Source: Bacteroidota bacterium | GTDB lineage: Bacteria; Bacteroidota; Bacteroidia; Chitinophagales; Chitinophagaceae | Direction of reading: 5' to 3' | NCBI GenBank assembly: GCA_018267925.1 | Contig: JAFDXO010000171.1 | Span: 1,084-65,083 of the forward strand | Length of the DNA stretch: 64,000 nt | In this document: in pieces, positions 1 to 64,000 of the stretch | Layout of the letters: every line of letters begins with the position of its first letter | Position numbering within the stretch: the first letter of the stretch is position 1 | Notes under the pieces: generated by a model | Seen by the model: the letters and a program-made list of their open reading frames with translations, nothing else | Told to the model about the DNA's origin: nothing | Database searches by the model: none | Program-made: the position numbers and the translations under genes

Positions 1-559
1 ACCAACCTAAGTTAGATGCAGCTAATCCTTCTTTTAGCTCGTATGACAACTTGTAGTATTGAATCGCCAAGTCATAATTATTTAGCCGTTTATAGCACCA
101 ACCGAGATTATTTAACGCCATTGATTTTTTATCTCCTCCTTCTTTAGCAATCGTATAGTATTTAATAGCTTTTTCTGTATTTTGGGAAAGTCCCCCTAGT
201 CCATTATCATAATAATACCCCAAATTAAAGTTACAGTCATAATTCCCCCTTGAAGCACATTCTTCAATATAAGGAAGTGCATTCTTATCAAATGCTTCGT
301 CAATTTTTAGAATGTTCCTTGCATAATAAAGACAGGTGCTATAATACCATAAAGAGGAATCATCCATTTCTTTGGGATTATTAGAAAGTATAACTTTTTC
401 CAAGCGAATTAGATTCAACTCAAAAGCAATAGTGTCATATTGTTTTTTTGCAGCCATAGCTTTATCATAATAGTGCTTGGCATAGTTGTCAATTTGACTA
501 TAGCCAAATTGCATGATTAGCAAAATAAAGCAGACAATACAAATAATCTTTTTTTTCAT
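1..559 (-). CDS. Sel1/TPR-like repeat protein with N-terminal signal peptide (partial, C-terminus outside window)
   Basis: My translation of the minus strand from ATG 559-557 gives MKKKIICIVCFILLIMQFGYSQ..., followed by repeated A..YY..G.G......KA..YY-type units. The ATG overlaps the kinase stop (ATGA at 556-559). It is absent from the ORF track because the window truncates it. Confidence 0.6.
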   Translation of the reverse strand, partial: MKKKIICIVCFILLIMQFGYSQIDNYAKHYYDKAMAAKKQYDTIAFELNLIRLEKVILSNNPKEMDDSSLWYYSTCLYYARNILKIDEAFDKNALPYIEECASRGNYDCNFNLGYYYDNGLGGLSQNTEKAIKYYTIAKEGGDKKSMALNNLGWCYKRLNNYDLAIQYYKLSYELKEGLAASNLGW

Positions 560-2394
560 GGGCAGGCTTTTAATAACTTTCTAACTTCTGAAGTGTTTTT
601 AAGTTCTTGCGCTTTTTTGAGCATATCAATATATCCTTTATCGCAAGGGTCAATTATACTATACTCATCATTAGCCAACTTGAGGAAATTTTTATAGCCT
701 TGTTCTGCACTATTAGGTACTAACTTATTGGCTTCCACATATTTTGAAAAAGCCTCGTCATATTTTTTCTTTTTTGAAAACAGATAATTACCCTCTGCTA
801 CCAAATCTGTCGCTTTTCTTTGTTTTTCTAATAGCGCATCCGTTTTTTTTTGTTTTTCTGAAATATTTTCGTTCCCATACACATACATGTATTCACTACC
901 ATCGTCTCCTGTTTTTATTACTGTGTCATAGGTTGTGCGAGGCACCGCAGACTCTGGTATTTGTTGAGGCTTAACAGCCAACTGTTTTGTTTCAATAGAA
1001 GGTATAGAGTCTACCTTTGTAATCTCATCGGCAGGCACTAAAGTATCATTCTCCACTATGTTAGTAACTACGCTTGTATCAGCAGCAAGATTCACATTTT
1101 CGCTTGTCCCGATTCCCACTATCATTCCTAAAAACAGTATTCCAGACAATATTGCAATAATTAGTATAGTACGCTTCTTGTTTTCTCCTTTTATGGGAGG
1201 TTTTCCGGAAGGCTTTTTTAAAGGTGGTACTTTTCTTGTCTTATCATCGTCTCCGGTATTTTTCTTGTCGTCAGAAACGTGAGGCGGGTTTGCAACATTA
1301 GGAAGTATATTCAGCTTTAGACGGTAAAGAGTAGGAGTAGGCAGAAAGTTCTTTTCTGTCTCTGCTATTTTTGACAAAGCCTGCCCGTATTCTTTTTTTA
1401 CAAGTAGGTCATTAATCTGTCTAATATGCTGCTGATATTCATTTTCTTTAGAGAGAGCAGTTTTAAATTCTTCTGCACTTCTAAATCGTTCATGATACAG
1501 AGGAGCTAAAGCTTTAATAAGAATAGCGTCTGTATAATCAGTAATGTTTTCATCATTAATGGTCTCAGATGGTGGTATAAGTTTTTTTCTACCCGTACTA
1601 AGTAGGCTGCTTAACGGCGGCTTATTTCCGGTAAGTATATGATACAATGTAGCTCCTACGGCATAAGTGTCAAAAGTAGCATCAAAATCTTTTAGGTTGT
1701 CTATATCGCTCTGTTCATTAGGCGCATAGTGGGGCGATTGTCCTATTACAAGTTGGCTGGTACTGCCAATGATTTTTCCGTTCTGGTCGTAGCTTTGTGC
1801 TATACCAAAATCAATCAGTACAGCGTTGTCTGTGCTACGATGAATAAGAATGTTGGTTGGCTTTATATCTAAGTGTAGCTTATTTCGTTCATGAATATGA
1901 ACAAGCGCAGAAAGGATTTGAGAGATATATTTAAAAACCTTGTCTTTCTCCAATCTTCCGGCTTTTGTTTTCTTTAATAATTCCTCCAAGCTTAGCCCAT
2001 CCACATAGTCCATTACCATGTAGGCTGTATCGTTTTCCTTAAAGATGTCACGGGTTTTTACAATATTGTCATGATTCAGAGTTTTCAGCTTTCTTCCTTC
2101 ATTAAGCTGATTCTCCACCAATTTTTCAAACTCTATTGCTCTTGATTTATTGGAGATAGCAACAAGCCCAGTTTGGGAATTTCTCTGGCAATATTCTTCA
2201 TAGTATAATTCTTTTATAACGACAAAATCAGGTTCTTTTATAGATACATATTCAGCACCCAACCCCGTGTTTTTAATAAAACCAATCTCTTCGGCAAGAT
2301 AGGTAATACCAAAGCCTCCCTTACCGATACGCTTGTTAATTCGGTAGCAATCTTGGTTTAATAATGTTCCAACAGGTAGGTCGTAATTATTCAT
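556..2394 (-). CDS. membrane-anchored Hanks-type Ser/Thr protein kinase (non-RD, HLDIKPTN) with extracytoplasmic C-terminal region
   Basis: Kinase motifs are GKGGFGITY (P-loop), VVIKEL, HLDIKPTNIL, DFG and APNE. One TM helix (ILIIAILSGILFLGMIVGIG) follows. The first ATG is at 2394; the track start at 2397 is TTG. Confidence 0.9.
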   Translation of the reverse strand: MNNYDLPVGTLLNQDCYRINKRIGKGGFGITYLAEEIGFIKNTGLGAEYVSIKEPDFVVIKELYYEEYCQRNSQTGLVAISNKSRAIEFEKLVENQLNEGRKLKTLNHDNIVKTRDIFKENDTAYMVMDYVDGLSLEELLKKTKAGRLEKDKVFKYISQILSALVHIHERNKLHLDIKPTNILIHRSTDNAVLIDFGIAQSYDQNGKIIGSTSQLVIGQSPHYAPNEQSDIDNLKDFDATFDTYAVGATLYHILTGNKPPLSSLLSTGRKKLIPPSETINDENITDYTDAILIKALAPLYHERFRSAEEFKTALSKENEYQQHIRQINDLLVKKEYGQALSKIAETEKNFLPTPTLYRLKLNILPNVANPPHVSDDKKNTGDDDKTRKVPPLKKPSGKPPIKGENKKRTILIIAILSGILFLGMIVGIGTSENVNLAADTSVVTNIVENDTLVPADEITKVDSIPSIETKQLAVKPQQIPESAVPRTTYDTVIKTGDDGSEYMYVYGNENISEKQKKTDALLEKQRKATDLVAEGNYLFSKKKKYDEAFSKYVEANKLVPNSAEQGYKNFLKLANDEYSIIDPCDKGYIDMLKKAQELKNTSEVRKLLKACP

Positions 2395-2405
2395 CAATAA
2401 TAATG

Positions 2406-3128
2406 TTACAAGCTGTTAATCCTGATAAAAATGCCTGAGTAATTATCGTAAGAGTGTTCCTCGCATTGTTTTTCAATCAAAGCTGTTATATCGCCTAATT
2501 GCTTTTCCTGAAGAAAATTTTGTTCAATAAAATCATCGCCTATTGCTTCTAAAACTCCATCGCTACAAAGCATGAAATAGTCGCCGACTTCAATATTTTC
2601 AACGAAATTTATATCTGCTTCGCTATATTCATTGTCTGCCTGTATCGCTCTTGTAATGACATTTCTTTTAGGGTGGTGTAGGGCATGTTTTTCGGTTATA
2701 AATCCGCTTGCTACCAATTCATTGACTAAGCTGTGGTCTTGTGTGCGGAAGCATATCTTTCCATCCCTTATATGGTAAACCCTGCTATCTCCGATATGCG
2801 CCACCGTTGCCGTAGCTTCGTCAAGTTTCAGGAGGGCTAAGGTGGTCGCCATTCCTTTACTTTCTGCATTCTGTTCAGAAAAAGCTTTCATTGCTATTTC
2901 CGTTTTTTTGATAGCTTCCGAAATAATACTCGCAACATCATTTTCACTATCATTCCCAAAACAGTCATTAATAGTGTTGGTAGCCAATTCGCTTGCTACC
3001 TCTCCGTTTTTATTACCACCAACACCATCGCAAACGATGAACAAACCGGCTTCGGTATTGAGCTTTATAGAATCTTCATTGTTTTGTCTTTTCCCTTGCC
3101 GCGAAAAGCATTGAGAGCTTATTTCCAT
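2406..3128 (-). CDS. PP2C-family Ser/Thr protein phosphatase
   Basis: RQNNEDS, VCDGVGG, GMATT and LCSDGV are typical PP2C metal-binding motifs. The gene lies 9 nt upstream of the kinase gene. Confidence 0.85.
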   Translation of the reverse strand: MEISSQCFSRQGKRQNNEDSIKLNTEAGLFIVCDGVGGNKNGEVASELATNTINDCFGNDSENDVASIISEAIKKTEIAMKAFSEQNAESKGMATTLALLKLDEATATVAHIGDSRVYHIRDGKICFRTQDHSLVNELVASGFITEKHALHHPKRNVITRAIQADNEYSEADINFVENIEVGDYFMLCSDGVLEAIGDDFIEQNFLQEKQLGDITALIEKQCEEHSYDNYSGIFIRINSL

Positions 3129-3152
3129 ACTAAAGAATTTGAACGTTGATTG

Positions 3153-3743
3153 TTATTTCAGGATTAATACTGTTTTTGCGTAGTTCTTCTTGGTAACTAC
3201 TTCTGTTGCTGTTGTGGCGTTAGGAATATTGCTATTTCTCTTACGAAATTCAATTTTGGTTTGTCCTGCTTGTATTATATCTCCATCTTTCAGCAACACT
3301 CCTTTATTGATTGTTCCTATATTCTCCTGCAAAGCTTGCGAGTTGAGAAAAGTATGATTAGTGCTATTGCAATCGGCAAGTTTAAAATCAAAGCTTGTTC
3401 CATTCTTGGCTACTTCAATTATAAAATGTTGCCTACTCATATACATATCCTGCGTTTCTATTATGATGTCGCAAGGGCGAGTTTGGCTTTTTCTGCCGAT
3501 AATGTGTTTGCCGGACTTTAAATCAAATGTTTGCACAGCGGCTTGTTGGTCATGCACAACCAACCAGCCCAACGGTTCTTTATCGAGAGTTTTCAGTACA
3601 AACGTTTTTTCTTCGGTATTTTCTGCCAAAGCAGGCTTAAATGTTTTATTACATTTAGTACATGTTACTTTAGGTACGCCAAACTTAAAAGCTAAATCCG
3701 GCACAGGTAGTTTCATACCACAGTTTACACAACTTACTATCAT
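3153..3743 (-). CDS. zinc-ribbon (CxxC...CxxC) plus FHA domain protein
   Basis: The N-terminus carries CVNCG...CTKCN. The C-terminal half has an FHA signature: GRKS....DIII......SRQH......F.L.D.NSTNHTFLN. Its ATG overlaps the upstream stop (ATGA at 3740-3743). Confidence 0.8.
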   Translation of the reverse strand: MIVSCVNCGMKLPVPDLAFKFGVPKVTCTKCNKTFKPALAENTEEKTFVLKTLDKEPLGWLVVHDQQAAVQTFDLKSGKHIIGRKSQTRPCDIIIETQDMYMSRQHFIIEVAKNGTSFDFKLADCNSTNHTFLNSQALQENIGTINKGVLLKDGDIIQAGQTKIEFRKRNSNIPNATTATEVVTKKNYAKTVLILK

Positions 3744-4903
3744 ACTATGTTATCATTTAAGTCAGGAAAATCATTATTCAGGGACATATTGTTATGGTTA
3801 TAATAGCTAGTAACGTCATCATTTACGTGTGTATTATGGTGGTCATCGTGAGCCGTAAAATCTATGTTGTCATTAGCGGAAAAATCGGTGTGTACATCAG
3901 AACTGTCTAAGTGTTGAAGTTGTGCAAAATCTTCTCCTGACAAGTCTGCTTCTTGTCCATCCGGTGTTTGCACATGTACAGTTCCGTCTTCATTTTGTGT
4001 CATTGTCATATCATAGTTACCGTCTCCGTCTTGGTCTATTTTCACAATATGTTCCCCATTAATTAAAAATTCTGCAACGCGGATTTTATGACCAGTACCA
4101 TCGTCCATCCATTGTTCTTGCAACATTTGTTCGCCTTCTACTGCAACATTGTCTGTTTCCCCATGATTAGTATGTACGGTAGTATCTCCACCATCAATGC
4201 TTACGATTTCAATATCTTTTGCACTTACATCATGTGGTACGGTGGTGGCGTGGTCTATAGATGCTGTATATTCCTGTTTTTGTTCGTCCGTCATTGCATC
4301 ATATTCTTCGCGGGTATAAGTATTGTACAGGTTTCCTTTCCATTCAAATGTCCCTCCGGGACCCACTTCTTCACGAGCAATTGCAAAAGCGTCTTTGAAG
4401 CTGAGGTCGTCATGTACATGCGTAGCTTGGGGAGCTTCTTCATGTACAATAACAACAGGCTTATCATGGTGTAAGTCGTTATCTGCTATATGCTCTTTTT
4501 GATGTTCCATAATATTCGCGTACACTTCCTTCTGTTCTTGTGGAGATAGCAATGCTTGTTCTTCCCGATACATCGTGTTGAATACTTTGCCATGCCAAGT
4601 AAAATATCCGGTTGCACCTGCTTCGTGTCGTGCAGTACTAAAAGCCTCATTAAAACTCATGTTGTCGGTTACTGATGTTGCATGTACGGGTTCTGCATGT
4701 ACGTCAGGCTTATGAGGAATGTTGTTGCTTGCCTCCGGTTGGGAATCATCCTTTGACATGCTCATAAAAAAGGATGAAATACCTACACCGCCTGCAATAC
4801 CTGCGGCACCTAAGCCTACCTTTGAAAGTATTTTCTTCATTGTTTCTTTTCGAATTGGTAATGTTTTGTCTTTCCCAATTACCATAGTTTTTTCGTTTGG
4901 CAT
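3740..4903 (-). CDS. single-pass membrane protein with two ~55-aa internal repeats and an acidic/His-rich tail; function unknown
   Basis: A 387-aa ORF packed tightly inside the FHA/PP2C/kinase operon. It has a TM segment (GLGAAGIAGGVGISSFFM), the duplicated motif SF.EAF..AR.E.G..G.F.W.G..YNT..REE, and a DQDGDGNYD Ca-binding-like stretch. Confidence 0.6.
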   Translation of the reverse strand: MPNEKTMVIGKDKTLPIRKETMKKILSKVGLGAAGIAGGVGISSFFMSMSKDDSQPEASNNIPHKPDVHAEPVHATSVTDNMSFNEAFSTARHEAGATGYFTWHGKVFNTMYREEQALLSPQEQKEVYANIMEHQKEHIADNDLHHDKPVVIVHEEAPQATHVHDDLSFKDAFAIAREEVGPGGTFEWKGNLYNTYTREEYDAMTDEQKQEYTASIDHATTVPHDVSAKDIEIVSIDGGDTTVHTNHGETDNVAVEGEQMLQEQWMDDGTGHKIRVAEFLINGEHIVKIDQDGDGNYDMTMTQNEDGTVHVQTPDGQEADLSGEDFAQLQHLDSSDVHTDFSANDNIDFTAHDDHHNTHVNDDVTSYYNHNNMSLNNDFPDLNDNIV

Positions 4904-4925
4904 TTTGATTGTTTTTTAAGAATGA

Positions 4926-5624
4926 TTAATGATTGTTATTGTATTTTGCTCCGCAACGGAAACATTTTCCTTGATTGTAATAGCTTTGCCACGGCACATT
5001 CCCAAGTTGAGTACGACAGGCCGTATTAGGGCATACATACATCACCCTGAATGCTTCATCCAACTGACTTAACTGTTCATTAGAATTTATATTGCCTGTT
5101 GACAGCATAGCAATCGTACTTCCCATAACTGAAAAGACTATGTATTTGCTTTGCCAAAAGGCTTTTCCTTCTGGGGGTAAATGTTTGATATAAGCAGCTT
5201 GAAGTATTTCCCAAATTATCAAAGGGGCGAGTGTAATACCCGAACGTATAAATGCTGAACGTTTTTGGGTTGTTTTCATAATGGCAATTCTATTTTTTTG
5301 ATAGTCTTCCCAAACTTCCTTTAAGTAAAGAAACTCAGTAGAGAAGTCCAAAGGATCTGCTTTACTAACAGTAACTTCTTTTCTTAACCCGAATATTTCT
5401 GCAAGGTTGAGTACCGTTGATTCAGAAAGGCGTAATTCATCTTTTAACGATATTGTTGCCTTATTGATTCTATATCCATTTACAAAAGTTCCATTGGTAG
5501 AATTAAGGTCTTCTACAAAAAACTTGTTGTCAGCTAACAGTGTTACTTTAGTGTGAAAAGAGCTAATGTCCGGTTTGTTAAATCTAACATTATTATTGTC
5601 CGCTCTACCGAAAGTCTTTGTCAT
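4926..5624 (-). CDS. FHA domain protein with hydrophobic central region and C-terminal zinc ribbon
   Basis: The N-terminal FHA signature is GR...N.V.......SSFH......FFVEDLNSTNGTFVNG. Hydrophobic stretches occupy the middle, and CPNTAC...CFRCG sits at the C-terminus. Confidence 0.8.
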   Translation of the reverse strand: MTKTFGRADNNNVRFNKPDISSFHTKVTLLADNKFFVEDLNSTNGTFVNGYRINKATISLKDELRLSESTVLNLAEIFGLRKEVTVSKADPLDFSTEFLYLKEVWEDYQKNRIAIMKTTQKRSAFIRSGITLAPLIIWEILQAAYIKHLPPEGKAFWQSKYIVFSVMGSTIAMLSTGNINSNEQLSQLDEAFRVMYVCPNTACRTQLGNVPWQSYYNQGKCFRCGAKYNNNH

Positions 5625-5641
5625 AATTTATTATGGTGAGT

Positions 5642-5649
5642 CAAAAGTA
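5642..5649 (-). promoter_or_regulatory. candidate Bacteroidota -7 promoter box (TACTTTTG on minus strand) for the FHA/PP2C/kinase operon
   Basis: Exact match to TAnnTTTG, 17 nt upstream of the ATG at 5624. Confidence 0.35.
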
Positions 5650-5690
5650 TGTGCCGTAGATACAGCCTTTTTTATCAAATTATTGTTCGT

Positions 5691-6104
5691 TTACTTTTCA
5701 GCAATACTATCCTTAATTGAATTATTATTTTGCTTTCTGCTTTGGAAGAAAATCAGCAATTCATCTTTTTTAGTCTTAGATACTTTGAGTGTTTCTCCAT
5801 CTTGCATAATTACCCAACCGTCATCTCCTCGTATGTAGCTTTTTACTTTTGTGAGATTAACAATAGTTGAGTTGTGGATTCTTAAAAAAGGTTCTTCTGC
5901 TAACTCGTCTTCATAAAACCCTAAGTTTTTGCTGGAAGTTATCTTTGTCTTGTCGTTAAGGTATAAAGTAGTGTAATTGACGTTAGCTTTAAGATAGAGT
6001 ATATCAATAGCATCAAGCAGTTCGTACCCTTCCAAAGTAGGTATAGGCAGCTTGTGCAATTTCTGTCTTTTAACGGAGATAACATCTTGGGCTAATTGTT
6101 TCAT
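5691..6104 (-). CDS. stand-alone LytTR DNA-binding domain protein
   Basis: A 137-aa ORF. It aligns by eye to the C-terminal LytTR half of the adjacent response regulator (I.YL.A..NYT.........SK.L...E........F.RIH.S..VN). It has no receiver domain. Confidence 0.7.
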   Translation of the reverse strand: MKQLAQDVISVKRQKLHKLPIPTLEGYELLDAIDILYLKANVNYTTLYLNDKTKITSSKNLGFYEDELAEEPFLRIHNSTIVNLTKVKSYIRGDDGWVIMQDGETLKVSKTKKDELLIFFQSRKQNNNSIKDSIAEK

Positions 6105-6223
6105 TGATACTTGTAATTAGGGGAAAACAGGTTAACTGCCTTGTAAATACAATATACCATTAGCCATAGCTCTTAAAGGGAAAAAGATGCTATTCTACCA
6201 AAAACGATAGCTATTTGTAAATG

Positions 6224-6970
6224 CTATCCGACTAAGTTTAGATGAGAAAGTATTTGATCTTTATATGTTCTGCCTACGTTCAGCACTTTTTCTGTATCCA
6301 GAATGAGTTTACTTGCAGAGGGAATGTACTCTTTGACGTAGTTGATGTTTACGGCAAAACTTTGGTGGTTTCTAACGATAAAAGAGGAGCTAAGGCTTTG
6401 CAGCAATTTTTCCAAAGTGATTTTCGGGGCATACATTTTGTTCGTCGTATAGATTTTGCAATAAGCGTCCGCAACTTCTACATACCGTATATCGTGCGCC
6501 AATATTCTTTTGTAAGCGTTTTTATCTTTGATAAATAACTGTCCTTGCAGGAAATAACTTTTATCTATACCATTAATAAACAAGTCATTTTCCATAGCAA
6601 AATTCTCCATTGCCGTTTCCAAAAAATGCCAAATTTGTTTAGGCAGGAAACTACCCTTTGGTAGGAAATTGGCAGGCTTGGTGCTCATTGCCGCTTTGAA
6701 ATGCTTATGTTCCGAGCCGTAAAAATCGGTAAGGTAAATAAACGGTACTCGCCTATTTTTATTGATGTACCTGGCAAACTCTATTCCGTCTTTATCGCCG
6801 TTCAACTTGATGTCAATAAAAACCAATTCGGGATTTTGTGTAGTAAATAACTGCATGGCGATTTTTACATTATCTGCTATGTCTAAGACTTCGCAACCGA
6901 ATTTTGCCAGGTCGTTTTTCAGTTCTTTGGCAAAAAGCAGATTATCTTCTACGATAAGTACCTTCAACAT
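6224..6970 (-). CDS. two-component response regulator, receiver + LytTR output domain
   Basis: The receiver starts MLKVLIVEDN with phospho-acceptor context FIDIKL. The C-terminal LytTR region includes IRYVEVADAYCKIYT...VRNHQSFAVNINYV. Confidence 0.9.
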   Translation of the reverse strand: MLKVLIVEDNLLFAKELKNDLAKFGCEVLDIADNVKIAMQLFTTQNPELVFIDIKLNGDKDGIEFARYINKNRRVPFIYLTDFYGSEHKHFKAAMSTKPANFLPKGSFLPKQIWHFLETAMENFAMENDLFINGIDKSYFLQGQLFIKDKNAYKRILAHDIRYVEVADAYCKIYTTNKMYAPKITLEKLLQSLSSSFIVRNHQSFAVNINYVKEYIPSASKLILDTEKVLNVGRTYKDQILSHLNLVG

Positions 6971-6972
6971 GG

Positions 6973-8949
6973 TTAGCGTATTTCTAAGGTTATTTCAAAA
7001 CAAGCACCATTATCATTATAGGCTTTTATTGCTCCGTGATGCTGCTTTACCAAATCATGAATAAAACTTAACCCGAATGATTGGCGGCTTGCAAGTATGT
7101 CAAAGTTTTCCGGTAGCCCCTTTCCATTGTCGTTGAAAAATATTCTCAAATGTTTCTCCGATACTTGCTCTACTGTTATATCTATTGTGCTTTCTTTTCC
7201 CGTCGTATCAAAAGCGTACTTGCCTGCATTGGTAGTAAGCTCATTGATAATAAGCCCTATACTTTTCCAATAGTTTGACTTTACTGTTAATGGTGCGTTT
7301 TTTATATGAAGTGCGATAGGAATGTTATAACTTATTTGCTTTGCTTCACACAGTTTTTCCAAATATCTTTCCAATGTAGCTGCTTCTGCACTGCTGCTTT
7401 CATATAAGAGCTTATTCAGCAGACTGAGTGTGAATAGGCGTTCCTGGTTGGCAGTTGCTTTATCCTTATAGCCTTCTTCTTCTCCCTGCCGTCCCATAAT
7501 GCTAATAAGCTGTTGAATGTTGTTACGGTTATTATGTAAGATTTCATCTTTCTGCTTTGCAATAACAGCTTTTTGTTTTCGTATTCTCACATAAGAAAAG
7601 CCTATTGTAATTAAAGCCAACGTTACAAATGAGGCTCCTCCCAAGAGCCAATAATTTTGATGTTTGCGGAGCTTTATTTCTGCTTTCTGTTTTGCTATTT
7701 GCGCCTCTTTAAGTGATGTTTCGTACTTGATTTCCTGTTGGGTAATAGCGTTTGTTTTTTCAATACTGATAGTTTCATTTTTTAAGCTGTCGTACTGTTG
7801 GTAATACTGAACTGCCTGCTTATAATTGCCCGTCTCTGTTTCCGCTTTCGCAAGCAACAAATAAGTGTTTTGCTCCTGTTCAATAAGTTCAGATTCGTGA
7901 AATAATGCGATAGCTTTCTGATAGTGGGGGATGGATTCCCTATACTTGGAGTTATTGAAAAACAGGTTGCCGATTTCATAGTAACATTCGCCAACCCTTC
8001 CGTTAGAGCCTGTTGCAGCATATAATGGTATTGCTTTATTATAGTACGCAAAAGCACTGTCATGTTGGTTTTTATCTCTAAAAATATTGGCGCGAAGTTC
8101 ATACAGAAAAGGTAATTGGGTTTTATCCTGCAAGGCTTGGTTGTGTGCTATGGCAGCATTGTACCAAAATAACGAGCTATCTAAATCGCCCTTTACAAAA
8201 TACACATGCCCTAAGTTGTACAATGCTTTCTGTTTATTCAATACGTCGTTTTCTTTTTCATAATAGCCAACCGCGAGACGCATATATTGGAGCGACTTTG
8301 GGTAATCCCCAATGAGCAAATAGGTATTGCCTAAACCGTTCAACACATTGCCTTGTCCTTTTAAATGGGGGTTGTCATCATAAAGTTTTTTCAGGTTCAA
8401 AAGGGTTTTTATGGATTCGTCATATACTCCTACCTGATTGTATGTTTCACCGAGCAGGTACTCAGTCTTAGTAGCCTGATCTTGCCTCAGATTTATATCC
8501 TGTTCCTGAGATAAATGTTTGCGTGAAAGTAGTAGTGTATCTATGGCTTTTCGAGGCTGGTCATAAATAACATAGAGTTGCCCAATATTTGTAAGCGCCT
8601 TAGCAGCGATATAGTGTAGGTTATGCTTCGCCGCTATTGTGTAAGTATTTCTAAAATAAATAAGTGCCGTATCGTAAATTCCTGCAAAGAAATATAATAC
8701 CCCTATTCTGTTGTTTGCAAAAGCAAGGTCACGGAAATTACCTGTTTTTGTAGCAATACCTACTACCTTTTGAGAGAGCACATAATCCGTATCAACATTA
8801 TCTTGCTTTAGTTGCGCCAAGGCGAGCAACGCACTTGTGTTATTAGTGTCTTTAAGCAGAACCTGTTGAATGCTGTCAAGTTTCTTTTGTTCCTGTGCGA
8901 AAAGAAAAGAAGTACACAACATGCTTATGATTAAAAAGGTCTTTTTCAT
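6973..8949 (-). CDS. TPR-repeat sensor histidine kinase (HisKA_2-type H-box + HATPase)
   Basis: A signal peptide and a long run of TPR-like repeats lead to one TM helix, an EILHNNRNNIQQL H-box, then INELTTNAGKYAF, NDNGKGLP and FGLSFIHDLV ATPase boxes. The stop is 2 nt from the response regulator start. Confidence 0.85.
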   Translation of the reverse strand: MKKTFLIISMLCTSFLFAQEQKKLDSIQQVLLKDTNNTSALLALAQLKQDNVDTDYVLSQKVVGIATKTGNFRDLAFANNRIGVLYFFAGIYDTALIYFRNTYTIAAKHNLHYIAAKALTNIGQLYVIYDQPRKAIDTLLLSRKHLSQEQDINLRQDQATKTEYLLGETYNQVGVYDESIKTLLNLKKLYDDNPHLKGQGNVLNGLGNTYLLIGDYPKSLQYMRLAVGYYEKENDVLNKQKALYNLGHVYFVKGDLDSSLFWYNAAIAHNQALQDKTQLPFLYELRANIFRDKNQHDSAFAYYNKAIPLYAATGSNGRVGECYYEIGNLFFNNSKYRESIPHYQKAIALFHESELIEQEQNTYLLLAKAETETGNYKQAVQYYQQYDSLKNETISIEKTNAITQQEIKYETSLKEAQIAKQKAEIKLRKHQNYWLLGGASFVTLALITIGFSYVRIRKQKAVIAKQKDEILHNNRNNIQQLISIMGRQGEEEGYKDKATANQERLFTLSLLNKLLYESSSAEAATLERYLEKLCEAKQISYNIPIALHIKNAPLTVKSNYWKSIGLIINELTTNAGKYAFDTTGKESTIDITVEQVSEKHLRIFFNDNGKGLPENFDILASRQSFGLSFIHDLVKQHHGAIKAYNDNGACFEITLEIR

Positions 8950-9118
8950 AAGACATCTTAATAGGAGTTGGCTCGAAAAGTAAATTCTTTTTTACAATAT
9001 TCAAATAGTGTCCTTTTTCTAACAGTGGAAAAACTATTACAAGAGGTAATTGAAAATAGAGTTTGAATTCAAGCTACAAATGCAACACTATGGAAAAGAA
9101 ATAGCACTTTTATAACTT

Positions 9119-9153
9119 AAAAAAAAGTCCCAACAATTGCTGTTGAGACTTTT
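9119..9153 (-). terminator. rho-independent terminator downstream of hppA
   Basis: A 10-bp stem (9126-9135 / 9141-9150) with one pair that is G-U only on the minus-strand RNA. A T-run follows on the minus strand (A-run 9119-9126 on plus). Confidence 0.5.
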
Positions 9154-9171
9154 GAATATTGAAAATGAAAA

Positions 9172-11352
9172 TTATTTCGTTTTCACTATCATTTCTTTTT
9201 GAATTGGAGCTTTCTGACTTAAAGTATTTGATTTGGTTCCAAATAAGTGACCTAAAGTGGGTGCAATAACTAATGCTACAATAGACATCAATTTGATTAA
9301 GATGTTCATTGAAGGTCCGGATGTATCTTTAAAAGGATCACCCACCGTATCTCCAGTTACCGATGCTTTATGTGGTTCTGATTTTTTGTAGTAAATCTCA
9401 CCATTAATTTCTACACCTTTTTCAAAAGATTTTTTTGCATTATCCCAAGCACCGCCAGCATTGTTTTGAAACATTCCCATCAAAACACCACTAACGGTTG
9501 CGCCCGCAAGCATTCCACCTAAAGCTTCCGGCCCCATCAGAAAGCCAACGAGCAAAGGCGAAACTAAGGCGATAGCACCCGGTAAAACCATTTTAGCAAT
9601 AGAAGCTTGGGTTGAAATAGCCACACATTTTTCATACTCGGGCTTCCCTTTTCCTTCCATGATACCGGGAATTTCACGAAATTGACGACGAACCTCTTCC
9701 ACCATACTCATAGCAGCCTCGCCAACCGCACGAATGGCAAGAGAAGAAAAGATAAATGGAATCATGCCACCTAAAAATAGGGCAGCGAGGACTTGTGCTT
9801 TGTAAATGTCAATTCCTTGAATGCCGGCAACACCCACATAAGCAGCAAATAATGCTAAGGCAGTAAGTGCAGCCGATGCTATGGCAAATCCCTTACCCGT
9901 AGCGGCAGTTGTATTTCCTACGGCATCTAAAGTGTCTGTTTTTTCGCGTACATCTTTGGGTAGTTCACTCATTTCTGCAATCCCGCCTGCATTGTCGGCA
10001 ATAGGACCAAATGCATCAATAGCAAGCTGCATCGCAGTAGTAGCCATCATGCCTGCTGCGGCAATAGCTACACCATACAAGCCGGCAACATGATAAGATC
10101 CATAGATGCCACCAGCCAATACTAAAATAGGAAGAAATGTACTTTCCATTCCTACAGCTAAGCCGCCAATTACGTTAGTTGCATGACCTGTTGCAGATTG
10201 ACGAACAATAGACATCACCGGACGCTTACCCATGGCTGTATAGTATTCCGTGATGATACTCATCAGTGTACCTACGATTAAACCAATAATAATGGCATAA
10301 AACACATCCATTTTAGTAAAATCAAAACCACGTAAGGTCATGGACTCGGGTAGTATATAATTGCAAAGAAAATATGCAGAAATAGCAGTTAAAATAATAG
10401 ATCCCCAATTACCCATATTTAAAGCCTTTTGAACAGCGGATGTACTTACACCAACACTGTCCGAAACACGCACTAACCAAGTACCGATAATTGAAAAAAT
10501 GATACCTGTTCCGGCAATCAGCATGGGCAATAATATAGGAGCCATTCCACCAAAGTTATCCGACGAAATGGTTTCACGTCCTAACACCATTGTTGCTAAT
10601 ACCGTTGCTACATAAGAGCCGAAAAGGTCGGCACCCATACCGGCAACATCGCCCACATTGTCGCCCACATTATCTGCAATAGTTGCAGGATTGCGTGGAT
10701 CATCTTCCGGAATACCGGCTTCTACTTTACCTACTAAATCAGCACCCACATCCGCAGCCTTGGTATATATTCCACCACCTACGCGAGCAAATAAGGCAAT
10801 ACTTTCAGCACCGAGAGAAAAACCGGTTAATACTTCAATCGTTCTGGCCATTTCAGCACTATCTACAGCGGCTTCGGGAGCAAAAATCATTTTTAAAATG
10901 ATAAACAATCCACCTAAACCAAGCACTGCTAAGCCCGCAACGCCTAAACCCATAACAGCACCACCACCAAAAGAAACAGCTAATGCTTTACTAAGGCTTG
11001 TACGTGCGGCATTGGCCGTGCGAACATTTGCTTTGGTTGCAATTCGCATGCCTATAAAACCAGCTAATGCACTAAATACGGCTCCTACAATAAATGCAAT
11101 TGCAATTGACCAATGACTTTCAGCATTGCTATATCCCATAAACCCTAACAAAAGAGCTGCAATGACTACATAGTAACTCAAAATTTTGTACTCAGCTTTT
11201 AGAAAGGCCATAGCACCTTCGGCTATGTACTTTGCTATTTCTTTCATTCGGTCGTTTCCGGGGTCTTGTTTGCTAACCCACGAACCCTTGATCATCGTGT
11301 ACACCAAAGCTAATAAGCCAAATGCAGGCACGAGGTAAAAAATAGATTTCAT
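9172..11352 (-). CDS. hppA: membrane-bound proton-translocating pyrophosphatase
   Basis: A ~726-aa polytopic protein with [19 protein letters not shown] and [17 protein letters not shown] motifs. The first ATG is at 11352. The TTG at 11382 lies inside the predicted -7 box. Confidence 0.95.
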
Positions 11353-11379
11353 GTATTTATTATCTGTTAAAAAGTGGCG

Positions 11380-11387
11380 CAAAGATA
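11380..11387 (-). promoter_or_regulatory. candidate -7 promoter box (TATCTTTG on minus strand) for hppA
   Basis: Exact TAnnTTTG match about 28 nt upstream of ATG 11352. Confidence 0.35.
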
Positions 11388-11575
11388 GCAGATTACACCA
11401 AAAAACATAGAGCTGAAAAGAAGAAGCCTTAGGGAGTAAAAAATTATCCCAGTTTATTGTGTATAGGGTTAAATATCAAACCTGATTTTGAAATAGGAAT
11501 CCCAGAGTTTTATTATTGATGTTTTATGAAACAATCAAGAAAACAGATACCTTTTTTATTCCTACATGAATGTAC

Positions 11576-11857
11576 TTATTTTACAACCAGATCACTCACC
11601 ACTCTTTCTCCAAAATATTCATTGATTCGCTCTATAAGTTGCTGTTTCCCGAAATGAAGCTCTTGTTTGAGAGCGGCAATATCCGTATAGATAATAATAG
11701 TTTCCCCATTTAGAAGTACATTTCGAGTATATTTAGCGATGGTTTTACCTACTATTTGCTCCCATTCCTGTTGTATTCTAAGCCCATGAATTTTAGGCTT
11801 CCATTTCGATTTTTCAATCAATAAGTTTAGTGCTTCACCTATACTGTAGGATCCCAT
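11576..11857 (-). CDS. DUF721 (DciA-like) domain protein
   Basis: A 93-aa ORF with the W..IVG..IA..T......G.L.I......L..EL pattern typical of DUF721. Confidence 0.6.
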   Translation of the reverse strand: MGSYSIGEALNLLIEKSKWKPKIHGLRIQQEWEQIVGKTIAKYTRNVLLNGETIIIYTDIAALKQELHFGKQQLIERINEYFGERVVSDLVVK

Positions 11858-11875
11858 TTGGTGCAGTTTTTTTAT

Positions 11876-12166
11876 TTAATCAATGGAGATGCTGATTTTT
11901 TTCCCAAGTCCATCTTCAAAAATACGATAGAGTGTGGACAATTGAATATCGCTTTTGCCATTCTCAATACGTGATATATATGCTTTTTGGGTTCCCAATC
12001 GAACGGCTAATTGCTCTTGGGTTAAGCCTGCTTCCTTTCTGGCATCTCGTAGCATTACGCCAACGGCAAAAATGGTAGCCTTGCCTTCATATTCGTTTCG
12101 CTTGGGCGTACCCGGTTCGCCATATTTAAGGTCTAAAAGCTCTTCGTAGGTTTTTTGGTGGCGCAT
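11876..12166 (-). CDS. XRE-family helix-turn-helix transcriptional regulator (HigA-like architecture)
   Basis: GLTQEQLAVRLGTQKAYISRIENGKSDIQLSTL forms the HTH core. The YGEPGTPKRNEYE N-terminal motif is common in Bacteroidota HigA-like proteins. The first ATG is at 12166, and a TAAATTTG box lies at 12203-12210 on the minus strand. Confidence 0.8.
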   Translation of the reverse strand: MRHQKTYEELLDLKYGEPGTPKRNEYEGKATIFAVGVMLRDARKEAGLTQEQLAVRLGTQKAYISRIENGKSDIQLSTLYRIFEDGLGKKISISID

Positions 12167-12319
12167 GTTTGAAAAACAAAAAAACAAATCAATTCGATGT
12201 TGCAAATTTAAGGGAAGTAAGCTTTATGTAGATAACTAATTAGTTTACAAATTCCATAAATAGTTGATTATCAATAATAAAATTTTTTTTCAAAAAAAGT
12301 TTGATGTTTGTTTCCGATG

Positions 12320-12327
12320 TATCTTTG
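12320..12327 (+). promoter_or_regulatory. candidate -7 promoter box (TATCTTTG) for rpsO
   Basis: Exact TAnnTTTG match 33 nt upstream of the rpsO ATG at 12360. Confidence 0.4.
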
Positions 12328-12359
12328 CACTCTCAAAAAAACAGAAAATAAGTTTTACA

Positions 12360-12632
12360 ATGTCGCATTTATCTGCTGAACAAAAGAAAAGCATTTACAC
12401 TACATTTGGTGGCAATGAAAAAAATACAGGTTCTATCGAAGCGCAAATTGCACAGATGACAGAGCGTATTAATCACATTTCTAACCACCTTCAAAAAAAT
12501 AAAAAAGATTTTTCAACTCATCGCGGGTTGATGCAATTGGTAGGTCGTAGAAAGCGTTTATTACAATATATGAGCCGTACGAACCTTACCGGATATCGCG
12601 CCCTGATAGAAAAATTAGGTCTGCGTAAGTAA
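12360..12632 (+). CDS. rpsO: 30S ribosomal protein S15
   Basis: MSHLSAEQKK...GS.E.QIA..T.RI..I..HL..NKKD..S.RGL..LVG.R..LL.Y is canonical S15. I take the internal ATG at 12360 because the promoter box lies inside the longer ORF. Confidence 0.95.
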   Translation: MSHLSAEQKKSIYTTFGGNEKNTGSIEAQIAQMTERINHISNHLQKNKKDFSTHRGLMQLVGRRKRLLQYMSRTNLTGYRALIEKLGLRK

Positions 12633-12650
12633 GCTACCAAAAAAGTTACG

Positions 12651-12684
12651 CTATTCCCAACTCATTCGGTTGGGAATAGTTTTA
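12651..12684 (+). terminator. hairpin plus short T-run between rpsO and pnp (terminator/attenuator or processing site)
   Basis: ctattcccaac / gttgggaatag forms an 11-bp stem with a 7-nt loop (tcattcg), followed by TTTTA. It lies 25 nt upstream of the pnp ATG. Confidence 0.5.
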
Positions 12685-12708
12685 TGTTCATGATGCAAAA
12701 ATAATTTT

Positions 12709-15069
12709 ATGATTCCCAATCCAATTTCCGTTTCGTTTAAGCTTAACGATGGACGAGAAATAATGATTGAAACGGGAAAACTTGCTCGCCAAGCTGATGG
12801 TGCTGCCGTAGTGCGTATGGGTAACTGTATGCTCCTTGCTACGGTGGTGGCTAATTCTGAGCCTAAACCCGGACAATCTTTCTTTCCGCTGACTGTTGAT
12901 TACCAAGAAAAATTTGCTTCTGCCGGACGAATTCCCGGCTCATTTTTTAAGCGAGAAGGTCGGTTGAGCGACTATGAAGTGTTGATTTCGCGTTTAATAG
13001 ATCGTGCTTTACGTCCCTTGTTTCCGGAAGATTATTTCTGTGATGTACAAGTAATTGTTACTCTTATTTCTTCTGATCCGGAAGTAATGCCGGATTCATT
13101 AGCTTGTTTGGCCGCATCGGCTGCTTTGGCTGTTTCTGATGTTCCTATTCAGGAAATAATTTCTGAAGTGCGGGTTGCTCGAATCAATGGCGAATATCGC
13201 ATTAATCCTACGCGAACTGAAATGAAAGACGCGGATATGGATTTCATTATTGCCGCTACCGACAAAAATATTATGATGGTAGAAGGCGAAGCGAAAGAAT
13301 GCCAAGAAGAAGATTTGATCAAAACAATTGAATTGGCACATGAGGCAATACGTGTTCAAATTCAAGCTCAACAACAACTTCGAGATAAAAAAGGTATTAC
13401 TGAAAAACGTGCTTATGCTAAGCCTTCTGTTAATCAAGAATTAGAAAAGAAAGTAGAGGCATTTTCTGCGGCTCGCATGTTGGAAATTTCTCGTAGTGCT
13501 TCTGCAAAACACGAACGTACCGAAGCTTTCAAGCAATTGTTTGCTGATTTAGAAGCACATATTATTTCTACTTATCCTGAAGAAGCCGGAATGCCCGAAG
13601 AGGATAAGAAATTGATGAAGAAATATTTTGAGGATCTTCAATACTATTCTGTCCGCAATATGATTCTTGACGAGAGTCGTCGTCTGGATGGTCGTGGCTT
13701 GGAGGATGTAAGACCACTGACTATGGAAGTTGACTTGTTGCCTTCACCTCATGGTTCGGCACTTTTCACGCGCGGAGAAACACAATCATTGACAACCGTT
13801 ACATTAGGAACAACTGATGATGAGTTGTTGCAAGAAAGTGCTGCTACCTCAGAATATGCCAAGTTTATTTTGCACTATAATTTTCCACCATTTTCAACCG
13901 GAGAAGTAAAATTTCTTCGTGCACCCGGTCGTAGAGAAGTAGGGCATGGAAATTTAGCTATGCGCTCATTGAAGCAGATGATGCCATCTGAAACGAATTT
14001 TCCATATACCGTTCGGGTTGTTTCAGATATTTTGGAATCAAATGGTTCTTCATCTATGGCCACGGTTTGTGCCGGTTCGCTTGCTTTGATGGATGCCGGT
14101 ATTCTTTTTCCCAAACACGTAGGTGGTGTAGCTATGGGACTCATTTCTCGTAGCAGCGATAAAAAATGGGCTGTGTTGACAGATATTCTTGGTGATGAGG
14201 ATCACCTTGGAGATATGGACTTTAAAGTTACCGGAACCCGTGATGGAATTTGCGGAATTCAAATGGATATTAAGGTGGATGGTTTGAGTATGGATATTAT
14301 GCGTCAAGCATTAGCTCAGGCTCGTCGTGGACGAATGCATATTTTGGATGCCATGTATCAATGTATGCCAGAACATCGAGTGGAACTAAAACCACATGCG
14401 CCACGCATCGAACAAATAGAGATTGACCGCGAATTTATAGGTGCTGTGATAGGACCGGGCGGAAAAATAATCCAGGAAATGCAACGTGAAACTGGCACTA
14501 CTATTAATATTGAAGAAGTGGGAGAATTGGGCATTATTAAAATTTTCTCTTCCAATAAAGATAGTATCGAACGGGCTAAAGCTAAAATAAAAGGAATTGT
14601 TGCCGTACCTGAAATTGGAGAAACCTACGAAGGTACCGTAAAAAGCATTGTTCCATTTGGTGCTTTCATAGAATTTTTGCCCGGGAAACAAGGATTGTTG
14701 CATATTTCTGAAGTAAGCTGGAAAAGACTTGATTCGTTGGAAGGCGTTATGAAGGAAGGCGATACGGTTAAAATTAAATTGGTGGGTACCGATCCTAAAA
14801 CCGGAAAGCTTCGCTTGAGTAGAAAAGTGTTGATGCCCAAACCGGAAGGATATGTAGAGCCTGAAAAAAAAGAACGTCGTGAAGGTGGTGATAGAGATCG
14901 TAGAGGCGGAAGTGATCGCCGTAACAGTGGTGGCGATCGTCGTTCTGGTGGTGATCGTCGCGACCGCAACGAACATTCACAGGGTGAAACAACCTCTGCT
15001 ACTCAACATATTACAGGACAAGAACAAACCAATTCATCTAAAGCAGATGATGCAGATTTGATGCTTTGA
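12709..15069 (+). CDS. pnp: polyribonucleotide nucleotidyltransferase (PNPase) with Arg/Gly/Asp-rich C-terminal tail
   Basis: Two RNase PH domains, KH (IGAVIGPGGK) and S1 (GETYEGTVKSIVPFGAFIEF). An ~80-aa extra tail contains GGDRR-type repeats. Confidence 0.95.
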   Translation: MIPNPISVSFKLNDGREIMIETGKLARQADGAAVVRMGNCMLLATVVANSEPKPGQSFFPLTVDYQEKFASAGRIPGSFFKREGRLSDYEVLISRLIDRALRPLFPEDYFCDVQVIVTLISSDPEVMPDSLACLAASAALAVSDVPIQEIISEVRVARINGEYRINPTRTEMKDADMDFIIAATDKNIMMVEGEAKECQEEDLIKTIELAHEAIRVQIQAQQQLRDKKGITEKRAYAKPSVNQELEKKVEAFSAARMLEISRSASAKHERTEAFKQLFADLEAHIISTYPEEAGMPEEDKKLMKKYFEDLQYYSVRNMILDESRRLDGRGLEDVRPLTMEVDLLPSPHGSALFTRGETQSLTTVTLGTTDDELLQESAATSEYAKFILHYNFPPFSTGEVKFLRAPGRREVGHGNLAMRSLKQMMPSETNFPYTVRVVSDILESNGSSSMATVCAGSLALMDAGILFPKHVGGVAMGLISRSSDKKWAVLTDILGDEDHLGDMDFKVTGTRDGICGIQMDIKVDGLSMDIMRQALAQARRGRMHILDAMYQCMPEHRVELKPHAPRIEQIEIDREFIGAVIGPGGKIIQEMQRETGTTINIEEVGELGIIKIFSSNKDSIERAKAKIKGIVAVPEIGETYEGTVKSIVPFGAFIEFLPGKQGLLHISEVSWKRLDSLEGVMKEGDTVKIKLVGTDPKTGKLRLSRKVLMPKPEGYVEPEKKERREGGDRDRRGGSDRRNSGGDRRSGGDRRDRNEHSQGETTSATQHITGQEQTNSSKADDADLML

Positions 15070-15100
15070 TTGATTAATTAAGTTTGATGTTTTTTTTTAA

Positions 15101-15132
15101 CAGTCCATTCCAATTGAATGGACTGTTTTTTT
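15101..15132 (+). terminator. rho-independent terminator of pnp
   Basis: cagtccatt / aatggactg forms a 9-bp stem with a 7-nt loop (ccaattg), followed by 7 T. Confidence 0.7.
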
Positions 15133-15272
15133 GTGTAATTCATGAAAAATGAATTCAGCGTTGTTAAATACTATTTAATTAGTGGGTCGGAAACCTTAAT
15201 GAAAAGACATATCAGTGGCAGTGCTGACATAGGTACACTGTACATTCACTGAAAGGAAGGTAGGCAAGGTGT

Positions 15273-16352
15273 TTAAGCTTTTATTTCCTGAATCAAATCT
15301 CGAGTGTGTGCGGCATTTAACCAAAAGCGTCCTTTAGGGTAGAAAAAGCGATTTACTTCAAAATTATATCCTAACAAACATTTATAGCGTTGCAATCTAA
15401 GTGCTTTGGATAACCAATAATAGTGTGTGTTCAAATGCCCGTCAGACATGATTTCTAGCACTTTACAACGAGGATTGCAATATACCAAATTAGCTAAAGC
15501 AGCACCATGAATGGCGGTAATAATTCCTGCTGACGAAAAGAGCGCAATTTGTTCTTCTATACTTTTACCTTCAAGCTCTACTATTTCAAAACCTTCTTCT
15601 TTCAAGATAGGCTCAATTTCCTGAAAGTTGGCAATGTGCCTTCCTGTTTTAGCCGGGCGATTAATAAAAATTTTACGATCGGGGTTAAACGGTTTTAAAT
15701 ATTGTTTGGTCAAAGATTGTGTAAACATCCAATGGTCATAATCATAAGGCATGGGCTGAAGCACATAAGCCAACTTTGTTTTGATGACTTCAAGGGGTTT
15801 TTGTACATACCAATTCATAGACGACACTTCGGGGAATTGCATAAAAAAACGAAACACCCTTGTCTTACTTACTAATTCACTGACCACTAAGGGAAGGGTT
15901 TTCAGATGTGGTGCTTTTTCCATCATGAGTCTGATTTTTGGAAAAATATCTGAATAAAAGTGAAAATAGTTTTCCGACCAAAAATGGTCAAATATAACGG
16001 CGGCATCCATTTGTGTTATGTATGAATGGCGTCTTCTGAACTTTTCGGGATATACACCATAGTGATCAAAAACCATACTTTCTTGAATAATCTGATTGTC
16101 TTCATCAACCAACAAGCCGGAGTAGGGGTCTATGGTCAAATTACCCTTTACTTCAAATATGTGTTCTTTATGTTCCCATTTTTTATTGTCGTGAATAAAA
16201 GATGCAATAGCAGCAGGTTCCAGATCTTTAGGATCATCATTAAAAAAAGGTTTTTCAATAGTATTTACGATGTCTTTACGGTTTGGAGCAGGTTTCTTTT
16301 TCCAAACATAAGGTGCCACCCAAAAGTTTATTTTTTCACGTAGGGAAGTCAT
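15273..16352 (-). CDS. glycosyltransferase, GT61/DUF563-like
   Basis: A 359-aa ORF with overall resemblance to DUF563 capsular glycosyltransferases (HFYSD..P, ...GAALANL). It is the last gene of the polysaccharide operon and shares a TAATG overlap with the upstream GT2 gene. Confidence 0.55.
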   Translation of the reverse strand: MTSLREKINFWVAPYVWKKKPAPNRKDIVNTIEKPFFNDDPKDLEPAAIASFIHDNKKWEHKEHIFEVKGNLTIDPYSGLLVDEDNQIIQESMVFDHYGVYPEKFRRRHSYITQMDAAVIFDHFWSENYFHFYSDIFPKIRLMMEKAPHLKTLPLVVSELVSKTRVFRFFMQFPEVSSMNWYVQKPLEVIKTKLAYVLQPMPYDYDHWMFTQSLTKQYLKPFNPDRKIFINRPAKTGRHIANFQEIEPILKEEGFEIVELEGKSIEEQIALFSSAGIITAIHGAALANLVYCNPRCKVLEIMSDGHLNTHYYWLSKALRLQRYKCLLGYNFEVNRFFYPKGRFWLNAAHTRDLIQEIKA

Positions 16353-17287
16353 TAGTTAAATAGTTTTCGGCGTAAATAATAAAATGCTGTTTTCAGTGTA
16401 GCCGGATTGGTTCGTTGCAAGTTGAAAGATAGATCCAGTAAAGATTTGGCTTGTTTTAAATCATTTTTATCAATGGCTTTAGCACACCACAAACGATATT
16501 TTTCTGCCATCAATTTTTTGTTGTTTAACAGTTGCTGCTCGAAAGAGCGCATTTCTTGTTCTTGGTTTTGTTCTAACCAATCAGTTCCGGTATTGCGTTG
16601 TTGGTCAATTAGTTTTTGAACAATTTCCATCACAATCAGTTTGCGTGGGTTGTTGAACACATTGGTGAGCGAATTGGGATTGATTCGATAGTTATACAAA
16701 ATATCTTTGATGAAGTAGATCGGATATTTTCGATTTACCCGTACTGCCCAATAATTATCATCCCCAAAAATGCCGGTAAAATATTCTGAAAACAAACCAA
16801 ACTCTCGAATCAATTCAGGGCGAAACATCAGACCCGGAAACCAAAACGGATAGTTGTCTTGAATTTTTGAAATTATAAAATCTTCTTTATAGGCGACGGA
16901 TTCCAATGGGCGATCGTTTAAATCTATTTGCTGAAAATTAGATCCACAAATTTTAATTTCCGGATGTTTTAAAAAGATTTCAACTTGTTTTTCTAACCTA
17001 TTGGGCGGACAAGTGTCGTCTGCATCAAGTTGGGTGAGTAAGTCGCCGGTATATAGTGTGAAAGCGTGGTTTTTGTTTTTAAGATAGCCTATGTTTTGAG
17101 GCTGAACATACAAGTGAATTCGATTGTCGGTTAAATAAGGCTTTATCTTACTTACGGTATCATCAGTAGAGGCATCATCACAAATAATAAGTTCCCATTG
17201 TTGGTGGGTTTGTGCCAGAATGCTTTGAATTGCTCTGTCTATAAATTCGCTTACATTGTAAGCACACATGATAATGCTGACCGTCAT
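16352..17287 (-). CDS. family 2 glycosyltransferase
   Basis: VSIIMCAYNVSEFIDRAIQSILAQT....ELIICDDASTDDT followed by a DADD motif. Confidence 0.9.
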   Translation of the reverse strand: MTVSIIMCAYNVSEFIDRAIQSILAQTHQQWELIICDDASTDDTVSKIKPYLTDNRIHLYVQPQNIGYLKNKNHAFTLYTGDLLTQLDADDTCPPNRLEKQVEIFLKHPEIKICGSNFQQIDLNDRPLESVAYKEDFIISKIQDNYPFWFPGLMFRPELIREFGLFSEYFTGIFGDDNYWAVRVNRKYPIYFIKDILYNYRINPNSLTNVFNNPRKLIVMEIVQKLIDQQRNTGTDWLEQNQEQEMRSFEQQLLNNKKLMAEKYRLWCAKAIDKNDLKQAKSLLDLSFNLQRTNPATLKTAFYYLRRKLFN

Positions 17288-17401
17288 TATTTTTTATTTA
17301 GCCCTTAGGCAAGGTTGCTTTTTAGTTTGGAGTGCAATGATCCACTTTTTTTATATTGTCATTCTGTTTTAATGCTGCATTAACAGGTTGTTTACCAAAA
17401 A

Positions 17402-18592
17402 TCAACCGATCAATGTCGTATCTACAATTATGTTTTCCAGATTCGAATAGAAAGATTGGGTATTGTAATTATTGATAGCTGTTTGAGCACGTTTCCCCAT
17501 TTCATAAACACGATGTGGATCGTTGTATGCCTCCAGTAGTTTTTCTTTAAGAGCTTCTACATTTCCTGTGCGAACAATCCATCCGGTTTCTCCTTCTTCT
17601 ACAACATCTTTTGCACCACAATGATCAGAGACAATAACAGCAATCTTGTTTTGCATAGCTTCATATACAGTTACTGGAGCACCATCTACAAGGCTGGGGC
17701 AGACAAACAATGATATTTCAGAAAAAAATTGAGGAACATTTGTTACTTTCCCATGAAAAATTATATGCTTTAAATGGGCGTAACGCTCACGGAAAAGATG
17801 CTGCATGTTTTTGTCCATCACTCCACCTATATGTAATTCCATGTTTAAGTCTTGACATTCTTCCCAAGCATCTAATAGTGTTTGAAGTCCTTTTAGCAAT
17901 ACAATATGAGCAAGAAAACCAATTTTCATGGTTGAGCCAAGCAAAGGTCTTTCTTTCGTGATGGAGATACTGTTGGGTTTTAAAATGCCCCTTGTCGCAA
18001 TTATCTTTTTTGCACAAGAGCTATTTTTGTAACTCTCTTCAAGGATAGATGTGTAGGCGATGATATAGTTAACTAAAGGAATAGACTTGTTGTAATAATT
18101 CAACCGTGGGCGATAGGTGTAGGCATCTATATCAGTAATGCCAAATTTTAAATTTTCAGACTGAACCAATCTTTCAATCCAATTGTCTTCAGGATTTCCC
18201 GGTATAAAATAGATGGGAATCCCCAATTTTTTTGCTTTTGAAAAAGTATGAAACAAGTAGGGTGTAGTTACTACTATTTTGGTCAGGTTATGATGAACAT
18301 GATGCTGACAAAATCTGTCGAAAAGTAATTCTTGAGCATATCGAGAAAGATATGAGGGTAGTTTCAGCGTTCTTTCAATTTTGTTTATTAAAAACAAATA
18401 GTAGCGAGATAATTTACTGACTGCTTTAGAAGGGAAAGGTGTTTCAAACTTGCCTTTAGATGAAACAATAAATGTGTCCAGTTTGCCCTTTGCAAAAAGT
18501 TGTTGTGCAAGGTTGTAGCCTACTTTAGCCATACCTGCACCACTGTTTGAGGTGAGAGATTGAAAAGAAATGATTAAAATATTTTCTTTCAT
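17402..18592 (-). CDS. family 4 (GT-B, GT1-domain) glycosyltransferase
   Basis: The C-terminal region FVCPSLVDGAPVTVYEAMQNKIAVIVSDHCGAKDVVEEGETGWIV matches the E..G....EAM..G.P motif. Confidence 0.85.
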   Translation of the reverse strand: MKENILIISFQSLTSNSGAGMAKVGYNLAQQLFAKGKLDTFIVSSKGKFETPFPSKAVSKLSRYYLFLINKIERTLKLPSYLSRYAQELLFDRFCQHHVHHNLTKIVVTTPYLFHTFSKAKKLGIPIYFIPGNPEDNWIERLVQSENLKFGITDIDAYTYRPRLNYYNKSIPLVNYIIAYTSILEESYKNSSCAKKIIATRGILKPNSISITKERPLLGSTMKIGFLAHIVLLKGLQTLLDAWEECQDLNMELHIGGVMDKNMQHLFRERYAHLKHIIFHGKVTNVPQFFSEISLFVCPSLVDGAPVTVYEAMQNKIAVIVSDHCGAKDVVEEGETGWIVRTGNVEALKEKLLEAYNDPHRVYEMGKRAQTAINNYNTQSFYSNLENIIVDTTLIG

Positions 18593-18624
18593 AGTGCCTT
18601 TTTTGCGTTGGTTGGCGAGGCAGG

Positions 18625-20394
18625 TTAATGTATGGATTTTTGCAAGTCTTCGTATGTATAAGTATCACCCATGATGCCTTCATTTAGTTTATAAATTTTC
18701 TGGCAAAACCGGAGTGAAGTATATCTGTGAGCAATGATAATAATCGTTAAATTTTCGTTTCCAAGTTGGTTAATTGCTTCAGTAATTTCTTCTTCTGTTT
18801 TTGTGTCAAGTGCAGAAGTTGCTTCATCAAAAACTAAAACTTGCGCACCTTTATATATTGCTCTTGCAATAGCGATTCGTTGCTTTTGCCCACCAGAAAG
18901 GTTGTTTCCTCGCTCAGTGAGAATTGTTTTGACACCTTCGGGCAATTCGTCAATCAAGGTGCGTAAGCTGGCTAAGTTGATAGCGTGTTGCAATTTTGCC
19001 TGATCTATCGTGTCATAAGTTTCTCCCAGTGCAATATTTTCCGCAAAGGTTGTGTTGAGTATAAACGCATCTTGGCGCACATAGCCTACAATTTTCCACC
19101 AGCTTTTGAAGGTGTCATTATTTAGTAAAGTATCATCTACATGAATGGTGCCTTCCGTCGGTTGTAAGAAGCCGAGAATATTATTGACTAAAGTAGATTT
19201 CCCAGAACCGGATTGCCCGATAATGCCTATTTTTTCTCCTTTTCGAATGGTGAGGTTACAATGTTTTAACACTCGCTTGTCAGAGTTGGGATAGTGATAG
19301 GATACATTGTCAAACTGAATTTGGTGATGAAAAGCCATCGGTTCACCGGTGTCATTATCAGGCTTAGATTCGGCAGTGCGTGAAAAATCAGGGTCTTTTA
19401 AAATAAATTCTGAAGAGGTAATGTTATTCATTGCCACGACAAAACGGTTTACTGATGGAATACTACGATAAGCTATTACAGAAAATAAAGTGATCGTTGT
19501 AACGATCGTGTTGACATCTTTAATTACATACACACCAAAAAGCAGAATGACGATGATGCAAAGAAATACAGCTACTTCAATAATGCGAGTAGGGATGAAT
19601 AGAATGAAATCAACTTTTGCCTGAAGGTTGCTATATTTTTTTGCAATAGACATAAACCTACTTTTAAAGTTTTTTTCTGTTCCGGCAATCTTAATATCTG
19701 TATAGCCAAAAATCATTTCTTGAGCACGTGCATGTAAGTAAATAAAGCTGTGATTTTTTTCATAACCAGCTTGCACTAACAGATGTTTTACCCGATAATA
19801 AAAATAGCCTACTGCGGGAATAAGCACACACACCAAGAGCAAAAACAATTGCCAATTCCAAAAACAAACAACGATGGTAGTTAACAAAAAGATCATTGCC
19901 TCATTGATGATAATCATCATGGAAATAGCCATGTTGCTACAAAGAGCGGCTTGTAGTTCCACCATTTTATTGACCCATGAGTTTGACGATTTGTCTAAAA
20001 TTTCGTGAAGAGGCCGGTCATAGACTTTGTTTAAAACATTTTCGGTGGAGCTTACAAATAAACTTCGAACAAAATTTACTTGTAGTTTATTGATATAAAG
20101 TCCAAAAAGGTTTTTAAGAATAATCAGTAAAAAGAATAGACCGACAGCGGTTAAAAGCAATTGTTCTTTTGATAGAGGAGCAAAAATAGGAACTGCTGCA
20201 ACCAACTTGGTTTGAAAGGTTTCAGATAGCACCAACCCAACTACGGGAATAACGAAGCCAAGCCCAATTAAATCACTTAATGAACTGAGAAAAGTAAAGA
20301 AAACTAACCACTTAAATTTTTTCTTTTGAGTAGGTGCAAAAATGGCGTGCAACTTCTTTAATGCCGAGAAGACATTGTTGTCTTTTAATTTCAT
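18625..20394 (-). CDS. fused permease/ATPase ABC exporter (MsbA-like)
   Basis: An N-terminal six-helix TMD is followed by Walker A GQSGSGKST, signature LSGGQKQR and Walker B VLVFDEATS. Confidence 0.9.
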   Translation of the reverse strand: MKLKDNNVFSALKKLHAIFAPTQKKKFKWLVFFTFLSSLSDLIGLGFVIPVVGLVLSETFQTKLVAAVPIFAPLSKEQLLLTAVGLFFLLIILKNLFGLYINKLQVNFVRSLFVSSTENVLNKVYDRPLHEILDKSSNSWVNKMVELQAALCSNMAISMMIIINEAMIFLLTTIVVCFWNWQLFLLLVCVLIPAVGYFYYRVKHLLVQAGYEKNHSFIYLHARAQEMIFGYTDIKIAGTEKNFKSRFMSIAKKYSNLQAKVDFILFIPTRIIEVAVFLCIIVILLFGVYVIKDVNTIVTTITLFSVIAYRSIPSVNRFVVAMNNITSSEFILKDPDFSRTAESKPDNDTGEPMAFHHQIQFDNVSYHYPNSDKRVLKHCNLTIRKGEKIGIIGQSGSGKSTLVNNILGFLQPTEGTIHVDDTLLNNDTFKSWWKIVGYVRQDAFILNTTFAENIALGETYDTIDQAKLQHAINLASLRTLIDELPEGVKTILTERGNNLSGGQKQRIAIARAIYKGAQVLVFDEATSALDTKTEEEITEAINQLGNENLTIIIIAHRYTSLRFCQKIYKLNEGIMGDTYTYEDLQKSIH

Positions 20395-20412
20395 GCGTGT
20401 TGTTTTCCAGCG

Positions 20413-22818
20413 TTATTTTTTAAAGAGTTTGTCAATGATTGTTCGTTTTCCCTCAGTTTCTTCATCAAAATAACCGCCATTGTAATGATAGCCATAGCCA
20501 TAAGAACCTCCATAGCCATAACCGTATTTTTTTAGGTATTCAACCCCATTGAAAATTATTGCTGCATTGGTAATTTTTTGTTCACGATACAATGAATCAA
20601 AAAGACTGATTTGGTCTTTCATAGTATAGGATTGGCGTACTACAAATAGGTTGATATCCGATTGTTTTGAAAGAATCAGCGCATCAGAAACCAAACCAAT
20701 TGGTGCTGTATCCATGATGATTACGTCAAACATTTCTTGTAGCTCATCAATTAATTGTTGGGCAGAAGGCAGCACTAAAAGCTCACCGGGGTTTGGTGGA
20801 ATAGGCCCGCAATTGGCGATATACAGGTTTTCATGAACGCCGGATGCTTTGATTACTTTTTCAATGCCCGCAATACCTGCTAAATAAGAACTGATTCCAC
20901 CTTCGTTATGAAGCCCTAAATAGCTTGAAAGTTTGGGTTTCCTTAAATCATATTCCATGATCACAACCCGCTTTTTCGCTAAGGTCATAGTAATGCCGAG
21001 GTTTAAAGAAATAAAGGTTTTCCCTTCACCACTCATGCTTGAAGTAACTAAATAAACCTTTTTACTTTGTGCAGCCGACATGAATTCAAGATTAGCTCGA
21101 ATCAATCGAAATTGCTCGGCTACTCCGGTTCGAATGTGCGGTCCTACTACAATTTGTTTTTTCTCTCCGTTTGGCGATCGTGCAATAGATCCAATTACAG
21201 GAATTGCTGTTGTGCCTTCTATATCTTTCTCGTTAATTACTTTGTTATTGAGCATGACACGAGTCACAATCACTAAGCCCGGTGCTAACAAGCCCAATAA
21301 AAATACCAGCGCATATACGTTTTTACGAACAGGTTGAATAGCTCCGTCTAAAGCATAAGGCGCAACGACAACCTTCGATTTGTTGGTTGCTGCATATTGG
21401 GCTATGTCATTTTCTACACCCCTTTGATAGAGGTATAAATAAATCTGTTGAAGTAAAGGATATTCTCGCTTTGTGTTATTAATACTTCGTTCAGCAGAGG
21501 GTATGGTGGACATAGAAGCAGAATATGCTGCTATACTTCGAGAAGCGTTTTGTATGCTGATGTTTAAAGATGCTATAACTCTATCGCAAGCATCGGCAAT
21601 GTTTTTTCGAGAAGCTGCAATATCATTTTTTATTTTTAGCAACGAAGGGTGCATGTATTCCACATTCCGTTCTAATAATTGCTTTTTTTCAACTAAGGCA
21701 TTATACTCCGTTACCAACCCTAAAATTACGGGATCAGTAACGCCCACACCGGCTATAAACTCATACCGACTTCCCGCTCCGTCAATTGCATTATCCTTCA
21801 GGGCTTGCACCGATTGTTTTTGTGCTAAAAGAGCCTGTACTTTGTCTTGTTCTGCGGCTTTGCCGGTTAGTATGGCACTTGCTTGAGACTTTAAATCAAC
21901 AATTTGATTTTGCGTTTTTATTTCTTCCTCAACGGAATCACGTGCTTGTAATTCATCAATATAATTGTGCGTTTGGAGGTTGATAAATTCTCTTGTTTTT
22001 TCAGCCGATTGGTTGAGATCTTCCAATTCCTTTTTTCGATAGAAATAGATCAAAACATTCATGAAATCAACGCCTCGCACCGGTATATTATCGGTATAAG
22101 CAAGGTTTAAAAGGCTGGTTCTGCCATCACTAACGTTTACTTTTAATACAGCAAGGGTTTGTTTTACTGCATTTTTTAAGGGCATTATATGTACGATGAT
22201 TTCTGTTCGGTTTAACAGGTATCCTTTGTTTACATTAGGTCCTTTGCGATAAACTATTTTAAATCTTCCCCAAGGGCGTTTTATCCAAGTGCCGAACAGT
22301 ATATTTGTTTGTGTTTCCCCTTCTGTAAACTCAAACATTCCTTCAACAATTTGTCGAATTTTTATTTCCTGTAAGGTGCTGCCAATATAGCCAAGAGAGT
22401 CAAACTCTATGATGATGGGGGATTTATCGTAAAGCTCGTCCAGTCGAACACGCCCTTTTGCCCAATATTGGATATTCATATTGAGTGAGTCAACAGCCGT
22501 GCCAACAAGGTCTTGAGAGGTAAGTAGGAAAATTTCGTTAAAAAGATTGGGAGCTGCGGCAGTGGCAGGATCTGTATTATCGCCCAGTTTATTGACCACA
22601 CTTCCTACACCTGATTTTTGTTTGTCTTCCACAAGCAACATGCTGGAAATGGAATAAAGTGGAGTGGTATAACGCAAATACAAATAACCACATGCAGTTG
22701 TGATTATAATTGAGATAATAAACCAATGCCATTTACTGACTAATGCACCTAAAATCCGTTTGAAATCAATTCCGGAATTTAACTGCCTGAGCGTGTCCGA
22801 TATTTGGTTGTTCTCCAT
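20413..22818 (-). CDS. polysaccharide co-polymerase / tyrosine autokinase (Wzc-like)
   Basis: A Wzz-type N-terminal domain with two TM helices, a Walker A-like SSMSGEGKT, a DTAP box and a Tyr-rich tail YGYGYGGSYGYGYHY. The first ATG is at 22818. Confidence 0.9.
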   Translation of the reverse strand: MENNQISDTLRQLNSGIDFKRILGALVSKWHWFIISIIITTACGYLYLRYTTPLYSISSMLLVEDKQKSGVGSVVNKLGDNTDPATAAAPNLFNEIFLLTSQDLVGTAVDSLNMNIQYWAKGRVRLDELYDKSPIIIEFDSLGYIGSTLQEIKIRQIVEGMFEFTEGETQTNILFGTWIKRPWGRFKIVYRKGPNVNKGYLLNRTEIIVHIMPLKNAVKQTLAVLKVNVSDGRTSLLNLAYTDNIPVRGVDFMNVLIYFYRKKELEDLNQSAEKTREFINLQTHNYIDELQARDSVEEEIKTQNQIVDLKSQASAILTGKAAEQDKVQALLAQKQSVQALKDNAIDGAGSRYEFIAGVGVTDPVILGLVTEYNALVEKKQLLERNVEYMHPSLLKIKNDIAASRKNIADACDRVIASLNISIQNASRSIAAYSASMSTIPSAERSINNTKREYPLLQQIYLYLYQRGVENDIAQYAATNKSKVVVAPYALDGAIQPVRKNVYALVFLLGLLAPGLVIVTRVMLNNKVINEKDIEGTTAIPVIGSIARSPNGEKKQIVVGPHIRTGVAEQFRLIRANLEFMSAAQSKKVYLVTSSMSGEGKTFISLNLGITMTLAKKRVVIMEYDLRKPKLSSYLGLHNEGGISSYLAGIAGIEKVIKASGVHENLYIANCGPIPPNPGELLVLPSAQQLIDELQEMFDVIIMDTAPIGLVSDALILSKQSDINLFVVRQSYTMKDQISLFDSLYREQKITNAAIIFNGVEYLKKYGYGYGGSYGYGYHYNGGYFDEETEGKRTIIDKLFKK

Positions 22819-22838
22819 GGGCGCGGTAGGCAATTGGG

Positions 22839-23654
22839 TTATTTAGTAGTAAGTTGTATGATACCGTAAACTGCTAATAAGGTGGACATTAATGAACTAA
22901 TTGCAGGAAGGTAGAATCTAAAGAAATCACTGCCTTCTTGTTTACGAGAACGTGCCGGTTCAACATAAATGACATCGTTTTGCTTTAAATAGAAATAGGG
23001 ACTATTAAACGCTTCTTTGCTGTTCAGGTTAATGTGTGCAAATTCTCGTACTCCTTCATTTTCCCTAATAATAGTAATGTTGTCTTTTCGTCCGGTAATA
23101 GGGATATCGCCCGCAGCAGCTATGGCATCAATGATACTTATTTTATGGTTAGGAGCCATTATGGTTCCGGGCCTATTTACTTCACCTAATATAGTGATCC
23201 TGTAGTTTACAATTCTGATTTCTACTACGGGTTCTTTTACGATGCTTCGAAGTTTTCCAGAAATTGCATCTTTCGCTTGGCGAATGGTTAATCCGCCGAC
23301 CTTTGTTTTCCCTAAAAAGGGGTAGTCAATCAAGCCGGAAGCATCTACCAAATAACCATTTGCATTAGTACTTGCGCCACCTAATGTAGCTGTGGTCGCA
23401 AAAGGTGTTCCTCCACCATTAAAAATAGCAACTGTTGTGTTTCCTTTGTCTTCTACCAATGAGCTGGGTGAAGTTACATTGATGGCTAAGATATCATCAG
23501 GCTGAATAATTGCCTCTTTAAAACGATCCATTTTTTGTGTTGTAACGGTTGGATCTAAGGGGGTATTTTCTCTAAAGTAAACACTCCTTTTCGGACCTGT
23601 ACATGAGGTGGCTAACAGTACAACTGCTATAAGGAATACATATATTCGGTGCAT
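22839..23654 (-). CDS. polysaccharide export outer-membrane protein (Wza-like, Poly_export + SLBB)
   Basis: A lipoprotein-like signal (LLATSC) is followed by IQPDDILAINV and SLBB-type motifs. It is the first gene of the locus. Confidence 0.9.
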   Translation of the reverse strand: MHRIYVFLIAVVLLATSCTGPKRSVYFRENTPLDPTVTTQKMDRFKEAIIQPDDILAINVTSPSSLVEDKGNTTVAIFNGGGTPFATTATLGGASTNANGYLVDASGLIDYPFLGKTKVGGLTIRQAKDAISGKLRSIVKEPVVEIRIVNYRITILGEVNRPGTIMAPNHKISIIDAIAAAGDIPITGRKDNITIIRENEGVREFAHINLNSKEAFNSPYFYLKQNDVIYVEPARSRKQEGSDFFRFYLPAISSLMSTLLAVYGIIQLTTK

Positions 23655-23968
23655 GGGTGCGTAAGTTGCTGTGCGATAAAAAAATATTTTTTCATTTTGG
23701 TACTAATAAAACCATGTTCTAATAGTTTGATAAGCACTATTTCTACCTCTCAGGTTCTTTCACTTTTTTTATTGCTTTGCAAAATAAACTGAAAACTGAA
23801 TAATGTCTAAACGAAATTCAGTATGAACTTGTTGTTATTAACAAGTTATCCACTTGTTGTGCACACTTGTTTCCATTTGGTGCATGACGAAACTTGGATA
23901 TTGATATGTAGATAGAAAAAAAGTTATCAATTAGGTTTATTGTTGTGTGCCTGAAGATTGGCATCTGT

Positions 23969-24616
23969 TTAGGGTGCTAAGCGAACTTTATTCCAACCAT
24001 TATTAGATAAGGTGAAGCATATTCTATCGTGCATTCGGCTACTTCTGCCTTGCCAAAACTCTATACGCTGGGGCAAAACTCGAAAGCCACCCCAAAAGGG
24101 AGGACGTGGAATATTGTTCCCATATTGCTTGGCGTATTTTGAATAATTGGCTTCTATCTCTGAACGGTTAGAAATTGGTCGGCTTTGTGGTGATGCCCAT
24201 GCGCCTATTCGGCTGCCTTCTGGTCTGGATTGAAAATATTCATCACTTTCAGCTTCAGAAACTTTTTCAACCCATCCTTCAATGCGCACTTGTCGCTCTA
24301 ATTCCGGCCAAAAAAATACCAAAGCAGCTGCGCTTTTAGCCTCAAGCTGATGTCCTTTGTCGCTATCATAATTGCTAAAAAAAACGAAACCACTTTTGTC
24401 CAGTGCCTTTAACAAAACAATACGTGCATGAGGTTGATTATGAACATCAACAGTCGCTAACGTCATAGCATTTACTTCTCGAACATGCGCTTGTTCTGCT
24501 TCAGTAAACCATCGCGAAAAAAACAATAAAGGATCGCTTCCGGTCTGTTTTTCATCTAACTCGGCCAAGCGATACTCCGTTCGAATGTCGGCTATGTGTT
24601 TTGAAGACAAGCTCAA
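23969..24616 (-). CDS. pdxH: pyridoxamine 5'-phosphate oxidase
   Basis: The C-terminal signature is RIEFWQGR.SR.HDR, and the 215-aa length is typical. Confidence 0.9.
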   Translation of the reverse strand: MSLSSKHIADIRTEYRLAELDEKQTGSDPLLFFSRWFTEAEQAHVREVNAMTLATVDVHNQPHARIVLLKALDKSGFVFFSNYDSDKGHQLEAKSAAALVFFWPELERQVRIEGWVEKVSEAESDEYFQSRPEGSRIGAWASPQSRPISNRSEIEANYSKYAKQYGNNIPRPPFWGGFRVLPQRIEFWQGRSSRMHDRICFTLSNNGWNKVRLAP

Positions 24617-24617
24617 A

Positions 24618-24851
24618 CTATTTGTCAGTACGTGATCCTAAATATTTAGCCATAACATAAATGAGTTCTATGGCAAGCAGGATGGTGAAAATATAAGTTA
24701 ATGTCCAACCAATATGATATTGAATAGAATCGTAAAACGCATTGAGTAGTATGCCTTTCATTGCTGTGAATAAATTTGCCGCAAGATACAAAATACGCTC
24801 AAAAAACAGATAGAGGAAGAATTTTAGCTTTTTGTGATTAATTTCCCGCAT
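24618..24851 (-). CDS. small hydrophobic protein, unknown function
   Basis: A 77-aa ORF with two hydrophobic segments, ending 1 nt upstream of the pdxH start. I see no recognisable motif. Confidence 0.35.
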   Translation of the reverse strand: MREINHKKLKFFLYLFFERILYLAANLFTAMKGILLNAFYDSIQYHIGWTLTYIFTILLAIELIYVMAKYLGSRTDK

Positions 24852-24868
24852 CGTAGCATTGCAATCTC

Positions 24869-26083
24869 ATGCTTTTACGCCATGTAGCATTTCTAAAGAC
24901 GGTATTTTTCTATGCCCTTACGGCTTTCGGTGGCCCGCAAGGGCATATTGGCATGATGGTCAAGAGTTTTGTGCAGAAACGCCATGATGTTACCGAAGAA
25001 GAGTTGCTGGAATATAATGCGTTTTGCCAAATGTTGCCTGGTCCATCTTCTACGCAAACTGTTATGCTAATTGCTATGAAACGTGGAGGCATACCCTTGG
25101 CTATTCTTACTTTATTACTTTGGGTTTTGCCTGCTGCAAGTTTAATGGGGCTTTTTTCTTTCCTGATTTATTATTTCAACGCAAAGGATATTCTTCCCAA
25201 TTTGTTCATGTATGTACAGCCGATGTCTGTTGGGTTTATTGCTTATGCGGCGGTAAAAATGATGAAGTCGAGCGTTTCGCACTTTGCAACAAGTGCTATC
25301 ATGATAGGTTCAGCTATTGTCACTATATTGATTCGTTCACCCTGGATTTTCCCTGTCATTCTTTTACTTGCGGGCACTATCAGTAATTTCAGTAGCAATC
25401 GAATTCCTGCAACTAATGAAAAACCCAAACCTATTCGGTGGGTTAATATTTGGCTTTTTGCAGTGGTATTTTTGGTTGCCGGTATTTTGTCGGAATTAGC
25501 ACGTGTACATCATTGGAAGCACGCAATTTTATTCAACCTGTTTGAAAACTTCTACCGATTTGGTGCAATTGTTTTTGGTGGTGGGCAAGCATTGGTGCCC
25601 ATGATGCTTTATCAGTTTGTCAATCATCCGCTTCAGTTACATCGTGAGCCTTTGTTATCATCTGCGGAGCTTCTCACCGGCTATGGTATGGTGCAGGCGG
25701 TTCCGGGGCCTGTTTTTTCGGTTTGTAGTTTTGTTGGGGGAATGGTGATGAGTCACTATGGTGTGTCTTGGCAAATCTTAGGCTGTATAATTGGTACCGT
25801 AGGTGTTTTTTTGCCCAGCACATTATTGTTGTTTTTCTTATTCCCCCTGTATCAAAATCTCAGGCAACACGTCGTTATTTATCGCGCACTCGAAGGGCTC
25901 AATGCCGCTGTAGTAGGGATTATCATGGCATCAGGCATTGTTTTGTTTCAAGTTATGGAATTTGAATGGCTCAATGTGGTTGTGGTGCTGATAACGTTTG
26001 CACTTTTGAAGTTTACCAAAATTCCCCCTCCTCTGATTGTTCTGGGTTGGCTGCTTTTGGGTTGGGCTATGAATTCTTATTGA
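24869..26083 (+). CDS. chrA: chromate transporter (ChrA family, duplicated CHR domain)
   Basis: [11 protein letters not shown] in the N-terminal half and [11 protein letters not shown] in the second half are diagnostic of the duplicated chromate transporter fold. Confidence 0.85.
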
Positions 26084-26089
26084 GTAGGT

Positions 26090-26719
26090 TTAAGGTTCTT
26101 GTAAAAGGGCTTTAATGTCTCCAATTAATTGGTTTACCGAACCCACATTGGTTCCTTCATATTGCCCGCGGATATGTCCGGTTTTGTCCACTAAAACGAA
26201 ACGATCGGTGTGTATAAAGTCGCTCTGAATATCTGTGGTTGCCGTATCGTCGGCAGCAGTAACCAAATAGCTATATCTTGCCATATCGTACAATTCCTTT
26301 TTGTCTCCGGTTAAGAATTTCCATTGTTTGGGGTCGGCTTCATAGCGAAGAGAATATTCTTTTAAAGCAGCAATTGTGTCTTTTAATGGGTCAACTGTGT
26401 GTGATAAAATCATGACTTGATTATTTCCTCGAAAAGCTTCATAGACCTTGTGCATGTTTTCGTTCATCTTTGGGCAAATTCCCTTGCAGGTAGTGAAAAA
26501 ATATTCAACTACATAAGTTTTACCAAGAACATCTTTATCAGTTACCGTTTTGCCATCTTGGTCAATAAAAGAAAAGGAACGAACTCTATGGTCCCCTTCA
26601 CCTAAAGTGGGTAAACGTTTGGGTTGTTCTCTATTAACCTTGTAGTAATAGGTCATAAATGCAGCACTAAGCAGAATAAAGAAACTGAGCAGAATGAGTG
26701 TGGTCTTTTTGTTTTGCAT
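26090..26719 (-). CDS. SCO1/SenC family copper chaperone / thiol-disulfide protein
   Basis: An N-terminal TM anchor, a CKGICP (CxxxC) motif and a later conserved His (SHTVDP). The first ATG is at 26719. Confidence 0.85.
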   Translation of the reverse strand: MQNKKTTLILLSFFILLSAAFMTYYYKVNREQPKRLPTLGEGDHRVRSFSFIDQDGKTVTDKDVLGKTYVVEYFFTTCKGICPKMNENMHKVYEAFRGNNQVMILSHTVDPLKDTIAALKEYSLRYEADPKQWKFLTGDKKELYDMARYSYLVTAADDTATTDIQSDFIHTDRFVLVDKTGHIRGQYEGTNVGSVNQLIGDIKALLQEP

Positions 26720-26743
26720 CACCTTGATTTTTGCGCGGCAAAG

Positions 26744-27961
26744 TTACCGCTCGTACGTTCTTTTTCTAACAATACTTTTGTTTGATTGAGGAATGGCAGT
26801 TTGCCATAGAAGAAATAGTAAACCCAATACAGCAGCTACTAACGAAGCCATCATCACACTGACTTTTGCTATGGTTTGCCCAGTTATGTCGTCAAAGGCA
26901 AGCATTGAAATAAAAATAGAAATTGTAAAACCTACACCGGCAAGAATGCTCATCCCCAAAATTTGCATCCAGCTAATATTTGCAGATTTTTGAGCCAATC
27001 TTGATTTTACAACTAAATAGCAACAACCAAAAATGCCAATCGGTTTGCCTAATACTAATCCCATCGTGATGCCATGGTGCAAGTTTGATTGAAATACAAA
27101 AGACATTTTTTCAGGGAGTACAATAGCTGTATTCGCTAAGGCAAAAATGGGGAGTATGAAAAAATTGACAGGGTTATGAAGTCTATGTTCAACTTTTTCA
27201 CCCTTGTCTAAGGGAAGGCAAAATGCAAGTAACACTCCGGCAATTGTAGCATGAACACCAGAGTTGAAAACAAAATACCACAATATTATACCCGAAACAA
27301 AATACAATATCAGTTTTCGAACATTAAAGATATTCAGCAGGATGAGAAAAGTAGTAACCACTCCGGCATAAAGCAAGTAGTTTAAGCGAATATCGTTGGT
27401 ATAAAAAATGGCAATCGTAAGAATTCCGCCTAAATCATCAATAATAGCTAAGGCAGTTAGTAATATTCGTAATGAAGCCGGCACTCTATTTCCTAATATG
27501 GAAAGAATGCCCAATGAAAATGCAATATCCGTAGCCATAGGAATACCCCAACCGTGGCTATAGATAGAGTTACCGCACCAAACCATGTAAAATAGTGCTG
27601 GTACAGCCATTCCACCTATAGCACCGGCAATTGGCAACAAAGATTTTTTTATGCTACTAAGGTCTCCTTTTAAAAGTTCTCGTTTGATTTCCAACCCAAC
27701 CAAAAAAAAGAAAACAGCCATCAGACCATCATTCACCCAATGCAATATGGAATGAGGCAAATGAAGCATCCCTAAAGTGTTTCCCAATTCTTCATTCCAA
27801 AAGGAAAGATAGGCATCACTGCCACTGCTATTAGACCAAAACAGAGAAATGATAGTGCAAAAAAGCAATAATATGCCCACCATTCTACTGTCTTTAAACA
27901 ATTGACGTATGCTCCACAATATTGAAGTAGAGGAGTCGTGCTTGTTGTTTACTTTTATCAT
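26744..27961 (-). CDS. nhaA: Na+/H+ antiporter NhaA
   Basis: Polytopic, with FFF.VGLEIKRE, ATDIAF and ALAIIDDLG motifs characteristic of NhaA. Confidence 0.9.
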   Translation of the reverse strand: MIKVNNKHDSSTSILWSIRQLFKDSRMVGILLLFCTIISLFWSNSSGSDAYLSFWNEELGNTLGMLHLPHSILHWVNDGLMAVFFFLVGLEIKRELLKGDLSSIKKSLLPIAGAIGGMAVPALFYMVWCGNSIYSHGWGIPMATDIAFSLGILSILGNRVPASLRILLTALAIIDDLGGILTIAIFYTNDIRLNYLLYAGVVTTFLILLNIFNVRKLILYFVSGIILWYFVFNSGVHATIAGVLLAFCLPLDKGEKVEHRLHNPVNFFILPIFALANTAIVLPEKMSFVFQSNLHHGITMGLVLGKPIGIFGCCYLVVKSRLAQKSANISWMQILGMSILAGVGFTISIFISMLAFDDITGQTIAKVSVMMASLVAAVLGLLFLLWQTAIPQSNKSIVRKRTYER

Positions 27962-28147
27962 AAAGGAAAGTTTAGGGTAAATATTTTCAACTGCATTTCA
28001 AAGGAAGCAATGAAAATGGATAGGAAAAATGTACAAAAGCTGTTTTCTATTTTCAAGTAAATGTATTTCACTTTATTTTTCCTATTTTTAAATGAAGCAA
28101 AAGGGCTGCATCTTTTCCGGTTCGAAACAAAAAATAATCAAACCCGA

Positions 28148-28897
28148 ATGAAAAATAAACATCTTTTTTTCTCCCTGCTTATGGTTTTGGCATCGCTACT
28201 GAATGCTTGCCACAAACCGCTTTTCATCAGCAGCCACACCAATCATTTCTATACCATATCCAATCAGTATGCGGCAGATAGCGCTATGGTACAAATGCTA
28301 AGACCCTATAAAATTGGCGTTGATACACAAATGCAAGTTGTAATTGGTTATTCTGATGTGCCACTGACTAAGGCTCAACCGGAATCTACCTTGGGAAATT
28401 TTATGGCTGATGCACAATTGAAAAAGGCTCAATCAATAGATAGAAAAGTGGTAGGATCGGTTGTCAATTATGGTGGTGTACGATTGCCTTATGTAGCTCC
28501 GGGTGCATTAACTCGGGGAAAAATGTACGAATTAATGCCCTTTGATAATGTGCTGACTATTGTAGAAATGCCCGGAAGCGATTTACGTCAATTTTGTGAT
28601 TTTATGGCTATACGAAAAGGCTGGCCAATTAGCGGGATTACCTACCTTATTAAAGATAAAGCCGCCGCAGATATTCGGGTGGACGGATTGCCCTTAAATG
28701 ATAATGTGGTTTATAAAATAGCTATGGGAGATTATATAGCTAATGGTGGAGATAATGCAGATTTTATACGCCCACTTAAAAGAAAAAATACGGGTGTTTT
28801 TATTCGAGATGCCATGATTGAATATGTAGAACAACTTCAAGCCAAAAACATCCACCTTCATCTAAACATTGAAAAGAGAGTACAATATGCAGAATAG
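28148..28897 (+). CDS. lipoprotein with 5'-nucleotidase C-terminal (substrate-binding) domain
   Basis: A lipobox (LLNAC) is followed by GNFMADA, GG.R and YEL.PFDN motifs of the UshA C-terminal domain. The first ATG after the TTG-extended ORF is at 28148. Confidence 0.75.
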   Translation: MKNKHLFFSLLMVLASLLNACHKPLFISSHTNHFYTISNQYAADSAMVQMLRPYKIGVDTQMQVVIGYSDVPLTKAQPESTLGNFMADAQLKKAQSIDRKVVGSVVNYGGVRLPYVAPGALTRGKMYELMPFDNVLTIVEMPGSDLRQFCDFMAIRKGWPISGITYLIKDKAAADIRVDGLPLNDNVVYKIAMGDYIANGGDNADFIRPLKRKNTGVFIRDAMIEYVEQLQAKNIHLHLNIEKRVQYAE

Positions 28898-29819
28898 AAG
28901 ATCCTTTTTGAGATTAAGTGCAACTGGTGGAGCCTTGCTTTTAGGTGGAGCATTTCCCTTTGAAAGCCTTGCTGGTAGTGCCACACATAAGTTGACTATT
29001 TTACACACCAATGATGTGCATAGTAGATTAGACCCCTTTCCTTTAGATGGAAGCAAATATCAAGGCGAAGGCGGTGTGGCAGAACGTGCATCTTTGATAA
29101 ATAGTATTAGAAAGGAAACAGAACAACTGTTGTTGCTTGATGCCGGCGATATTTTTCAAGGGACTCCTTACTTCAATCTTTTCAAAGGCGAGCCGGAAAT
29201 GAAGGCGATGAGCCTGATGGGATATGATGCTGCCACGATGGGTAATCATGACTTTGATGCAGGAGTAGATGGCTTTGCCAAGCAATTAATCCACGCAAAT
29301 TTTCCTATTCTGATAGCTAACTATGACTTTGCTGCTACTGCCTTAGAAGGGAAAACACAACCCTATAAAACGTTTAAAAAGGGTGCTATTAAAGTGGGTG
29401 TCTTTGGGTTGGGTATCGAACTAAAAGGGTTAGTACCGGACGATGCCTTTGGAAAAACAGTTTATTTGGAACCCATTCAAATAGCAAATAGAACAGCTGA
29501 ACGACTAAAAAAAGAAGAAAAATGTGACTTCATTATTTGCCTTTCCCACCTCGGCTATCACTCAAACGGTAGAAAGGTAAATGATCTCATATTGGCAAAA
29601 GAATCAGAAAACATTGACTTGATCATTGGTGGTCATACGCATACTTTTTTAGATGAACCCACACTATTAAAAAATAAAAAACAAAAAGATATTATTGTCA
29701 ATCAAGTAGGTTGGGCAGGTGTTCGCTTAGGTAGATTAGATTTTGAATTTGATAGCAAAAAGAGTTCCAAACTTACCAATGCTCAATCTGTAATCGTTAG
29801 GAAACAAACAAGAGGTTAG
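28887..29819 (+). CDS. Tat-signal metallophosphoesterase (5'-nucleotidase N-terminal catalytic domain)
   Basis: A twin-arginine signal (NRRSFLRLSATGGA) is followed by HTNDVHS, DAGD, GNHDFD and GGHTH calcineurin-type motifs. It overlaps the upstream gene by 11 nt. Confidence 0.8.
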   Translation: MQNRRSFLRLSATGGALLLGGAFPFESLAGSATHKLTILHTNDVHSRLDPFPLDGSKYQGEGGVAERASLINSIRKETEQLLLLDAGDIFQGTPYFNLFKGEPEMKAMSLMGYDAATMGNHDFDAGVDGFAKQLIHANFPILIANYDFAATALEGKTQPYKTFKKGAIKVGVFGLGIELKGLVPDDAFGKTVYLEPIQIANRTAERLKKEEKCDFIICLSHLGYHSNGRKVNDLILAKESENIDLIIGGHTHTFLDEPTLLKNKKQKDIIVNQVGWAGVRLGRLDFEFDSKKSSKLTNAQSVIVRKQTRG

Positions 29820-30058
29820 GGATTTTTTTTTTCAACAGAATGTTGGCAATTTCGTTTCCCCGCCAAAGAAATATAACGGCGAAATTTTAAAAAGTATCAA
29901 TGCGGTCTTGCGTTGTATCTTAATTAGATTCCGAGTTGAGCATTAATTAATTAGAAAGGTTTTTTAAGAAATATTGAAAGCGGGGGCAAATTTGTTGCTG
30001 CAAAGGGAACATTTGCTTTAAAAATTAGTAATTTACAGGAATTCAGGTTAACAAAAAC

Positions 30059-31531
30059 ATGGACAAGCACCTCTATAATATTACATCTAAAAATGAAGCA
30101 GAAGCAGTATGGGCAAAATGTTTGAGTATCATAAAAGATAATCTGAACTGGAGAACCTATCAAACATGGTTTGAGCCAATTAAGGCTGCCGCCTTGTCAG
30201 GCACAGTTTTGACCTTGCAAGTTCCCAGTCAGTTTTTTTATGAATGGTTGGAAGAGCATTATGTAGAGTTGATGGGAAAAACCATAAAACGTGTTTTAGG
30301 CCGCGAAGGCCAGTTAGAATATCGTATTCTAATGGAAGGTGCTTCTACTCAACGAAACCCCGCTGCCATTAATATTCCGGCTAGCAACTATCATAAGCCA
30401 TCTAAAGATTCAAACTATGTGGACATGCCCCTAAAATGGGATGATCCGTCTAACATAAAAACACCCTATGCTATTCCCGGATTGAAGAGAATGCAGATAG
30501 ACCCTCAATTGAATGCTAACTATACGTTTGAAAACTATGTAGAGGGCGATTGCAATAGAGTAGCCCGTTCTGCTGGATTACATGTAGCACAAAAGCCGGG
30601 TGCTACTTCATTTAACCCACTGGTAATCTTTGGTGGAGTTGGCTGGGGAAAAACTCATTTGGCACAAGCAATAGGAAATGAAGTTCGCAGATTGCATCCG
30701 AATAAAGCAGTACTTTATGTGAGTGCCGATAAATTTATCAACCAATTTATTGACCATTCCAAAAACAATGAAGTAAATGATTTCATTCACTTCTATCAAC
30801 TCATTGATGTGCTGATTTTGGACGATATTCATTTGTTTGTACCAGCAGCTAAATCTCAAGATGTGTTTTTTGCCATTTTCAATCATTTGCACCAAAGTGG
30901 TAAACAAATTATCCTCACAAGCGATACACCTCCCAAAGATATGGAAGGTATTCAGGAACGCCTGCTGAGCCGCTTTCGCTGGGGACTCAATGCCGATATT
31001 CAAGCTCCGGGCTTTGAAACCAGACAAGAAATTCTACGTCAAAGAATGAGACGGGAAGGATTAGAATTGCCTGATGATGTAGTGAAATATATTGCCTACA
31101 ATGTGCAATCCAATGTGCGTGAACTGGAAGGCGCATTGATAGCTTTATTTGCTCAATCTACACTAAACAGAAAAGAAGTTGATCTGGATTTGGCAAAACG
31201 AGTAATGAAGAATTTTGTAAAAACTGCCGCCAGAGAATTAACCATAGAAAATATTCAAAAATTGGTGTGTGAATACTTTCATATTCCCTATGACAGATTG
31301 TTAGCAAAAACTCGAAAACGAGAAGTAGTACAAGCACGTCAAATCACCATGTTTTTAGCAAAAAAATTTACAAAAAGTTCTCTCAAAAATATAGGAGAGC
31401 ATTTTGGTGGTTTCGATCACACAACGGTTATCCACTCTTGCCAAACGGTTGAAAATCTCATGCACACTGATGGCGAATACAAAGAAAACCTTTTAGAATT
31501 GCAGCAAAAGGTGCAACTAGCAAGTATTTAA
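30059..31531 (+). CDS. dnaA: chromosomal replication initiator protein DnaA
   Basis: AAA+ Walker A GGVGWGKTHL, LILDDIH, sensor motifs, and a C-terminal DnaA-box-binding domain (VVQARQITMFLAKK...GG.DHTTVIH). Confidence 0.97.
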   Translation: MDKHLYNITSKNEAEAVWAKCLSIIKDNLNWRTYQTWFEPIKAAALSGTVLTLQVPSQFFYEWLEEHYVELMGKTIKRVLGREGQLEYRILMEGASTQRNPAAINIPASNYHKPSKDSNYVDMPLKWDDPSNIKTPYAIPGLKRMQIDPQLNANYTFENYVEGDCNRVARSAGLHVAQKPGATSFNPLVIFGGVGWGKTHLAQAIGNEVRRLHPNKAVLYVSADKFINQFIDHSKNNEVNDFIHFYQLIDVLILDDIHLFVPAAKSQDVFFAIFNHLHQSGKQIILTSDTPPKDMEGIQERLLSRFRWGLNADIQAPGFETRQEILRQRMRREGLELPDDVVKYIAYNVQSNVRELEGALIALFAQSTLNRKEVDLDLAKRVMKNFVKTAARELTIENIQKLVCEYFHIPYDRLLAKTRKREVVQARQITMFLAKKFTKSSLKNIGEHFGGFDHTTVIHSCQTVENLMHTDGEYKENLLELQQKVQLASI

Positions 31532-31573
31532 GCAGGAAATGCAAAATTTATTTTGAAAAATCGGAAGGACAAC

Positions 31574-31581
31574 TATCTTTG
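31574..31581 (+). promoter_or_regulatory. candidate -7 promoter box (TATCTTTG) upstream of the tRNA-Ser/tRNA-Pro pair
   Basis: Exact TAnnTTTG match about 75 nt upstream of the tRNA-Ser 5' end. Confidence 0.3.
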
Positions 31582-31656
31582 CAGTCCCTTAGAAAAAAAG
31601 GGAAAGTAAAAGTTCTTAAACAGAATAGCTGCCATACCGCCGGCAGCATTCAGACT

Positions 31657-31745
31657 GGTGAGGTGGGTGAGTGGCTGAAACCAATAGTTTGCTAAACTGT
31701 CGTACGGGTTAAACTGTACCGGGGGTTCGAATCCCCCCCTCACCG
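31657..31745 (+). tRNA. tRNA-Ser (anticodon GCU), class II with long variable arm
   Basis: I folded it by hand. Acceptor ggtgagg/cctcacc, anticodon stem atagt/actgt with loop ttGCTaa, variable arm with gtac/gtac stem, T-arm ggggg-ttcgaat-ccccc. CCA is not encoded. Confidence 0.9.
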
Positions 31746-31758
31746 CTGGTTTTTTTTT

Positions 31759-31832
31759 CGGGAAGTAGCGCAGGCCGGTAGCGCATCTGGTTTGGGACCA
31801 GGGGGTCGCAGGTTCGAATCCTGTCTTCCCGA
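31759..31832 (+). tRNA. tRNA-Pro (anticodon UGG)
   Basis: I folded it by hand. Acceptor cgggaag/cttcccg, D-arm gcgc/gcgc, anticodon stem tctgg/ccagg with loop ttTGGga, T-arm gcagg-ttcgaat-cctgt. CCA is not encoded. Confidence 0.9.
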
Positions 31833-31887
31833 CACACAAAAGCCGCAAATGCTTTATTATCAGCATTTTGCGGCTTTTCTATTTTTA
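31821..31887 (+). repeat. left attachment-site repeat (attL): last 12 nt of tRNA-Pro plus its terminator hairpin
   Basis: This 67-bp stretch recurs at 38602-38669 and is identical except for one extra T in the right copy. Confidence 0.85.
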
Positions 31888-31995
31888 TTTGTTGTCGGTT
31901 TGGTTGTCAATAAATCTCTAAAACTCCCTTTTCGACCTCTTATTTGCCTTTTATCTTATCCGTTTTGTTGCCATTACCGGAAACAAAAAACGGTT

Positions 31996-32034
31996 AAAAA
32001 AATCCGCCTTAACAATCTATGACTATTAAGGCGG
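31996..32034 (-). terminator. rho-independent terminator after the small-ORF pair at the element's left end
   Basis: ccgccttaa / ttaaggcgg forms a 9-bp stem (32004-32012 / 32026-32034), followed on the minus strand by a T-run (plus-strand A-run 31996-32002). Confidence 0.5.
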
Positions 32035-32090
32035 TGTGCAAGGTGCAATACCCAGCGTTGCAAATGTACTATACTTGTATTTAACGTTCG

Positions 32091-32312
32091 TTACTTCAAA
32101 TCGCTTATATCAATCAATGTTTTTTGCAGAAAATCAAAGACGGTGAAATAAGTTGTACGCCCGTTATTTTTCCAATATGCCTCTAAAAATTCCGCATCTG
32201 TTTGTTGTTTCAGCAATTCCAAAATATCCCATTGCAGATTATACAAGTCGTTATAATCAGTACCAACCCATTCAAACACCAACTTGTTTTCTTTTTCATT
32301 GTGCTGTATCAT
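32091..32312 (-). CDS. small acidic hypothetical protein (73 aa), element cargo
   Basis: The ORF shares a TAATG overlap with the upstream 88-aa ORF, and a terminator lies downstream. I see no recognisable motif. By my count it has about 13 acidic and 7 basic residues. Confidence 0.45.
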   Translation of the reverse strand: MIQHNEKENKLVFEWVGTDYNDLYNLQWDILELLKQQTDAEFLEAYWKNNGRTTYFTVFDFLQKTLIDISDLK

Positions 32313-32578
32313 TACATACCTCCCGTGTTTTGATTGTTTAATAATGCCTGAAACATAACCTTTGCATCGTCAATGGTAGGCAGCATTTCAGAAAGTAGCT
32401 GTAATGTGTAGTAGTTGGGTTCGCCCGTTGCATCTTCGCTTAGTTTGGTTGCCTGTATTGTAGATACAAGCCCTTGCAGCGTTTGCGTGTAGTCATTTGC
32501 CAGCCTAATAGCTGTTTTTTCTTCTGTGTAGGTGGGAAATTCTATTGCCCAACCTTTCGGCGTTACAATAATTGCCAT
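32312..32578 (-). CDS. small acidic hypothetical protein (88 aa), element cargo
   Basis: The ORF is preceded by its own leader and follows an upstream terminator. It is coupled to the 73-aa ORF and has no recognisable motif. Confidence 0.5.
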   Translation of the reverse strand: MAIIVTPKGWAIEFPTYTEEKTAIRLANDYTQTLQGLVSTIQATKLSEDATGEPNYYTLQLLSEMLPTIDDAKVMFQALLNNQNTGGM

Positions 32579-32581
32579 AAC

Positions 32582-32597
32582 GTATTAGATTTAGGAA
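32582..32597 (-). repeat. 16-bp direct repeat copy 1 (gtattagatttaggaa), 3 nt upstream of the 88-aa ORF start
   Basis: An exact 16-mer also occurs at 32717-32732, 135 bp away. Confidence 0.6.
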
Positions 32598-32716
32598 TTG
32601 AAAAACCCGTGTTTTAGGTGTCCTGCGTTCTAATACAAACGCCGTTGCCTTTCGGACTAACGCACCATCACACGGGCTTTTCAGTTGATAAACTGAATGA
32701 TTGTTTAACATTATGG

Positions 32717-32732
32717 GTATTAGATTTAGGAA
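32717..32732 (-). repeat. 16-bp direct repeat copy 2 (gtattagatttaggaa)
   Basis: Exact duplicate of 32582-32597, lying just downstream (minus sense) of the terminator at 32758-32794. Confidence 0.6.
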
Positions 32733-32757
32733 AGCCAAAGGTAGGCATTGAGCCATT

Positions 32758-32794
32758 AAAAAAGCAAAGGCGAAAACCTTTGCAAGTTTTCGCC
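32758..32794 (-). terminator. rho-independent terminator after the 107-aa HTH gene
   Basis: ggcgaaaac / gttttcgcc forms a 9-bp stem (32769-32777 / 32786-32794) with an 8-nt loop. On the minus strand it is followed by TTTGCTTTTTT. Confidence 0.55.
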
Positions 32795-32836
32795 CTCTAT
32801 GGTTGCGGGTTGATGTAATCGCCCCGCGTGTATATA

Positions 32837-33160
32837 CTATCCTTTCACGGCGGCATTATCATTTTCCCTTAGCTCCCGAATGTAGTAATAAACCATGCTC
32901 CGGCTTTTGCGTAGTGCCTTTGCTATGGCTGTATAACTCAATCCCTTTTGGTACAAGTTATAAGCCCGTTGCTTCAACGGCGTAGGCGCGGCGTTTTCGG
33001 CAAACTTGTATTGTGCTATCCAGCGTTGCACCGTTCGCGGGTTTGTATCTATCAGTTTGCCTATTTCCTTTGCGTTTAAGCCCCGCAAATGATATTGATA
33101 AGCCCTGCCTACCAATTCGGGCATTTTGTCGCTAATAGCGTGTTTTGTGTCGTTTTTCAT
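32837..33160 (-). CDS. protein made of two tandem HTH modules
   Basis: Residues ~15-51 and ~62-97 share one pattern: A..L...G.....I...L......V..YI. Copy 1 ends PRTVQRWIAQY and copy 2 ends RSMVYYYIREL. Confidence 0.65.
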   Translation of the reverse strand: MKNDTKHAISDKMPELVGRAYQYHLRGLNAKEIGKLIDTNPRTVQRWIAQYKFAENAAPTPLKQRAYNLYQKGLSYTAIAKALRKSRSMVYYYIRELRENDNAAVKG

Positions 33161-33402
33161 TTTAATTTACGTTTAGTTATGGTTAATTAAAGTTTTTCGT
33201 GTCGCTATTTTTCGCGACAAATTGCCGCTTTTATTGAACTCATTTTGAGATACGCCCCCACTGTCAAAATCTGACGGTTAAACCCTTTGCCTTTACGGTT
33301 TTCATGGTTTTTAGGCACTCAAAAGCCCTGTTTTATAGCATTTTTCAGTAGTTTTTTTATCCTTTGGCGGCTGCATTGATACGGGTATTGATACACGGAC
33401 TT

Positions 33403-33921
33403 TTAACCGTTATTTTTCTTTAATCGCAAGCCCCGAAAGGGTTGTTTTTCTTTAATTCCGGTTGAATTGATATGCGGTTGATACGTTTTTTTTGCTTCAA
33501 AGTCTTTGATGTATCGTTGTACGGTGTATTTGGCACAACCCAGCAAGTCCGCTATTTCCTGAATATCAAATTTGCTGCCTGTATGCAGTCGCTCAATGAT
33601 AGCCCGTTTCTTAGTCATTGAGTAGCTGCCAGCTTCACGCACCCAGCGCGTTACCGTTCTTTCTTTCACTCCCAACATCAGGGCAATGGCTGTACCCGTG
33701 TACCGTCCCGAATTATGCAAACTCAACGCCTTTTCATGTAGCTGTTTTTTTTCGCGTTTTTTGTTGTGATTGGGAAAAGCTACTTTGAGCCAATACATAA
33801 CATTGGCGCGGCTTGCGCCTGTCTGTCTTGCAATTTGATGTTTGTTGGTAATGCCATTGCCAAACATTTCTATTGCTTGCGCCCGTTGTTGGGCTAACAA
33901 CATTTTCTTTGCTGTTTTCAT
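33403..33921 (-). CDS. protein made of three tandem HTH modules
   Basis: Three ~37-aa copies of the same module end in SRANVMYWLK, ERTVTRWVRE and KYTVQRYIKD. The ATG overlaps the Rep stop (ATGA). Confidence 0.65.
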   Translation of the reverse strand: MKTAKKMLLAQQRAQAIEMFGNGITNKHQIARQTGASRANVMYWLKVAFPNHNKKREKKQLHEKALSLHNSGRYTGTAIALMLGVKERTVTRWVREAGSYSMTKKRAIIERLHTGSKFDIQEIADLLGCAKYTVQRYIKDFEAKKTYQPHINSTGIKEKQPFRGLRLKKNNG

Positions 33922-35360
33922 TTTTCAACTTTGGTTTTATTGTTGGTGAATAATTGTAGATAATCCCGCGCCGCTTGCCCTGTAAGGGTTTCCGGCGGTT
34001 CGCTGCGTACCGTTGGTAATAGGTCTATGCGTTCTATTTTATCCAGCCAATCGCGGGTAATGTGTAGCTCCGAAACATGGAGCGTATCGGTATAGGTATT
34101 ACCGCTTGCATCTTTGGCGCGGTATGTAACGGCTATAAATTCATGTTCATTTTTCATTGCTTTGTTTATTTTAATTTTTAAATCCCGTCTGTGATTGCTG
34201 CCAGCGTTGCGGCATTTCTTACCCGCCTTTCCGTTTATGGCTTCGCTGCAATACCTACTTTGCGGGCGTTGGTGGTTTATGTTTTTTCCACACGAAAGAC
34301 AGCAACGCGGCGGCGGCATTTGTGCATTTTTTGCACCATTTATATTATTTATTTTTCTACTAAAAAAAGTTGCATTTTGATAGGGTGTTTTTGGAGTGTC
34401 TTTGTGGGACGTTTGCCCTGTACATTCAAGCAGTGCAAACGTCCCAATTTTTACCGCTTCATTTTCTTTTTTGGGGCGGTGCAAACGTCCTATAAATTCC
34501 GCTTCAAAAAGGGCGTTCCATGTACCGGAAATATAAGTTTCCAACTCCGGTATATTTCCGTAATGGCTAAGTAATTCGTTCCACTTTTTGAGGTGGTAAT
34601 ATCTTTTCTTTCGGTTGATGTTTACCCAGCTTCGCGGGTTGTTGTAGTACAACCATTGTTTTTGTTCGCGGTCGGTCAATCGGTCAAGATTAACGGTGGT
34701 GTCCGTCCACACAATATTTTTTACCGCGTTCAACAAAACGGCTTTTAGTGGATATACTTTTTCAGGGTTTTGTAAATCTGCCATTGTTTTAATACCGTAT
34801 TGCTCTAAGGCTTGCATCTTGTTTACCGATACTTCAAAGCGTAGCATATTACCTACGTCAACACCGCTTTGTTTGGCTTTGTCGTACACCTTTACGCTAT
34901 ACCTGTCAAGGCACACGCCTACGCCGTTTCGCAATAGACGTTTGTTTATAGGCTCAAACGTCTTACCGCCGAATGAAACAATATTTTTCAGTAGCCGGAT
35001 AGGCGGATAAGGCAAGGGAATATTTACGCCTATTTCCAACCCGTGTATTTCGCACTCCTTAGCATCAATGCCGAATGTGTCCACAATGCCGGATATGGTG
35101 TTTTGCAGGGCTGCCATAGTGTAAGTGTCTGCATTATGCAGCCCGTAATTATTGTACTTGTGCAAGCTGCCAGCAAGGTTAAAAGCATAGCCGCCGCCGC
35201 GTGTGGGTTTAAGGTCAAAACGTAAGTTTCTAATTTCGGCGTGTCGGTTATCATTCACGCGCTTACCTGTGCTTTCGTTCACGGTTATTTCCCAGCAAGG
35301 CAAGGCGGGCAAATGACTATTTGCCGTGCCTATGTACGTTGCTTTTATACCGTCTATCAT
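33918..35360 (-). CDS. putative rolling-circle replication initiator (gene II/X- or Rep_trans-like) with C-terminal Cys-rich zinc-ribbon-like region
   Basis: MIDGIKATY..., then LAGSLHKYNNYGLHNADTY (compare GNP.KF.QGHN.FG in phage gene II proteins), then YSVKVYDKAKQ...MLRFEVSV (compare the YDK/R.E motif of Rep_trans). The C-terminus carries CCLSCG...YCSE...KCRN. This is a by-eye assignment only. Confidence 0.5.
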   Translation of the reverse strand: MIDGIKATYIGTANSHLPALPCWEITVNESTGKRVNDNRHAEIRNLRFDLKPTRGGGYAFNLAGSLHKYNNYGLHNADTYTMAALQNTISGIVDTFGIDAKECEIHGLEIGVNIPLPYPPIRLLKNIVSFGGKTFEPINKRLLRNGVGVCLDRYSVKVYDKAKQSGVDVGNMLRFEVSVNKMQALEQYGIKTMADLQNPEKVYPLKAVLLNAVKNIVWTDTTVNLDRLTDREQKQWLYYNNPRSWVNINRKKRYYHLKKWNELLSHYGNIPELETYISGTWNALFEAEFIGRLHRPKKENEAVKIGTFALLECTGQTSHKDTPKTPYQNATFFSRKINNINGAKNAQMPPPRCCLSCGKNINHQRPQSRYCSEAINGKAGKKCRNAGSNHRRDLKIKINKAMKNEHEFIAVTYRAKDASGNTYTDTLHVSELHITRDWLDKIERIDLLPTVRSEPPETLTGQAARDYLQLFTNNKTKVEK

Positions 35361-35369
35361 TGCCGCCCG

Positions 35370-35717
35370 TTATGCTTCGCCCTGTATTGTGAACGCCGTA
35401 AGCGTAAGCGTGTACAGTTTTTGCAAGGTTTCTAAAGCAATTCCCAAAAGTTCCGACACGGTACTATATACCATTTCCGGCGCGTGTTGTAGTTGCTCCA
35501 ATTCTAACAACATGGCAACGGTGGCGGCGGCATTATCCGGCACGGCTGTTAGCTCCGGCATTGGTAGTTGCAGATATTCCGTTACCTCTCTCATGGTTTC
35601 GGCAAGGGCGGCGCGTTTGGTTTCCGGCGTTGGTTTGTGTGTTGTCTGCATCAATGGAGCAAAGGCATCAAAAGCCGCTTTGATAGCTCCAATTTTCGCC
35701 GTTAATAGCTTATTCAT
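35370..35717 (-). CDS. hypothetical protein (115 aa), Ala/Leu-rich helical
   Basis: The ATG at 35717 overlaps the Xis-like stop (ATGA). It sits in the xis-rep operon and has no recognisable motif. Confidence 0.5.
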   Translation of the reverse strand: MNKLLTAKIGAIKAAFDAFAPLMQTTHKPTPETKRAALAETMREVTEYLQLPMPELTAVPDNAAATVAMLLELEQLQHAPEMVYSTVSELLGIALETLQKLYTLTLTAFTIQGEA

Positions 35718-36013
35718 GCTAAACGCTCCCTTTTGCTGCATTGCGCTTTGGCGGCGGCTTTTACTTCGCTCAATAGAAAACGGGTTTTGTTTGCAATCTT
35801 GTAAGGTTTCAAGATACCCGCGTTAATCCACGCATGAACGGTAGGCAAGGATATTTTAAACATATCCGCTACGTCTTGCCTTGTAATGTAATCTTCCGGC
35901 TCTTTTGGTTGGGCAGTCTTGCTAATTACGTCAAGCCGTTTGTTTATGGCTTCAAATTGCTGTAAAAGTATTGAACTGTCTATTTGTTCAATTTGGATTA
36001 GTTGCTTTTGCAT
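35714..36013 (-). CDS. excisionase-type (MerR/HTH_17-like) DNA-binding protein
   Basis: ITRQDVADMFKISLPTVHAWINAGILKPYKIANKTRFLLSEV is the classic Xis/AlpA-type HTH. The first ATG is at 36013. Confidence 0.7.
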   Translation of the reverse strand: MQKQLIQIEQIDSSILLQQFEAINKRLDVISKTAQPKEPEDYITRQDVADMFKISLPTVHAWINAGILKPYKIANKTRFLLSEVKAAAKAQCSKRERLA

Positions 36014-36062
36014 AGCATAAAGTATTTTATGCCGCAAAGCTGAATTTACTTGTAAAGAAAAG

Positions 36063-36089
36063 CCCGTAAGTTACGGCGTAACATACGGG
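36063..36089. promoter_or_regulatory. 27-bp near-perfect palindrome between the RteC-like gene and the xis-like gene (terminator and/or operator)
   Basis: cccgtaagttacg-g-cgtaacatacggg pairs at 12 of 13 positions. It is flanked by A-runs and T-runs on both sides. Confidence 0.5.
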
Positions 36090-36143
36090 CAAAACGTAAG
36101 CGGTGTAATGGTTTGAGCCATAAATATATTTTTCTGCTATGGC

Positions 36144-37136
36144 TTATTTTGTCATTTTATCTTTTAAAAAGTTATTGATTGCAGCGTTAAGTTTTGAGGT
36201 AAATAATTCTTTGGGCGGTTTGTCTTGCAGGTCGTTAATATTTATGCTATGCCTTTTCTCATTAAACGGCGTGGGTGTTTTCTTTTCGGGTGCTAATACT
36301 TCTACCAATGGAGCAAAACGGCGTATTATTTCCGTTTCGGGAGTGCCTACAAATACAGTTAATGCCAAAGCCTTTATTAACTCTGAAAATTCATTTTGCG
36401 TTCCTTTCCATGTCAAAGGAGCGGCGGCGGTTTGTGGTGTGGCTTCATTCATGTTTTTCTCTTTATAGTTTATGGCAGCCTCTATAATGTCGGCAAATTC
36501 TTTTTCTGTGTAAAACTTTGGTTTATGGTATTCGTTTTTCCCATGTCCGTCTTTTGCGTTGAAAATTGCAAGTTGCTTTTGATTTTCGCCCGTTATTCCG
36601 TTAATCTCAATCAGCAATATTTTAATGTATAGTAAGTCAATTACTTTATTCATTTCTGTTTTGCATTGCTCTATTAATACATTGTCCGGCTGCAACCTTA
36701 TTTCATTCTCTTTTCTTTCCAAAAGTATTTTATCATTGAAAGTAATTGTTTGCGGCGGTGCATATTTCACAACCGTTTCAAGTTCCTTTTGCTCTTTGAT
36801 AATGCTTTCAAAATAGGCTTTCCTTTCATTCAAATTACCAATATCGCGGGCGGTGTATATCTGTTTTCTGAAAGTTGTATTATATGTATGGTTGTTTATT
36901 GCTTTCGCGTTTTCTTTCGTTTCCTTAATAAACCTTTCCGCAAGTTCTTTACTCATACACTCCTCTATTCCCTCAAAATCAAATGCGTTTTCTTTTTCCG
37001 CCTCATTATAGGCGGTTGTTTCAAAGTATATTATAGGCGGTCTTATTCCGTCTGCTATTTTTTCAATATCAATATTCAACGCCTTAGCGGGTGTTTTCTT
37101 TGCTGTCATTTTCTTTGCTTTTAAAACAATTTTCAA
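36144..37136 (-). CDS. hypothetical protein with RteC-like C-terminal region
   Basis: The C-terminal LTWKGTQNEFSELIKAL ... FTSKLNAAINNFLKDKM resembles the L.W.GS...L.ELIYAL ... FLD.L...L..RM pattern of Bacteroides RteC regulators. The N-terminal two-thirds is unassigned. Confidence 0.4.
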   Translation of the reverse strand: MKIVLKAKKMTAKKTPAKALNIDIEKIADGIRPPIIYFETTAYNEAEKENAFDFEGIEECMSKELAERFIKETKENAKAINNHTYNTTFRKQIYTARDIGNLNERKAYFESIIKEQKELETVVKYAPPQTITFNDKILLERKENEIRLQPDNVLIEQCKTEMNKVIDLLYIKILLIEINGITGENQKQLAIFNAKDGHGKNEYHKPKFYTEKEFADIIEAAINYKEKNMNEATPQTAAAPLTWKGTQNEFSELIKALALTVFVGTPETEIIRRFAPLVEVLAPEKKTPTPFNEKRHSININDLQDKPPKELFTSKLNAAINNFLKDKMTK

Positions 37137-37142
37137 ACGGGT

Positions 37143-38411
37143 TTAAAATTCATTTTGCGGCGCGGCGTTCCAATACTTAGCGACAATTTCCGCGTGTTCG
37201 GTTTCGGATAGTTTTACATATTTCAAAAACACACTTTCTTTTTTGTGTCCGGTTATTTTCATTACGCTTTGGGTGGGTATTCCGGCGCGTATGGCATTGG
37301 TAGCAAAGGAACGGCGGGCGGTGTGCGTAGTGATAAGCTGCCATTTTTCGTAAACTTCATTTACCAGCTTACCGCCTTTGGTTTGTTGCTTTCCTACTTT
37401 CTCAACTATTCCAGCTCTCTTACCTACGTCTTTAATGTAATCGTTTATTTTTTGGTCGGATAATTTTGGGGGCGTATTGCCGCCGTACTTGCTCAAAATT
37501 GCCTTTACGGTTTGGTGTATGGGAATTACTACGCGCCCGCCTGTTTTGTGCTGTATAAGGTCTATTTTGTCCCCTTTGATATTGTACGGTTTGAGGTTGT
37601 TATAATCCGATACGCGCAAGCCTGTATAACAACCTATCAAAAATAAATCCCGTGCGCGGTCGTACCCGTTTTGGGTGTCCAACTTTACCGCCTCAATCCT
37701 TTTCAGTTCGTCCGGTGTTAGGTAAATGTCTTGCGCTTGCTCCCGTGCCGCCTTGAATAAACGCGGGTTAATAACGTCCGCTTCAAAAGGTATTTTTTCT
37801 AATTGCGCGGCGCGTAGGAATTGCCGGAAATTATCAATATGCTTTGCAATGTTGTTTACTGAATAGCCTTTTACAGACGTGAGAAAATCCCGAAAATCTG
37901 AAATTGTTTGTAGGCTTATTGTGTCAAATTCCAATTGCTCCCTGTTTTCTTTCTCAAAGGCTTTCAGCACGTCAAAGGTTGTGTTATATTCCTGTATAGT
38001 GCGGTAACTGATAACCCGCCCTGTTTTGGGATTAATACGGGTTTTTGAGGCTTCAATGAATTTTGCCAGCCAATTCCAAAACGTAGCCTTTTCAATTACC
38101 GTTTTTCCCGTCCACAAGTCAAGCCCTGTTTTTAATAGGTCTTTTGTTATGGTTTGTCTTTGGGCAATCCCCGTTTCATAAATTCGTTTGGTTTCTGTCT
38201 TTAGGTCTTTCAGGTAGTTGTTAATTTCGTCCCTGTTGGGTTCGTCAATAACATTTCTTACTTCATAGGTTTTGCCGTTCCAATGCTTAGGTAATATGTT
38301 GTAGCTTGTCGGATACACAAACTTGTTTCCCGCCCAGCGAACAATTAGATAAACTTTTTCGGGTCGTTTGCTGTTTTGACGGCGTAGGTTAAAACGACAA
38401 TTCAATTTCAT
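37143..38411 (-). CDS. tyrosine-type site-specific integrase (Bacteroidota arm-binding + SAM-like + catalytic domains)
   Basis: Catalytic residue context: GLRVSD (Arg), HTARRSFATN (H..R), GHKK and LKYV (Tyr). The N-terminal KVYLIVRWAGNKF arm-type domain is present. The gene is adjacent to attR. Confidence 0.92.
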   Translation of the reverse strand: MKLNCRFNLRRQNSKRPEKVYLIVRWAGNKFVYPTSYNILPKHWNGKTYEVRNVIDEPNRDEINNYLKDLKTETKRIYETGIAQRQTITKDLLKTGLDLWTGKTVIEKATFWNWLAKFIEASKTRINPKTGRVISYRTIQEYNTTFDVLKAFEKENREQLEFDTISLQTISDFRDFLTSVKGYSVNNIAKHIDNFRQFLRAAQLEKIPFEADVINPRLFKAAREQAQDIYLTPDELKRIEAVKLDTQNGYDRARDLFLIGCYTGLRVSDYNNLKPYNIKGDKIDLIQHKTGGRVVIPIHQTVKAILSKYGGNTPPKLSDQKINDYIKDVGKRAGIVEKVGKQQTKGGKLVNEVYEKWQLITTHTARRSFATNAIRAGIPTQSVMKITGHKKESVFLKYVKLSETEHAEIVAKYWNAAPQNEF

Positions 38412-38601
38412 ATCAACAAAAATACCTTAAAAAGTTAAACGTTGTTGTTTTCGTTGTCGTTTTTTCTTTACTTTTCTTTATTTTCTCTTACCTTATTTAA
38501 TCATTACACAAAACATATATACTTTGTAAGCATTGATAATAAAGGAGTTTTAGCCGCATTTTCGTATAATTTAAAAAAATGCAATTAAATACTTTGTCGT
38601 A

Positions 38602-38669
38602 CTGTCTTCCCGACACACAAAAGCCGCAAATGCTTTATTATCAGCATTTTGCGGCTTTTTCTATTTTTA
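38602..38669 (+). repeat. right attachment-site repeat (attR): orphan copy of the tRNA-Pro 3' end plus terminator hairpin
   Basis: A 68-bp copy of 31821-31887 with one extra T. No tRNA body lies upstream of it. Confidence 0.85.
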
Positions 38670-38811
38670 AAATTAATTCATTTAGTCAGCATTTTTTTTG
38701 AAAAAAAATCCTTAAAAAAGGTTTTCAGATTTCTTTTTATCGAATCATTTTTGCTATACACGCTTCGTACTATTTGTCTTCTATATTCAACGGAAAATTA
38801 CCTTTGTGGCT

Positions 38812-39777
38812 ATGCACTCATTTAACGAATTGGTTTCTGCTTTCGAGCAGAGATTTGCCAGCGCTTTACCCTTTCCCCAAAACCCAACAACCCTGTATGA
38901 GCCTTGTCGCTATTTCCTAACCATTGGCGGAAAGCGCATTCGCCCTGTCGTATGCCTTATGGCTCATGAATTATTTGAACCGCTCAGTAATGATGCGTGG
39001 CACGCAGCTATGGGCATCGAACTGTTCCACAACTTCACACTGATTCATGATGATATTATGGATAAGGCTCCTTTACGACGAAATATGTCAACCGTGCATG
39101 AACGCAACGGATTGACTGCAGGTATTCTTTGCGGAGATGTTATGAGCATATATGCCTATGAACAATTAGCCAATATCAATCATTCTCTTTCGCAAGTGCT
39201 TCATCTGTTCAACACAACTGCAATTGAGGTTTGCGAAGGGCAACAATTAGACATGGATTACGAGAAGCGCAATATTGTTTCAATAGATGAATATATTGAG
39301 ATGATTACCCTCAAAACATCTGTTCTCATTGCTTGTAGTTTAAAAATGGGCGGACTTTTGGGCGGAGCTTCCGAAGGGAATGCCCAAAAACTGTACGACT
39401 TTGGTAAAAATTTAGGTATTGCTTTTCAATTACAAGATGATTACTTAGATGCTTTTGGATCCAGTGAGCGAATCGGAAAACAAAGAGGGGGAGATATTCT
39501 TGCTAATAAAAAAACTTATTTATGGCTCAAAGCTTGGGAATTAGGTAAAGATAGCCATCGGGCAGAATTGGTTGATTGTACCAAACGAAATGACGAATCC
39601 AAAGTTCCAACTGTACTCGATATTTTTCGTACTACCGGTGCCGATTTGGCTTGTAGAGCAGCAGTAGAATCATATTCAACAGCAGCTTTTAATTCTTTAG
39701 AAGAAGTAGCTGTAATGAGCAATCGTAAAAAACATTTGCATGACTTGGCTTCTTATCTCTTATTGCGGGATCAATAA
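38812..39777 (+). CDS. polyprenyl diphosphate synthase (trans-isoprenyl diphosphate synthase family)
   Basis: The first DDxxD is LIHDDIMD and the second is QLQDDYLD. GKRIRP is also present. A TACCTTTG box at 38799-38806 lies 5 nt before the ATG. Confidence 0.9.
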   Translation: MHSFNELVSAFEQRFASALPFPQNPTTLYEPCRYFLTIGGKRIRPVVCLMAHELFEPLSNDAWHAAMGIELFHNFTLIHDDIMDKAPLRRNMSTVHERNGLTAGILCGDVMSIYAYEQLANINHSLSQVLHLFNTTAIEVCEGQQLDMDYEKRNIVSIDEYIEMITLKTSVLIACSLKMGGLLGGASEGNAQKLYDFGKNLGIAFQLQDDYLDAFGSSERIGKQRGGDILANKKTYLWLKAWELGKDSHRAELVDCTKRNDESKVPTVLDIFRTTGADLACRAAVESYSTAAFNSLEEVAVMSNRKKHLHDLASYLLLRDQ

Positions 39778-39846
39778 ATTCATGAAATTTAACTAAAAAT
39801 TATTAAACACCATTTTTAAATTAATTAAGCTAAGAAACGGATCATA

Positions 39847-40254
39847 ATGCAATATTGGTTAGTGAAATCAGAGCCATTTAAGTATAGCTGGGAACAGTTG
39901 GTTGCCGATGGACACACATTTTGGGATGGTGTTAGAAACTTTGCAGCTCGAAATAATCTGAAAGCCATGAAAAAGGGTGACAAAGTCCTTTTTTACCATA
40001 GTAACGAGGGATTAGCCATTGTAGGAATCGCAGAAGTAGTAAAGGAAGCATACCAAGATCCCACAACCGATGATGTCCATTGGGTTGCAGTTGATTTAAA
40101 GCCAATACAAGCCTTACCCAAACCGGTATCATTATCAGTCATAAAACAAACTAAGGAATTAGAAAATATGGATCTGGTACGCCTTTCGCGGTTGTCTGTA
40201 GGTGCAGTAAGAGAAAAGGAATACCAAAAAGTATTACAATTGGCAGGGCTTTAA
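39847..40254 (+). CDS. EVE (PUA-like) domain protein
   Basis: MQYWLVKSEP..YSW..L......W.GVRN..ARN.L..M..GD.VLFYHS matches the EVE family N-terminus. Confidence 0.8.
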   Translation: MQYWLVKSEPFKYSWEQLVADGHTFWDGVRNFAARNNLKAMKKGDKVLFYHSNEGLAIVGIAEVVKEAYQDPTTDDVHWVAVDLKPIQALPKPVSLSVIKQTKELENMDLVRLSRLSVGAVREKEYQKVLQLAGL

Positions 40255-40311
40255 TAGCCCAAAAGTTGACAATTTGTTCGAAAAAAAATTTTGTATTATT
40301 TTCAAATACCT

Positions 40312-40319
40312 TACCTTTG
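40312..40319 (+). promoter_or_regulatory. candidate -7 promoter box (TACCTTTG) for rplK-rplA
   Basis: Exact TAnnTTTG match 108 nt upstream of the rplK ATG. Confidence 0.4.
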
Positions 40320-40426
40320 CGCTCCAATTTCTCTACCCCGAAGTAAAAAATCGGGTTGCTCTTACAATAAAGTTGCATTTGGGAGATTAGTGTAAAAACA
40401 ATCGTTAATACCAAAAGAAAGGTACA

Positions 40427-40870
40427 ATGGCTAAAGAAATCTCTGGCTTTGTAAAACTCCAAGTAAAAGGAGGACAAGCCAATCCGGCACCGCCAATCGG
40501 TCCCGCGCTCGGTTCCAAGGGCGTAAACATCATGGAATTCTGCAAGCAGTTTAATGCCCGCACACAAGATAAAATGGGCAAGGTGCTTCCGGTAGTACTA
40601 ACCGTTTATACGGACAAGTCATTTGACTTTGTCATCAAAACACCACCGGCTGCCGTTCAATTGATGGAAGCTGCCAAAATTCAATCGGGTTCTAAAGAGC
40701 CAAACCGTAACAAGGTTGGAAAGGTTTCTTGGGCTCAGGTTACAGAAATCGCTAAAGATAAAATGGCAGATCTAAACTGTTTCACTGTAGAAAGTGCCAT
40801 GAGTATGGTTGCAGGTACAGCACGCAGCATGGGTCTTACTGTTGAAGGCGAAAAACCAAGTGCACAATAA
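40427..40870 (+). CDS. rplK: 50S ribosomal protein L11
   Basis: [31 protein letters not shown] is canonical L11. Confidence 0.97.
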
Positions 40871-40903
40871 TCCATTGATTCACCTCATTAAAATCTTGTA
40901 GCA

Positions 40904-41593
40904 ATGGCTATTACAAAGAAAAGAAAGGCTGTAGAGGCTAAACTCGATAAAAACAAACAATACACACTGTCTGAGGCTGCTACGTTGGTAAAAGACGTAA
41001 ACCTAACTAAATTCGACAGTTCTGTAGATATGCACATCCGTTTGGGTGTAGATCCTAAAAAGGCAGATCAGGCAATTCGTGGAACAGTTACCCTGCCACA
41101 TGGAACCGGTAAAACAAAGCGTGTATTGGTGCTTTGTACTCCCGATAAAGAAGCAGAAGCAAAAGCTGCCGGTGCTGATTATGTAGGACTGGATGAATTT
41201 GTACAAAAAATTGATGGTGGCTGGACCGATATTGATGTAATCATCGCTACACCATCAGTAATGCCAAAAATTGGTCGTCTTGGTAAAGTCCTCGGACCTC
41301 GTAACTTGATGCCCAATCCTAAAACCGGAACTGTAACCAATGATGTTGCCGCAGCCGTAACAGATGTAAAAGGTGGTAAAATTGCATTCAAAATAGATAA
41401 GGCAGGAATCATTCATGCCTCTATCGGACGGATTTCTTTTACACCCGAAAAAATTGCTGAAAACGCTCAAGAATTAATCAATACACTGGTGCGCATGAAA
41501 CCCGCAACCGCTAAAGGTATTTACCTGAAAGGTATCAGTATGGCCAGCACCATGAGTCCGGGATTAGCAATTGACACAAAATCTGTTGGATAA
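40904..41593 (+). CDS. rplA: 50S ribosomal protein L1
   Basis: F..SVD..I.LGVDP.K.DQ..RG...LPHGTGK is canonical L1. Confidence 0.97.
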
Positions 41594-41682
41594 TCAGTTC
41601 AATTGCCTGATAAAAATTAATTTGTTTCACCAGTGTGCAAGGATTGTAAAACCAACAATTAGCACATTAGCAAACTAAAAAA

Positions 41683-42198
41683 ATGACAACTGCTCAAAAA
41701 AATGAAGTAATAGAGATGCTGAAAGAGAAATTCTCTCAGTACAATAACTTCTACATTACCGATACAGAATCTCTCACTGTTCAACAAGTGAGCACACTTC
41801 GCCGTCATTGCTTTGACAAGCAAGTGGAAATGAAAGTGGCAAAAAATACGCTTATCAAAAAAGCGCTCGAAAGCCTTGATAGCGAAAAATATGCCGGTGT
41901 TTATGATGCCTTGCATAACGTTACGGCATTGATGTTTAGCGAAAGCCCTAAAGAACCGGCTCTCATACTTTCATCTTTCCGAAAAGCGGCAAAAGGGGAA
42001 AAACCGGTATTGAAGGCTGCTTATATTGGTGGCGAAATTTATAGCGGCGACAACCAATTGGTTGCTCTTACGAATATCAAGACGAAAAACGAGCTTATCG
42101 GCGAAGTTATCGGCTTGTTGCAATCGCCTGCTAAACGTGTATTGGCTGCTTTGTTGCACCATCACGAAAAGCAAAATGAAGGCGCTACTGCTGAATAA
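41683..42198 (+). CDS. rplJ: 50S ribosomal protein L10
   Basis: Its position between rplA and rplL, its length and the LR......VEMKV.KNTL motif support the call. Confidence 0.93.
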   Translation: MTTAQKNEVIEMLKEKFSQYNNFYITDTESLTVQQVSTLRRHCFDKQVEMKVAKNTLIKKALESLDSEKYAGVYDALHNVTALMFSESPKEPALILSSFRKAAKGEKPVLKAAYIGGEIYSGDNQLVALTNIKTKNELIGEVIGLLQSPAKRVLAALLHHHEKQNEGATAE

Positions 42199-42335
42199 CT
42201 AAACATTTTTTAACACACTTTCGGGTGTGTTGACCAAACGATATACCAATGCCTTTGAGGTTCAAATAAGGCAATATTTATTAACCATGCCGCCGGAGCA
42301 TGAATGGCAATGAAGGCGGTTAAAAAGTAAAACAC

Positions 42336-42710
42336 ATGGCTGACGTAAAAGCATTAGCAGAATCATTAGTTGCACTTACCGTGAAAGAAGTGCAAGAATT
42401 AGCAGACGTATTGAAAGCAGAATATGGCATCGAGCCTGCTGCAGCTGCAGTAGTAGTAAGTGCTGGCGGAGATGGCGGCGGAGCTGCTGTTGAAGAAAAA
42501 ACAGCTTTCAATGTAGTATTGAAAAGCGCAGGTGCTTCAAAACTGAACGTTGTTAAGATTGTAAAAGAATTAACCGGTCTTGGCTTGAAAGAAGCAAAAG
42601 AATTGGTTGACGGTGCACCTAAAAATGTAAAAGAAGGTGTTAGTAAAGCAGAAGCTGAAGACCTGAAAGCCAAGCTTACAGAAGCTGGTGCTGAAGTGGA
42701 AATCGCTTAA
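42336..42710 (+). CDS. rplL: 50S ribosomal protein L7/L12
   Basis: An Ala-rich hinge is followed by K..VIK.V....[24 protein letters not shown]...GA.VE. Confidence 0.97.
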
Positions 42711-42728
42711 TTGCTCCCAACTGAATTT

Positions 42729-42761
42729 AAAAGCCGCACGTCTGTTTCGTGCGGCTTTTTT
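42729..42761 (+). terminator. rho-independent terminator after rplL
   Basis: aaagccgcacg / cgtgcggcttt forms an 11-bp stem, followed by a T-run. Confidence 0.75.
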
Positions 42762-42834
42762 GGTGTGCTAAACTTTCTTATGCTTTCGTGTACAGTGAGT
42801 TTGAATCTATTCTGTTTGTGTCTATCTTTATTTC

Positions 42835-43215
42835 ATGTTTCGTGCATTTATTATGGTAGGTGTGGGCGGTGCAGCAGGCAGTATGTTGCGCTATGCAATT
42901 GGACTTTTTTTTCAACGTTATTTTCAACCCTCTTTCCCTTTTTCAACCCTCTTTATTAATCTACTCGGTTGCTTGCTGATCGGTTTCTTGTTCGGATTGG
43001 CTGACAAGCAAGCTTGGATGCAAGGAAATGTACTCCTCCTATTGACAACAGGCTTCTGTGGCGGCTTTACAACCTTTTCTACATTCGCTTTAGAAAATAT
43101 TGGATTGATACAACAAGCCCAATTTTTTTCAGCTACTTTTTATTCACTGTTAAGTGTTGGTTTAGGCCTTGCTCTTTGCCGTTTAGGTATGTTTATTGCC
43201 AATGCCACTTTCTGA
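42835..43215 (+). CDS. crcB: fluoride ion channel CrcB
   Basis: A 126-aa four-helix protein with GGAAGSMLRY and GFCGGFTTFSTF motifs. Confidence 0.85.
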   Translation: MFRAFIMVGVGGAAGSMLRYAIGLFFQRYFQPSFPFSTLFINLLGCLLIGFLFGLADKQAWMQGNVLLLLTTGFCGGFTTFSTFALENIGLIQQAQFFSATFYSLLSVGLGLALCRLGMFIANATF

Positions 43216-43723
43216 AACACTAAAAGAACTTATGAAACACTTTCAATTCAATTTCCAAACAACTCTTCAAACAAAATTACCTCCCAATATTCAATCTCTG
43301 ATTGAAGCAGCAGAGCAAATTGCTCATAAAGCTTATGCCCCATATTCTCATTTTAAAGTTGGAGCCGCAGTTTTGTTGCACGATGGCAATCTGTTGACCG
43401 GCTGCAATCATGAAAATGCAGCATATCCCGCAGGTGTTTGTGCAGAGCGGGCTGCTTTATCTTCCTTAGATATGAGTAATGGCAAGCAAACTGTATTAGC
43501 AATTGCAGTAACGTACCTTAGTCACGACCTTTTACCTAAACCTATTTCGCCTTGCGGAATTTGTCGGCAAACCATTTTAGAAGTGCAACAATGGCAAAAT
43601 AAACCTATTGCCGTTTATATGTGTGCACCTGATGGAACCATTATTGTAGTTGATGATGCCCAATATCTTTTACCATTCTCTTTTGGTAGTGAATATTTAG
43701 ATATGCCTCCTGATTCTCATTAA
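43202..43723 (+). CDS. cdd: cytidine deaminase
   Basis: The zinc-binding motifs CAERAA and PCGICRQ are present. The start is ambiguous: ATG 43202 overlaps the crcB end, and ATG 43232 is the alternative. Confidence 0.85.
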   Translation: MPLSETLKELMKHFQFNFQTTLQTKLPPNIQSLIEAAEQIAHKAYAPYSHFKVGAAVLLHDGNLLTGCNHENAAYPAGVCAERAALSSLDMSNGKQTVLAIAVTYLSHDLLPKPISPCGICRQTILEVQQWQNKPIAVYMCAPDGTIIVVDDAQYLLPFSFGSEYLDMPPDSH

Positions 43724-43863
43724 AGCTAAAGGCTAAATTGAACTACAATTTATTTTTGTGCTGAGATGATAAAAATCATTGAAAGGATGGAATATGCCGC
43801 CTTTTGCTAAATCAGCCTCACTGTGCTAATTTAGCGGCGCTTAAAAAAACACTTTATTGTTCC

Positions 43864-45090
43864 ATGATTGATATTAAAGTTCCTCCGGTTGGCGAATCTA
43901 TCAAAGAAGTTACCCTCGTAAAATGGTTGAAAAAAGAAGGAGAATGGGTAGAACGTGATGAATTGTTGTGTGAATTGGAATCTGAAAAGGCAACCTTTGA
44001 ACTGAATGCAGAACAAGCAGGAACATTGAATATTGTAGCTCAAGAAGGTGCTACGTTAAATATAGGCGACTTAGCATGTAAAATAGACGAAAAAGCAACT
44101 AAGCCTGCCACCACTGCAGCTCCCAAGAAAGCTCCCCAAGAAGCAACACCCGTAAAAGTTGAAGATAAAAAGCAAAAAGCAAGTGCAGTTCCTCAATCAA
44201 CCGATCAAGTGAAAGCCACGCCGGTAGCCAAATCCATCATGGCAAATAAACACTTACCTGCTACGGAAGTGAAAGGAACCGGTACGCACGGACGGATCCT
44301 AAAACATGATGTGCTCGAAGCCTTAGCCAATCCCGGAAAAAAAGCAGGCTCTGAGGCATTTAGTCGAATTGACCGTCGTGAAAAAATGAGCAACCTCCGT
44401 AAGACCGTTTCTCGTCGCTTAGTAGAAGCCAAAAACAGCACAGCTATGCTCACCACTTTCAATGAAGTGGACATGACTCGCATCATGGAAATTCGAGCTA
44501 AAAATAAAGATGCTTTTAAAGAAGCTCATGGTGTTAACCTTGGGTTTATGTCATTCTTTACAAAGGCATGTTGCATAGCTCTTCAAGAATGGCAGGCTGT
44601 CAATGCTTACATTGATGGGGATGAAATTATTTACCACGATTATTGTGATATTTCAATAGCTGTTTCAGCCCCTAAAGGCTTAGTTGTTCCCGTTATCAGA
44701 AATGCAGAAAGCCTTTCTATGGCTGAAATAGAGAGTAAGATTGTAGAATTAGCCAAAAAAGCTCGTGAAAATAAATTGAGCATGGATGAAATGACCGGCG
44801 GCACTTTTACCATAACAAATGGAGGTGTGTTTGGCTCTTTGATGAGCACACCTATTATCAATATTCCGCAAAGTGCTATTCTTGGAATGCACAAAATTCA
44901 AGAACGCCCAATGGTGGTAAACGGAAAGATTGAAGCACGTCCAATGATGTATCTCGCACTTTCTTATGATCATAGAATTATTGATGGACGTGAGTCAGTT
45001 AGCTTCTTGGTTCGTGTAAAAGATCTGTTAGAAAACCCTGAATTGCTACTGTTTGGTAAAGACCCTGTAATGGCTTTGCTGGAAATCTAA
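43864..45090 (+). CDS. sucB: dihydrolipoamide acyl(succinyl)transferase E2 component
   Basis: A lipoyl domain ([11 protein letters not shown]), an E3-binding domain ([13 protein letters not shown]) and a catalytic SYDHRIIDG motif. I use the ATG at 43864. No E1 gene is adjacent. Confidence 0.8.
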
Positions 45091-45125
45091 TCAGATGATT
45101 TCTTTTCCCAAAAAAATATCTTTTT

Positions 45126-45155
45126 GCAACGATCTTTTGTCGTTGCTTTTTTTTT
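45126..45155 (+). terminator. rho-independent terminator after the E2 gene
   Basis: gcaacga / tcgttgc forms the stem, followed by 9 T. Confidence 0.7.
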
Positions 45156-45320
45156 ATGAAAAGAAAAAAGCATTCTCTTTAACGAGGTAAAAATCTATGA
45201 ATTTATCGCCACAAACTTTGGAAGCGTGAATTCAACTATGAAATGTTTGGGATTAAAAAAAGCATCAAATTTTTAGCCTTTGCTGAATCCGTATGTTTTT
45301 TAGCTACGAATTTATAACAG

Positions 45321-46205
45321 CTATTTTCGTAAAATTCTAATTTCTACACGCCTGTTGATGGAGGCTTCTTCTTCAGTTTGTTCATCGTCAATGATAGGAC
45401 GGCTACGACCATATCCAACGTATTTGATACGATTGGGTGAAATTCCCCTAGCCCGAAGCCACTCATAAATAAATCTTGCTCGGTTGATGGAAAGGTCTAT
45501 TTCGTGGCTGTCTAAATCTAAGGCATCAGGCATATTGGCTACACAGCATACATGCCCCTCGATTTGTATAGCCATTTCAGGGTTTTCATTCATTGCTCGA
45601 AGCAGCATATCTAAATCTTCGTAAGAATTTTGTTTGGGAAAATGCCTTCCCATCGGGAAATAAATATTTTTAAGAATAAACGTTTTACCGGTTGGAATAT
45701 TGGAAATGTCAAAATTCGGATCGCCGGTGGAAGGAGGTATAATCAATTTTTCCGATGGCTTCATATTGATATGAACATCTTTCGGCTTGCTTGCCTTCTG
45801 CACATACTCCATCACAATATCCACTCTTCGATCTTTAGGAATACCCTTCTTTTTTCCTGCTGTATCTATTCGTTTTACTTCTCCCTTACCAATCCACAAT
45901 TTAATGTTTTTGCTTTCCAAACCTGCTTGCAATAAGTAGTCGCGAACATTGGCTGCTCTTTTCCTTGAAAGAGTGAGGTTATATTCATCGGTGTTTAGAA
46001 AATCGGCATATCCAATTATTGAAATCGGGACATCTGTATGAATCTTATTGAAGTAGAGTAAGGAGTCAAGACGATCATGCGCTTCCCTATTTAGCTGGGC
46101 AATATCTAAATCAAAATAAACAGAAAAAGTGTCATTCTTCTTTTGTGCACATACGGCATCAATTTGCAGCCAAAGAAGGAAAAAAAAGAGAAACAAAGGC
46201 TTCAT
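45321..46205 (-). CDS. OmpA-family peptidoglycan-associated protein with two OmpA_C-like domains
   Basis: A signal peptide is followed by two copies of the N..LS..RA..V...L pattern, ending in NRRVEI. The first ATG is at 46205. Confidence 0.8.
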   Translation of the reverse strand: MKPLFLFFFLLWLQIDAVCAQKKNDTFSVYFDLDIAQLNREAHDRLDSLLYFNKIHTDVPISIIGYADFLNTDEYNLTLSRKRAANVRDYLLQAGLESKNIKLWIGKGEVKRIDTAGKKKGIPKDRRVDIVMEYVQKASKPKDVHINMKPSEKLIIPPSTGDPNFDISNIPTGKTFILKNIYFPMGRHFPKQNSYEDLDMLLRAMNENPEMAIQIEGHVCCVANMPDALDLDSHEIDLSINRARFIYEWLRARGISPNRIKYVGYGRSRPIIDDEQTEEEASINRRVEIRILRK

Positions 46206-46498
46206 CAAGACAATTTTCTTGATGACAAATTATTGAATGAAAATGGGATTGCATAATTTCATTGAACAGATAACGACAGTTAGGCAGCATTTAAAATAAA
46301 ACAAGAAAAAATTTCTGACTTGCAGATTGATTTTAGACGGATTGGCACAATGTTTTCAAAACAATGCGAAAAGTTGTCCGTTTTTTTTCAATGGTTAAAG
46401 AATTGTAACTCTCAATTGCATTGAATTATAGCCGTAAAATGTAAGCAGATGCTTTATTGATTGGCAACATCTATGCGTAAACCATAAAAACAAAAAAC

Positions 46499-49102
46499 AT
46501 GAATTTCAATAATTTTACAGTGAAAGCACAAGAGTTGATTGCTCAAGCTCAACAAACTGCATTCAACCATCAAAGCCCTAATATTGAAACAGCTCATTTG
46601 CTTAAAGCCTTACTGGAAGATGAAGAGGGTCCAATTCAATTTTTGCTGAAGAAAAATAATGTCAATATTGGCTTTATTACTAAAAAATTGGACGAACAAA
46701 TAGAACGATTACCAAAAGTTCAAAATGGTGAACCTGCACAAAGCATAAGCAGGGAACTAAATAACGTTATCCTTAGAGCCGGTTCTATTCTAAAAGAATT
46801 TGGAGATGAGTTTATTACACCCGAACATTTGCTCATTGGCATTTTGCAAGTGAACGATGAAGCCGGAAAACTATTGAAAGATGCAGGGCTAACTGAAAAA
46901 GGATTGATATCTGCTATCAAAGAGTTGCGTAAAGGTTCAACAGTAAACTCTCAAACTTCAGAACAGCAATATCAAGCATTACAACGCTACTCTAAAAACC
47001 TGAATGATCTGGCAAGGAACGGAAAACTTGATCCTGTAATTGGTCGTGATGAAGAAATACGACGCACCTTACATATTTTGTCCAGAAGGTCTAAAAATAA
47101 TCCTATCCTTGTGGGCGAACCGGGTGTAGGTAAAACTGCCATAGTCGAAGGTTTGGCGCATCGAATCATTAATGGTGATGTGCCGGAAAATTTAAAGAGT
47201 AAGCTGATATATGCGCTGGATATGGGATCCCTAATGGCCGGAGCAAAATATCGAGGCGAATTTGAAGAGCGACTCAAAGGAGTGATTAAAGAAGTCGCAG
47301 AAAGCAATGGAGAAATCATCTTGTTTATTGACGAGATTCACACCTTAATTGGTGCAGGAGCTATGGAAGGAGCCATGGATGCTGCAAATATTTTGAAACC
47401 CGCCTTAGCAAGAGGGGAACTACGAGCCATTGGAGCTACCACCCTCAATGAATATCAGAAATATTTCGAGAAGGATAAAGCACTTGAACGTCGCTTTCAA
47501 AAAGTATTGGTGGATGAACCAACACCGGAAGATGCTATTTCCATTTTGCGCGGATTGAAAGATCGTTATGAAAATCACCATCATGTCCGTATCAAAGATG
47601 AAGCAATCATTGCTGCAGTTGAACTTTCAAATCGCTATATAACTGATCGGTTTTTGCCCGATAAAGCAATTGACTTAATAGATGAAAGTGCCGCCAAACT
47701 CAAGCTGGAAATGAATTCTATGCCTGAAGAATTGGACGAATTAGAACGTCGAATCCGGCAATTAGAAATTGAACGGGAAGCCATTAAAAGAGAAAATGAT
47801 GAAGAGAAATTAAAAGCTCTTAGTCAAGAAATATCCTTGCTAAATGTGCAACGAGATACACTGAAAGCAAAGTGGCTTGATGAAAAGGAAATAGTGGAGC
47901 AGATCAACAAATCAAAAGCTAACATTGAAAACCTAAAAACGGAAGCCGAAAAAGCAGAGCGAGAAGGCGATTATGGTAAAGTAGCTGAAATTCGTTATGG
48001 AAAAATAAAAGAAGAAGAACAACATATAGCCGAGAGCTCTGCAAAACTCCACTCAATGGATGCACAACACAAGCGTTTGTTGAAAGAAGAAGTAGATGCC
48101 GAAGATATTGCCGAAAATGTAGCCAAAGCAACCGGTATTCCGGTGCAAAGAATGATGCAAAGCGAACGGGAAAAATTATTGAACATGGAAGATGAACTAC
48201 ATAAACGTGTCATTGGACAAGACGAGGCTATTGTAGCTGTGGCAGATGCTATTCGACGCGGGCGTGCCGGATTGCAAGACCCACGAAAGCCCATCGGCTC
48301 ATTCATATTTTTAGGAACCACAGGAGTAGGAAAAACAGAGCTGGCCAAAGCTTTAGCCGAAGTATTGTTTGATGATGAACACATGATGACCCGTATTGAC
48401 ATGAGCGAATATCAAGAAAAACACAGCGTAAGCCGACTGGTTGGCGCACCTCCGGGGTATGTAGGCTATGATGAAGGCGGACAATTAACTGAAGCCGTTA
48501 GAAGAAAACCATACTCTGTAATTCTACTCGATGAAATTGAAAAGGCTCATCCCGATACTTTCAATGTACTATTGCAAGTCTTAGATGATGGAAGACTTAC
48601 CGACAACAAAGGAAGAGTGGTTAATTTTAAAAATACCATCATCATCATGACTTCAAATATGGGTTCTCAGATCATTCAAGAAAACTTTGCAAACCTTGAA
48701 GGGAAAAACATTGAAGACGTAGTAGAGGCAACCAAAGAAGAAGTGATGACCTTGCTAAAAGAAACAATGCGCCCCGAATTCTTAAACCGCGTAGATGATA
48801 TCATCATGTTTCAACCCTTGTTGCGAAAAGAAATTAAAGGAATTATCAAAATTCAATTAGAAATTCTTCAAAAACAATTGATGGAACAAGGAATTGATCT
48901 TCAATTCACAGACTATGTGTTGGATTATTTGTCTCAGCGAGGATTTGATCCACAATATGGTGCCAGACCACTAAAACGCTTAATTCAAAAAGATATCATC
49001 AACCTTTTAAGCAAAAAAATAATTGCAGGTGAAATTCATAAAGCAACACCGGTACTAATAGATGTTTTTGATGGAGTGGTGGTCATCAGAAATGAAAAAT
49101 AG
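46499..49102 (+). CDS. clpB: ATP-dependent chaperone ClpB
   Basis: Clp_N repeats, two AAA+ modules (GEPGVGKT and GTTGVGKT) and a long coiled-coil M-domain between them. Confidence 0.97.
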   Translation: MNFNNFTVKAQELIAQAQQTAFNHQSPNIETAHLLKALLEDEEGPIQFLLKKNNVNIGFITKKLDEQIERLPKVQNGEPAQSISRELNNVILRAGSILKEFGDEFITPEHLLIGILQVNDEAGKLLKDAGLTEKGLISAIKELRKGSTVNSQTSEQQYQALQRYSKNLNDLARNGKLDPVIGRDEEIRRTLHILSRRSKNNPILVGEPGVGKTAIVEGLAHRIINGDVPENLKSKLIYALDMGSLMAGAKYRGEFEERLKGVIKEVAESNGEIILFIDEIHTLIGAGAMEGAMDAANILKPALARGELRAIGATTLNEYQKYFEKDKALERRFQKVLVDEPTPEDAISILRGLKDRYENHHHVRIKDEAIIAAVELSNRYITDRFLPDKAIDLIDESAAKLKLEMNSMPEELDELERRIRQLEIEREAIKRENDEEKLKALSQEISLLNVQRDTLKAKWLDEKEIVEQINKSKANIENLKTEAEKAEREGDYGKVAEIRYGKIKEEEQHIAESSAKLHSMDAQHKRLLKEEVDAEDIAENVAKATGIPVQRMMQSEREKLLNMEDELHKRVIGQDEAIVAVADAIRRGRAGLQDPRKPIGSFIFLGTTGVGKTELAKALAEVLFDDEHMMTRIDMSEYQEKHSVSRLVGAPPGYVGYDEGGQLTEAVRRKPYSVILLDEIEKAHPDTFNVLLQVLDDGRLTDNKGRVVNFKNTIIIMTSNMGSQIIQENFANLEGKNIEDVVEATKEEVMTLLKETMRPEFLNRVDDIIMFQPLLRKEIKGIIKIQLEILQKQLMEQGIDLQFTDYVLDYLSQRGFDPQYGARPLKRLIQKDIINLLSKKIIAGEIHKATPVLIDVFDGVVVIRNEK

Positions 49103-49200
49103 CCGGTTTTCTCTTAAAAAAATTTAAAAAACAACTGACTATTTACTTTTTATGAAAATAAGTCAATAACTTGAACAACGAAAAAAAATTCCTTTCTAAA

Positions 49201-49566
49201 ATGAAAAAAATTGCGTTTGTAATAATGGCTGTTTCAAGCTTGTCTTTTATAGCTCATGCTCAAGATGCAAAGCCTATTAAGAACACAGGAAAAGTAGTAG
49301 CAGAAGCAGATCGAGCAACCATTGAACAAGAAGCGATAAAGGAAACAGAACAATTAGGAAAATTGATAGACTTAACACCCAATCAGAAAGGAGCTATTTT
49401 AAATGTAAATCGGAATTTAGCTGAACGAAAAGATTATCTGAATCGCACCGGAAATACCAATGAACGTACCTTGCGTGAATTGGATAACGCTAAATTAAAC
49501 ATGTATGGAAATATTTTGAATGGCGAGCAAATGACAAAATTGAAAGAATTAATGCGCAAAAGATAA
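49201..49566 (+). CDS. small secreted helical protein with LTxxQ-like motif (Spy/CpxP-like, tentative)
   Basis: A signal peptide (MKKIAFVIMAVSSLSFIAHAQ) and an LTPNQ motif. It is a paralog of the next ORF. Confidence 0.55.
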   Translation: MKKIAFVIMAVSSLSFIAHAQDAKPIKNTGKVVAEADRATIEQEAIKETEQLGKLIDLTPNQKGAILNVNRNLAERKDYLNRTGNTNERTLRELDNAKLNMYGNILNGEQMTKLKELMRKR

Positions 49567-49654
49567 ATTCAAACCCCCAACCAAATTTTTGTTGTTTATG
49601 TCTTTTGTAATAAGCAACTTTGTTTTCTCTAAATAATCGAAAAGTCAATATCAA

Positions 49655-50008
49655 ATGAAAAAGATCGCGTTAGCATTAACACTTCTTCTTGGCGCGGCCA
49701 TGACCAATGCCCAAGATTTGCCTCGCTTTGCACAACCACAGAATGAAGCTGAAAAGCCTTATGTTGAAAGGGCAATTGCAGATGCGAACAAAATGAAATC
49801 AACTTTACATTTGGATAAACGCCAATTTGAAACCGTCTTAGAAATAAATTGTTCTGCCGAAAGAAGATCCATGAGTGTTATTAATGCCAATCCTCAAGAC
49901 AAACAAGCACAGTTAGCTGAAATTGAAAACTGGCGTTGGAAAATGTATGAGGGTTATGTTGAACCCGGAAAATTAGACAAGTATAAACGCGGTCTTGAGA
50001 AAAAATAA
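49655..50008 (+). CDS. small secreted helical protein, paralog of 49201-49566
   Basis: It has a signal peptide and the same architecture: L[TD]..Q ... N...AER ... MY ... K.K. Confidence 0.55.
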   Translation: MKKIALALTLLLGAAMTNAQDLPRFAQPQNEAEKPYVERAIADANKMKSTLHLDKRQFETVLEINCSAERRSMSVINANPQDKQAQLAEIENWRWKMYEGYVEPGKLDKYKRGLEKK

Positions 50009-50155
50009 TTTTCTCAATTGAACTAAGGTTAAATGAATATCTATCTGATTGCGTTTTTTCAATCCGGTAGATATTCTTCTTTTATAGCCAATACACAGCA
50101 TCAATGTACTTTTGCAGGCACTGAAAAGTTGCCTGTTTTTTTATCAGATTTTCCT

Positions 50156-50503
50156 ATGCGTACAATCTTATGTTTGCTGATTTCAAACTGCTTTATGACC
50201 TATGCCTGGTATGGACACCTGAAAAAAGATACTTCTAATATTCCTTTGCTAAAATTAGTTTTACTGAGTTGGGCCGTTGCCTTTTTTGAATACCTATTTA
50301 TGGTGCCGGCCAACAATCGTTTTGGTTTAAAAGATGGCTTTTCTCCCTTTCAATTAAAAACAATTCAAGAAGTAATTTCTCTCGTTATTTTCTGCTTGTT
50401 TGCCGTGCTTTTTTTAAAAGAGCCACTCCGTTGGAATTATATAGTTGCCTTTCTCTTCATTTTTGGTGCTGTTTATTTCATGTTTTACCAAAAGCCATCT
50501 TAG
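50156..50503 (+). CDS. DMT-superfamily small membrane protein (DUF486-like)
   Basis: MRTILCLLISNCFMTYAWYGHLK is typical of the DUF486 N-terminus. A TACTTTTG box at 50107-50114 supports the internal ATG. Confidence 0.7.
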   Translation: MRTILCLLISNCFMTYAWYGHLKKDTSNIPLLKLVLLSWAVAFFEYLFMVPANNRFGLKDGFSPFQLKTIQEVISLVIFCLFAVLFLKEPLRWNYIVAFLFIFGAVYFMFYQKPS

Positions 50504-51765
50504 TTTGTTCGCTCAATATCTTCCAATTTGAATTTTCGGATTGAAGGTGCTACTATCCAAGTAATACCTACTACTACTAATGTCATGCAACCACCAAACA
50601 CTACAGCTGGAATGGTTCCCATCCACTTTGCCGTTAAGCCGCTTTCTACTTCACCAATTTCATTACTTGATGAAATAAACATCGTGTTTACGGCAGACAC
50701 TCTTCCTTTCATCTCATCCGGAGTATAAAGCTGCAAAATAGTGCTTCTTACCACTACGCTTACTGCATCCAACATGCCACTTAGAACTAATGCACCAAAT
50801 GAAACATAGGCATTTTTCGATAGCCCAAACACAATCATACAAACCCCAAAACCCAATATGCTGATTAATAATTTTCTGCCCGGATGTCGTCGCAGTGGCA
50901 GCCAAGCTAAGCCCATAAACATTAAAATAGCTCCAATGCCCGGTGCTGCTCGAAGCCAACCATATCCCACTTCGCCTATGTTTAAAATATCTCTTGCGTA
51001 TGCAGGCAAAAGAGCAGTTGCCCCACCAAATAAAACAGCAAACATATCTAATGCTAATGCTGCCAAAATAATTTGAGTTCCGAAAACAAATTGTAGCCCC
51101 TGACTTAAACTTTTAAACACAGGTTCTTTTTCCTTTTTTATGATTGCTTGTCGTGGAACGGTAAGGATAGCTATCAACGCCAATATTTCAATTAGAAGAA
51201 CCACCCAAAGACTTTTGGATACTGACATCAAAGCTATCAATACACCGCCGGTTAATGGTCCTACTACGGCACCCGTTTGCCAAGATGTAGAGCTCCATGT
51301 AGCTGCATTGGCTAACCTTTTTCTGGGAACCAATAACCCTAATAAAGAAAAAGAAGAAGGACTAAGAAAGGCACGTATCGCACCGTTGATAAAAAAGCCG
51401 GCATACACACAATCTGTTATGCTATGAACAGACCACATCTTTCTTTCAGAAAGGGTTATTAATGCTACATAGCCCGCCGTCAGTATAACATAACTGATAG
51501 TACATATAACTAAAATGGTTCGTTTTTCTCTACGCTCCACCAAGTGCCCTGAAAACAACGAAAAACAAATAGCCGGAATAGCTTCAAACAAACCTAATTT
51601 CCCAATTGACCAAACATCATTGGTGATGGTATAAAGCCAATAAACCAGAATGGTATTTTGAATGAAAAGAGCAAGGATGATGGAGAAACGCTGACTAAGA
51701 TATCGTCTAAATAAGCTATGATGTAACGATTTGTTTTTGATCAGAAACTTTAAAGCAAAATTCAA
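50500..51765 (-). CDS. MFS transporter
   Basis: About 12 hydrophobic segments in a 421-aa ORF. The only in-frame start near the N-terminus is TTG at 51765. Confidence 0.8.
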   Translation of the reverse strand: MNFALKFLIKNKSLHHSLFRRYLSQRFSIILALFIQNTILVYWLYTITNDVWSIGKLGLFEAIPAICFSLFSGHLVERREKRTILVICTISYVILTAGYVALITLSERKMWSVHSITDCVYAGFFINGAIRAFLSPSSFSLLGLLVPRKRLANAATWSSTSWQTGAVVGPLTGGVLIALMSVSKSLWVVLLIEILALIAILTVPRQAIIKKEKEPVFKSLSQGLQFVFGTQIILAALALDMFAVLFGGATALLPAYARDILNIGEVGYGWLRAAPGIGAILMFMGLAWLPLRRHPGRKLLISILGFGVCMIVFGLSKNAYVSFGALVLSGMLDAVSVVVRSTILQLYTPDEMKGRVSAVNTMFISSSNEIGEVESGLTAKWMGTIPAVVFGGCMTLVVVGITWIVAPSIRKFKLEDIERTN

Positions 51766-51893
51766 AACCGGTTTTTATTTACAAATGTAACCGTGATTTT
51801 ATTCCAATAAATATTTCAATAGGCAACATGTAAATCTATATTTCGCCTATTTTTTGATAACACTATTTAAACCTTCTACTTAAATTTGTTGCT

Positions 51894-53150
51894 ATGCTTT
51901 TTCACAGGCACATTTTCAAGACTAGTATCCTTCAAGCCTTTCAGGAATTAGCTGTCAATAAACTACGAACCTTTCTTTCTCTTTTAGGTATCACTATTGG
52001 CATTTTCTGCATTATAGCTGTATTGACCGTGGTTGATAGCATGAAAAACAACATTAAAAAGGAGATGAATTCATTAGGTAGCGATGTTTTGTACGTAGGA
52101 CGTTGGCCTTGGATGGATGAAGGTGGAGAATATAAATGGTGGGAATTTTGGCGGCGTCCCAGCATGACCATAAATGAACTTCGTGTGGTAGAAAAAAACG
52201 TGCCATCGGCGGCACTTTCCACCCTTTGTCTGAATGTAAATGGTCAGAATTTAAAACGAAATAGCAATGAAATTTCTGGCATTAGTGTATATGCTACCAC
52301 TGAAAATTTTGATAAGCTTCAAAATATTGAAATTGAAATCGGACGTTATCTGAGCATAGCGGAATTGTCTGGTGGCGCGGGCGTTTGTGTGTTGGGCTAT
52401 GATGCATACCGACAACTTTTTCCGGGAAATACAAACCCAATAGGAGAAACAGTATCCTTACAGGGAAAACATCTTAAAGTAGTAGGTGTAATGAAAAAGG
52501 TAGGGCAGAACATGGCAGGATTTGATTTTGATGACGGAATGATTATACCCTATTTCGCTGCAGAATCTATTTTTGATGTGAAATCACTAAACTACGATCC
52601 TTTCTTGATTGTAAAAGCGAGAAACGGTATCAACACTTCTGATTTGAAATATGAAGTTGAGGGTGCTTTGCGTCAGGCCAGAAAGGTGAAACCCGGTGTC
52701 AACAATAATTTTGCCATTAACCAACTTAGTCAAATTACCGAACGACTTGATCTGCTGTTTGGAACAATTAATATCATTGGTTGGGTAATTGCCGGATTTT
52801 CGCTGTTAGTAGGTGGTTTTGGGATTGCAAACATTATGTTTGTTACCGTAAAAGAGCGAACTAAAATTATCGGATTAAAAAAAGCTATAGGAGCACGTTC
52901 TGCCAGCATCTTATTAGAGTTTTTGGTAGAAGCCGTAGCACTTTGTTTGACCGGTGGTTTACTGGGTATAATTGCCGTGTTTATCTTGAGTTTATTAATG
53001 ACCTACGGTTTTGATTATCCGATCATTCTCTCAATAAAAAACTTTATGATTGGCATGGGGGTTTCTATTTTCGTTGGGTTAGTTGCCGGAATTGTACCGG
53101 CAAATGCAGCAGCAAAATTAGATCCCGTAGTAGCCATTCGTTCCCATTAA
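51894..53150 (+). CDS. ABC transporter permease, MacB/FtsX type
   Basis: An N-terminal TM (NKLRTFLSLLGITIGI) is followed by a large periplasmic domain and a C-terminal FtsX 3-TM bundle. A TAAATTTG box lies 5 nt upstream of the ATG. Confidence 0.85.
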   Translation: MLFHRHIFKTSILQAFQELAVNKLRTFLSLLGITIGIFCIIAVLTVVDSMKNNIKKEMNSLGSDVLYVGRWPWMDEGGEYKWWEFWRRPSMTINELRVVEKNVPSAALSTLCLNVNGQNLKRNSNEISGISVYATTENFDKLQNIEIEIGRYLSIAELSGGAGVCVLGYDAYRQLFPGNTNPIGETVSLQGKHLKVVGVMKKVGQNMAGFDFDDGMIIPYFAAESIFDVKSLNYDPFLIVKARNGINTSDLKYEVEGALRQARKVKPGVNNNFAINQLSQITERLDLLFGTINIIGWVIAGFSLLVGGFGIANIMFVTVKERTKIIGLKKAIGARSASILLEFLVEAVALCLTGGLLGIIAVFILSLLMTYGFDYPIILSIKNFMIGMGVSIFVGLVAGIVPANAAAKLDPVVAIRSH

Positions 53151-53159
53151 AATAGTTTC

Positions 53160-53657
53160 ATGGACAGCAAAATTTTAATCCTTGATAAAGAGCGTATCCA
53201 AAGAAAATTAAGACGTATGGCTTATGAAATTTGGGAACGACATTGCAAAGAAACTACTTTACATTTCGTAGCGGTAGAAGGTACGGGAACTCATGTAGCA
53301 CACCAATTGGCTAATCATTTGACGGAAATCAGTCCGTTAAAAATTCATTTTCATTCATTGCCAATTGATAAGCGAAATCCATTAGCACATACATCTCAGT
53401 TCTCAGAAAATCTGAACGATAAGCCGGTTGTGCTGATTGATGATGTGGCAAATAGTGGAAAAACCTTGTTGTATGCAATGAAACCACTACTGACATTCAT
53501 GCCTAAAAGCATCATCATTGCTGTTTTGGTTGACAGAAAACACAAATCATTTCCAGTTTCCCCCGATATTGTAGGTCATACGGTAGCTACAACCTTGCAA
53601 GACCATATTGAAGTGGTGTGTGATGGAGATGAAATTAAAGGTGCTTATTTACAATAA
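53160..53657 (+). CDS. phosphoribosyltransferase family protein (PyrR-like)
   Basis: The PRPP-binding loop is VVLIDDVANSGKTL, and the 165-aa length fits. Confidence 0.7.
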   Translation: MDSKILILDKERIQRKLRRMAYEIWERHCKETTLHFVAVEGTGTHVAHQLANHLTEISPLKIHFHSLPIDKRNPLAHTSQFSENLNDKPVVLIDDVANSGKTLLYAMKPLLTFMPKSIIIAVLVDRKHKSFPVSPDIVGHTVATTLQDHIEVVCDGDEIKGAYLQ

Positions 53658-53687
53658 TTTTCAAAACAATTAGCCAAACCGGAAGAA

Positions 53688-54653
53688 ATGAATAAGAAGA
53701 AGACAACACTTTGCATACACGGAGGTGCCGGAAATATCAACCCATCCATGATGAATGCAGAACAAGAAAAAAGCTACAGACAATCGCTAAAAGAGGCTTT
53801 ACATGCTGGATACAGCATTTTAGAAAAGGGTGGTGCAGCTATGGATGCGGTTGTGGCTGCTATCAGTTCATTAGAAGACAACCCTCTGTTCAATGCAGGA
53901 AGAGGATCCGTATTTACCAAAAAAGGATTGCATGAAATGGATGCTGCTGTGATGGACGGAAGCAATCTGGCAGCAGGAGCTGTAGCCGGTGTACGAAACA
54001 TTAAAAACCCAATCGTGTTAGCACGAGAAATCATGCTTCATTCGGGTCATGTTTTTTTAAGCGGAAAAGGAGCAGGCGAATTTGCTTTAAATCGAAAATT
54101 GGAATTTGCCCCCGATGATTATTTTTTCAATAAAGAACGATATGATCAATGGATAGCTATTCGCGATAGCGACTTTTATCAACTCGATCATAAGGATGAT
54201 AATCTAAAAGGTATTCCAGTAAATACAGATCATAAATTTGGAACAGTAGGTGCGGTGGCTTGTGATGTAAGCGGAAATCTTGCTGCAGGCACCTCAACCG
54301 GTGGCATGACCAATAAGCGTTTCGGTAGAATTGGCGATAGCCCTGTTATAGGCTCAGGAACTTATGCCAACAATAAAACTTGTGCAATTTCTTGCACCGG
54401 TCATGGTGAGTTTTTCCTTCGTTCTGTTGTAGCTTATGATGTTTCTTGTATGATGGAGTACAAGGGTTTCTCCCTTCAACAAGCATGTGATGAAGTGGTG
54501 CAGCACAAACTCAAAAAATTGGGAGGTGAAGGCGGACTGATTTCAGTAGATGCTTGGGGCAACTATTATTTCTCTTTCAATTCCTCCGGCATGTATCGTG
54601 CCATGCGAAACAGTGAGGGAAATGAAGAAGTTGCTTTTTATGGAAAACCTTAA
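53688..54653 (+). CDS. iaaA: isoaspartyl peptidase / L-asparaginase (Ntn hydrolase)
   Basis: HGGAG, the autoprocessing site GTVGAVA, and GTSTGG. Confidence 0.9.
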   Translation: MNKKKTTLCIHGGAGNINPSMMNAEQEKSYRQSLKEALHAGYSILEKGGAAMDAVVAAISSLEDNPLFNAGRGSVFTKKGLHEMDAAVMDGSNLAAGAVAGVRNIKNPIVLAREIMLHSGHVFLSGKGAGEFALNRKLEFAPDDYFFNKERYDQWIAIRDSDFYQLDHKDDNLKGIPVNTDHKFGTVGAVACDVSGNLAAGTSTGGMTNKRFGRIGDSPVIGSGTYANNKTCAISCTGHGEFFLRSVVAYDVSCMMEYKGFSLQQACDEVVQHKLKKLGGEGGLISVDAWGNYYFSFNSSGMYRAMRNSEGNEEVAFYGKP

Positions 54654-54719
54654 TCGCCCCAATAATTTCATTTTATAATCGCCCAAATTTTCTTCAATCC
54701 TTTTATTACTTTAGCAATC

Positions 54720-55757
54720 ATGGAAAAAAAACAACGTAAACCGGTTTATTATAGTGAGTATTTGCAGCTTGATAAATTATTAAATGCCCAAGCACCGGAA
54801 AGTGCCAAAGAAGGAATCAGGGCAGATGATGAAATGCTTTTTATTATCATTCACCAAGCTTATGAACTTTGGTTTAAGCAAGTATTGCACGAGCTAAATA
54901 TAATCCGCAATGTATTTAAGCAGCCTAATATTCCCAACAATAGCCCCGATGTGTATAATTGTGTACATCGCCTGAAAAGAATTTGCACCATTTTAGAATT
55001 GGGTGTCAATCAACTTGCAGTTATTGAAACAATGACTCCGCTTGATTTTTTGGACTTTAGAGATTTGCTTCGCCCGGCCTCCGGTTTTCAAAGTATCCAG
55101 TTTAAGATGATTGAAGCTTCGCTTGGTCTAAAATTTCAAAAACGACATGGACAACAATACTATCTTTCTCAACTGACACCTGAAGATGTAGAACGAGTGA
55201 AGAATGTAGAAGCAGAAGAAAGTTTGGTCATCTTGATAAATCGTTGGTTAGAGCGTATGCCTTTTATCAAGTCTAAAAATTATTGGAAGAATGAACAAGG
55301 CGATACACCATTTTGGAAAATTTATAGAGATGCCTATGCAGATAGTTTGCAAGAAGGTGAAATGAATAACCTGGAAAATTTTGACAAATTATTTATGGGC
55401 GGCGAAGCCTATTCAACCGAGCGAAACTTTAGTGCTGATGCAAACAGAAATGCTTTGTTTATCATGCTCTACCGTGATTACCCTTTGCTTCACTTGCCTT
55501 ATGAACTACTTGCCATGTTGTTGGAAGTAGATGAAATGTTGAGCCTGTGGCGACATAGACATATCCACATGGTGCAACGTACTATTGGAAAACGAGCAGG
55601 AACTGGCGGAAGTAGTGGTGCCGAATATCTAAAAGCCGCAGCAGACAGCCACTATATTTTCAGCGAAGTGGCAGAGCTAACTTCCTTTTTATTACCTCGA
55701 CACATGTTACCGGAATTGCCGGAAGCATTGGTGCGCGACCTTAGTTACAACCATTGA
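54720..55757 (+). CDS. kynA: tryptophan 2,3-dioxygenase
   Basis: YSEYLQLDKLL..Q, DEMLFI..HQ.YELWFKQ, and W+.RH..MV.R.IG...GTGGSSG. Confidence 0.9.
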   Translation: MEKKQRKPVYYSEYLQLDKLLNAQAPESAKEGIRADDEMLFIIIHQAYELWFKQVLHELNIIRNVFKQPNIPNNSPDVYNCVHRLKRICTILELGVNQLAVIETMTPLDFLDFRDLLRPASGFQSIQFKMIEASLGLKFQKRHGQQYYLSQLTPEDVERVKNVEAEESLVILINRWLERMPFIKSKNYWKNEQGDTPFWKIYRDAYADSLQEGEMNNLENFDKLFMGGEAYSTERNFSADANRNALFIMLYRDYPLLHLPYELLAMLLEVDEMLSLWRHRHIHMVQRTIGKRAGTGGSSGAEYLKAAADSHYIFSEVAELTSFLLPRHMLPELPEALVRDLSYNH

Positions 55758-56506
55758 TGCAATCGTTAGCAATCGAAATTTCAAATCTGAAAAAAAAATA
55801 CACCGGTGGATGGCAGCCCGCATTAGACGGGCTGTCGCTACAAGTGCATCGTGGAAAAATTATGGGGCTTTTGGGTCCCAATGGTGCAGGTAAAACAACT
55901 TGTATCAATATTCTTTGTGGATTGGTCAGTGCAGATGACGGAGAAGCTCTTGTGTTAGGGAAAAATTGCCGAAAAGAAATTCAAACAATTCGATCTTTAA
56001 TAGGTGTAGTACCTCAACAAATTGCCTTATTTAGCAACCTGACTGCTTGGGAGAATTTTTCCTACATTGGACGATTATATAACCTTTCAGAGGCGGATAT
56101 AAAATACAGAGCAGCCCATCTATTAGACAGATTAGGATTAGCAGCCCATGCCGATAAAAGGGTGGGGAGATATAGTGGCGGGATGAGACGGCGTGCAAAC
56201 ATTATAGCCTCACTACTCCACGAACCCAAATTGTTGATTTTGGATGAACCAACTGCGGGTGTTGATGTTCAAAGCCGTGCATTGATTCATAGTTTTCTGA
56301 CAGACTACAATCAAAAAGGAAATACTATTCTCTACACCTCTCACCATTTGGACGAAGCAGAAACATTGTGCGATGAAGTTGTAATTGTGGATGAAGGCAA
56401 GTTGATTGTCAGTGGAACTCCTGAAAATCTTATTTCAAACTTACCCAATTGCCAACGTTTGGAAGATGTTTTTTTGCATTACACCGGGCGTTCTGTGCGT
56501 GATTAA
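55757..56506 (+). CDS. ABC transporter ATP-binding protein (ABC-2 type)
   Basis: Walker A GPNGAGKTT, signature YSGGMRRR and Walker B LILDEPT. The ATG overlaps the kynA stop (TGATG). Confidence 0.9.
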   Translation: MQSLAIEISNLKKKYTGGWQPALDGLSLQVHRGKIMGLLGPNGAGKTTCINILCGLVSADDGEALVLGKNCRKEIQTIRSLIGVVPQQIALFSNLTAWENFSYIGRLYNLSEADIKYRAAHLLDRLGLAAHADKRVGRYSGGMRRRANIIASLLHEPKLLILDEPTAGVDVQSRALIHSFLTDYNQKGNTILYTSHHLDEAETLCDEVVIVDEGKLIVSGTPENLISNLPNCQRLEDVFLHYTGRSVRD

Positions 56507-56585
56507 GTAGCACTTCAATCAATGGTTAAATGCGCCCTATTTACAACGAATTGGCGAAACTTGAGCCTAATTCGAAAAAAATTCC

Positions 56586-56593
56586 TAAATTTG
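56586..56593 (+). promoter_or_regulatory. candidate -7 promoter box (TAAATTTG) for the 77-aa ORF
   Basis: Exact TAnnTTTG match 14 nt upstream of the ATG at 56607. Confidence 0.35.
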
Positions 56594-56606
56594 CAAAAAA
56601 AACAAG

Positions 56607-56840
56607 ATGTCCGAAACAAAGTGTAAACTTTTTGAAACAAAACTTACAACTGGTCAGCTTATATGCATCAATAAAATGATTGCTGAAAAGCGCCTTACTT
56701 TGAAAAAAGACAACCTTATTTCTGATTTTACTAAAGGTCGTACCGTAAACGTAAAAGATCTTTTTGTTAACGAAGCTACCGATATAATTCGCTTCTTAAA
56801 GGAGTTTAAGCATGATTCTGTTTATGAACCGGCTTTATAA
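56607..56840 (+). CDS. hypothetical protein (77 aa)
   Basis: The ORF has a well-placed promoter box but no recognisable motif. Confidence 0.45.
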   Translation: MSETKCKLFETKLTTGQLICINKMIAEKRLTLKKDNLISDFTKGRTVNVKDLFVNEATDIIRFLKEFKHDSVYEPAL

Positions 56841-57056
56841 TCGTTAACTCAACAATAGATTGTAGAAACATCATATTTTTCTCTTCGGTTGCGACTTTCT
56901 TTTTTCTTTTATTCTTGGTAAAAGAGGAATTTCGTTTTTCGCCACAACATACTTTCTAAGGAAAGCTGGCACAATCCTAAGAAAGCAGATTGTAAATTTC
57001 TACAATTGATTTTTTTTCCAATGAAGCGATAGCTTCTAATCAGCTAAGGTGTATAT

Positions 57057-57263
57057 TTAAAGCGAACGCAAAAGGTTCAACATAAGCTCTTCATTATATT
57101 CAAGAGCCATGTTTACCGATTCTCTGTTATTGTAAGTAGTAGATTCAAAACCATGTTGCAATAAGCTGTCGAATCCGGATTGAACACTTGCTGAATATTG
57201 ATCGGCAGACATAGTTGATTGATATTTATCCTGATGTAGTTTTTGAATAAGGTCTTGTTGCAT
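57057..57263 (-). CDS. hypothetical protein (68 aa from first ATG)
   Basis: An isolated ORF with no motif. The track start at 57311 is TTG. Confidence 0.3.
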   Translation of the reverse strand: MQQDLIQKLHQDKYQSTMSADQYSASVQSGFDSLLQHGFESTTYNNRESVNMALEYNEELMLNLLRSL

Positions 57264-57439
57264 GACAGTTGTTTTTCTTGAGTGCGAAATAACAATGCAC
57301 CACAAATTCAACCATCAACTTTACATCTGATTAACCACTCGTTAACAAGTGGCTTAACAATTCATTTTTGTTTGCAGTTGCAAGAAAGAGAAAAGTAGAA
57401 GTAGTTTAGAAATACATTTATAGAAAAGAGAGCAATTGC

Positions 57440-57447
57440 TAAATTTG
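57440..57447 (+). promoter_or_regulatory. candidate -7 promoter box (TAAATTTG) for ffh
   Basis: Exact TAnnTTTG match 26 nt upstream of the ffh ATG. Confidence 0.4.
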
Positions 57448-57472
57448 CGCTCCGAAATTTTAAGTAAATCAA

Positions 57473-58819
57473 ATGTTTGATAACCTGAGTGAGCGGCTCG
57501 ACTCCGCATTTAAGCAGTTAAAAGGTGAAGGTCGTATCACCGATATTAATGTCGCCAGTACGATTAAAGAAATTCGTCGTGCGCTTGTAGATGCAGATGT
57601 GAACTATAAAATTGCCAAAGAATTTACAGACAAAGTAAAGGATAAGGCAATGGGTGAAAAAGTGCTTACAGCCGTATCTCCCGGGCAGCTGATGGTGAAA
57701 ATCGTAAAAGATGAGTTAGCTGAGTTGATGGGAGGAACAGAATCAGAAATTGATCTTTCTGCTCGACCTACAATCATTTTAATTGCCGGTTTACAAGGAA
57801 GTGGTAAGACAACTTTTTCAGGTAAGTTGGCAAATTTTCTTAAAAACAAAAAAGGACTGAACCCCTTGTTGGTAGCGGGCGACATTTATCGTCCGGCAGC
57901 CATAGATCAATTGAAGGTTTTAGGTGAACAGGTGAAAGTGCCCGTTTATAGTGAGCCGGAAAACAAAAATGCAGTTGCCATAGTTCAAAATGCTTTAGCA
58001 GAAGCAAAGCAGAACGGCAATCGTGTTGTCATCATTGACACAGCAGGGCGTTTAGCCGTGGATGAAGTCATGATGACAGAGGTAGCCAACATCAAAGCAG
58101 CCGTGAATCCGCATGAAATCTTGTTTGTTGTTGATTCCATGACAGGACAAGATGCCGTCAATACAGCTAAAGCTTTTAATGACCGCCTTGACTTTACAGG
58201 CGTTGTACTTACAAAATTAGATGGCGATACAAGAGGAGGTGCAGCAATATCCATCAAATACACGGTAGATAAGCCTATCAAGTTTGTGAGCATGGGTGAA
58301 AAGTTAGATACACTTGATGTATTCTACCCAGAGCGGATGGCTCAACGAATCCTCGGTATGGGCGATATCACAACCCTTGTAGAGCGTGCCCAAGCTCAAT
58401 TTGATGAGGCACAGGCAAAGAAATTAGAAAAGAAAATTCGTCAAAATAAATTTGATTTCGAGGACTTTAAAGAGCAATTACAGCAAATTAAAAAGATGGG
58501 AAACCTAAAAGATTTGCTTGCCATGATTCCCGGAATAGGAAAGGCTATAAAGGATATTGACATCTCCGATGATGCCTTCAAGGGCATAGAGGCCATCATC
58601 AATTCCATGACACCACAAGAAAGGCAGAACCCTGATATTATTGATGGAAGCCGTAGAAAACGAATTGCTAAGGGAAGTGGAAAGGAAGTAACCGAAGTAA
58701 ATGCCTTTATGAAACAATTTGATCAAATGCGGCAAATGATGGGGCAAATGGGCAAAATGAAAGGTATGATGCCGGGAATGGGAATGCCCGGAATGGGAAT
58801 GCCTTTTGGAAAGAGATAA
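57473..58819 (+). CDS. ffh: signal recognition particle protein Ffh
   Basis: N and G domains (GLQGSGKTT, DTAGR, TKLDGD) and a Met-rich M domain. Confidence 0.97.
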   Translation: MFDNLSERLDSAFKQLKGEGRITDINVASTIKEIRRALVDADVNYKIAKEFTDKVKDKAMGEKVLTAVSPGQLMVKIVKDELAELMGGTESEIDLSARPTIILIAGLQGSGKTTFSGKLANFLKNKKGLNPLLVAGDIYRPAAIDQLKVLGEQVKVPVYSEPENKNAVAIVQNALAEAKQNGNRVVIIDTAGRLAVDEVMMTEVANIKAAVNPHEILFVVDSMTGQDAVNTAKAFNDRLDFTGVVLTKLDGDTRGGAAISIKYTVDKPIKFVSMGEKLDTLDVFYPERMAQRILGMGDITTLVERAQAQFDEAQAKKLEKKIRQNKFDFEDFKEQLQQIKKMGNLKDLLAMIPGIGKAIKDIDISDDAFKGIEAIINSMTPQERQNPDIIDGSRRKRIAKGSGKEVTEVNAFMKQFDQMRQMMGQMGKMKGMMPGMGMPGMGMPFGKR

Positions 58820-58913
58820 AATGTTTTTCAAAAAACTTTTCTTGCTCAAAACTTTTTACTATCTTCGCACTCCAAAAACCATTTTTGTTCAACACAAATA
58901 ATTTCTATTATTT

Positions 58914-59429
58914 ATGTCCGTTAAAATTCGCTTACAGCGACATGGCTCCAAGAAACGCCCTTTCTACTTTATTGTAGTTGCAAACAGCACTGCTCCTCGT
59001 GATGGTAAATTCATCGAAAAACTCGGTACGTACAACCCTCTTTCTGTACCTGCCACAGTTCGTTTAAGTCGTGAGCGTAGCCTGCATTGGTTGCAAAAAG
59101 GTGCACAGCCTACAAACACTTGCCGCCGAATCCTATCTTTCAAGGGAGTATTGTTCCTGAAACATTTGATGCGTGGCGTAACCCTTGGTCTATTTGATGA
59201 AAAGACTGCGTGGGAAAAATTTGAAAATTGGAATGGTGAGCACGAAGAAGTTGTCGCTCGTCGCCAAGAAGCACACCGCAAACACAAGCAAGATAAACGT
59301 CATGCTATTGTTGCTGAGTCTGTGCGTCGTGTGGAAGAGAAAAATGCAGCTCGTGCAGCAGAAGCAACCGCAGCTCCTTCAGAAGAAGCCAGCACGGAAG
59401 AACATGCAGCCCCTGCTGAAGGTGAATAA
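58914..59429 (+). CDS. rpsP: 30S ribosomal protein S16 with Ala/Glu-rich C-terminal extension
   Basis: [36 protein letters not shown] is canonical S16, followed by an ~85-aa extension. Confidence 0.95.
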
Positions 59430-59459
59430 ATTCACTTATCTATCCAAAACTTTTACTAA

Positions 59460-59488
59460 TTGCCTTCAATTTGAAGGCAATTTTTTTT
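59460..59488 (+). terminator. rho-independent terminator after rpsP
   Basis: tgccttc / gaaggca forms the stem, followed by 8 T. Confidence 0.75.
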
Positions 59489-59639
59489 GGGAGAGAATAA
59501 AACTTTTATAGCTTGGGTGAAAAGTTTAAACCCTATAATTTGCTTTAGCATTATTCCCAAGAACTATGTCATAATAACTATCTTTTTCCATTAGACATTA
59601 TATGTCAGTATGTTTCCTGTACTTATGTTGTTGCATGTT

Positions 59640-59671
59640 AAAAGTTCTACTGCGAAGCAGTAGAACTTTTA
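59640..59671. terminator. perfect 13-bp hairpin, probable bidirectional terminator between rpsP and the TonB-dependent receptor gene
   Basis: aaagttctactgc-gaa-gcagtagaacttt, flanked by A and T residues. Confidence 0.55.
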
Positions 59672-59780
59672 AATAAAATATGTCATTTTGCATCTCTTGC
59701 AAATTGAGCCTAATTTAAATGAAAAGCAAACTTAAATACCGTATATATAAAGTGGTGGCGGTGTCTAAAAGATTACTTCA

Positions 59781-61703
59781 TTACTTGATCCAATTCACAC
59801 TTATTCCGCCTTGTAGCCATCTCCCCGGCATTTTTGCACCTAATAAATCACTGTAAGTCTGATTAAATAAATTGTCCACCTCCACAAAAGTGTTTAAATA
59901 ATCTTTCCAAACAGAATAGGTGGCTCGTCCATTTATCAGGAAGTAGTTTTCGCTGATAGTAGCATCTATGGCTGTTGCTTGTTGGGGTTTACGATTTTTA
60001 TAAATTCCGGTGAAGCTGACGGAGATTTTGCCTATTTGGTATCGTAAATTAAAGTTTGCAAGAAAGTTGGCATGTGATGAAATGTAGAAAGATGGATTAT
60101 TTTCACTGCTGGTGCTATGTAACCACACCATGCCTGCATTGAGTTTGAATTGTTGTTTGGATGCAATTTTTTTAGTGTATTGCATATCTAATTCACAACC
60201 GGTAGTATTTACTTCTGCTATGTTGGTTGCTAAAGCATAACTGCCGGTTGGCGTAAGGTTTTCCTGTCGAGGCATATTGATATAGGGAGTAGAAACCCAA
60301 TCTATCAACTTACTTTGAAAGCGTTGAAAAAAAGTTGTTGATAATTTTAATTGAGTTCCATAAAACCAATCCGCACCTGCTTCATAGCTCCACGATACTT
60401 CTGGTACTAAATAAGGATCACCTATGCTTCCTCCTGTCACTAAAGGTTTGTTGTAATTGTTATATCTCTCAGTAAAGTCTGCATCACGAATACTTCTTCC
60501 ACCACTGACGCGTATTTGAAACGGATGTAAATGCCAAGAAGCATTAATTTGAGGCAATATTTCAGCTTTATTGTTGCCTATCAATTCAATTCGTGTAGAA
60601 GGCATTAGGTTCAATTGGTTTGAAATTTTATACTGTACGCTTGCAAAGAGGGCATGTTGTTGTATTTGGTGGTTACCTCTATCGTTTGATACAATCCCTT
60701 TGTTTTGAAAATTGTAACCGGATGTAAAATCAAGTTGTTGACTGAGTCTTTGTTGAAATAGTATTAAGGTTTGAAAATAGGTTGATTGATTTTGATTAGC
60801 TGTAGAACGTGAATTGAAAGCATATTGATCGGATAGGGTTTTTAAAGCAGTTTGGATACTTAATCTCATTTGTTTGTTTTGATAATCTACTTTAGTTTGA
60901 CACCACCAACTGGTTACTTTTTCGGTAGCTGTATCCGAAACAAACGTGGTGTAGAAATTCTGAGCGGCAAAATTTCTATTGTCATAAGTGCTACGTACTG
61001 AAAGGTTCCAGTGTTTTGCGATGTGATAATGAAGACCAATTGAGCCGGTAGTGTTATAGAAATAGCCATTTTCTCCTCGTTGTGGACTACCTGCAGATTG
61101 ATTGGATAATAGCCCACCATCCACACTGAGCTTTTGTCCTTGAAAATATCCGCCAACATTCATGTTCGTTAAGTTGAAATCTCCTACACCAACTTGAGCA
61201 ATGGCTACTTGTTTATTAGGTTGCTGTGCATTGCTGAAAGTTTTTGAAATGATGTTGATAACGCCACCTACTGCATCTGCACCATATATAGCTGCAGATG
61301 CACCTTTTAGCACTTCAATACGTTCAATTTGTGCCGGTGTGATGGGTATGTATGCTGAAAAGTGTCCGGTATTAGGGTCGTTTAATCGCATTCCGTCCAT
61401 GATTACTAACACTTGTTGATAGGTGCCTCCTCGAATGCTAATGTCGCTCTGAGAGCCTTGCGGACCGCGTGATTGCACTTCTACTCCCGGAATGTATTTG
61501 AGCAATTCATCTAAAGAATGAACCGGTAATTTTGATATTTCAGATCCTGAAACAATAACGATATTTCGTCCGGTTTCTGAGCTTCGAGTTTCGCTTAATG
61601 AAGCAGTTACCGTTATGGGGTCTAAAGTTTGTATTTGAGCAAGCGTTTGGGTTGTGCAACCTAATATCAGCATGGATATTTTCAGAAGGTTTTTTCTATT
61701 CAT
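59781..61703 (-). CDS. TonB-dependent outer-membrane receptor (BtuB-sized, no SusD partner)
   Basis: A signal peptide is followed by a plug domain (TonB-box-like DPITVTAS, then IRGG and GADAVGGVINI) and a C-terminal beta-barrel ending ...GISVNWIK. Confidence 0.9.
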   Translation of the reverse strand: MNRKNLLKISMLILGCTTQTLAQIQTLDPITVTASLSETRSSETGRNIVIVSGSEISKLPVHSLDELLKYIPGVEVQSRGPQGSQSDISIRGGTYQQVLVIMDGMRLNDPNTGHFSAYIPITPAQIERIEVLKGASAAIYGADAVGGVINIISKTFSNAQQPNKQVAIAQVGVGDFNLTNMNVGGYFQGQKLSVDGGLLSNQSAGSPQRGENGYFYNTTGSIGLHYHIAKHWNLSVRSTYDNRNFAAQNFYTTFVSDTATEKVTSWWCQTKVDYQNKQMRLSIQTALKTLSDQYAFNSRSTANQNQSTYFQTLILFQQRLSQQLDFTSGYNFQNKGIVSNDRGNHQIQQHALFASVQYKISNQLNLMPSTRIELIGNNKAEILPQINASWHLHPFQIRVSGGRSIRDADFTERYNNYNKPLVTGGSIGDPYLVPEVSWSYEAGADWFYGTQLKLSTTFFQRFQSKLIDWVSTPYINMPRQENLTPTGSYALATNIAEVNTTGCELDMQYTKKIASKQQFKLNAGMVWLHSTSSENNPSFYISSHANFLANFNLRYQIGKISVSFTGIYKNRKPQQATAIDATISENYFLINGRATYSVWKDYLNTFVEVDNLFNQTYSDLLGAKMPGRWLQGGISVNWIK

Positions 61704-62260
61704 TAGTTTTTTGGTTTTCTAAATCCTTTTTTGTTCTTAAAATAAAAATGGCTGAAAGGTGCTTGTGTAGCAACTCTCAGCCGGCTAAATGAATTGGTTA
61801 TGTTTAAAGCAATGATATCTTCTTCTTGTAGTAAGAATTCAATAAATACAAAGGGAGTGAGTGGGCAAACCGACGAAAGCAAGGGCGGATCGTCAATTTC
61901 TTTTTCAGAAAAACTACCGGTCAATAAGTTTAGGTTAGATGGGCTATTCGGTTTATTGGTTTTAGAGAGTAGAGTATCGGCAACTATGCTTTTTAGCCTA
62001 CCAATGGTTATGTGCTTGCCAATAGTCAGAAAGGAAGCGTAAGATTTACGACTCCATCTTCTGAATCTTAGTGCACTTTTTGGGTTGTTTAGAGCAAGCA
62101 TTTTTTTCGAGCCGCAATGTTACATACAGATTCTCAAAAAGAGATGAACAAGAATAGATAAATCAATGCCTAACGCGAGATTTTAAAACAGAAATGTAAT
62201 TTCTTCTGCTTTAAAATTTAGCGTTGAGAATCGTTTATATTTTGTCCAATATAACGTGCT

Positions 62261-64000
62261 TTATTCAGCCATGATTTCTTTAATGATTGCTGAAATGTCT
62301 TCTGCATTTGGTTTTGAAAAATAATCACCGTCAGTAGCATAAGCAGGGCGATGTGCTTGTGCAGTAAGCGTGCGTGGTGCGGCATCTAACCATTTGAATC
62401 CACCTTGAATTTCCATTACTTGTTGGAACATATATGCAGATGCGCCACCCGGAACATCTTCATCAATAAAGACAATTCTACTTGTTTTTTTCAGCGACTC
62501 AACAATCTGATGGTTGACATCGAAAGGTAAAAGTGTGCGCACGTCAACTACTTCGCACGAAATGCCGGCAGGTTCTAAATAATTAACAATGGCTTCTTCT
62601 ATTACTCGTAATGTAGAGCCGTAAGACACAATAGTGATATCTTCTCCTTCCCGTACAATTTCAGGAATACCAAAAGGTACGGTATAACTATCCAGATTGG
62701 CTGGCATAGGTTCTTTGAGGCGATATCCATTTAAGCATTCAATGACAATGCCCGGCTCATCGCTTTGTAACAAAGTATTGTACATACCTGCTGCTTGAGT
62801 CATGTTGCGAGGTACACATAAGTACATGCCACGAAGACTATTGATGATCATGCCAATGGGAGAGCCACTATGCCAAATGCCTTCCAAACGGTGACCGCGA
62901 GTACGAACAATTAGAGGACATTTTTGTCCGCCTCTGGTGCGATATAGCATGGTCGCAACATCATCACTGAGTGGTTGCAAGCCATAAAGTAAATAGTCTA
63001 GATATTGAATTTCGGCTATCGGACGCAATCCACGCATAGCCATTCCTAAGCCTTGACCAATAATGGTTGCTTCACGGATGCCTGTATCAAAAATGCGCTG
63101 CTCTCCATATTTTTCTTGTAATCCGGCAAAGCCTTGGTTTACATCACCAATTTTACCGAGATCTTCACCAAAAGCGACTACGGCAGAATTATTGGCAAAA
63201 GTCAAGTCGAAATATTTATTGAGAATTTCATAGCCATTGGCTACTTCTCCACTGAAAATGGCCGGCACCTCTTTCACTTTCATCACGCTTTGGGCAGATT
63301 GAGAATATAGATGCGAGCTGAACTTTTCTTTGTTTTCTACCTTTAGTTGGTCGTAAAAATTATTTACGGATCTAATGGCTTCTGTATTGCTATAAGCAAG
63401 GGAAATGACCTTACTTAGTGTTTGCATGATGTCTTTGCGAATAGGCTCTTTGATAGATTTTAGCCTTTGAATCATTTCTGCAACAATCACCGAATTAGCA
63501 CCGCCTTCATACACTACCTGTTGGCAAAGATTGGCAGCTTGTTCTACTTGTTGTTTGATTGGATTAATAAATTTATCCCAAGCACGTTGTTTTCCGTCGC
63601 GTGCTTCTTGCTTAGCTTCTTGTTCCAAAGCGTCAATCTCTTCAGCCGGAGCTATTTCATTTTCCAGCAAAAACTCTCTCATCTTGGTAAGACAATCGAA
63701 TTCTTTTTCCCATTCAAGACGCTCTTTACTCTTGTAACGCTCATGCGATCCGGAAGTAGAGTGTCCTTGTGGTTGAGTTACCTCTTGCACATGAAAGATA
63801 GCCGGGATGTGGGTTTCGCGTACTCTTGATATGCCATGTTGAATAGTTTGTACTAAAGCGGGATAGTCCCAACCTTTTACTGTGTATATATTGATGCCGC
63901 CTTTCTTATTGTCATATTGCATACCGGATAGCGCATCGGAAATTGAGTTCTTTGTTGTTTGGTATTTTCGAGGTACAGAAATTCCATACCCATCATCCCA
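62261..64000 (-). CDS. fused alpha/beta E1 component of a 2-oxoacid dehydrogenase (partial, N-terminus outside window)
   Basis: The transketolase-like pyrimidine-binding and C-terminal domains of an E1-beta occupy the C-terminal half. The reading frame stays open through 63923-64000 (…WDDGYGISVPRKYQTTKNS…), so the gene continues past the window edge. Confidence 0.85.
   Translation of the reverse strand, partial: WDDGYGISVPRKYQTTKNSISDALSGMQYDNKKGGINIYTVKGWDYPALVQTIQHGISRVRETHIPAIFHVQEVTQPQGHSTSGSHERYKSKERLEWEKEFDCLTKMREFLLENEIAPAEEIDALEQEAKQEARDGKQRAWDKFINPIKQQVEQAANLCQQVVYEGGANSVIVAEMIQRLKSIKEPIRKDIMQTLSKVISLAYSNTEAIRSVNNFYDQLKVENKEKFSSHLYSQSAQSVMKVKEVPAIFSGEVANGYEILNKYFDLTFANNSAVVAFGEDLGKIGDVNQGFAGLQEKYGEQRIFDTGIREATIIGQGLGMAMRGLRPIAEIQYLDYLLYGLQPLSDDVATMLYRTRGGQKCPLIVRTRGHRLEGIWHSGSPIGMIINSLRGMYLCVPRNMTQAAGMYNTLLQSDEPGIVIECLNGYRLKEPMPANLDSYTVPFGIPEIVREGEDITIVSYGSTLRVIEEAIVNYLEPAGISCEVVDVRTLLPFDVNHQIVESLKKTSRIVFIDEDVPGGASAYMFQQVMEIQGGFKWLDAAPRTLTAQAHRPAYATDGDYFSKPNAEDISAIIKEIMAE

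Follow-up and report, generated by a model that had tools for sequence, protein, structure and literature searches.

Analysis of the window, as we call the whole 64,000-nucleotide stretch of Chitinophagaceae DNA under study, led us to an explanation that we hold with good confidence: in the 3' end of a tRNA-Pro(UGG) gene, it carries a site-specific integrative element of 6,781 bp, intact to all appearances, which would replicate via its own Rep protein and depend on a helper for transfer. The element is one of a family of small Bacteroidota elements not described before. Its two ends comprise:

31759-31833, plus strand: tRNA-Pro(UGG), the integration target (ARAGORN; Rfam tRNA 63.8 bits)
31821-31887, unstranded: attL, left-hand direct repeat of 67 bp (end of the tRNA and terminator hairpin)
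31891-31909, plus strand: repeats GTTGTCG and GTTGTCA at the inner edge of attL, possibly arm-type sites for integrase binding
38441-38459, plus strand: repeats GTTGTTG and GTTGTCG lying upstream of int, possibly also of arm type
38602-38669, unstranded: attR, right copy of the direct repeat (displaced tRNA 3' end and terminator)

The initial annotation had read this locus as an integrative element with an integrase beside one end and 67/68-bp repeats differing by a 1-nt T indel, each made of the last 12 nt of tRNA-Pro plus its terminator hairpin. Alignment of both copies agreed, attL and attR being identical except for one additional T in attR (GCGGCTTTTC vs. GCGGCTTTTTC). The 3' end of tRNA-Pro, which lies beside a tRNA-Ser(GCU) (31657-31746, plus strand; ARAGORN), was placed at 31833 by ARAGORN and at 31832 by Rfam, so that the final 12-13 nt of the tRNA fall within the repeat; from 31821 onward the tRNA sequence is that of attL, and the terminator hairpin (31838-31878) lies inside this copy. 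An empty site, proposed as a check in the same annotation, was found in a related MAG (GCA_018267875.1, designated L109) with ~88% nucleotide identity in the flanks, which does not have the element and shows the order dnaA, tRNA-Ser, tRNA-Pro and polyprenyl synthase gene with a single 67-bp attB copy. Positions 3-9876 of L109 align with 22004-31887 of the window and positions 9810-20964 with 38602-49770, the overlap shared by the two blocks being one 67-bp attB; synteny stops at 31887 and restarts at 38602. Since these breakpoints coincide exactly with both copies, the repeat is not a chance match, and the single copy in a relative devoid of the element signifies a precise 6,781-bp insertion. 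These data showed that a 67-bp segment of the host is present twice, as attL and attR, and that the element-borne copy restores the tRNA and its terminator. Based on their sequence, we surmise that the GTTGTCG-type repeats at both inner ends may serve as arm-type integrase-binding sites; in relatives, short motifs of their own recur at the two inner ends.

The element is also set apart by composition, with a GC content of 40.9% vs. 38.5% in the remainder of the window (host windows of 6.7 kb: mean 38.4 +/- 0.8%, maximum 40.1%) and a tetranucleotide distance to the host of 0.0243 vs. 0.0104 +/- 0.0017 for host windows (maximum 0.0141). The GC-richer interior claimed earlier is thus a real break, but far smaller than three hand-counted lines had implied. 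Proximity to dnaA (30059-31531), put at ~300 bp and measured here as 290 bp from its stop codon to the left repeat, is incidental, because related elements at the same tRNA-Ser/tRNA-Pro pair in two other genera have no dnaA within ~6.5-7 kb beyond tRNA-Ser, and DnaA boxes display neither excess nor cluster within the window.

Nine plausible genes lie between the repeats, all on the minus strand as the initial annotation had stated and the ORF list bore out. Beginning at attR, they and an intervening hairpin are:

37143-38411, minus strand: tyrosine integrase with Bacteroidota-type architecture (Arm-DNA-bind_5, Phage_int_SAM_5, Phage_integrase)
36144-37136, minus strand: ORF2, 330 aa (321 aa from the ATG at 37109), fast-evolving
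36061-36090, minus strand: hairpin with a 13-bp stem between ORF2 and xis, terminator or operator
35714-36037, minus strand: excisionase-like HTH_17 protein, candidate Xis/recombination directionality factor (PF12728, 41.8 bits; PHROG excisionase families)
35370-35741, minus strand: p123 (ORF4), its position between xis and rep conserved

The integrase gene starts 190 bp inward of the right repeat, as previously estimated, and an inactive enzyme, which would have weakened the claim, is not what we found: on alignment to XerA (5HXY), catalytic residues R266, K289, H363, R366, H389 and Y398 are all intact. ORF2, for which the AF2 model was poor and prediction mostly helical, has a conserved C-terminal module of ~90 aa resembling RteC; its positional homologue in one relative (L100) matched PF09357 (RteC) at 24.0 bits, below the cut-off of 25.3. 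The hairpin between ORF2 and xis is kept nearly base for base in a Paraflavitalea copy (L010), and its position is taken by analogous hairpins in L005 and L004; the Xis-like protein retains 48-62% identity in close relatives and 33-39% in the most distant loci. Altogether, about 20 loci share the gene order int, ORF2, HTH_17 Xis-like gene, ORF4, Rep and HTH regulators, in various tRNA genes; in seven relatives, 14-25 nt of the tRNA 3' end (Pro, Glu, Arg or Leu) are duplicated at the integrase end. Family members range from 5.3 to ~11 kb, so the element, once described as unusually small, is of normal size for its family.

The proposed replication module of this conserved order comprises:

33918-35360, minus strand: Rep, putative 480-aa Rep_trans-like rolling-circle initiator (AF2, Foldseek and invariant residues)
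34405-34446, minus strand: candidate double-strand origin/nick-site hairpin within rep, encoding Rep residues 305-319

The AF2 model of Rep (pLDDT 85) comprises a catalytic region (residues 1-288), a disordered linker (289-345), a Cys4 zinc ribbon (C354, C357, C371 and C383) and a C-terminal domain. In Foldseek, the only significant PDB match was RepSTK1 (4CIJ; probability 1.0, E 5e-4; next match E >0.03), albeit with modest TM-scores of 0.41-0.46 on target. The residues invariant in the family (D3, E109, K157-x-Y159-x-K161 and R174-x-E176) parallel the Rep_trans active site of RepSTK1 (D9, D116, R177-x-Y179-x-K181 and R194-x-E196; PMC4797284), with nearly equal spacing (106 vs. 107 and 17 vs. 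17). A Rep homologue is also encoded on a 4.85-kb circular contig. Rep matched neither PF02486 nor any other Pfam, PHROG or NCBIfam model, and hhalign against single RepC or M13 gpII sequences was not significant. From the model and these residues, we infer that Rep would be a very divergent nuclease of the Rep_trans superfamily. The best viral structural match, inovirus G2P of the gpII type (E 4e-9), together with an element size in the inovirus range, could point to an integrated filamentous (inovirus-like) or other single-stranded-DNA prophage; however, among the nine ORFs there is no pI/Zot-like morphogenesis ATPase and no candidate for a capsid or jelly-roll protein, no small protein resembles a hydrophobic coat protein when the translations are inspected by eye, and ORF2 is predicted to be mostly helical. 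Close to refuted by this gene content, a prophage of this type has hardly any probability left.

The hairpin inside rep has a 16-bp stem and a 10-nt loop (CTTGAATGTA, 34421-34430), with a DNA fold of -17.3 kcal/mol (z = -7.0). At least 15 loci have a hairpin at the same position of rep, with the loop CTTGAATRT conserved. Compensatory changes were found in 13 of the 17 pairs, a count reached by none of 500 shuffles (slid controls, 3-7), with the 3'-arm register being picked per sequence (0-2 padding N), which biases the count toward pairing. Given its recurrence in the same place and these compensatory changes, the hairpin is likely an origin or nick site, as judged from sequence; lying within a coding region, it may instead act at the RNA level.

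The remaining features, toward attL, are:

33403-33921, minus strand: 172-aa protein with several HTH domains, predicted regulator (profile matches)
32837-33160, minus strand: 107-aa protein with two HTH domains, predicted regulator (HTH_23, HTH_28 and HTH_38 above cut-offs)
32766-32797, minus strand: terminator-like hairpin after the 107-aa HTH gene
32717-32732, minus strand: upstream copy of a 16-nt repeat, analogue of a1/b1
32601-32679, minus strand: c4-2 antisense sRNA (Rfam RF02944, c4 clan)
32582-32597, minus strand: the 16-nt repeat again, downstream of c4-2 (TTCCTAAATCTAATAC), ending 3 nt before the p88 start codon
32312-32578, minus strand: p88, small ORF, presumed c4-2 target
32091-32312, minus strand: p73, small ORF, its start overlapping the p88 stop
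32004-32034, minus strand: terminator-like hairpin after p73, the last gene

The 107-aa HTH protein is conserved in relatives (40-51% identity). The c4-2 RNA was detected at full length with 65 bits vs. a gathering score of 41 (Rfam); its loop (GUAUUAGA, 32629-32636) has its complement (TCTAATAC) within the downstream 16-nt repeat, and loop and target co-vary in five elements. Based on this pairing, p88 is presumably the target of c4-2. Positional homologues of p88 lie downstream of c4-2 in L099, L101, L102 and L014, and L102 has a 73-aa ORF at the position equivalent to p73, for which profile searches gave no family match.

In the element, no virion or transfer genes were recognised, implying that a helper, either a phage or a conjugative element, is needed for movement between cells; no helper element is apparent in the window. 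Naming the former refines our explanation and does not contradict it: as a phage satellite (VEIME, PICMI or P4-like), the element would have its rolling-circle concatemers packaged by a helper tailed phage, with the c4-type RNA and p88-p73 forming an immunity/anti-repressor-like switch linked to that helper. We regard this as a tentative reading with a real chance of being correct. Antisense RNAs of the c4 family are an immunity device of phages P1 and P7 (Rfam clan c4), the CI RNA of satellite P4 is similar to c4, and c4-2 is conserved in 10 related loci. The Rfam source paper places c4 under Proteobacteria and phages. In addition, Rep homologues with the same internal hairpin occur on a 28-kb faecal phage record and on a 31-kb contig whose phage genes encode a tail protein, an endolysin, an Ant anti-repressor and a DGR reverse transcriptase, five relatives are present in IMG/VR, and the multi-HTH proteins score above the Terminase_5 HTH cut-off. 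The lack of capsid and transfer genes would fit as well. Marine VEIMEs are small, capsid-less and integrative, and are packaged as concatemers, in keeping with rolling-circle replication (PMC9618062). On the other hand, no terS, pac/cos site, capsid-size or helper-interference gene was recognised in the element, the Terminase_5 match is a generic HTH match, and IMG/VR membership is a prediction rather than evidence of encapsidation.

Conjugative transfer as an IME, with Rep as a MobT-like relaxase, the hairpin as oriT and the mating pore supplied by a co-resident Bacteroidota conjugative element, appears rather unlikely. Rep_trans/MobT proteins act as relaxases in Tn916 and ICEBs1 and also initiate rolling-circle replication there, such a protein is encoded next to a tyrosine integrase in 45 of 144 streptococcal IMEs (PMC5704250), and our element likewise has integrase, nuclease and hairpin, with nothing further that is transfer-like. 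However, the Bacteroidetes IMEs in that review all have canonical MobP or MobV relaxases, profile searches of the element found neither a coupling protein nor other conjugation genes, and both the c4 RNA, of phage type, and the Rep homologues found on phage DNA speak against it.

Returning to a helper-dependent element that replicates via Rep, we propose that Int and the HTH_17 protein would release it as a circle, possibly under the control of the RteC-like ORF2 and the multi-HTH proteins. Rep may then nick the loop of the hairpin in its own gene via Tyr159, with the metal held by D3, E109 and E176, and the nick would start rolling-circle replication, by analogy with RepC of pT181, where the origin is located inside repC. 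The products, multimeric or single-stranded DNA, could be the substrate of helper-mediated transfer, after which Int would put the element back at tRNA-Pro. By analogy with c4 and icd-ant of phage P1, the c4-type RNA would pair with the repeat at the p88 start, and p88-p73 are probably silent when the element is integrated. A circular junction was not observed in Logan contigs, which end inside the att repeat, and the Paraflavitalea copy in the same tRNA is visibly decayed, with int, ORF2 and rep split, as would befit a fixed remnant unable to excise or replicate. We consider such a remnant quite improbable here: all nine ORFs in the window are open, the integrase has kept its catalytic residues and Rep those invariant in the family, only 1 base in 68 distinguishes the att copies, neither the hairpin nor the c4-2 target pairs are disrupted, and a relative at ~88% nucleotide identity is without the element.

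Among known systems, the Bacteroides elements NBU1 and NBU2, to which the element had initially been likened, resemble it in phylum, a tRNA 3' end as target, a tyrosine integrase accompanied by a small excision protein, and small size. The likeness holds for integrase type and target but does not extend to DNA processing: NBUs, at 10-12 kb, have the MobN1 (MobP-class) relaxase with oriT and the primase-like PrmN1, whereas profile searches of our element found no Mob relaxase or primase, and a Rep_trans-like protein is present instead. Marine VEIMEs and PICMIs are likewise integrative and capsid-less at 5-10 kb, with integrase, excisionase, regulators and a replication module, and with concatemeric replication implied; their Rep family is different. 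With P1 immI (c4 RNA, icd and ant) and the P4 CI RNA, the element shares an antisense RNA just upstream of small ORFs and target repeats on both sides of the RNA gene, the downstream copy lying where translation of the first ORF begins, but the Rfam family (c4-2, RF02944) and host phylum differ, and no similarity to Icd or Ant is detectable in p88 or p73.

The pT181-family plasmids (RepC, RepD and RepSTK1; PDB 4CIJ) share with the element the fold, three carboxylates, the [R/K]-x-Y-x-K and R-x-E motifs (PMC4797284) and a nick-site hairpin within the rep coding sequence, a candidate in our case. However, they are not integrative, sequence similarity to our Rep is undetectable, and their Reps have a helical DNA-binding domain in place of the zinc ribbon and small beta domain. 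Rep-Arvir of the betapleolipovirus SNJ2 (Wang et al. 2026, PMC13107129) is also a Rep_trans relative recognisable by structure only, on an integrase-bearing temperate element with a conserved hairpin origin, yet SNJ2 is an archaeal virus that has structural genes, its hairpin follows rep rather than lying inside it, and Rep-Arvir has a MarR-like wHTH fusion and the tyrosine motif KHYYM, as opposed to the zinc ribbon and different motif of our Rep. Finally, streptococcal Rep_trans/MobT IMEs, e.g. IME_Sga2069_rpmE and IMESag-rpsI (Guedon et al. 2017, PMC5704250), are small, combine a tyrosine integrase with a Rep_trans-type initiator/relaxase, insert at the 3' end of conserved genes and lack their own transfer machinery. 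They differ in being from Firmicutes rather than Bacteroidota, in targeting ribosomal-protein genes rather than tRNA genes and in having a Rep that matches PF02486, whereas our Rep matches no Pfam model; compared with them, the element has as extras the Cys4 zinc ribbon and C-terminal domain of Rep, the intragenic hairpin and the c4-type RNA module.

The element lies in the 3' end of a tRNA-Pro gene between dnaA and a polyprenyl synthase gene (pps), with the following landmarks:

30059-31531, dnaA
31657-31746, plus strand, tRNA-Ser(GCU), called by ARAGORN
31759-31833, plus strand, tRNA-Pro(UGG), called by ARAGORN, adjoining tRNA-Ser and intact at attL
31821-31887, left copy of the direct repeat (attL)
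33918-35360, minus strand, rep, encoding the 480-residue Rep protein
35714-36037, minus strand, excisionase-like HTH_17 gene (xis)
36144-37136, minus strand, ORF2
37143-38411, minus strand, tyrosine integrase gene (int)
38602-38669, right copy of the direct repeat (attR)
38812-39777, pps

The initial annotation had described 67/68-bp direct repeats enclosing minus-strand genes, and this description was borne out by alignment and direct reading: 31821-31887 recurs at 38602-38669, identical but for a T-run that is one T longer in the right copy, all nine plausible genes between the repeats (9/9) are on the minus strand, and the integrase (422 aa) is the first gene, with its start codon 190 bp from the right repeat. 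The repeat comprises the final 12-13 nt of tRNA-Pro and the terminator hairpin at 31838-31878. With the T-run as the one point of difference, the crossover maps to its left, in or near the tRNA part. A protein search found a pps orthologue with 94% identity in the Bacteroidetes MAG GCA_018267875.1, on a contig (L109) that shares with the window Wzz, Poly_export, PNPOx, a chromate transporter, SCO1, NhaA, a 5'-nucleotidase, a metallophosphatase and DnaA on one side and pps, EVE, L11, L1 and L10 on the other. On this contig, tRNA-Ser, tRNA-Pro (9748-9822) and pps (10001) come straight after dnaA (8050-9522), with a single 67-bp copy and no element; this is the kind of empty site that the initial annotation proposed to look for. 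Megablast aligned window 22004-31887 with positions 3-9876 of this contig (88.3% identity) and window 38602-49770 with positions 9810-20964 (88.7% identity), placing the breakpoints at 31887 and 38602; because the two blocks overlap in the relative by precisely the 67 bp duplicated in the window, we conclude that 6,781 bp were inserted precisely, with attL at 31821-31887 and attR at 38602-38669. For the empty site, 80 metagenome loci whose pps orthologues were 53-72% identical were uninformative, as tRNA-Pro or dnaA was found upstream of pps in none of them.

At about six positions, both repeat copies in the window agree with each other and differ from the attB of the relative, indicating that attP probably matched the tRNA terminator of this host lineage; this pattern suggests that the element may have cycled within the lineage in the past. 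The Logan contigs that encode an identical pps protein (L001 and L002, positions 1-40; SRR24111674 and SRR24111696) start inside the right repeat, where its k-mers first become distinct from those of the left copy, while the dnaA-bearing Logan contig (L003) ends inside tRNA-Ser. From these contig ends, the same organism, with two repeat copies, is present in both datasets, in a state compatible with either the integrated or the excised form.

The compositional break claimed by the initial annotation was upheld in kind, with a tetranucleotide distance between element and host about 8 SD above the value for host windows, but the contrast in GC is smaller than first estimated (40.9% in the element vs. 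38.5% in the rest of the window, with 6.7-kb host windows never exceeding 40.1%). As for the position beside dnaA, an oriC-linked significance of the insertion site was ruled out by a scan of window 1-64000 for DnaA-box-like 9-mers, which gave 18 matches vs. 18.3 expected, no cluster near dnaA and no oriC signature next to it. Given this result, and given that dnaA is not near the related copies in Paraflavitalea or Chitinophaga barathri (with ~6.5-7 kb beyond tRNA-Ser covered), adjacency to dnaA is a mere consequence of where this tRNA gene resides.

The integrase comprises PF17293 (Arm-DNA-bind_5), PF13102 (Phage_int_SAM_5) and PF00589 (Phage_integrase), and alignment to XerA (5HXY) established that its catalytic residues are intact (R266, K289, H363, R366, H389 and Y398). 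GTTGTCG-like repeats are present just inside both element ends, and relatives repeat a short motif of their own at both inner ends; we infer that these are candidate arm-type integrase sites. The 107-residue HTH_17 protein matches excisionase families. ORF2 is fast-evolving with a conserved C-terminal module, which in the positional homologue of another locus (L100) reached 24.0 bits to Pfam RteC, under the cut-off of 25.3; this match is weak evidence that ORF2 might be a regulator of the excision genes, and its predicted structure (pLDDT 56) was too poor for a fold search. Between ORF2 and xis, we also noticed a GC-rich hairpin, GCCCGTAtGTTACGCCGTAACTTACGGGC (window 36061-36090; L010, the Paraflavitalea copy, 9262-9291; L005 9233-9259; L004 9273-9300), that is nearly base-for-base the same in the window and in Paraflavitalea although the proteins are merely 30-60% identical. 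This hairpin could be a terminator or an operator.

For Rep, the central protein of the element, Pfam, PHROG, NCBIfam and PADLOC gave no informative match; the one hit was weak (E 0.001), between the zinc ribbon and a PHROG family that has no annotation. A Rep profile run against PDB sequences yielded zinc-ribbon noise only and no sequence-level match; PF02486 was matched by 0 of 35 family members at E <= 1 and by 0 of 10 further members at E <= 0.01; a Pfam scan of 45 members gave no replication-family match; and tblastn of Rep against plasmids found nothing. Comparison by hhalign of the family profile with a single sequence of RepC (pT181) or M13 gpII, a template that is too weak, was not significant. 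The family itself is large: a word-indexed search returned 59 homologues, none with a recorded Pfam domain and those with names all 'hypothetical', from Chitinophagaceae and other Bacteroidota, while an exhaustive profile search returned 3,693 cluster representatives (50% identity) at E <= 1e-3, with 1,798 of them at E <= 1e-30.

The AlphaFold model of Rep, built from 35 sequences (mean pLDDT 85), comprises a confident N-terminal alpha/beta domain (1-288), a disordered linker (289-345), a Cys4 zinc ribbon and a small C-terminal domain. In a Foldseek search of the PDB, the sole significant matches were chains A-D of 4CIJ (RepSTK1; probability 1.0, E 5e-4 to 8e-4, TM(target) 0.41-0.43), all others having E >0.03, and among viral models the top match was an inovirus 'Replication-associated protein G2P' (E 4e-9). 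The Rep_trans active site has been described for RepDE and RepSTK1; RepSTK1 binds metal through D9, D116 and E196, and its catalytic Y179 is flanked by R177 and K181, with R194 two residues before E196 (PMC4797284). The invariant residues of the Rep family are D3, G64/S65/H67, E109/G111/N113, K157/Y159/K161 and R174/E176, and D3, E109, K157, Y159, K161, R174 and E176 correspond, by sequence position rather than superposition, to D9, D116, R177, Y179, K181, R194 and E196 of RepSTK1 in order and spacing (106 vs. 107 residues from D to D/E; 17 vs. 17 from Y to E). Rep is thus best read as a putative remote member of the Rep_trans superfamily that fails Pfam membership, much as the archaeal family Rep-Arvir has been assigned to Rep_trans by structure only (2026 paper, PMC13107129).

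Homologues of Rep are also found outside integrated elements. One IMG/VR sequence (L018; IMGVR_UViG_3300020045_016539, 1-4972) has a 121-bp terminal overlap that closes it into a circle of ~4.85 kb with a Rep homologue and an HTH_17 protein; it is without a catalytic integrase, and its 286-aa protein, whose N-terminus resembles the integrase start by eye, had no tblastn match to integrase. This circle has the look of a free replicon, plasmid-like or virus-like, with a Rep from this family. A 31-kb phage-like IMG/VR contig (L016, 552-11314) carries a Rep homologue together with Ant, an endolysin, a DGR reverse transcriptase and a tail protein, and a Rep homologue is also present in GenBank MT835707 (5404-6015), a 28-kb unannotated faecal 'Bacteriophage sp.' record. 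The occurrence of Rep homologues in a circular molecule and in a phage-like contig lends support to a replication role for the family.

Within rep, we found a hairpin at 34405-34446 with a 16-bp stem and a 10-nt loop, CTTGAATGTA, occupying exactly the stretch that codes for the disordered linker of Rep, at the short conserved peptide 'TFxxLEC'. Folded as single-stranded DNA, it has an energy of -17.3 kcal/mol vs. -5.3 +/- 1.7 for shuffles (z = -7.0). Homologous genes have a hairpin 890-1000 nt in, keeping a CTTGAATRT-like loop on stems that differ (L004-L008, L010, L012, L014, L016, L099-L102 and L105-L107). In an alignment of 12 sequences, in which 0-2 padding N were used to fix the 3'-arm register separately for each sequence, a step that favours pairing, 13 of 17 stem pairs had changes on both sides and 78.9% of cells were paired vs. 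63.3% in shuffles; the observed values were reached by 0 of 500 shuffles for four of five measures and by 1 shuffle for the fifth. In a control in which the partner was shifted by 1-3 columns, only 3-7 pairs had changes on both sides. A first addition of L012 and L016 to this alignment was dropped, as MAFFT had shifted their register. The origin of pT181 is likewise a conserved loop on a stem inside repC, the initiator gene. Based on the conserved loop and co-varying stem inside the initiator gene, we propose by analogy with pT181 that the hairpin may be the nick site (dso or oriT); it is also conceivable that the hairpin acts at the level of RNA. The stem varies among relatives, being a perfect 13 bp in rep of the phage-like contig and down to ~6 bp in the Paraflavitalea copy. 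Another locus (L009) has, at the hairpin position inside rep (10934-10955), a 22-nt sequence of which an exact copy follows shortly after the end of the gene (11501-11522), possibly as a further site of Rep binding or termination.

At the tRNA-proximal end, Rfam identified a full-length c4-2 antisense RNA (RF02944, clan CL00128; model positions 1-79) at 32601-32679 on the minus strand, with 65 bits vs. a gathering score of 41. A terminator-like hairpin (32766-32797) precedes it, and p88, one of the small ORFs, follows 22 nt downstream. On both sides of the c4-2 gene there is a 16-nt direct repeat, TTCCTAAATCTAATAC (32717-32732 and 32582-32597), of which the downstream copy stops 3 nt short of the p88 ATG, and the c4-2 loop GUAUUAGA is complementary to TCTAATAC within both copies. 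In four relatives (L099, L101, L102 and L014), the loop and both repeats have changed in sequence with the complementarity kept; c4-2 was also found in L009, L011, L012, L015 and L106. In the immI region of phage P1, a c4 RNA with a1/b1 and a2/b2 sites represses icd-ant, and the arrangement in the element follows the same logic. By this analogy, we infer that c4-2 would block translation of the coupled p88-p73 pair. A satellite-like life with a helper phage is favoured by the presence of a c4-type RNA along with phage-borne Rep homologues, at odds that we put below even; domain and PHROG searches recognized no terS, capsid or interference gene in the element.

Approximately 20 loci share the order int, ORF2, HTH_17, ORF4 (p123 in the window), Rep, a small ORF or HTH regulators, and optionally c4-2 with small ORFs or cargo. 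In seven of these, a tRNA 3'-end repeat of 14-25 nt is found at the integrase end (Pro-GGG, Pro-CGG, Pro-UGG, Glu, Arg, Leu-CAG and Leu-CAA), giving element sizes of 5.3 to ~11 kb. Chitinophaga barathri has two copies, in tRNA-Arg and tRNA-Pro (L006 9445-13653 and L007 9445-13649), in which the xis-ORF4-rep-HTH block is 83% identical while the integrases differ (47% and 62% identity to that of the window); this pair suggests that modular exchange of the integrase retargets the element. Directly adjoining the second copy, on the opposite strand, is a fragment of another integrase-like gene (L007 5452-6095), a hint that this tRNA-Pro site may have received insertions in tandem or in succession. 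The copy in the Paraflavitalea speifideaquila chromosome (L010 7014-11465) occupies the same tRNA-Ser/tRNA-Pro(UGG) site and is decaying, with int, ORF2, ORF4 and rep each split into several ORFs. Three small contigs with Rep homologues (L105-L107) all carry host genes and are therefore integrated copies. Cargo varies at the tRNA-proximal end, where the window has no more than c4-2, p88 and p73; the extra cargo of L100 (9476-12743) at this end comprises a HEPN protein, a response-regulator-like protein, an S24 peptidase/LexA-like repressor and HTH_3 proteins.

A tRNA-inserted island with an integrase is ordinary; as far as the libraries and literature searched extend, the Rep family, the embedded candidate origin and the RNA switch are undescribed. 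Taken jointly, we tentatively read these data, with confidence just short of even, as an undescribed and widespread Bacteroidota family of integrative rolling-circle replicons, most likely minimal phage satellites, in which Rep would be a new branch of Rep_trans outside Pfam (~3,700 clusters at 50% identity), the origin would be embedded in the part of rep coding for the disordered linker, and a c4-type RNA would set the integrated vs. active state. The Rep_trans superfamily has been treated for Firmicutes plasmids, ICEs and IMEs (PMC5704250), with Gram-negative phage (PMC4797284) and, in 2026, archaeal viruses (PMC13107129) added to its range. The element is of wider interest in three respects: 1) a large family of 'hypothetical' proteins can now be annotated as Rep_trans-like rolling-circle initiators; 2) the co-varying hairpin in rep is a directly testable candidate origin or nick site, and a case of a protein linker under constraint from a DNA signal; 3) the integrase, att site, Rep with its origin and RNA switch form a compact module that could become a genetic tool for Chitinophagaceae and other Bacteroidota, and the family is a candidate for the poorly known phage satellites of Bacteroidota.

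The element is an integrative, helper-dependent, predicted rolling-circle replicon. When the entire element was compared by blastn with the phage and plasmid collections, nothing matched. An inovirus or ssDNA prophage was rejected on gene content, with no match to a pI/Zot-type ATPase family among the nine ORFs and no Walker-A motif or hydrophobic coat-like small protein on inspection of their translations. The likeness to Bacteroides NBU elements proposed in the initial annotation holds in part: the integrase architecture (Arm-DNA-bind_5, Phage_int_SAM_5 and Phage_integrase) and the tRNA 3'-end target are common to both, but the target here is tRNA-Pro instead of tRNA-Leu, and Pfam, PHROGs and NCBIfam found no relaxase (such as MobN1) or mobilization family in any of the nine ORFs, and no primase domain such as that of PrmN1. 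As a transfer route, MobT-like mobilization is possible, at somewhat lower odds than a satellite-like life. Insofar as gene content can tell, the element works in a manner like that of the streptococcal IMEs in which a tyrosine integrase is coupled with a Rep_trans/MobT protein (PMC5704250), and like that of the minimal phage satellites (PMC9618062).

Follow-up and report, generated by a model that had tools for sequence, protein, structure and literature searches.

The locus described here raises the question of whether a short run of genes beside a tRNA gene is a mobile element in its own right and, if so, how such an element is copied and how it spreads. It lies in a window of 64,000 nucleotides, the whole stretch of DNA analysed, from a Bacteroidota bacterium of the Chitinophagaceae (GCA_018267925.1, contig JAFDXO010000171.1). 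The original prediction had placed at 33403-38411 the core of a candidate satellite or minimal replicative integrative element, made up of an integrase, an RteC-like protein, an Xis-like protein and a rolling-circle-type Rep.

Boundaries and genomic setting of the element

A repeat search revealed two direct repeats of 58 nt with 100% identity, spaced 6,781 bp apart, in agreement with the predicted size of 6.8 kb. The first begins 13 nt before the end of a tRNA-Pro(UGG) gene (repeat search, ARAGORN) and is composed of the final 13 nt of the tRNA and the terminator hairpin downstream; the neighbours of this gene are tRNA-Ser(GCU) (31657-31746) and dnaA (30059-31531). An intact mobile element of 6.8 kb thus sits in the tRNA-Pro gene of this Bacteroidota chromosome. 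The interval 33403-38411 is its core, but the element extends past it, down to 31879, into a part where a double-HTH gene, a c4-2 RNA and two small ORFs are found. All of the predicted ORFs were present, and the genes of the element lie on a single strand (minus; ORF list). Two partner sets of short repeats may bind the integrase, and equivalent repeats occur at both element ends in the relatives L006 and L008.

31759-31833, plus strand: tRNA-Pro(UGG), integration target (ARAGORN; Rfam tRNA; ORF list)
31821-31878: attL, 58-nt perfect repeat (repeat search family D1)
31891-31908: putative arm-type integrase-binding repeats GTTGTCG / GTTGTC, just inside attL
38442-38459: putative arm-type repeats GTTGTTG ... 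GTTGTCG, between attR and int
38602-38659: attR, second copy of the 58-nt repeat (repeat search; sequence reading)

As predicted, no T4SS, capsid or large-terminase family was matched in the element in Pfam, NCBIfam or PHROGs, nor was any relaxase family, and no terS, capsid-redirection or interference genes were recognised.

The integrase, its neighbour and the xis unit

37143-38411, minus strand: tyrosine integrase, 422 aa (Pfam, PHROGs)
36144-37136, minus strand: int-adjacent gene, 330 aa, or 321 aa from the ATG at 37109 (ORF list)
36062-36090, minus strand: palindrome, then a T-run (sequence reading; terminator scan)
35714-36037, minus strand: HTH_17 Xis/AlpA-type DNA-binding protein, 107 aa (Pfam, NCBIfam, PHROGs)
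35370-35741, minus strand: small ORF, 123 aa, or 115 aa from the ATG at 35717 (ORF list, sequence)

The predicted integrase is of the tyrosine type, with Pfam matches to Arm-DNA-bind_5 (5e-5), Phage_int_SAM_5 (7e-10) and, for the catalytic domain, Phage_integrase (7e-14), and a match to the PHROG 1 integrase family (9e-32). The adjoining 330-aa ORF, which does not overlap int, is fast-evolving; three homologues were found in total, and its C-terminal ~90 aa are the sole part common to the same-position proteins of L020, L027, L002, L004 and L008. Its proposed identity as an RteC-like protein was not borne out: no family was matched in Pfam, NCBIfam or PHROGs, Pfam RteC was absent at E<=1, and at E<=10 it was absent both from the C-terminal 100 residues and from nine same-position proteins of relatives. 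The AF2 model of this protein is poor (pLDDT 56) and gave no fold match in a structure search.

The palindrome that had been noted after this gene is real, consisting of GCCCGTATGTTACG-C-CGTAACTTACGGGC followed by TTTTCTTT, and a terminator scan flagged its core (36076-36064) as terminator-like. As read from the sequence, it looks like an intrinsic terminator between the int/330-aa unit and the xis-rep unit, although it could act as an operator. The Xis-type HTH protein proved to belong to the HTH_17/excisionase type (Pfam HTH_17 1.3e-10; TIGR01764 excise 6e-4; PHROG excisionase families) and is kept in most relatives. Its stop codon and the start of the 115-aa ORF share an ATGA overlap at 35717-35714, and the slot directly upstream of rep holds ORFs of 87-154 aa in most relatives. 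Three such overlaps had been predicted; the second is found between the rep stop and the start of the triple-HTH gene (33921-33918), whereas the third is a TAATG with a 1-nt overlap at 32312, between the 88-aa and 73-aa ORFs and outside the predicted interval.

The 480-aa protein has a rolling-circle-initiator-like fold

33918-35360, minus strand: 480-aa Rep candidate (ORF list)
34491-35360, minus strand: Rep N-terminal catalytic domain, aa 1-290, gpII/Rep_trans fold (AF2, Foldseek, alignment)
34320-34490, minus strand: Rep disordered linker, aa 291-347 (pLDDT <50)
33918-34319, minus strand: Rep C-terminal domain, aa 348-480 (alignment; pLDDT about 85; weak family matches)

The two peptides that had suggested a rolling-circle-type Rep, LAGSLHKYNNYGLHNAD and VKVYDK...LRFEVSV, are both found in the 480-aa translation. 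At the level of profiles this suggestion gained little: no Pfam or NCBIfam model matched the protein, none of the 34 family members matched Pfam Rep_trans, Phage_CRI or Phage_X, a PDB profile search of the family returned zinc-ribbon noise and nothing more, and hhalign against staphylococcal Rep_trans gave a probability of 1.3%. The hhalign comparison with inovirus gpII (P 0.008; 154 co-linear columns through three motifs) lends weak support.

The fold, by contrast, upheld the prediction. The AF2 model has pLDDT >90 across aa 1-290, and its Foldseek matches in the PDB at E<=1e-3 were four chains of the Rep_trans protein RepSTK1 (4CIJ; E 1.8e-4, prob 1.0) and nothing else, the next PDB match being at E 0.05. 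The best BFVD matches were Inoviridae G2P/Rep proteins (E 4.6e-9, 4e-6 and 1e-4). The significant matches are replication initiators throughout, with no TBP among them; TM-scores are modest (0.43-0.47 on target) and the rmsd is high. Six residues, D3, E109, Y159, K161, R174 and E176, are invariant across 34 homologues down to 24% identity, as are H67, N76 and N113 in the same domain (alignment A1), and the motifs MIDG, GS.HK..N.G.HN and LRFE are co-linear with Ff gpII. The order D3/E109/Y159-x-K161/E176 parallels D46, D142, Y191-x-K193 and E214 of RepC, whose catalytic roles are taken from PMC13107129; this equivalence, drawn from motif order without superposition, suggests a candidate active site. 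The resemblance to Rep_trans/gpII is visible in structure and motif order alone, and the predicted model supports a rolling-circle-initiator fold.

The linker that follows is poorly conserved, the peptide 'TF.PLEC' excepted (alignment). Beyond it, the predicted Cys-rich C-terminal half is confirmed by the alignment as a CxxC...C...C zinc ribbon, accompanied by a basic helix (CRNxxSNxRR) and an alpha/beta module, with C354, C357, C371, C383, R384 and N389 invariant; zinc-ribbon/DUF7678 matches in family members are weak. This is presumably the origin-binding domain.

A candidate nick site inside rep

34405-34446, minus strand: candidate nick site (double-strand origin or oriT), hairpin (DNA folding; covariation in relatives)

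The strongest hairpin in the rep gene, TGGGACGTTTGCACTG-cttgaatgta-CAGGGCAAACGTCCCA, has 16-bp arms and lies on the rep coding strand, with its loop at 34421-34430; it covers the codons of aa 305-320, within the DNA that encodes the disordered linker. It folds at -17.3 kcal/mol (z -6.2), which none of 200 shuffles equalled, and CTTGAATGTA occurs once in the element, at this hairpin. In 17 relatives a hairpin with a matching loop motif is found in the matching place, where the stems differ yet pair: at several stem positions 2-4 kinds of Watson-Crick pair occur (for example GC/CG/AT), and the covariation persists across changes in the encoded peptide. Some intact relatives (L002 and L016) have a weak hairpin or none. 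The loop motif CTTG(A/T)AT is invariant, but it also encodes LEC/LEY, such that part of this conservation could be at the protein level, and it differs from the canonical CT'AA nick sequence. The nick sites of Rep_trans and MOB_T proteins are located in hairpin loops (PMC9371924), and the IR-II origin of pT181 is inside the rep gene, on the rep coding strand. By its sequence and position, the hairpin is a candidate for a nick site within the rep gene, as in pT181. A single-strand origin was not identified.

Downstream HTH genes, a c4-2 RNA and small ORFs

33403-33921, minus strand: triple-HTH protein, 172 aa (Pfam)
32837-33160, minus strand: double-HTH protein, 107 aa (Pfam; tblastn)
32766-32797, minus strand: terminator-like hairpin after the double-HTH gene (14-pair stem and T-run)
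32601-32679, minus strand: c4-2 RNA, relative of the phage P1 c4 antisense RNA (Rfam RF02944)
32582-32595, minus strand: putative c4-2 target CCTAAATCTAATAC (sequence; by analogy with P1 immI)
32312-32578, minus strand: 88-aa ORF downstream of c4-2 (ORF list)
32091-32312, minus strand: 73-aa ORF (ORF list, sequence)
32004-32034, minus strand: terminator-like hairpin ending the last transcription unit of the element (14-pair stem and T-run)

The triple-HTH protein matches HTH_23 (1e-14), HTH_29, HTH_28 and a Terminase_5-type HTH in Pfam, and its slot holds other genes in relatives, among them an AntA-domain gene (L003) and a Bro-N+ANT gene (L010). The double-HTH protein (HTH_23 3e-12, HTH_28, HTH_38) has tblastn matches in 10 related loci. 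The c4-2 RNA was matched over its full length (score 65 bits, gathering threshold 41; E 4e-13) and stands at the equivalent position in L007, L017, L020, L023 and L027. The putative target includes the complement of the c4-2 loop GUAUUAGA and lies 4 nt before the start codon of the 88-aa ORF, with a second copy at 32717-32730. By analogy, c4-2 may pair with the ribosome-binding region of this ORF and so form a P1 immI-like switch acting on the last two small genes. The 88-aa ORF matched no family in Pfam, NCBIfam or PHROGs and has a homologue in L016 (44% identical).

Relatives and an apparent excised circle

The Rep family numbers about 3,709 clusters (50% identity) at E<=1e-3, and in its members a disordered linker joins a gpII/Rep_trans fold at the N-terminus to a C-terminal zinc-ribbon domain. 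The order int, HTH_17 protein, Rep was found in 20 of the 23 related loci examined, and the recurrent core consists of a tyrosine integrase, a fast-evolving adjacent gene, an HTH_17 Xis/AlpA-type protein, a small ORF and a Rep of 390-522 aa. The tRNA genes at or beside the elements are those for tRNA-Pro, Glu, Arg, Met, Leu and Phe. Nine relatives of 5.3-13 kb are delimited by att repeats at the 3' ends of different tRNA genes and are flanked by housekeeping genes; the elements are small and stand alone rather than being remnants. Relaxase, T4SS, capsid and terminase matches were absent from all 23 loci. The family includes phage-type parts, namely c4-2 RNA, AntA and Bro-N/ANT antirepressor domains and P22_Cro-like and cI-like HTH proteins, and carries HEPN, Abi_C, PIN and Panacea genes as cargo.

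One metagenome contig (L026) appears to be a closed circle of 6.85 kb that carries an attP junction, although it is a single short-read contig and a tandem duplication would yield an identical junction. Its terminal overlap of 30 nt comprises the 13-nt att core and 17 nt of the int-proximal arm and is not a tRNA junction. Rep homologues occurred in 2 of 2.9 million IMG/VR contigs, with structural genes on neither, and the sole 'phage' match in GenBank was an unverified gut scaffold with the same module; a virion link for the family was found in neither database.

Proposed mode of excision, replication and spread

We favour, by a judgement slightly above even that applies to the explanation as a whole, the view that the interval 31821-38659 represents an intact element from a widespread family, as yet unnamed, of small integrative elements in Bacteroidota. 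Excision and rolling-circle replication are well supported in silico, and the element probably excises, copies itself as a circle and depends on a helper for its spread. Infection by a helper phage, or a stress signal, would switch on the HTH_17 protein and its operon, and Int, assisted by the adjacent gene, the HTH_17 protein or both, would excise the element as a circle. Rep would then dock via its zinc-ribbon domain, with D3, E109 and E176 holding a metal ion, and Tyr159 would nick the hairpin loop in its own gene. The 3'-OH at the nick could prime rolling-circle replication by host enzymes, by which the circle would not be lost and ssDNA or concatemers would be made. A helper would be needed for spread because the element lacks transfer and packaging genes of its own, and the most likely route would be headful packaging of concatemers into helper-phage capsids, like PICMI and the marine VEIMEs. 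The predicted satellite nature gains support because the layout matches that of the experimentally proven PICMI (PMC10803314). The phage-type parts of the family also speak for the favoured explanation; the lack of a virion link in IMG/VR and GenBank and of recognised terS, capsid-redirection or interference genes speaks against it.

The Rep candidate could itself be a relaxase, because the Rep_trans fold is also the MOB_T relaxase fold; the predicted lack of a relaxase holds for the families searched and may fail for this protein. The element would then be an IME in which the hairpin is an oriT, a co-resident T4SS exports the nicked strand, and rolling-circle replication is a by-product, as for NicK of ICEBs1 and Orf20 of Tn916. 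Conjugative elements are common in Bacteroidota, and a relaxosome accessory factor could be encoded by the small ORF that directly precedes the nickase gene. MOB_T proteins act as relaxases and as rolling-circle initiators alike and nick in hairpin loops (PMC5704250, PMC9371924), and many Streptococcus IMEs consist of an integrase, such a protein and little else (PMC5704250). However, the 23 related loci examined yielded no coupling protein or other transfer gene, and c4-2 RNA and antirepressor domains would be unexpected in an IME. Most MOB_T relaxases have an N-terminal HTH and Rep_trans initiators a C-terminal DNA-binding domain (PMC9371924), whereas the 480-aa protein begins directly with the catalytic fold and ends in the zinc-ribbon domain. 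In addition, the relaxases of every Bacteroidetes IME known in 2017 are of the canonical MobP/MobV types, and the coupling proteins with which MOB_T systems work are TcpA-type proteins of Firmicutes (PMC5704250). We consider the IME unlikely.

The best structural matches being Inoviridae G2P (E 4.6e-9), with N-terminal motifs co-linear with Ff gpII and all genes on one strand, the element might instead derive from an inovirus or be its satellite, comparable to RS1 of CTXphi; it would retain a gpII-like Rep, regulators and integrase, a helper inovirus would supply coat and assembly proteins, and the hairpin would be a plus-strand origin and/or packaging signal. The antirepressor-type genes adjoining rep in relatives recall RstC of RS1. 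This is improbable, as a Zot/pI-type assembly ATPase, an ssDNA-binding protein and a small hydrophobic coat protein were found neither in the element nor in its relatives, these hosts have no known helper inovirus, and an arm-binding tyrosine integrase with Xis is equally typical of tailed-phage islands and satellites. Very improbable is a non-replicative island in which the 480-aa protein is no nuclease but a DNA-binding regulator with a TBP-like fold and the hairpin an RNA-level or protein-coding feature. TBP-fold proteins share the Rep_trans fold (PMC13107129), the TM-scores are modest, and the protein belongs to no Rep family by sequence; against this stand the Tyr-x-Lys, two acidic residues and N-terminal Asp invariant in 34 sequences in Rep_trans order, fold matches confined to initiators, stems that covary as the peptide changes, and the circular molecule assembled as a separate contig. 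Decay from a larger conjugative element or prophage is scarcely credible and already contradicted: L008 (Paraflavitalea) has frameshifts in int, the int-adjacent gene and rep, but in the window copy the 58-nt repeats are perfect and the ORFs intact, the nine independently delimited relatives keep the same core, and the apparent circle is a closed copy.

Comparison with known systems

Returning to the favoured helper-dependent replicating element, we note that the nickase-bearing streptococcal MOB_T/Rep_trans IMEs, ICEBs1 and Tn916 (NicK, Orf20) likewise combine an integrase with a Rep_trans-fold nickase, which there helps to maintain the excised circle and also supports transfer (PMC5704250, PMC9371924); they differ in their Firmicutes hosts, the usual N-terminal HTH, an often present TcpA coupling protein and a PF02486 match. 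Rep_trans initiators (pT181 RepC/RepD, RepSTK1; PF02486) and filamentous-phage gene II share with the window Rep the fold and the order N-terminal Asp, acidic beta-strand, Y-x-K and R-x-E, and the Rep_trans proteins also place a C-terminal DNA-binding region after the catalytic domain. In contrast, the window Rep has no detectable profile similarity to them (hhalign with inovirus gpII being weak), carries its zinc-ribbon domain after a disordered linker of ~55 residues, has the candidate loop CTTG(A/T)AT in place of the canonical CT'AA, and belongs to an integrative element rather than a plasmid or virus. In pSAM2-type actinomycete elements an int-xis-rep (RCR) module, integration at tRNA-Pro and replication after excision recall the element described here, but pSAM2 has its own FtsK-like transfer gene and a Rep of another family.

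Rep-Arvir/RepSNJ2 of archaeal pleolipoviruses is likewise a Rep_trans-like initiator recognisable by structure only, in a tRNA-integrating element that replicates after excision, although it is archaeal, of the DUF7845 family and part of a true virus with structural genes (PMC13107129). Marine VEIMEs are also small (<5-16.8 kb), with integrase, excisionase and replication genes and without capsid genes; their packaging in concatemeric form fits rolling-circle replication, and Flavobacteria are among their hosts (PMC9618062). VEIMEs are defined by their presence in virions, whereas the family described here is known from sequence. PICMI of Vibrionaceae share with the element its scale and the succession of int, a variable gene adjoining or overlapping it (iolg/icg, in the slot of the 330-aa gene), AlpA/HTH_17, a small gene, a replication gene and one or more small genes, about 6-10 in total, with ATGA overlaps and without terS, capsid or interference genes; their rolling-circle-like replication gives circles and concatemers (PMC10803314). 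PICMI encode a primase (DUF3987/DUF5906), integrate beside fis and have a proven dependence on a helper, whereas the Bacteroidota family has a zinc-ribbon nickase of gpII/Rep_trans fold, uses tRNA 3' ends and is proposed to depend on a helper in the same way.

Boundaries, gene content and transcription of the element

The element is bounded by two perfect 58-nt direct repeats, the first of which begins 13 nt ahead of the 3' end of the tRNA-Pro(UGG) gene. All of the ORFs originally predicted were found on the minus strand at the coordinates assigned to them, and every gene of the element has the same orientation. The interval first proposed, running from the triple-HTH ORF to int, proved to be only part of the element, with four further features lying toward attL.

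Features of the element and its integration site; (-) denotes the minus strand

31759-31833, tRNA-Pro(UGG), integration target, preceded by tRNA-Ser and dnaA
31821-31878 and 38602-38659, attL and attR, perfect 58-nt direct repeats, 6,781 bp apart
32091-32312 (-), small ORF between attL and the interval first proposed
32312-32578 (-), 88-aa ORF, also between attL and that interval
32601-32679 (-), c4-2 RNA gene (Rfam)
32837-33160 (-), double-HTH gene, 107 aa, array of simple HTH motifs
33403-33921 (-), triple-HTH ORF, 172 aa
33918-35360 (-), 480-aa ORF (Rep)
35370-35741 (-), small ORF, 123/115 aa
35714-36037 (-), HTH ORF, 107 aa, HTH_17/excisionase-type
36144-37136 (-), 330-aa ORF
37143-38411 (-), int

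The integrase comprises arm-binding, SAM-like and catalytic domains, and the 172-aa protein, like the 107-aa product of 32837-33160, is an array of simple HTH motifs. Behind the 330-aa ORF there is a terminator-like hairpin, and others come after the double-HTH gene and the last ORF; they suggest that the element is read as three transcription units. The first of these hairpins is the palindrome at 36062-36090, which is followed by TTTTCTTT. This palindrome was considered as an origin and set aside, since the T-run behind it and its position between two transcription units make a terminator more likely. Two of the three ATGA stop/start overlaps originally claimed are true (35717-35714 and 33921-33918), while the third is not an ATGA overlap. 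Searches of Pfam, NCBIfam and PHROGs gave no match in the element to relaxase, T4SS, capsid or large terminase families, in agreement with the original prediction, nor to coupling protein or primase families. A mechanical ORF list also contained an 83-aa ORF at 32505-32756 (-), which overlaps the c4-2 RNA as well as the target repeat lying upstream of it and is probably no real gene.

The setting is core chromosome, with dnaA (30059-31531) directly upstream of the tRNA pair and rplK-rplA-rplJ-rplL (within 40427-42710) about 2 kb downstream of the element. The att repeat measures 58 nt here as against 12-25 nt in relatives; the segments 31834-31878 and 38615-38659 show that the element copies exactly the 45 nt downstream of the tRNA, terminator hairpin included. 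This suggests either a recent integration or an attP with captured host flank. Genome contigs were scanned for exact matches to the attR flank, to locate an empty attB site, and none was obtained; judged by the homologues, the host is most likely a Chitinophagaceae-like member of Bacteroidota.

The 480-aa protein is predicted to be a rolling-circle nickase

Rep, the largest protein of the element, matched no Pfam or NCBIfam model, and PHROGs likewise returned nothing. A Pfam check for the rolling-circle initiator families PF02486, PF05144 and PF05155 (Rep_trans, Phage_CRI and Phage_X), to which its motifs had been likened, found no profile match for the window protein, nor did any of 34 homologues match a Pfam model at E<=1. 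Searches of PDB sequences by phmmer and by profile yielded zinc-ribbon noise only. The family itself is very large and unannotated: a word-indexed search gave 59 relatives, all 'hypothetical', those with names coming from Chitinophaga, Puia, Flavitalea, Paraflavitalea and Bacteroidia MAGs, and an exhaustive profile search gave 3,709 clusters at 50% identity with E<=1e-3, 1,824 of them with E<=1e-30. A tblastn search of PLSDB returned no match to Rep, and thus no sign of the family on free plasmids in that collection. We found no published description of the Rep or element family in the literature searched.

AlphaFold, supplied with the alignment of 34 sequences, gave a model that was confident for residues 1-290 (pLDDT >90), disordered for 291-347 and fairly confident for 348-480 (pLDDT about 85). 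When this model was compared with the PDB using Foldseek, it matched chains A-D of 4CIJ, the Rep_trans rolling-circle initiator RepSTK1, with E-values of 1.8-4.4e-4 and a probability of 1.0; these four chains were the sole matches with E<=1e-3, the next having an E-value of 0.05. Among viral models the best matches were replication proteins of Inoviridae, led by G2P (E 4.6e-9) and followed by others at 4e-6 and 1e-4. The Rep_trans catalytic fold (TBP-like, horseshoe) is thus present in the model, and the structure prediction upheld the original assignment of a Rep-type protein, with a rolling-circle initiator fold.

The family alignment contains 22 invariant columns, including D3, E109, Y159, K161, R174 and E176, and its motifs run from an N-terminal MIDG through LEIGVN and VKxYDK to LRxE. 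For comparison, Rep_trans proteins of staphylococci and enterococci from PLSDB plasmids were aligned, in which D46, D142 (RLDLACD), Y191-N-K193 (IRIYNKK) and E214 (WRVEIE) are invariant. Compared by motif order and not by superposition, D3, E109, Y159-D-K161 and E176 of Rep have the order and similar spacing of D46, D142, Y191-N-K193 and E214 of RepC. In RepDE the active site consists of the tyrosine together with D46, D142 and E214, and motif III reads YxxK (2026, PMC13107129). Alignment of profiles using hhalign was not significant against four Rep_trans sequences (probability 1.3%). Against five inovirus gpII sequences it gave P 0.008 and a probability of 5%, with 154 co-linear columns spanning three motifs and the tyrosine region misaligned, which we take as weak, supporting evidence only. 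The proposed tie of Rep to rolling-circle initiators rests on fold and motif order and not on sequence statistics, as was similarly the case for the archaeal Rep-Arvir until mutagenesis confirmed it (PMC13107129).

The C-terminal half of Rep contains a four-Cys zinc ribbon, a basic helix and an alpha/beta module, in that order. In Rep_trans initiators the origin-binding determinant is C-terminal, and most MOB_T relaxases have an N-terminal HTH (PMC9371924). The prediction that the largest protein of the element is a nickase of the Rep_trans/gpII fold is well supported in silico.

Conservation of the element among related loci

Searches of genomes, metagenomes and virus collections yielded 23 related loci (numbered with the prefix L), an alignment of 12 closer Rep sequences serving as query in one of these searches. 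The order int, HTH_17, Rep was retained in 20 of the 23. The following slots were recognised in the relatives.

Gene slots of the element family

int, in relatives
fast-evolving int-adjacent ORF, 156-359 aa (usually 220-310), no family match, in most relatives
HTH_17 protein, in relatives
small ORF, 87-154 aa, in most relatives
Rep, in relatives
variable DNA-binding gene, usually present: triple HTH in the window, AntA-domain in L003 (homologues in L004 and L006), Bro-N+ANT in L010
double-HTH gene, in ten relatives
short cargo: HEPN, Abi_C, PIN toxin, Panacea antitoxin, resolvase, esterase, inserted IS elements

Elements of 5.3-13 kb could be delimited in eight genome loci, by a repeat of 13-25 nt of which one copy begins precisely at the 3' end of a tRNA gene (Pro with three anticodons, Glu, Arg, Met or Leu) and the other stands upstream of int; the locus L025 is likewise delimited, by a 13-nt core. 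At further loci tRNA-Pro, Arg, Phe or Leu adjoins the element, an assignment by adjacency. Housekeeping genes flank the related elements, and three of them (L019, L004 and L008, the last being the one decayed copy) adjoin the same tRNA-Ser/tRNA-Pro pair as the window element, in L019 together with dnaA. At none of the 23 loci was the module embedded in a larger conjugative or phage genome, which bears out the original view of a stand-alone element and not a remnant. That the element is intact, autonomous, small and integrative is well supported in silico.

Some distant members carry cI-like (HTH_3/HTH_19) or P22_Cro-like genes (L018, 6782-7450 (-); L022, 11094-11381 (-); L027, 5172-5480). In L018 the cI-like gene is divergent and replaces the int-adjacent gene, an arrangement that resembles a phage/ICE immunity module.

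The int-adjacent 330-aa protein of the window had been called RteC-like, a claim that failed every test applied. By eye, its segment LxWKG..SELIKAL may resemble the C-terminus of RteC. The full protein gave no PF09357 match at E<=1, and ten Pfam queries, consisting of its C-terminal 100 aa and nine same-position proteins of relatives, gave no RteC match at E<=10. It had no NCBIfam or PHROG match either, a homologue search found only three homologues (none with the C-terminal 100 aa alone), and a fold search with a low-confidence AF2 model (pLDDT 56) gave no match. An RteC identity was rejected, as it had no Pfam, homologue or fold support. The last ~90 residues are common to some of the same-position proteins of relatives.

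A candidate origin hairpin within rep

The strongest hairpin of the rep gene was located at 34405-34446, in the DNA coding for the disordered linker, and reads TGGGACGTTTGCACTG-cttgaatgta-CAGGGCAAACGTCCCA on the coding strand. Folded as DNA, it has a free energy of -17.3 kcal/mol (z = -6.2), and none of 200 shuffles folded as well. The invariant loop motif CTTG(A/T)AT occurs at the same place in 17 relatives (18 family members when the window element is counted), and in most of these relatives it sits between pairing arms of differing sequence. The arms in L001, for instance, are GCAACCTTTTTACCG/CGGTAAAAAGGTTGC, and the related locus L017 has an 18-bp stem with z = -10.3. When pair types were tabulated per left-arm column for 13 sequences, several stem columns displayed two to four Watson-Crick types (GC/CG/AT in column 12, TA/CG/AT/GC in column 9), and the stem changes were accompanied by changes in the encoded peptide. 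The hairpin is weak in L002, L016 and the decayed copy L008, and in L009 and L010, which are more distant, the corresponding segment of rep holds a different strong hairpin.

The peptide PLEC, which stands in an otherwise unconserved linker, is the translation of CTTGAATGT. Conservation of the longer peptide TF.PLEC (Rep residues 307-313; loop DNA 34421-34430) within the disordered linker appears to be a by-product of conservation of the loop CTTGAATGT at the DNA level, so that selection on DNA would here mimic a protein motif.

Origins so placed have good precedents, both confirmed in sequence records: pT181 carries its origin hairpin AACCGGCTActctAATAGCCGGTT within repC itself, on the strand that codes for rep, while that of Ff, with the loop gttctttaata, is found just upstream of gene II. 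The nick sites of Rep_trans and MOB_T proteins are located in hairpin loops, and the loop CTTG(A/T)AT is similar, though not identical, to the canonical CT'AA (PMC9371924). As the best candidate nick site, the hairpin in rep is well supported in silico. In the more distant relative L023 the linker-coding part of rep contains exact 19-nt direct repeats 58 nt apart (4503-4521 and 4561-4579) and three tandem repeats of ~12 nt (4620-4661); these are iteron-like and suggest that the origin may be more elaborate in some lineages.

A c4-2 RNA is a conserved part of the element family

The Rfam model RF02944 (c4-2) matched at full length (32601-32679 (-)) in the stretch that separates the double-HTH terminator from the 88-aa ORF. 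The score was 65 bits, the gathering score being 41, and by this covariance-model match the element carries a member of the c4 antisense RNA clan (Rfam CL00128). The same RNA was detected at the same position in five relatives with 46-62 bits (L007, 12814-12891; L017, 10922-11014; L020, 10683-10757; L023, 8131-8205; L027, 6170-6243). In the window element and in these five its place is constant, behind the double-HTH gene and ahead of one or two small ORFs. The c4-2 RNA is a conserved part of the element family.

The second hairpin loop of the RNA, GUAUUAGA, is complementary to UCUAAUAC, which lies within the 14-nt repeat CCTAAATCTAATAC at 32717-32730, upstream of the RNA. A second copy of CCTAAATCTAATAC at 32582-32595 covers the ribosome-binding region of the 88-aa ORF, 4 nt upstream of its ATG. 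The c4 RNA of phage P1 prevents the antirepressor operon icd-ant from being translated, and by analogy the arrangement seen here looks like a P1-type switch acting on the two small ORFs.

A probable excised copy, and the search for virions

The first and last 30 nt of L026, a Logan contig of 6,881 bp (SRR25400517_1722044), are identical. This overlap comprises the 13-nt tRNA-derived core and 17 nt of the int-proximal arm, which is not tRNA sequence; in the integrated L025 the core continues into the tRNA body. With a core of 13 nt and 31-mers, the junction could arise only from reads spanning attP, and the source was thus a 6,851-bp circle or a tandem array. L026 is a closed circular or tandem copy of 6,851 bp from one contig of one short-read assembly, and matches the expected excision product. 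Five further candidates for circular contigs (L025, L027, L028, L030 and L031) were rejected, being integrated or truncated copies. Rolling-circle replication of the excised circle would be the natural reading.

IMG/VR contained two contigs with a Rep homologue, neither with structural genes nor with terminal repeats. The single phage record with a homologue, MT835707.1 (L010; 28 kb, 'Bacteriophage sp.', UNVERIFIED), was judged not to be a phage genome; it is a gut scaffold with a second integrase and DUF4099/DUF3945, and is probably a chromosome fragment of a gut Bacteroidales. At 3800-9950 it carries the family module (int, AlpA-HTH_17 and Rep) together with a Bro-N+ANT antirepressor gene, and no structural phage genes were present in the part examined. 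The IMG/VR and GenBank phage matches are the same module without structural genes, and provided no evidence of the element in virions.

Implications

No transfer mechanism is known for many genomic islands, and recent work suggests that most of them are 'hitchers' on helper phages or conjugative elements. The present family offers a concrete and very abundant case in Bacteroidota. For a nickase family of ~3,700 clusters without annotation there is now a candidate active site to test (Y159) and a candidate origin of 42 nt, likewise testable, along with att sites that are defined and a small set of conserved genes. Rep could serve annotation pipelines as a marker for thousands of small islands with defence-type cargo (HEPN, Abi, PIN, Panacea). 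Chitinophagaceae and their relatives have few genetic tools, and the compact int / HTH_17 / rep / ori module could be used as an integrative-replicative vector in these and related bacteria. If the assignment of Rep is true, the Rep_trans/gpII superfamily would gain a bacterial branch invisible to profile searches, parallel to the archaeal Rep-Arvir (PMC13107129).

Transfer route and comparison with known systems

Three transfer routes were weighed. The c4 RNA, the defence cargo, the antirepressor-type genes and the gene layout lead us to favour a phage satellite; conjugative mobilisation, in which Rep would act as a MOB_T-like relaxase, is placed second and a satellite of a filamentous phage third. 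The second route draws on streptococcal IMEs, many of which consist of an integrase and a Rep_trans/MOB_T protein, blurring the line between rolling-circle initiator and relaxase (Guedon et al., PMC5704250). Rep shares the Rep_trans fold with MOB_T proteins but has no N-terminal HTH, starting instead with MIDG and carrying its extra domain as a C-terminal zinc ribbon; some MOB_T relaxases (NicK) also have no N-terminal HTH (PMC9371924). No coupling-protein family was matched in the window element or at any of its 23 related loci, nor was any T4SS family. All Bacteroidetes IMEs then known had canonical MobP/MobV relaxases (PMC5704250), and no such relaxase of the NBU/Tn4555 type was found in the window element or its relatives. 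As to the filamentous route, for which the Inoviridae-like fold of Rep speaks, no ATPase family matching the inovirus assembly protein Zot/pI was detected in Pfam, NCBIfam or PHROGs, and the small ORF translations, read for a possible inovirus coat protein, did not look hydrophobic. CTnDOT-type RteC (PF09357) was not found in the 330-aa protein.

The closest counterpart in layout is the PICMI of Vibrionaceae, in which int and a variable gene beside or overlapping it, which excision requires, are followed by alpA, a small gene, the replication gene (here a primase) and one further gene; these satellites have no terS or capsid genes, replicate in a rolling-circle-like manner and are headful-packaged as concatemers in helper capsids (PMC10803314). 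The window element likewise has an integrase and AlpA (PF05930 or PF12728), and its genes follow the same order, from int and its neighbour through alpA and the small gene to the replication gene. In contrast, neither the DUF3987/DUF5906 primase nor the fis site is present, and the targets are tRNA genes. The element is thus a variant of the PICMI-type layout and not a PICMI member. Tentatively, and as a combination that we consider rather less than probable in its entirety, the elements would be the first phage satellites to be recognised in Bacteroidota, a very large family with a minimalist PICMI layout, replicating by true rolling circle from an origin within the gene for a new, structurally recognisable Rep_trans/gpII branch, packaged as concatemers in helper capsids and sensing or manipulating the helper through a P1-type c4 RNA and, in some members, antirepressor-like genes. 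Marine VEIMEs widen the scheme to thousands of elements, which measure <5-16.8 kb and have Flavobacteria as one of their host groups (PMC9618062), and this VEIME/PICMI picture fits the window element with a different replication enzyme.
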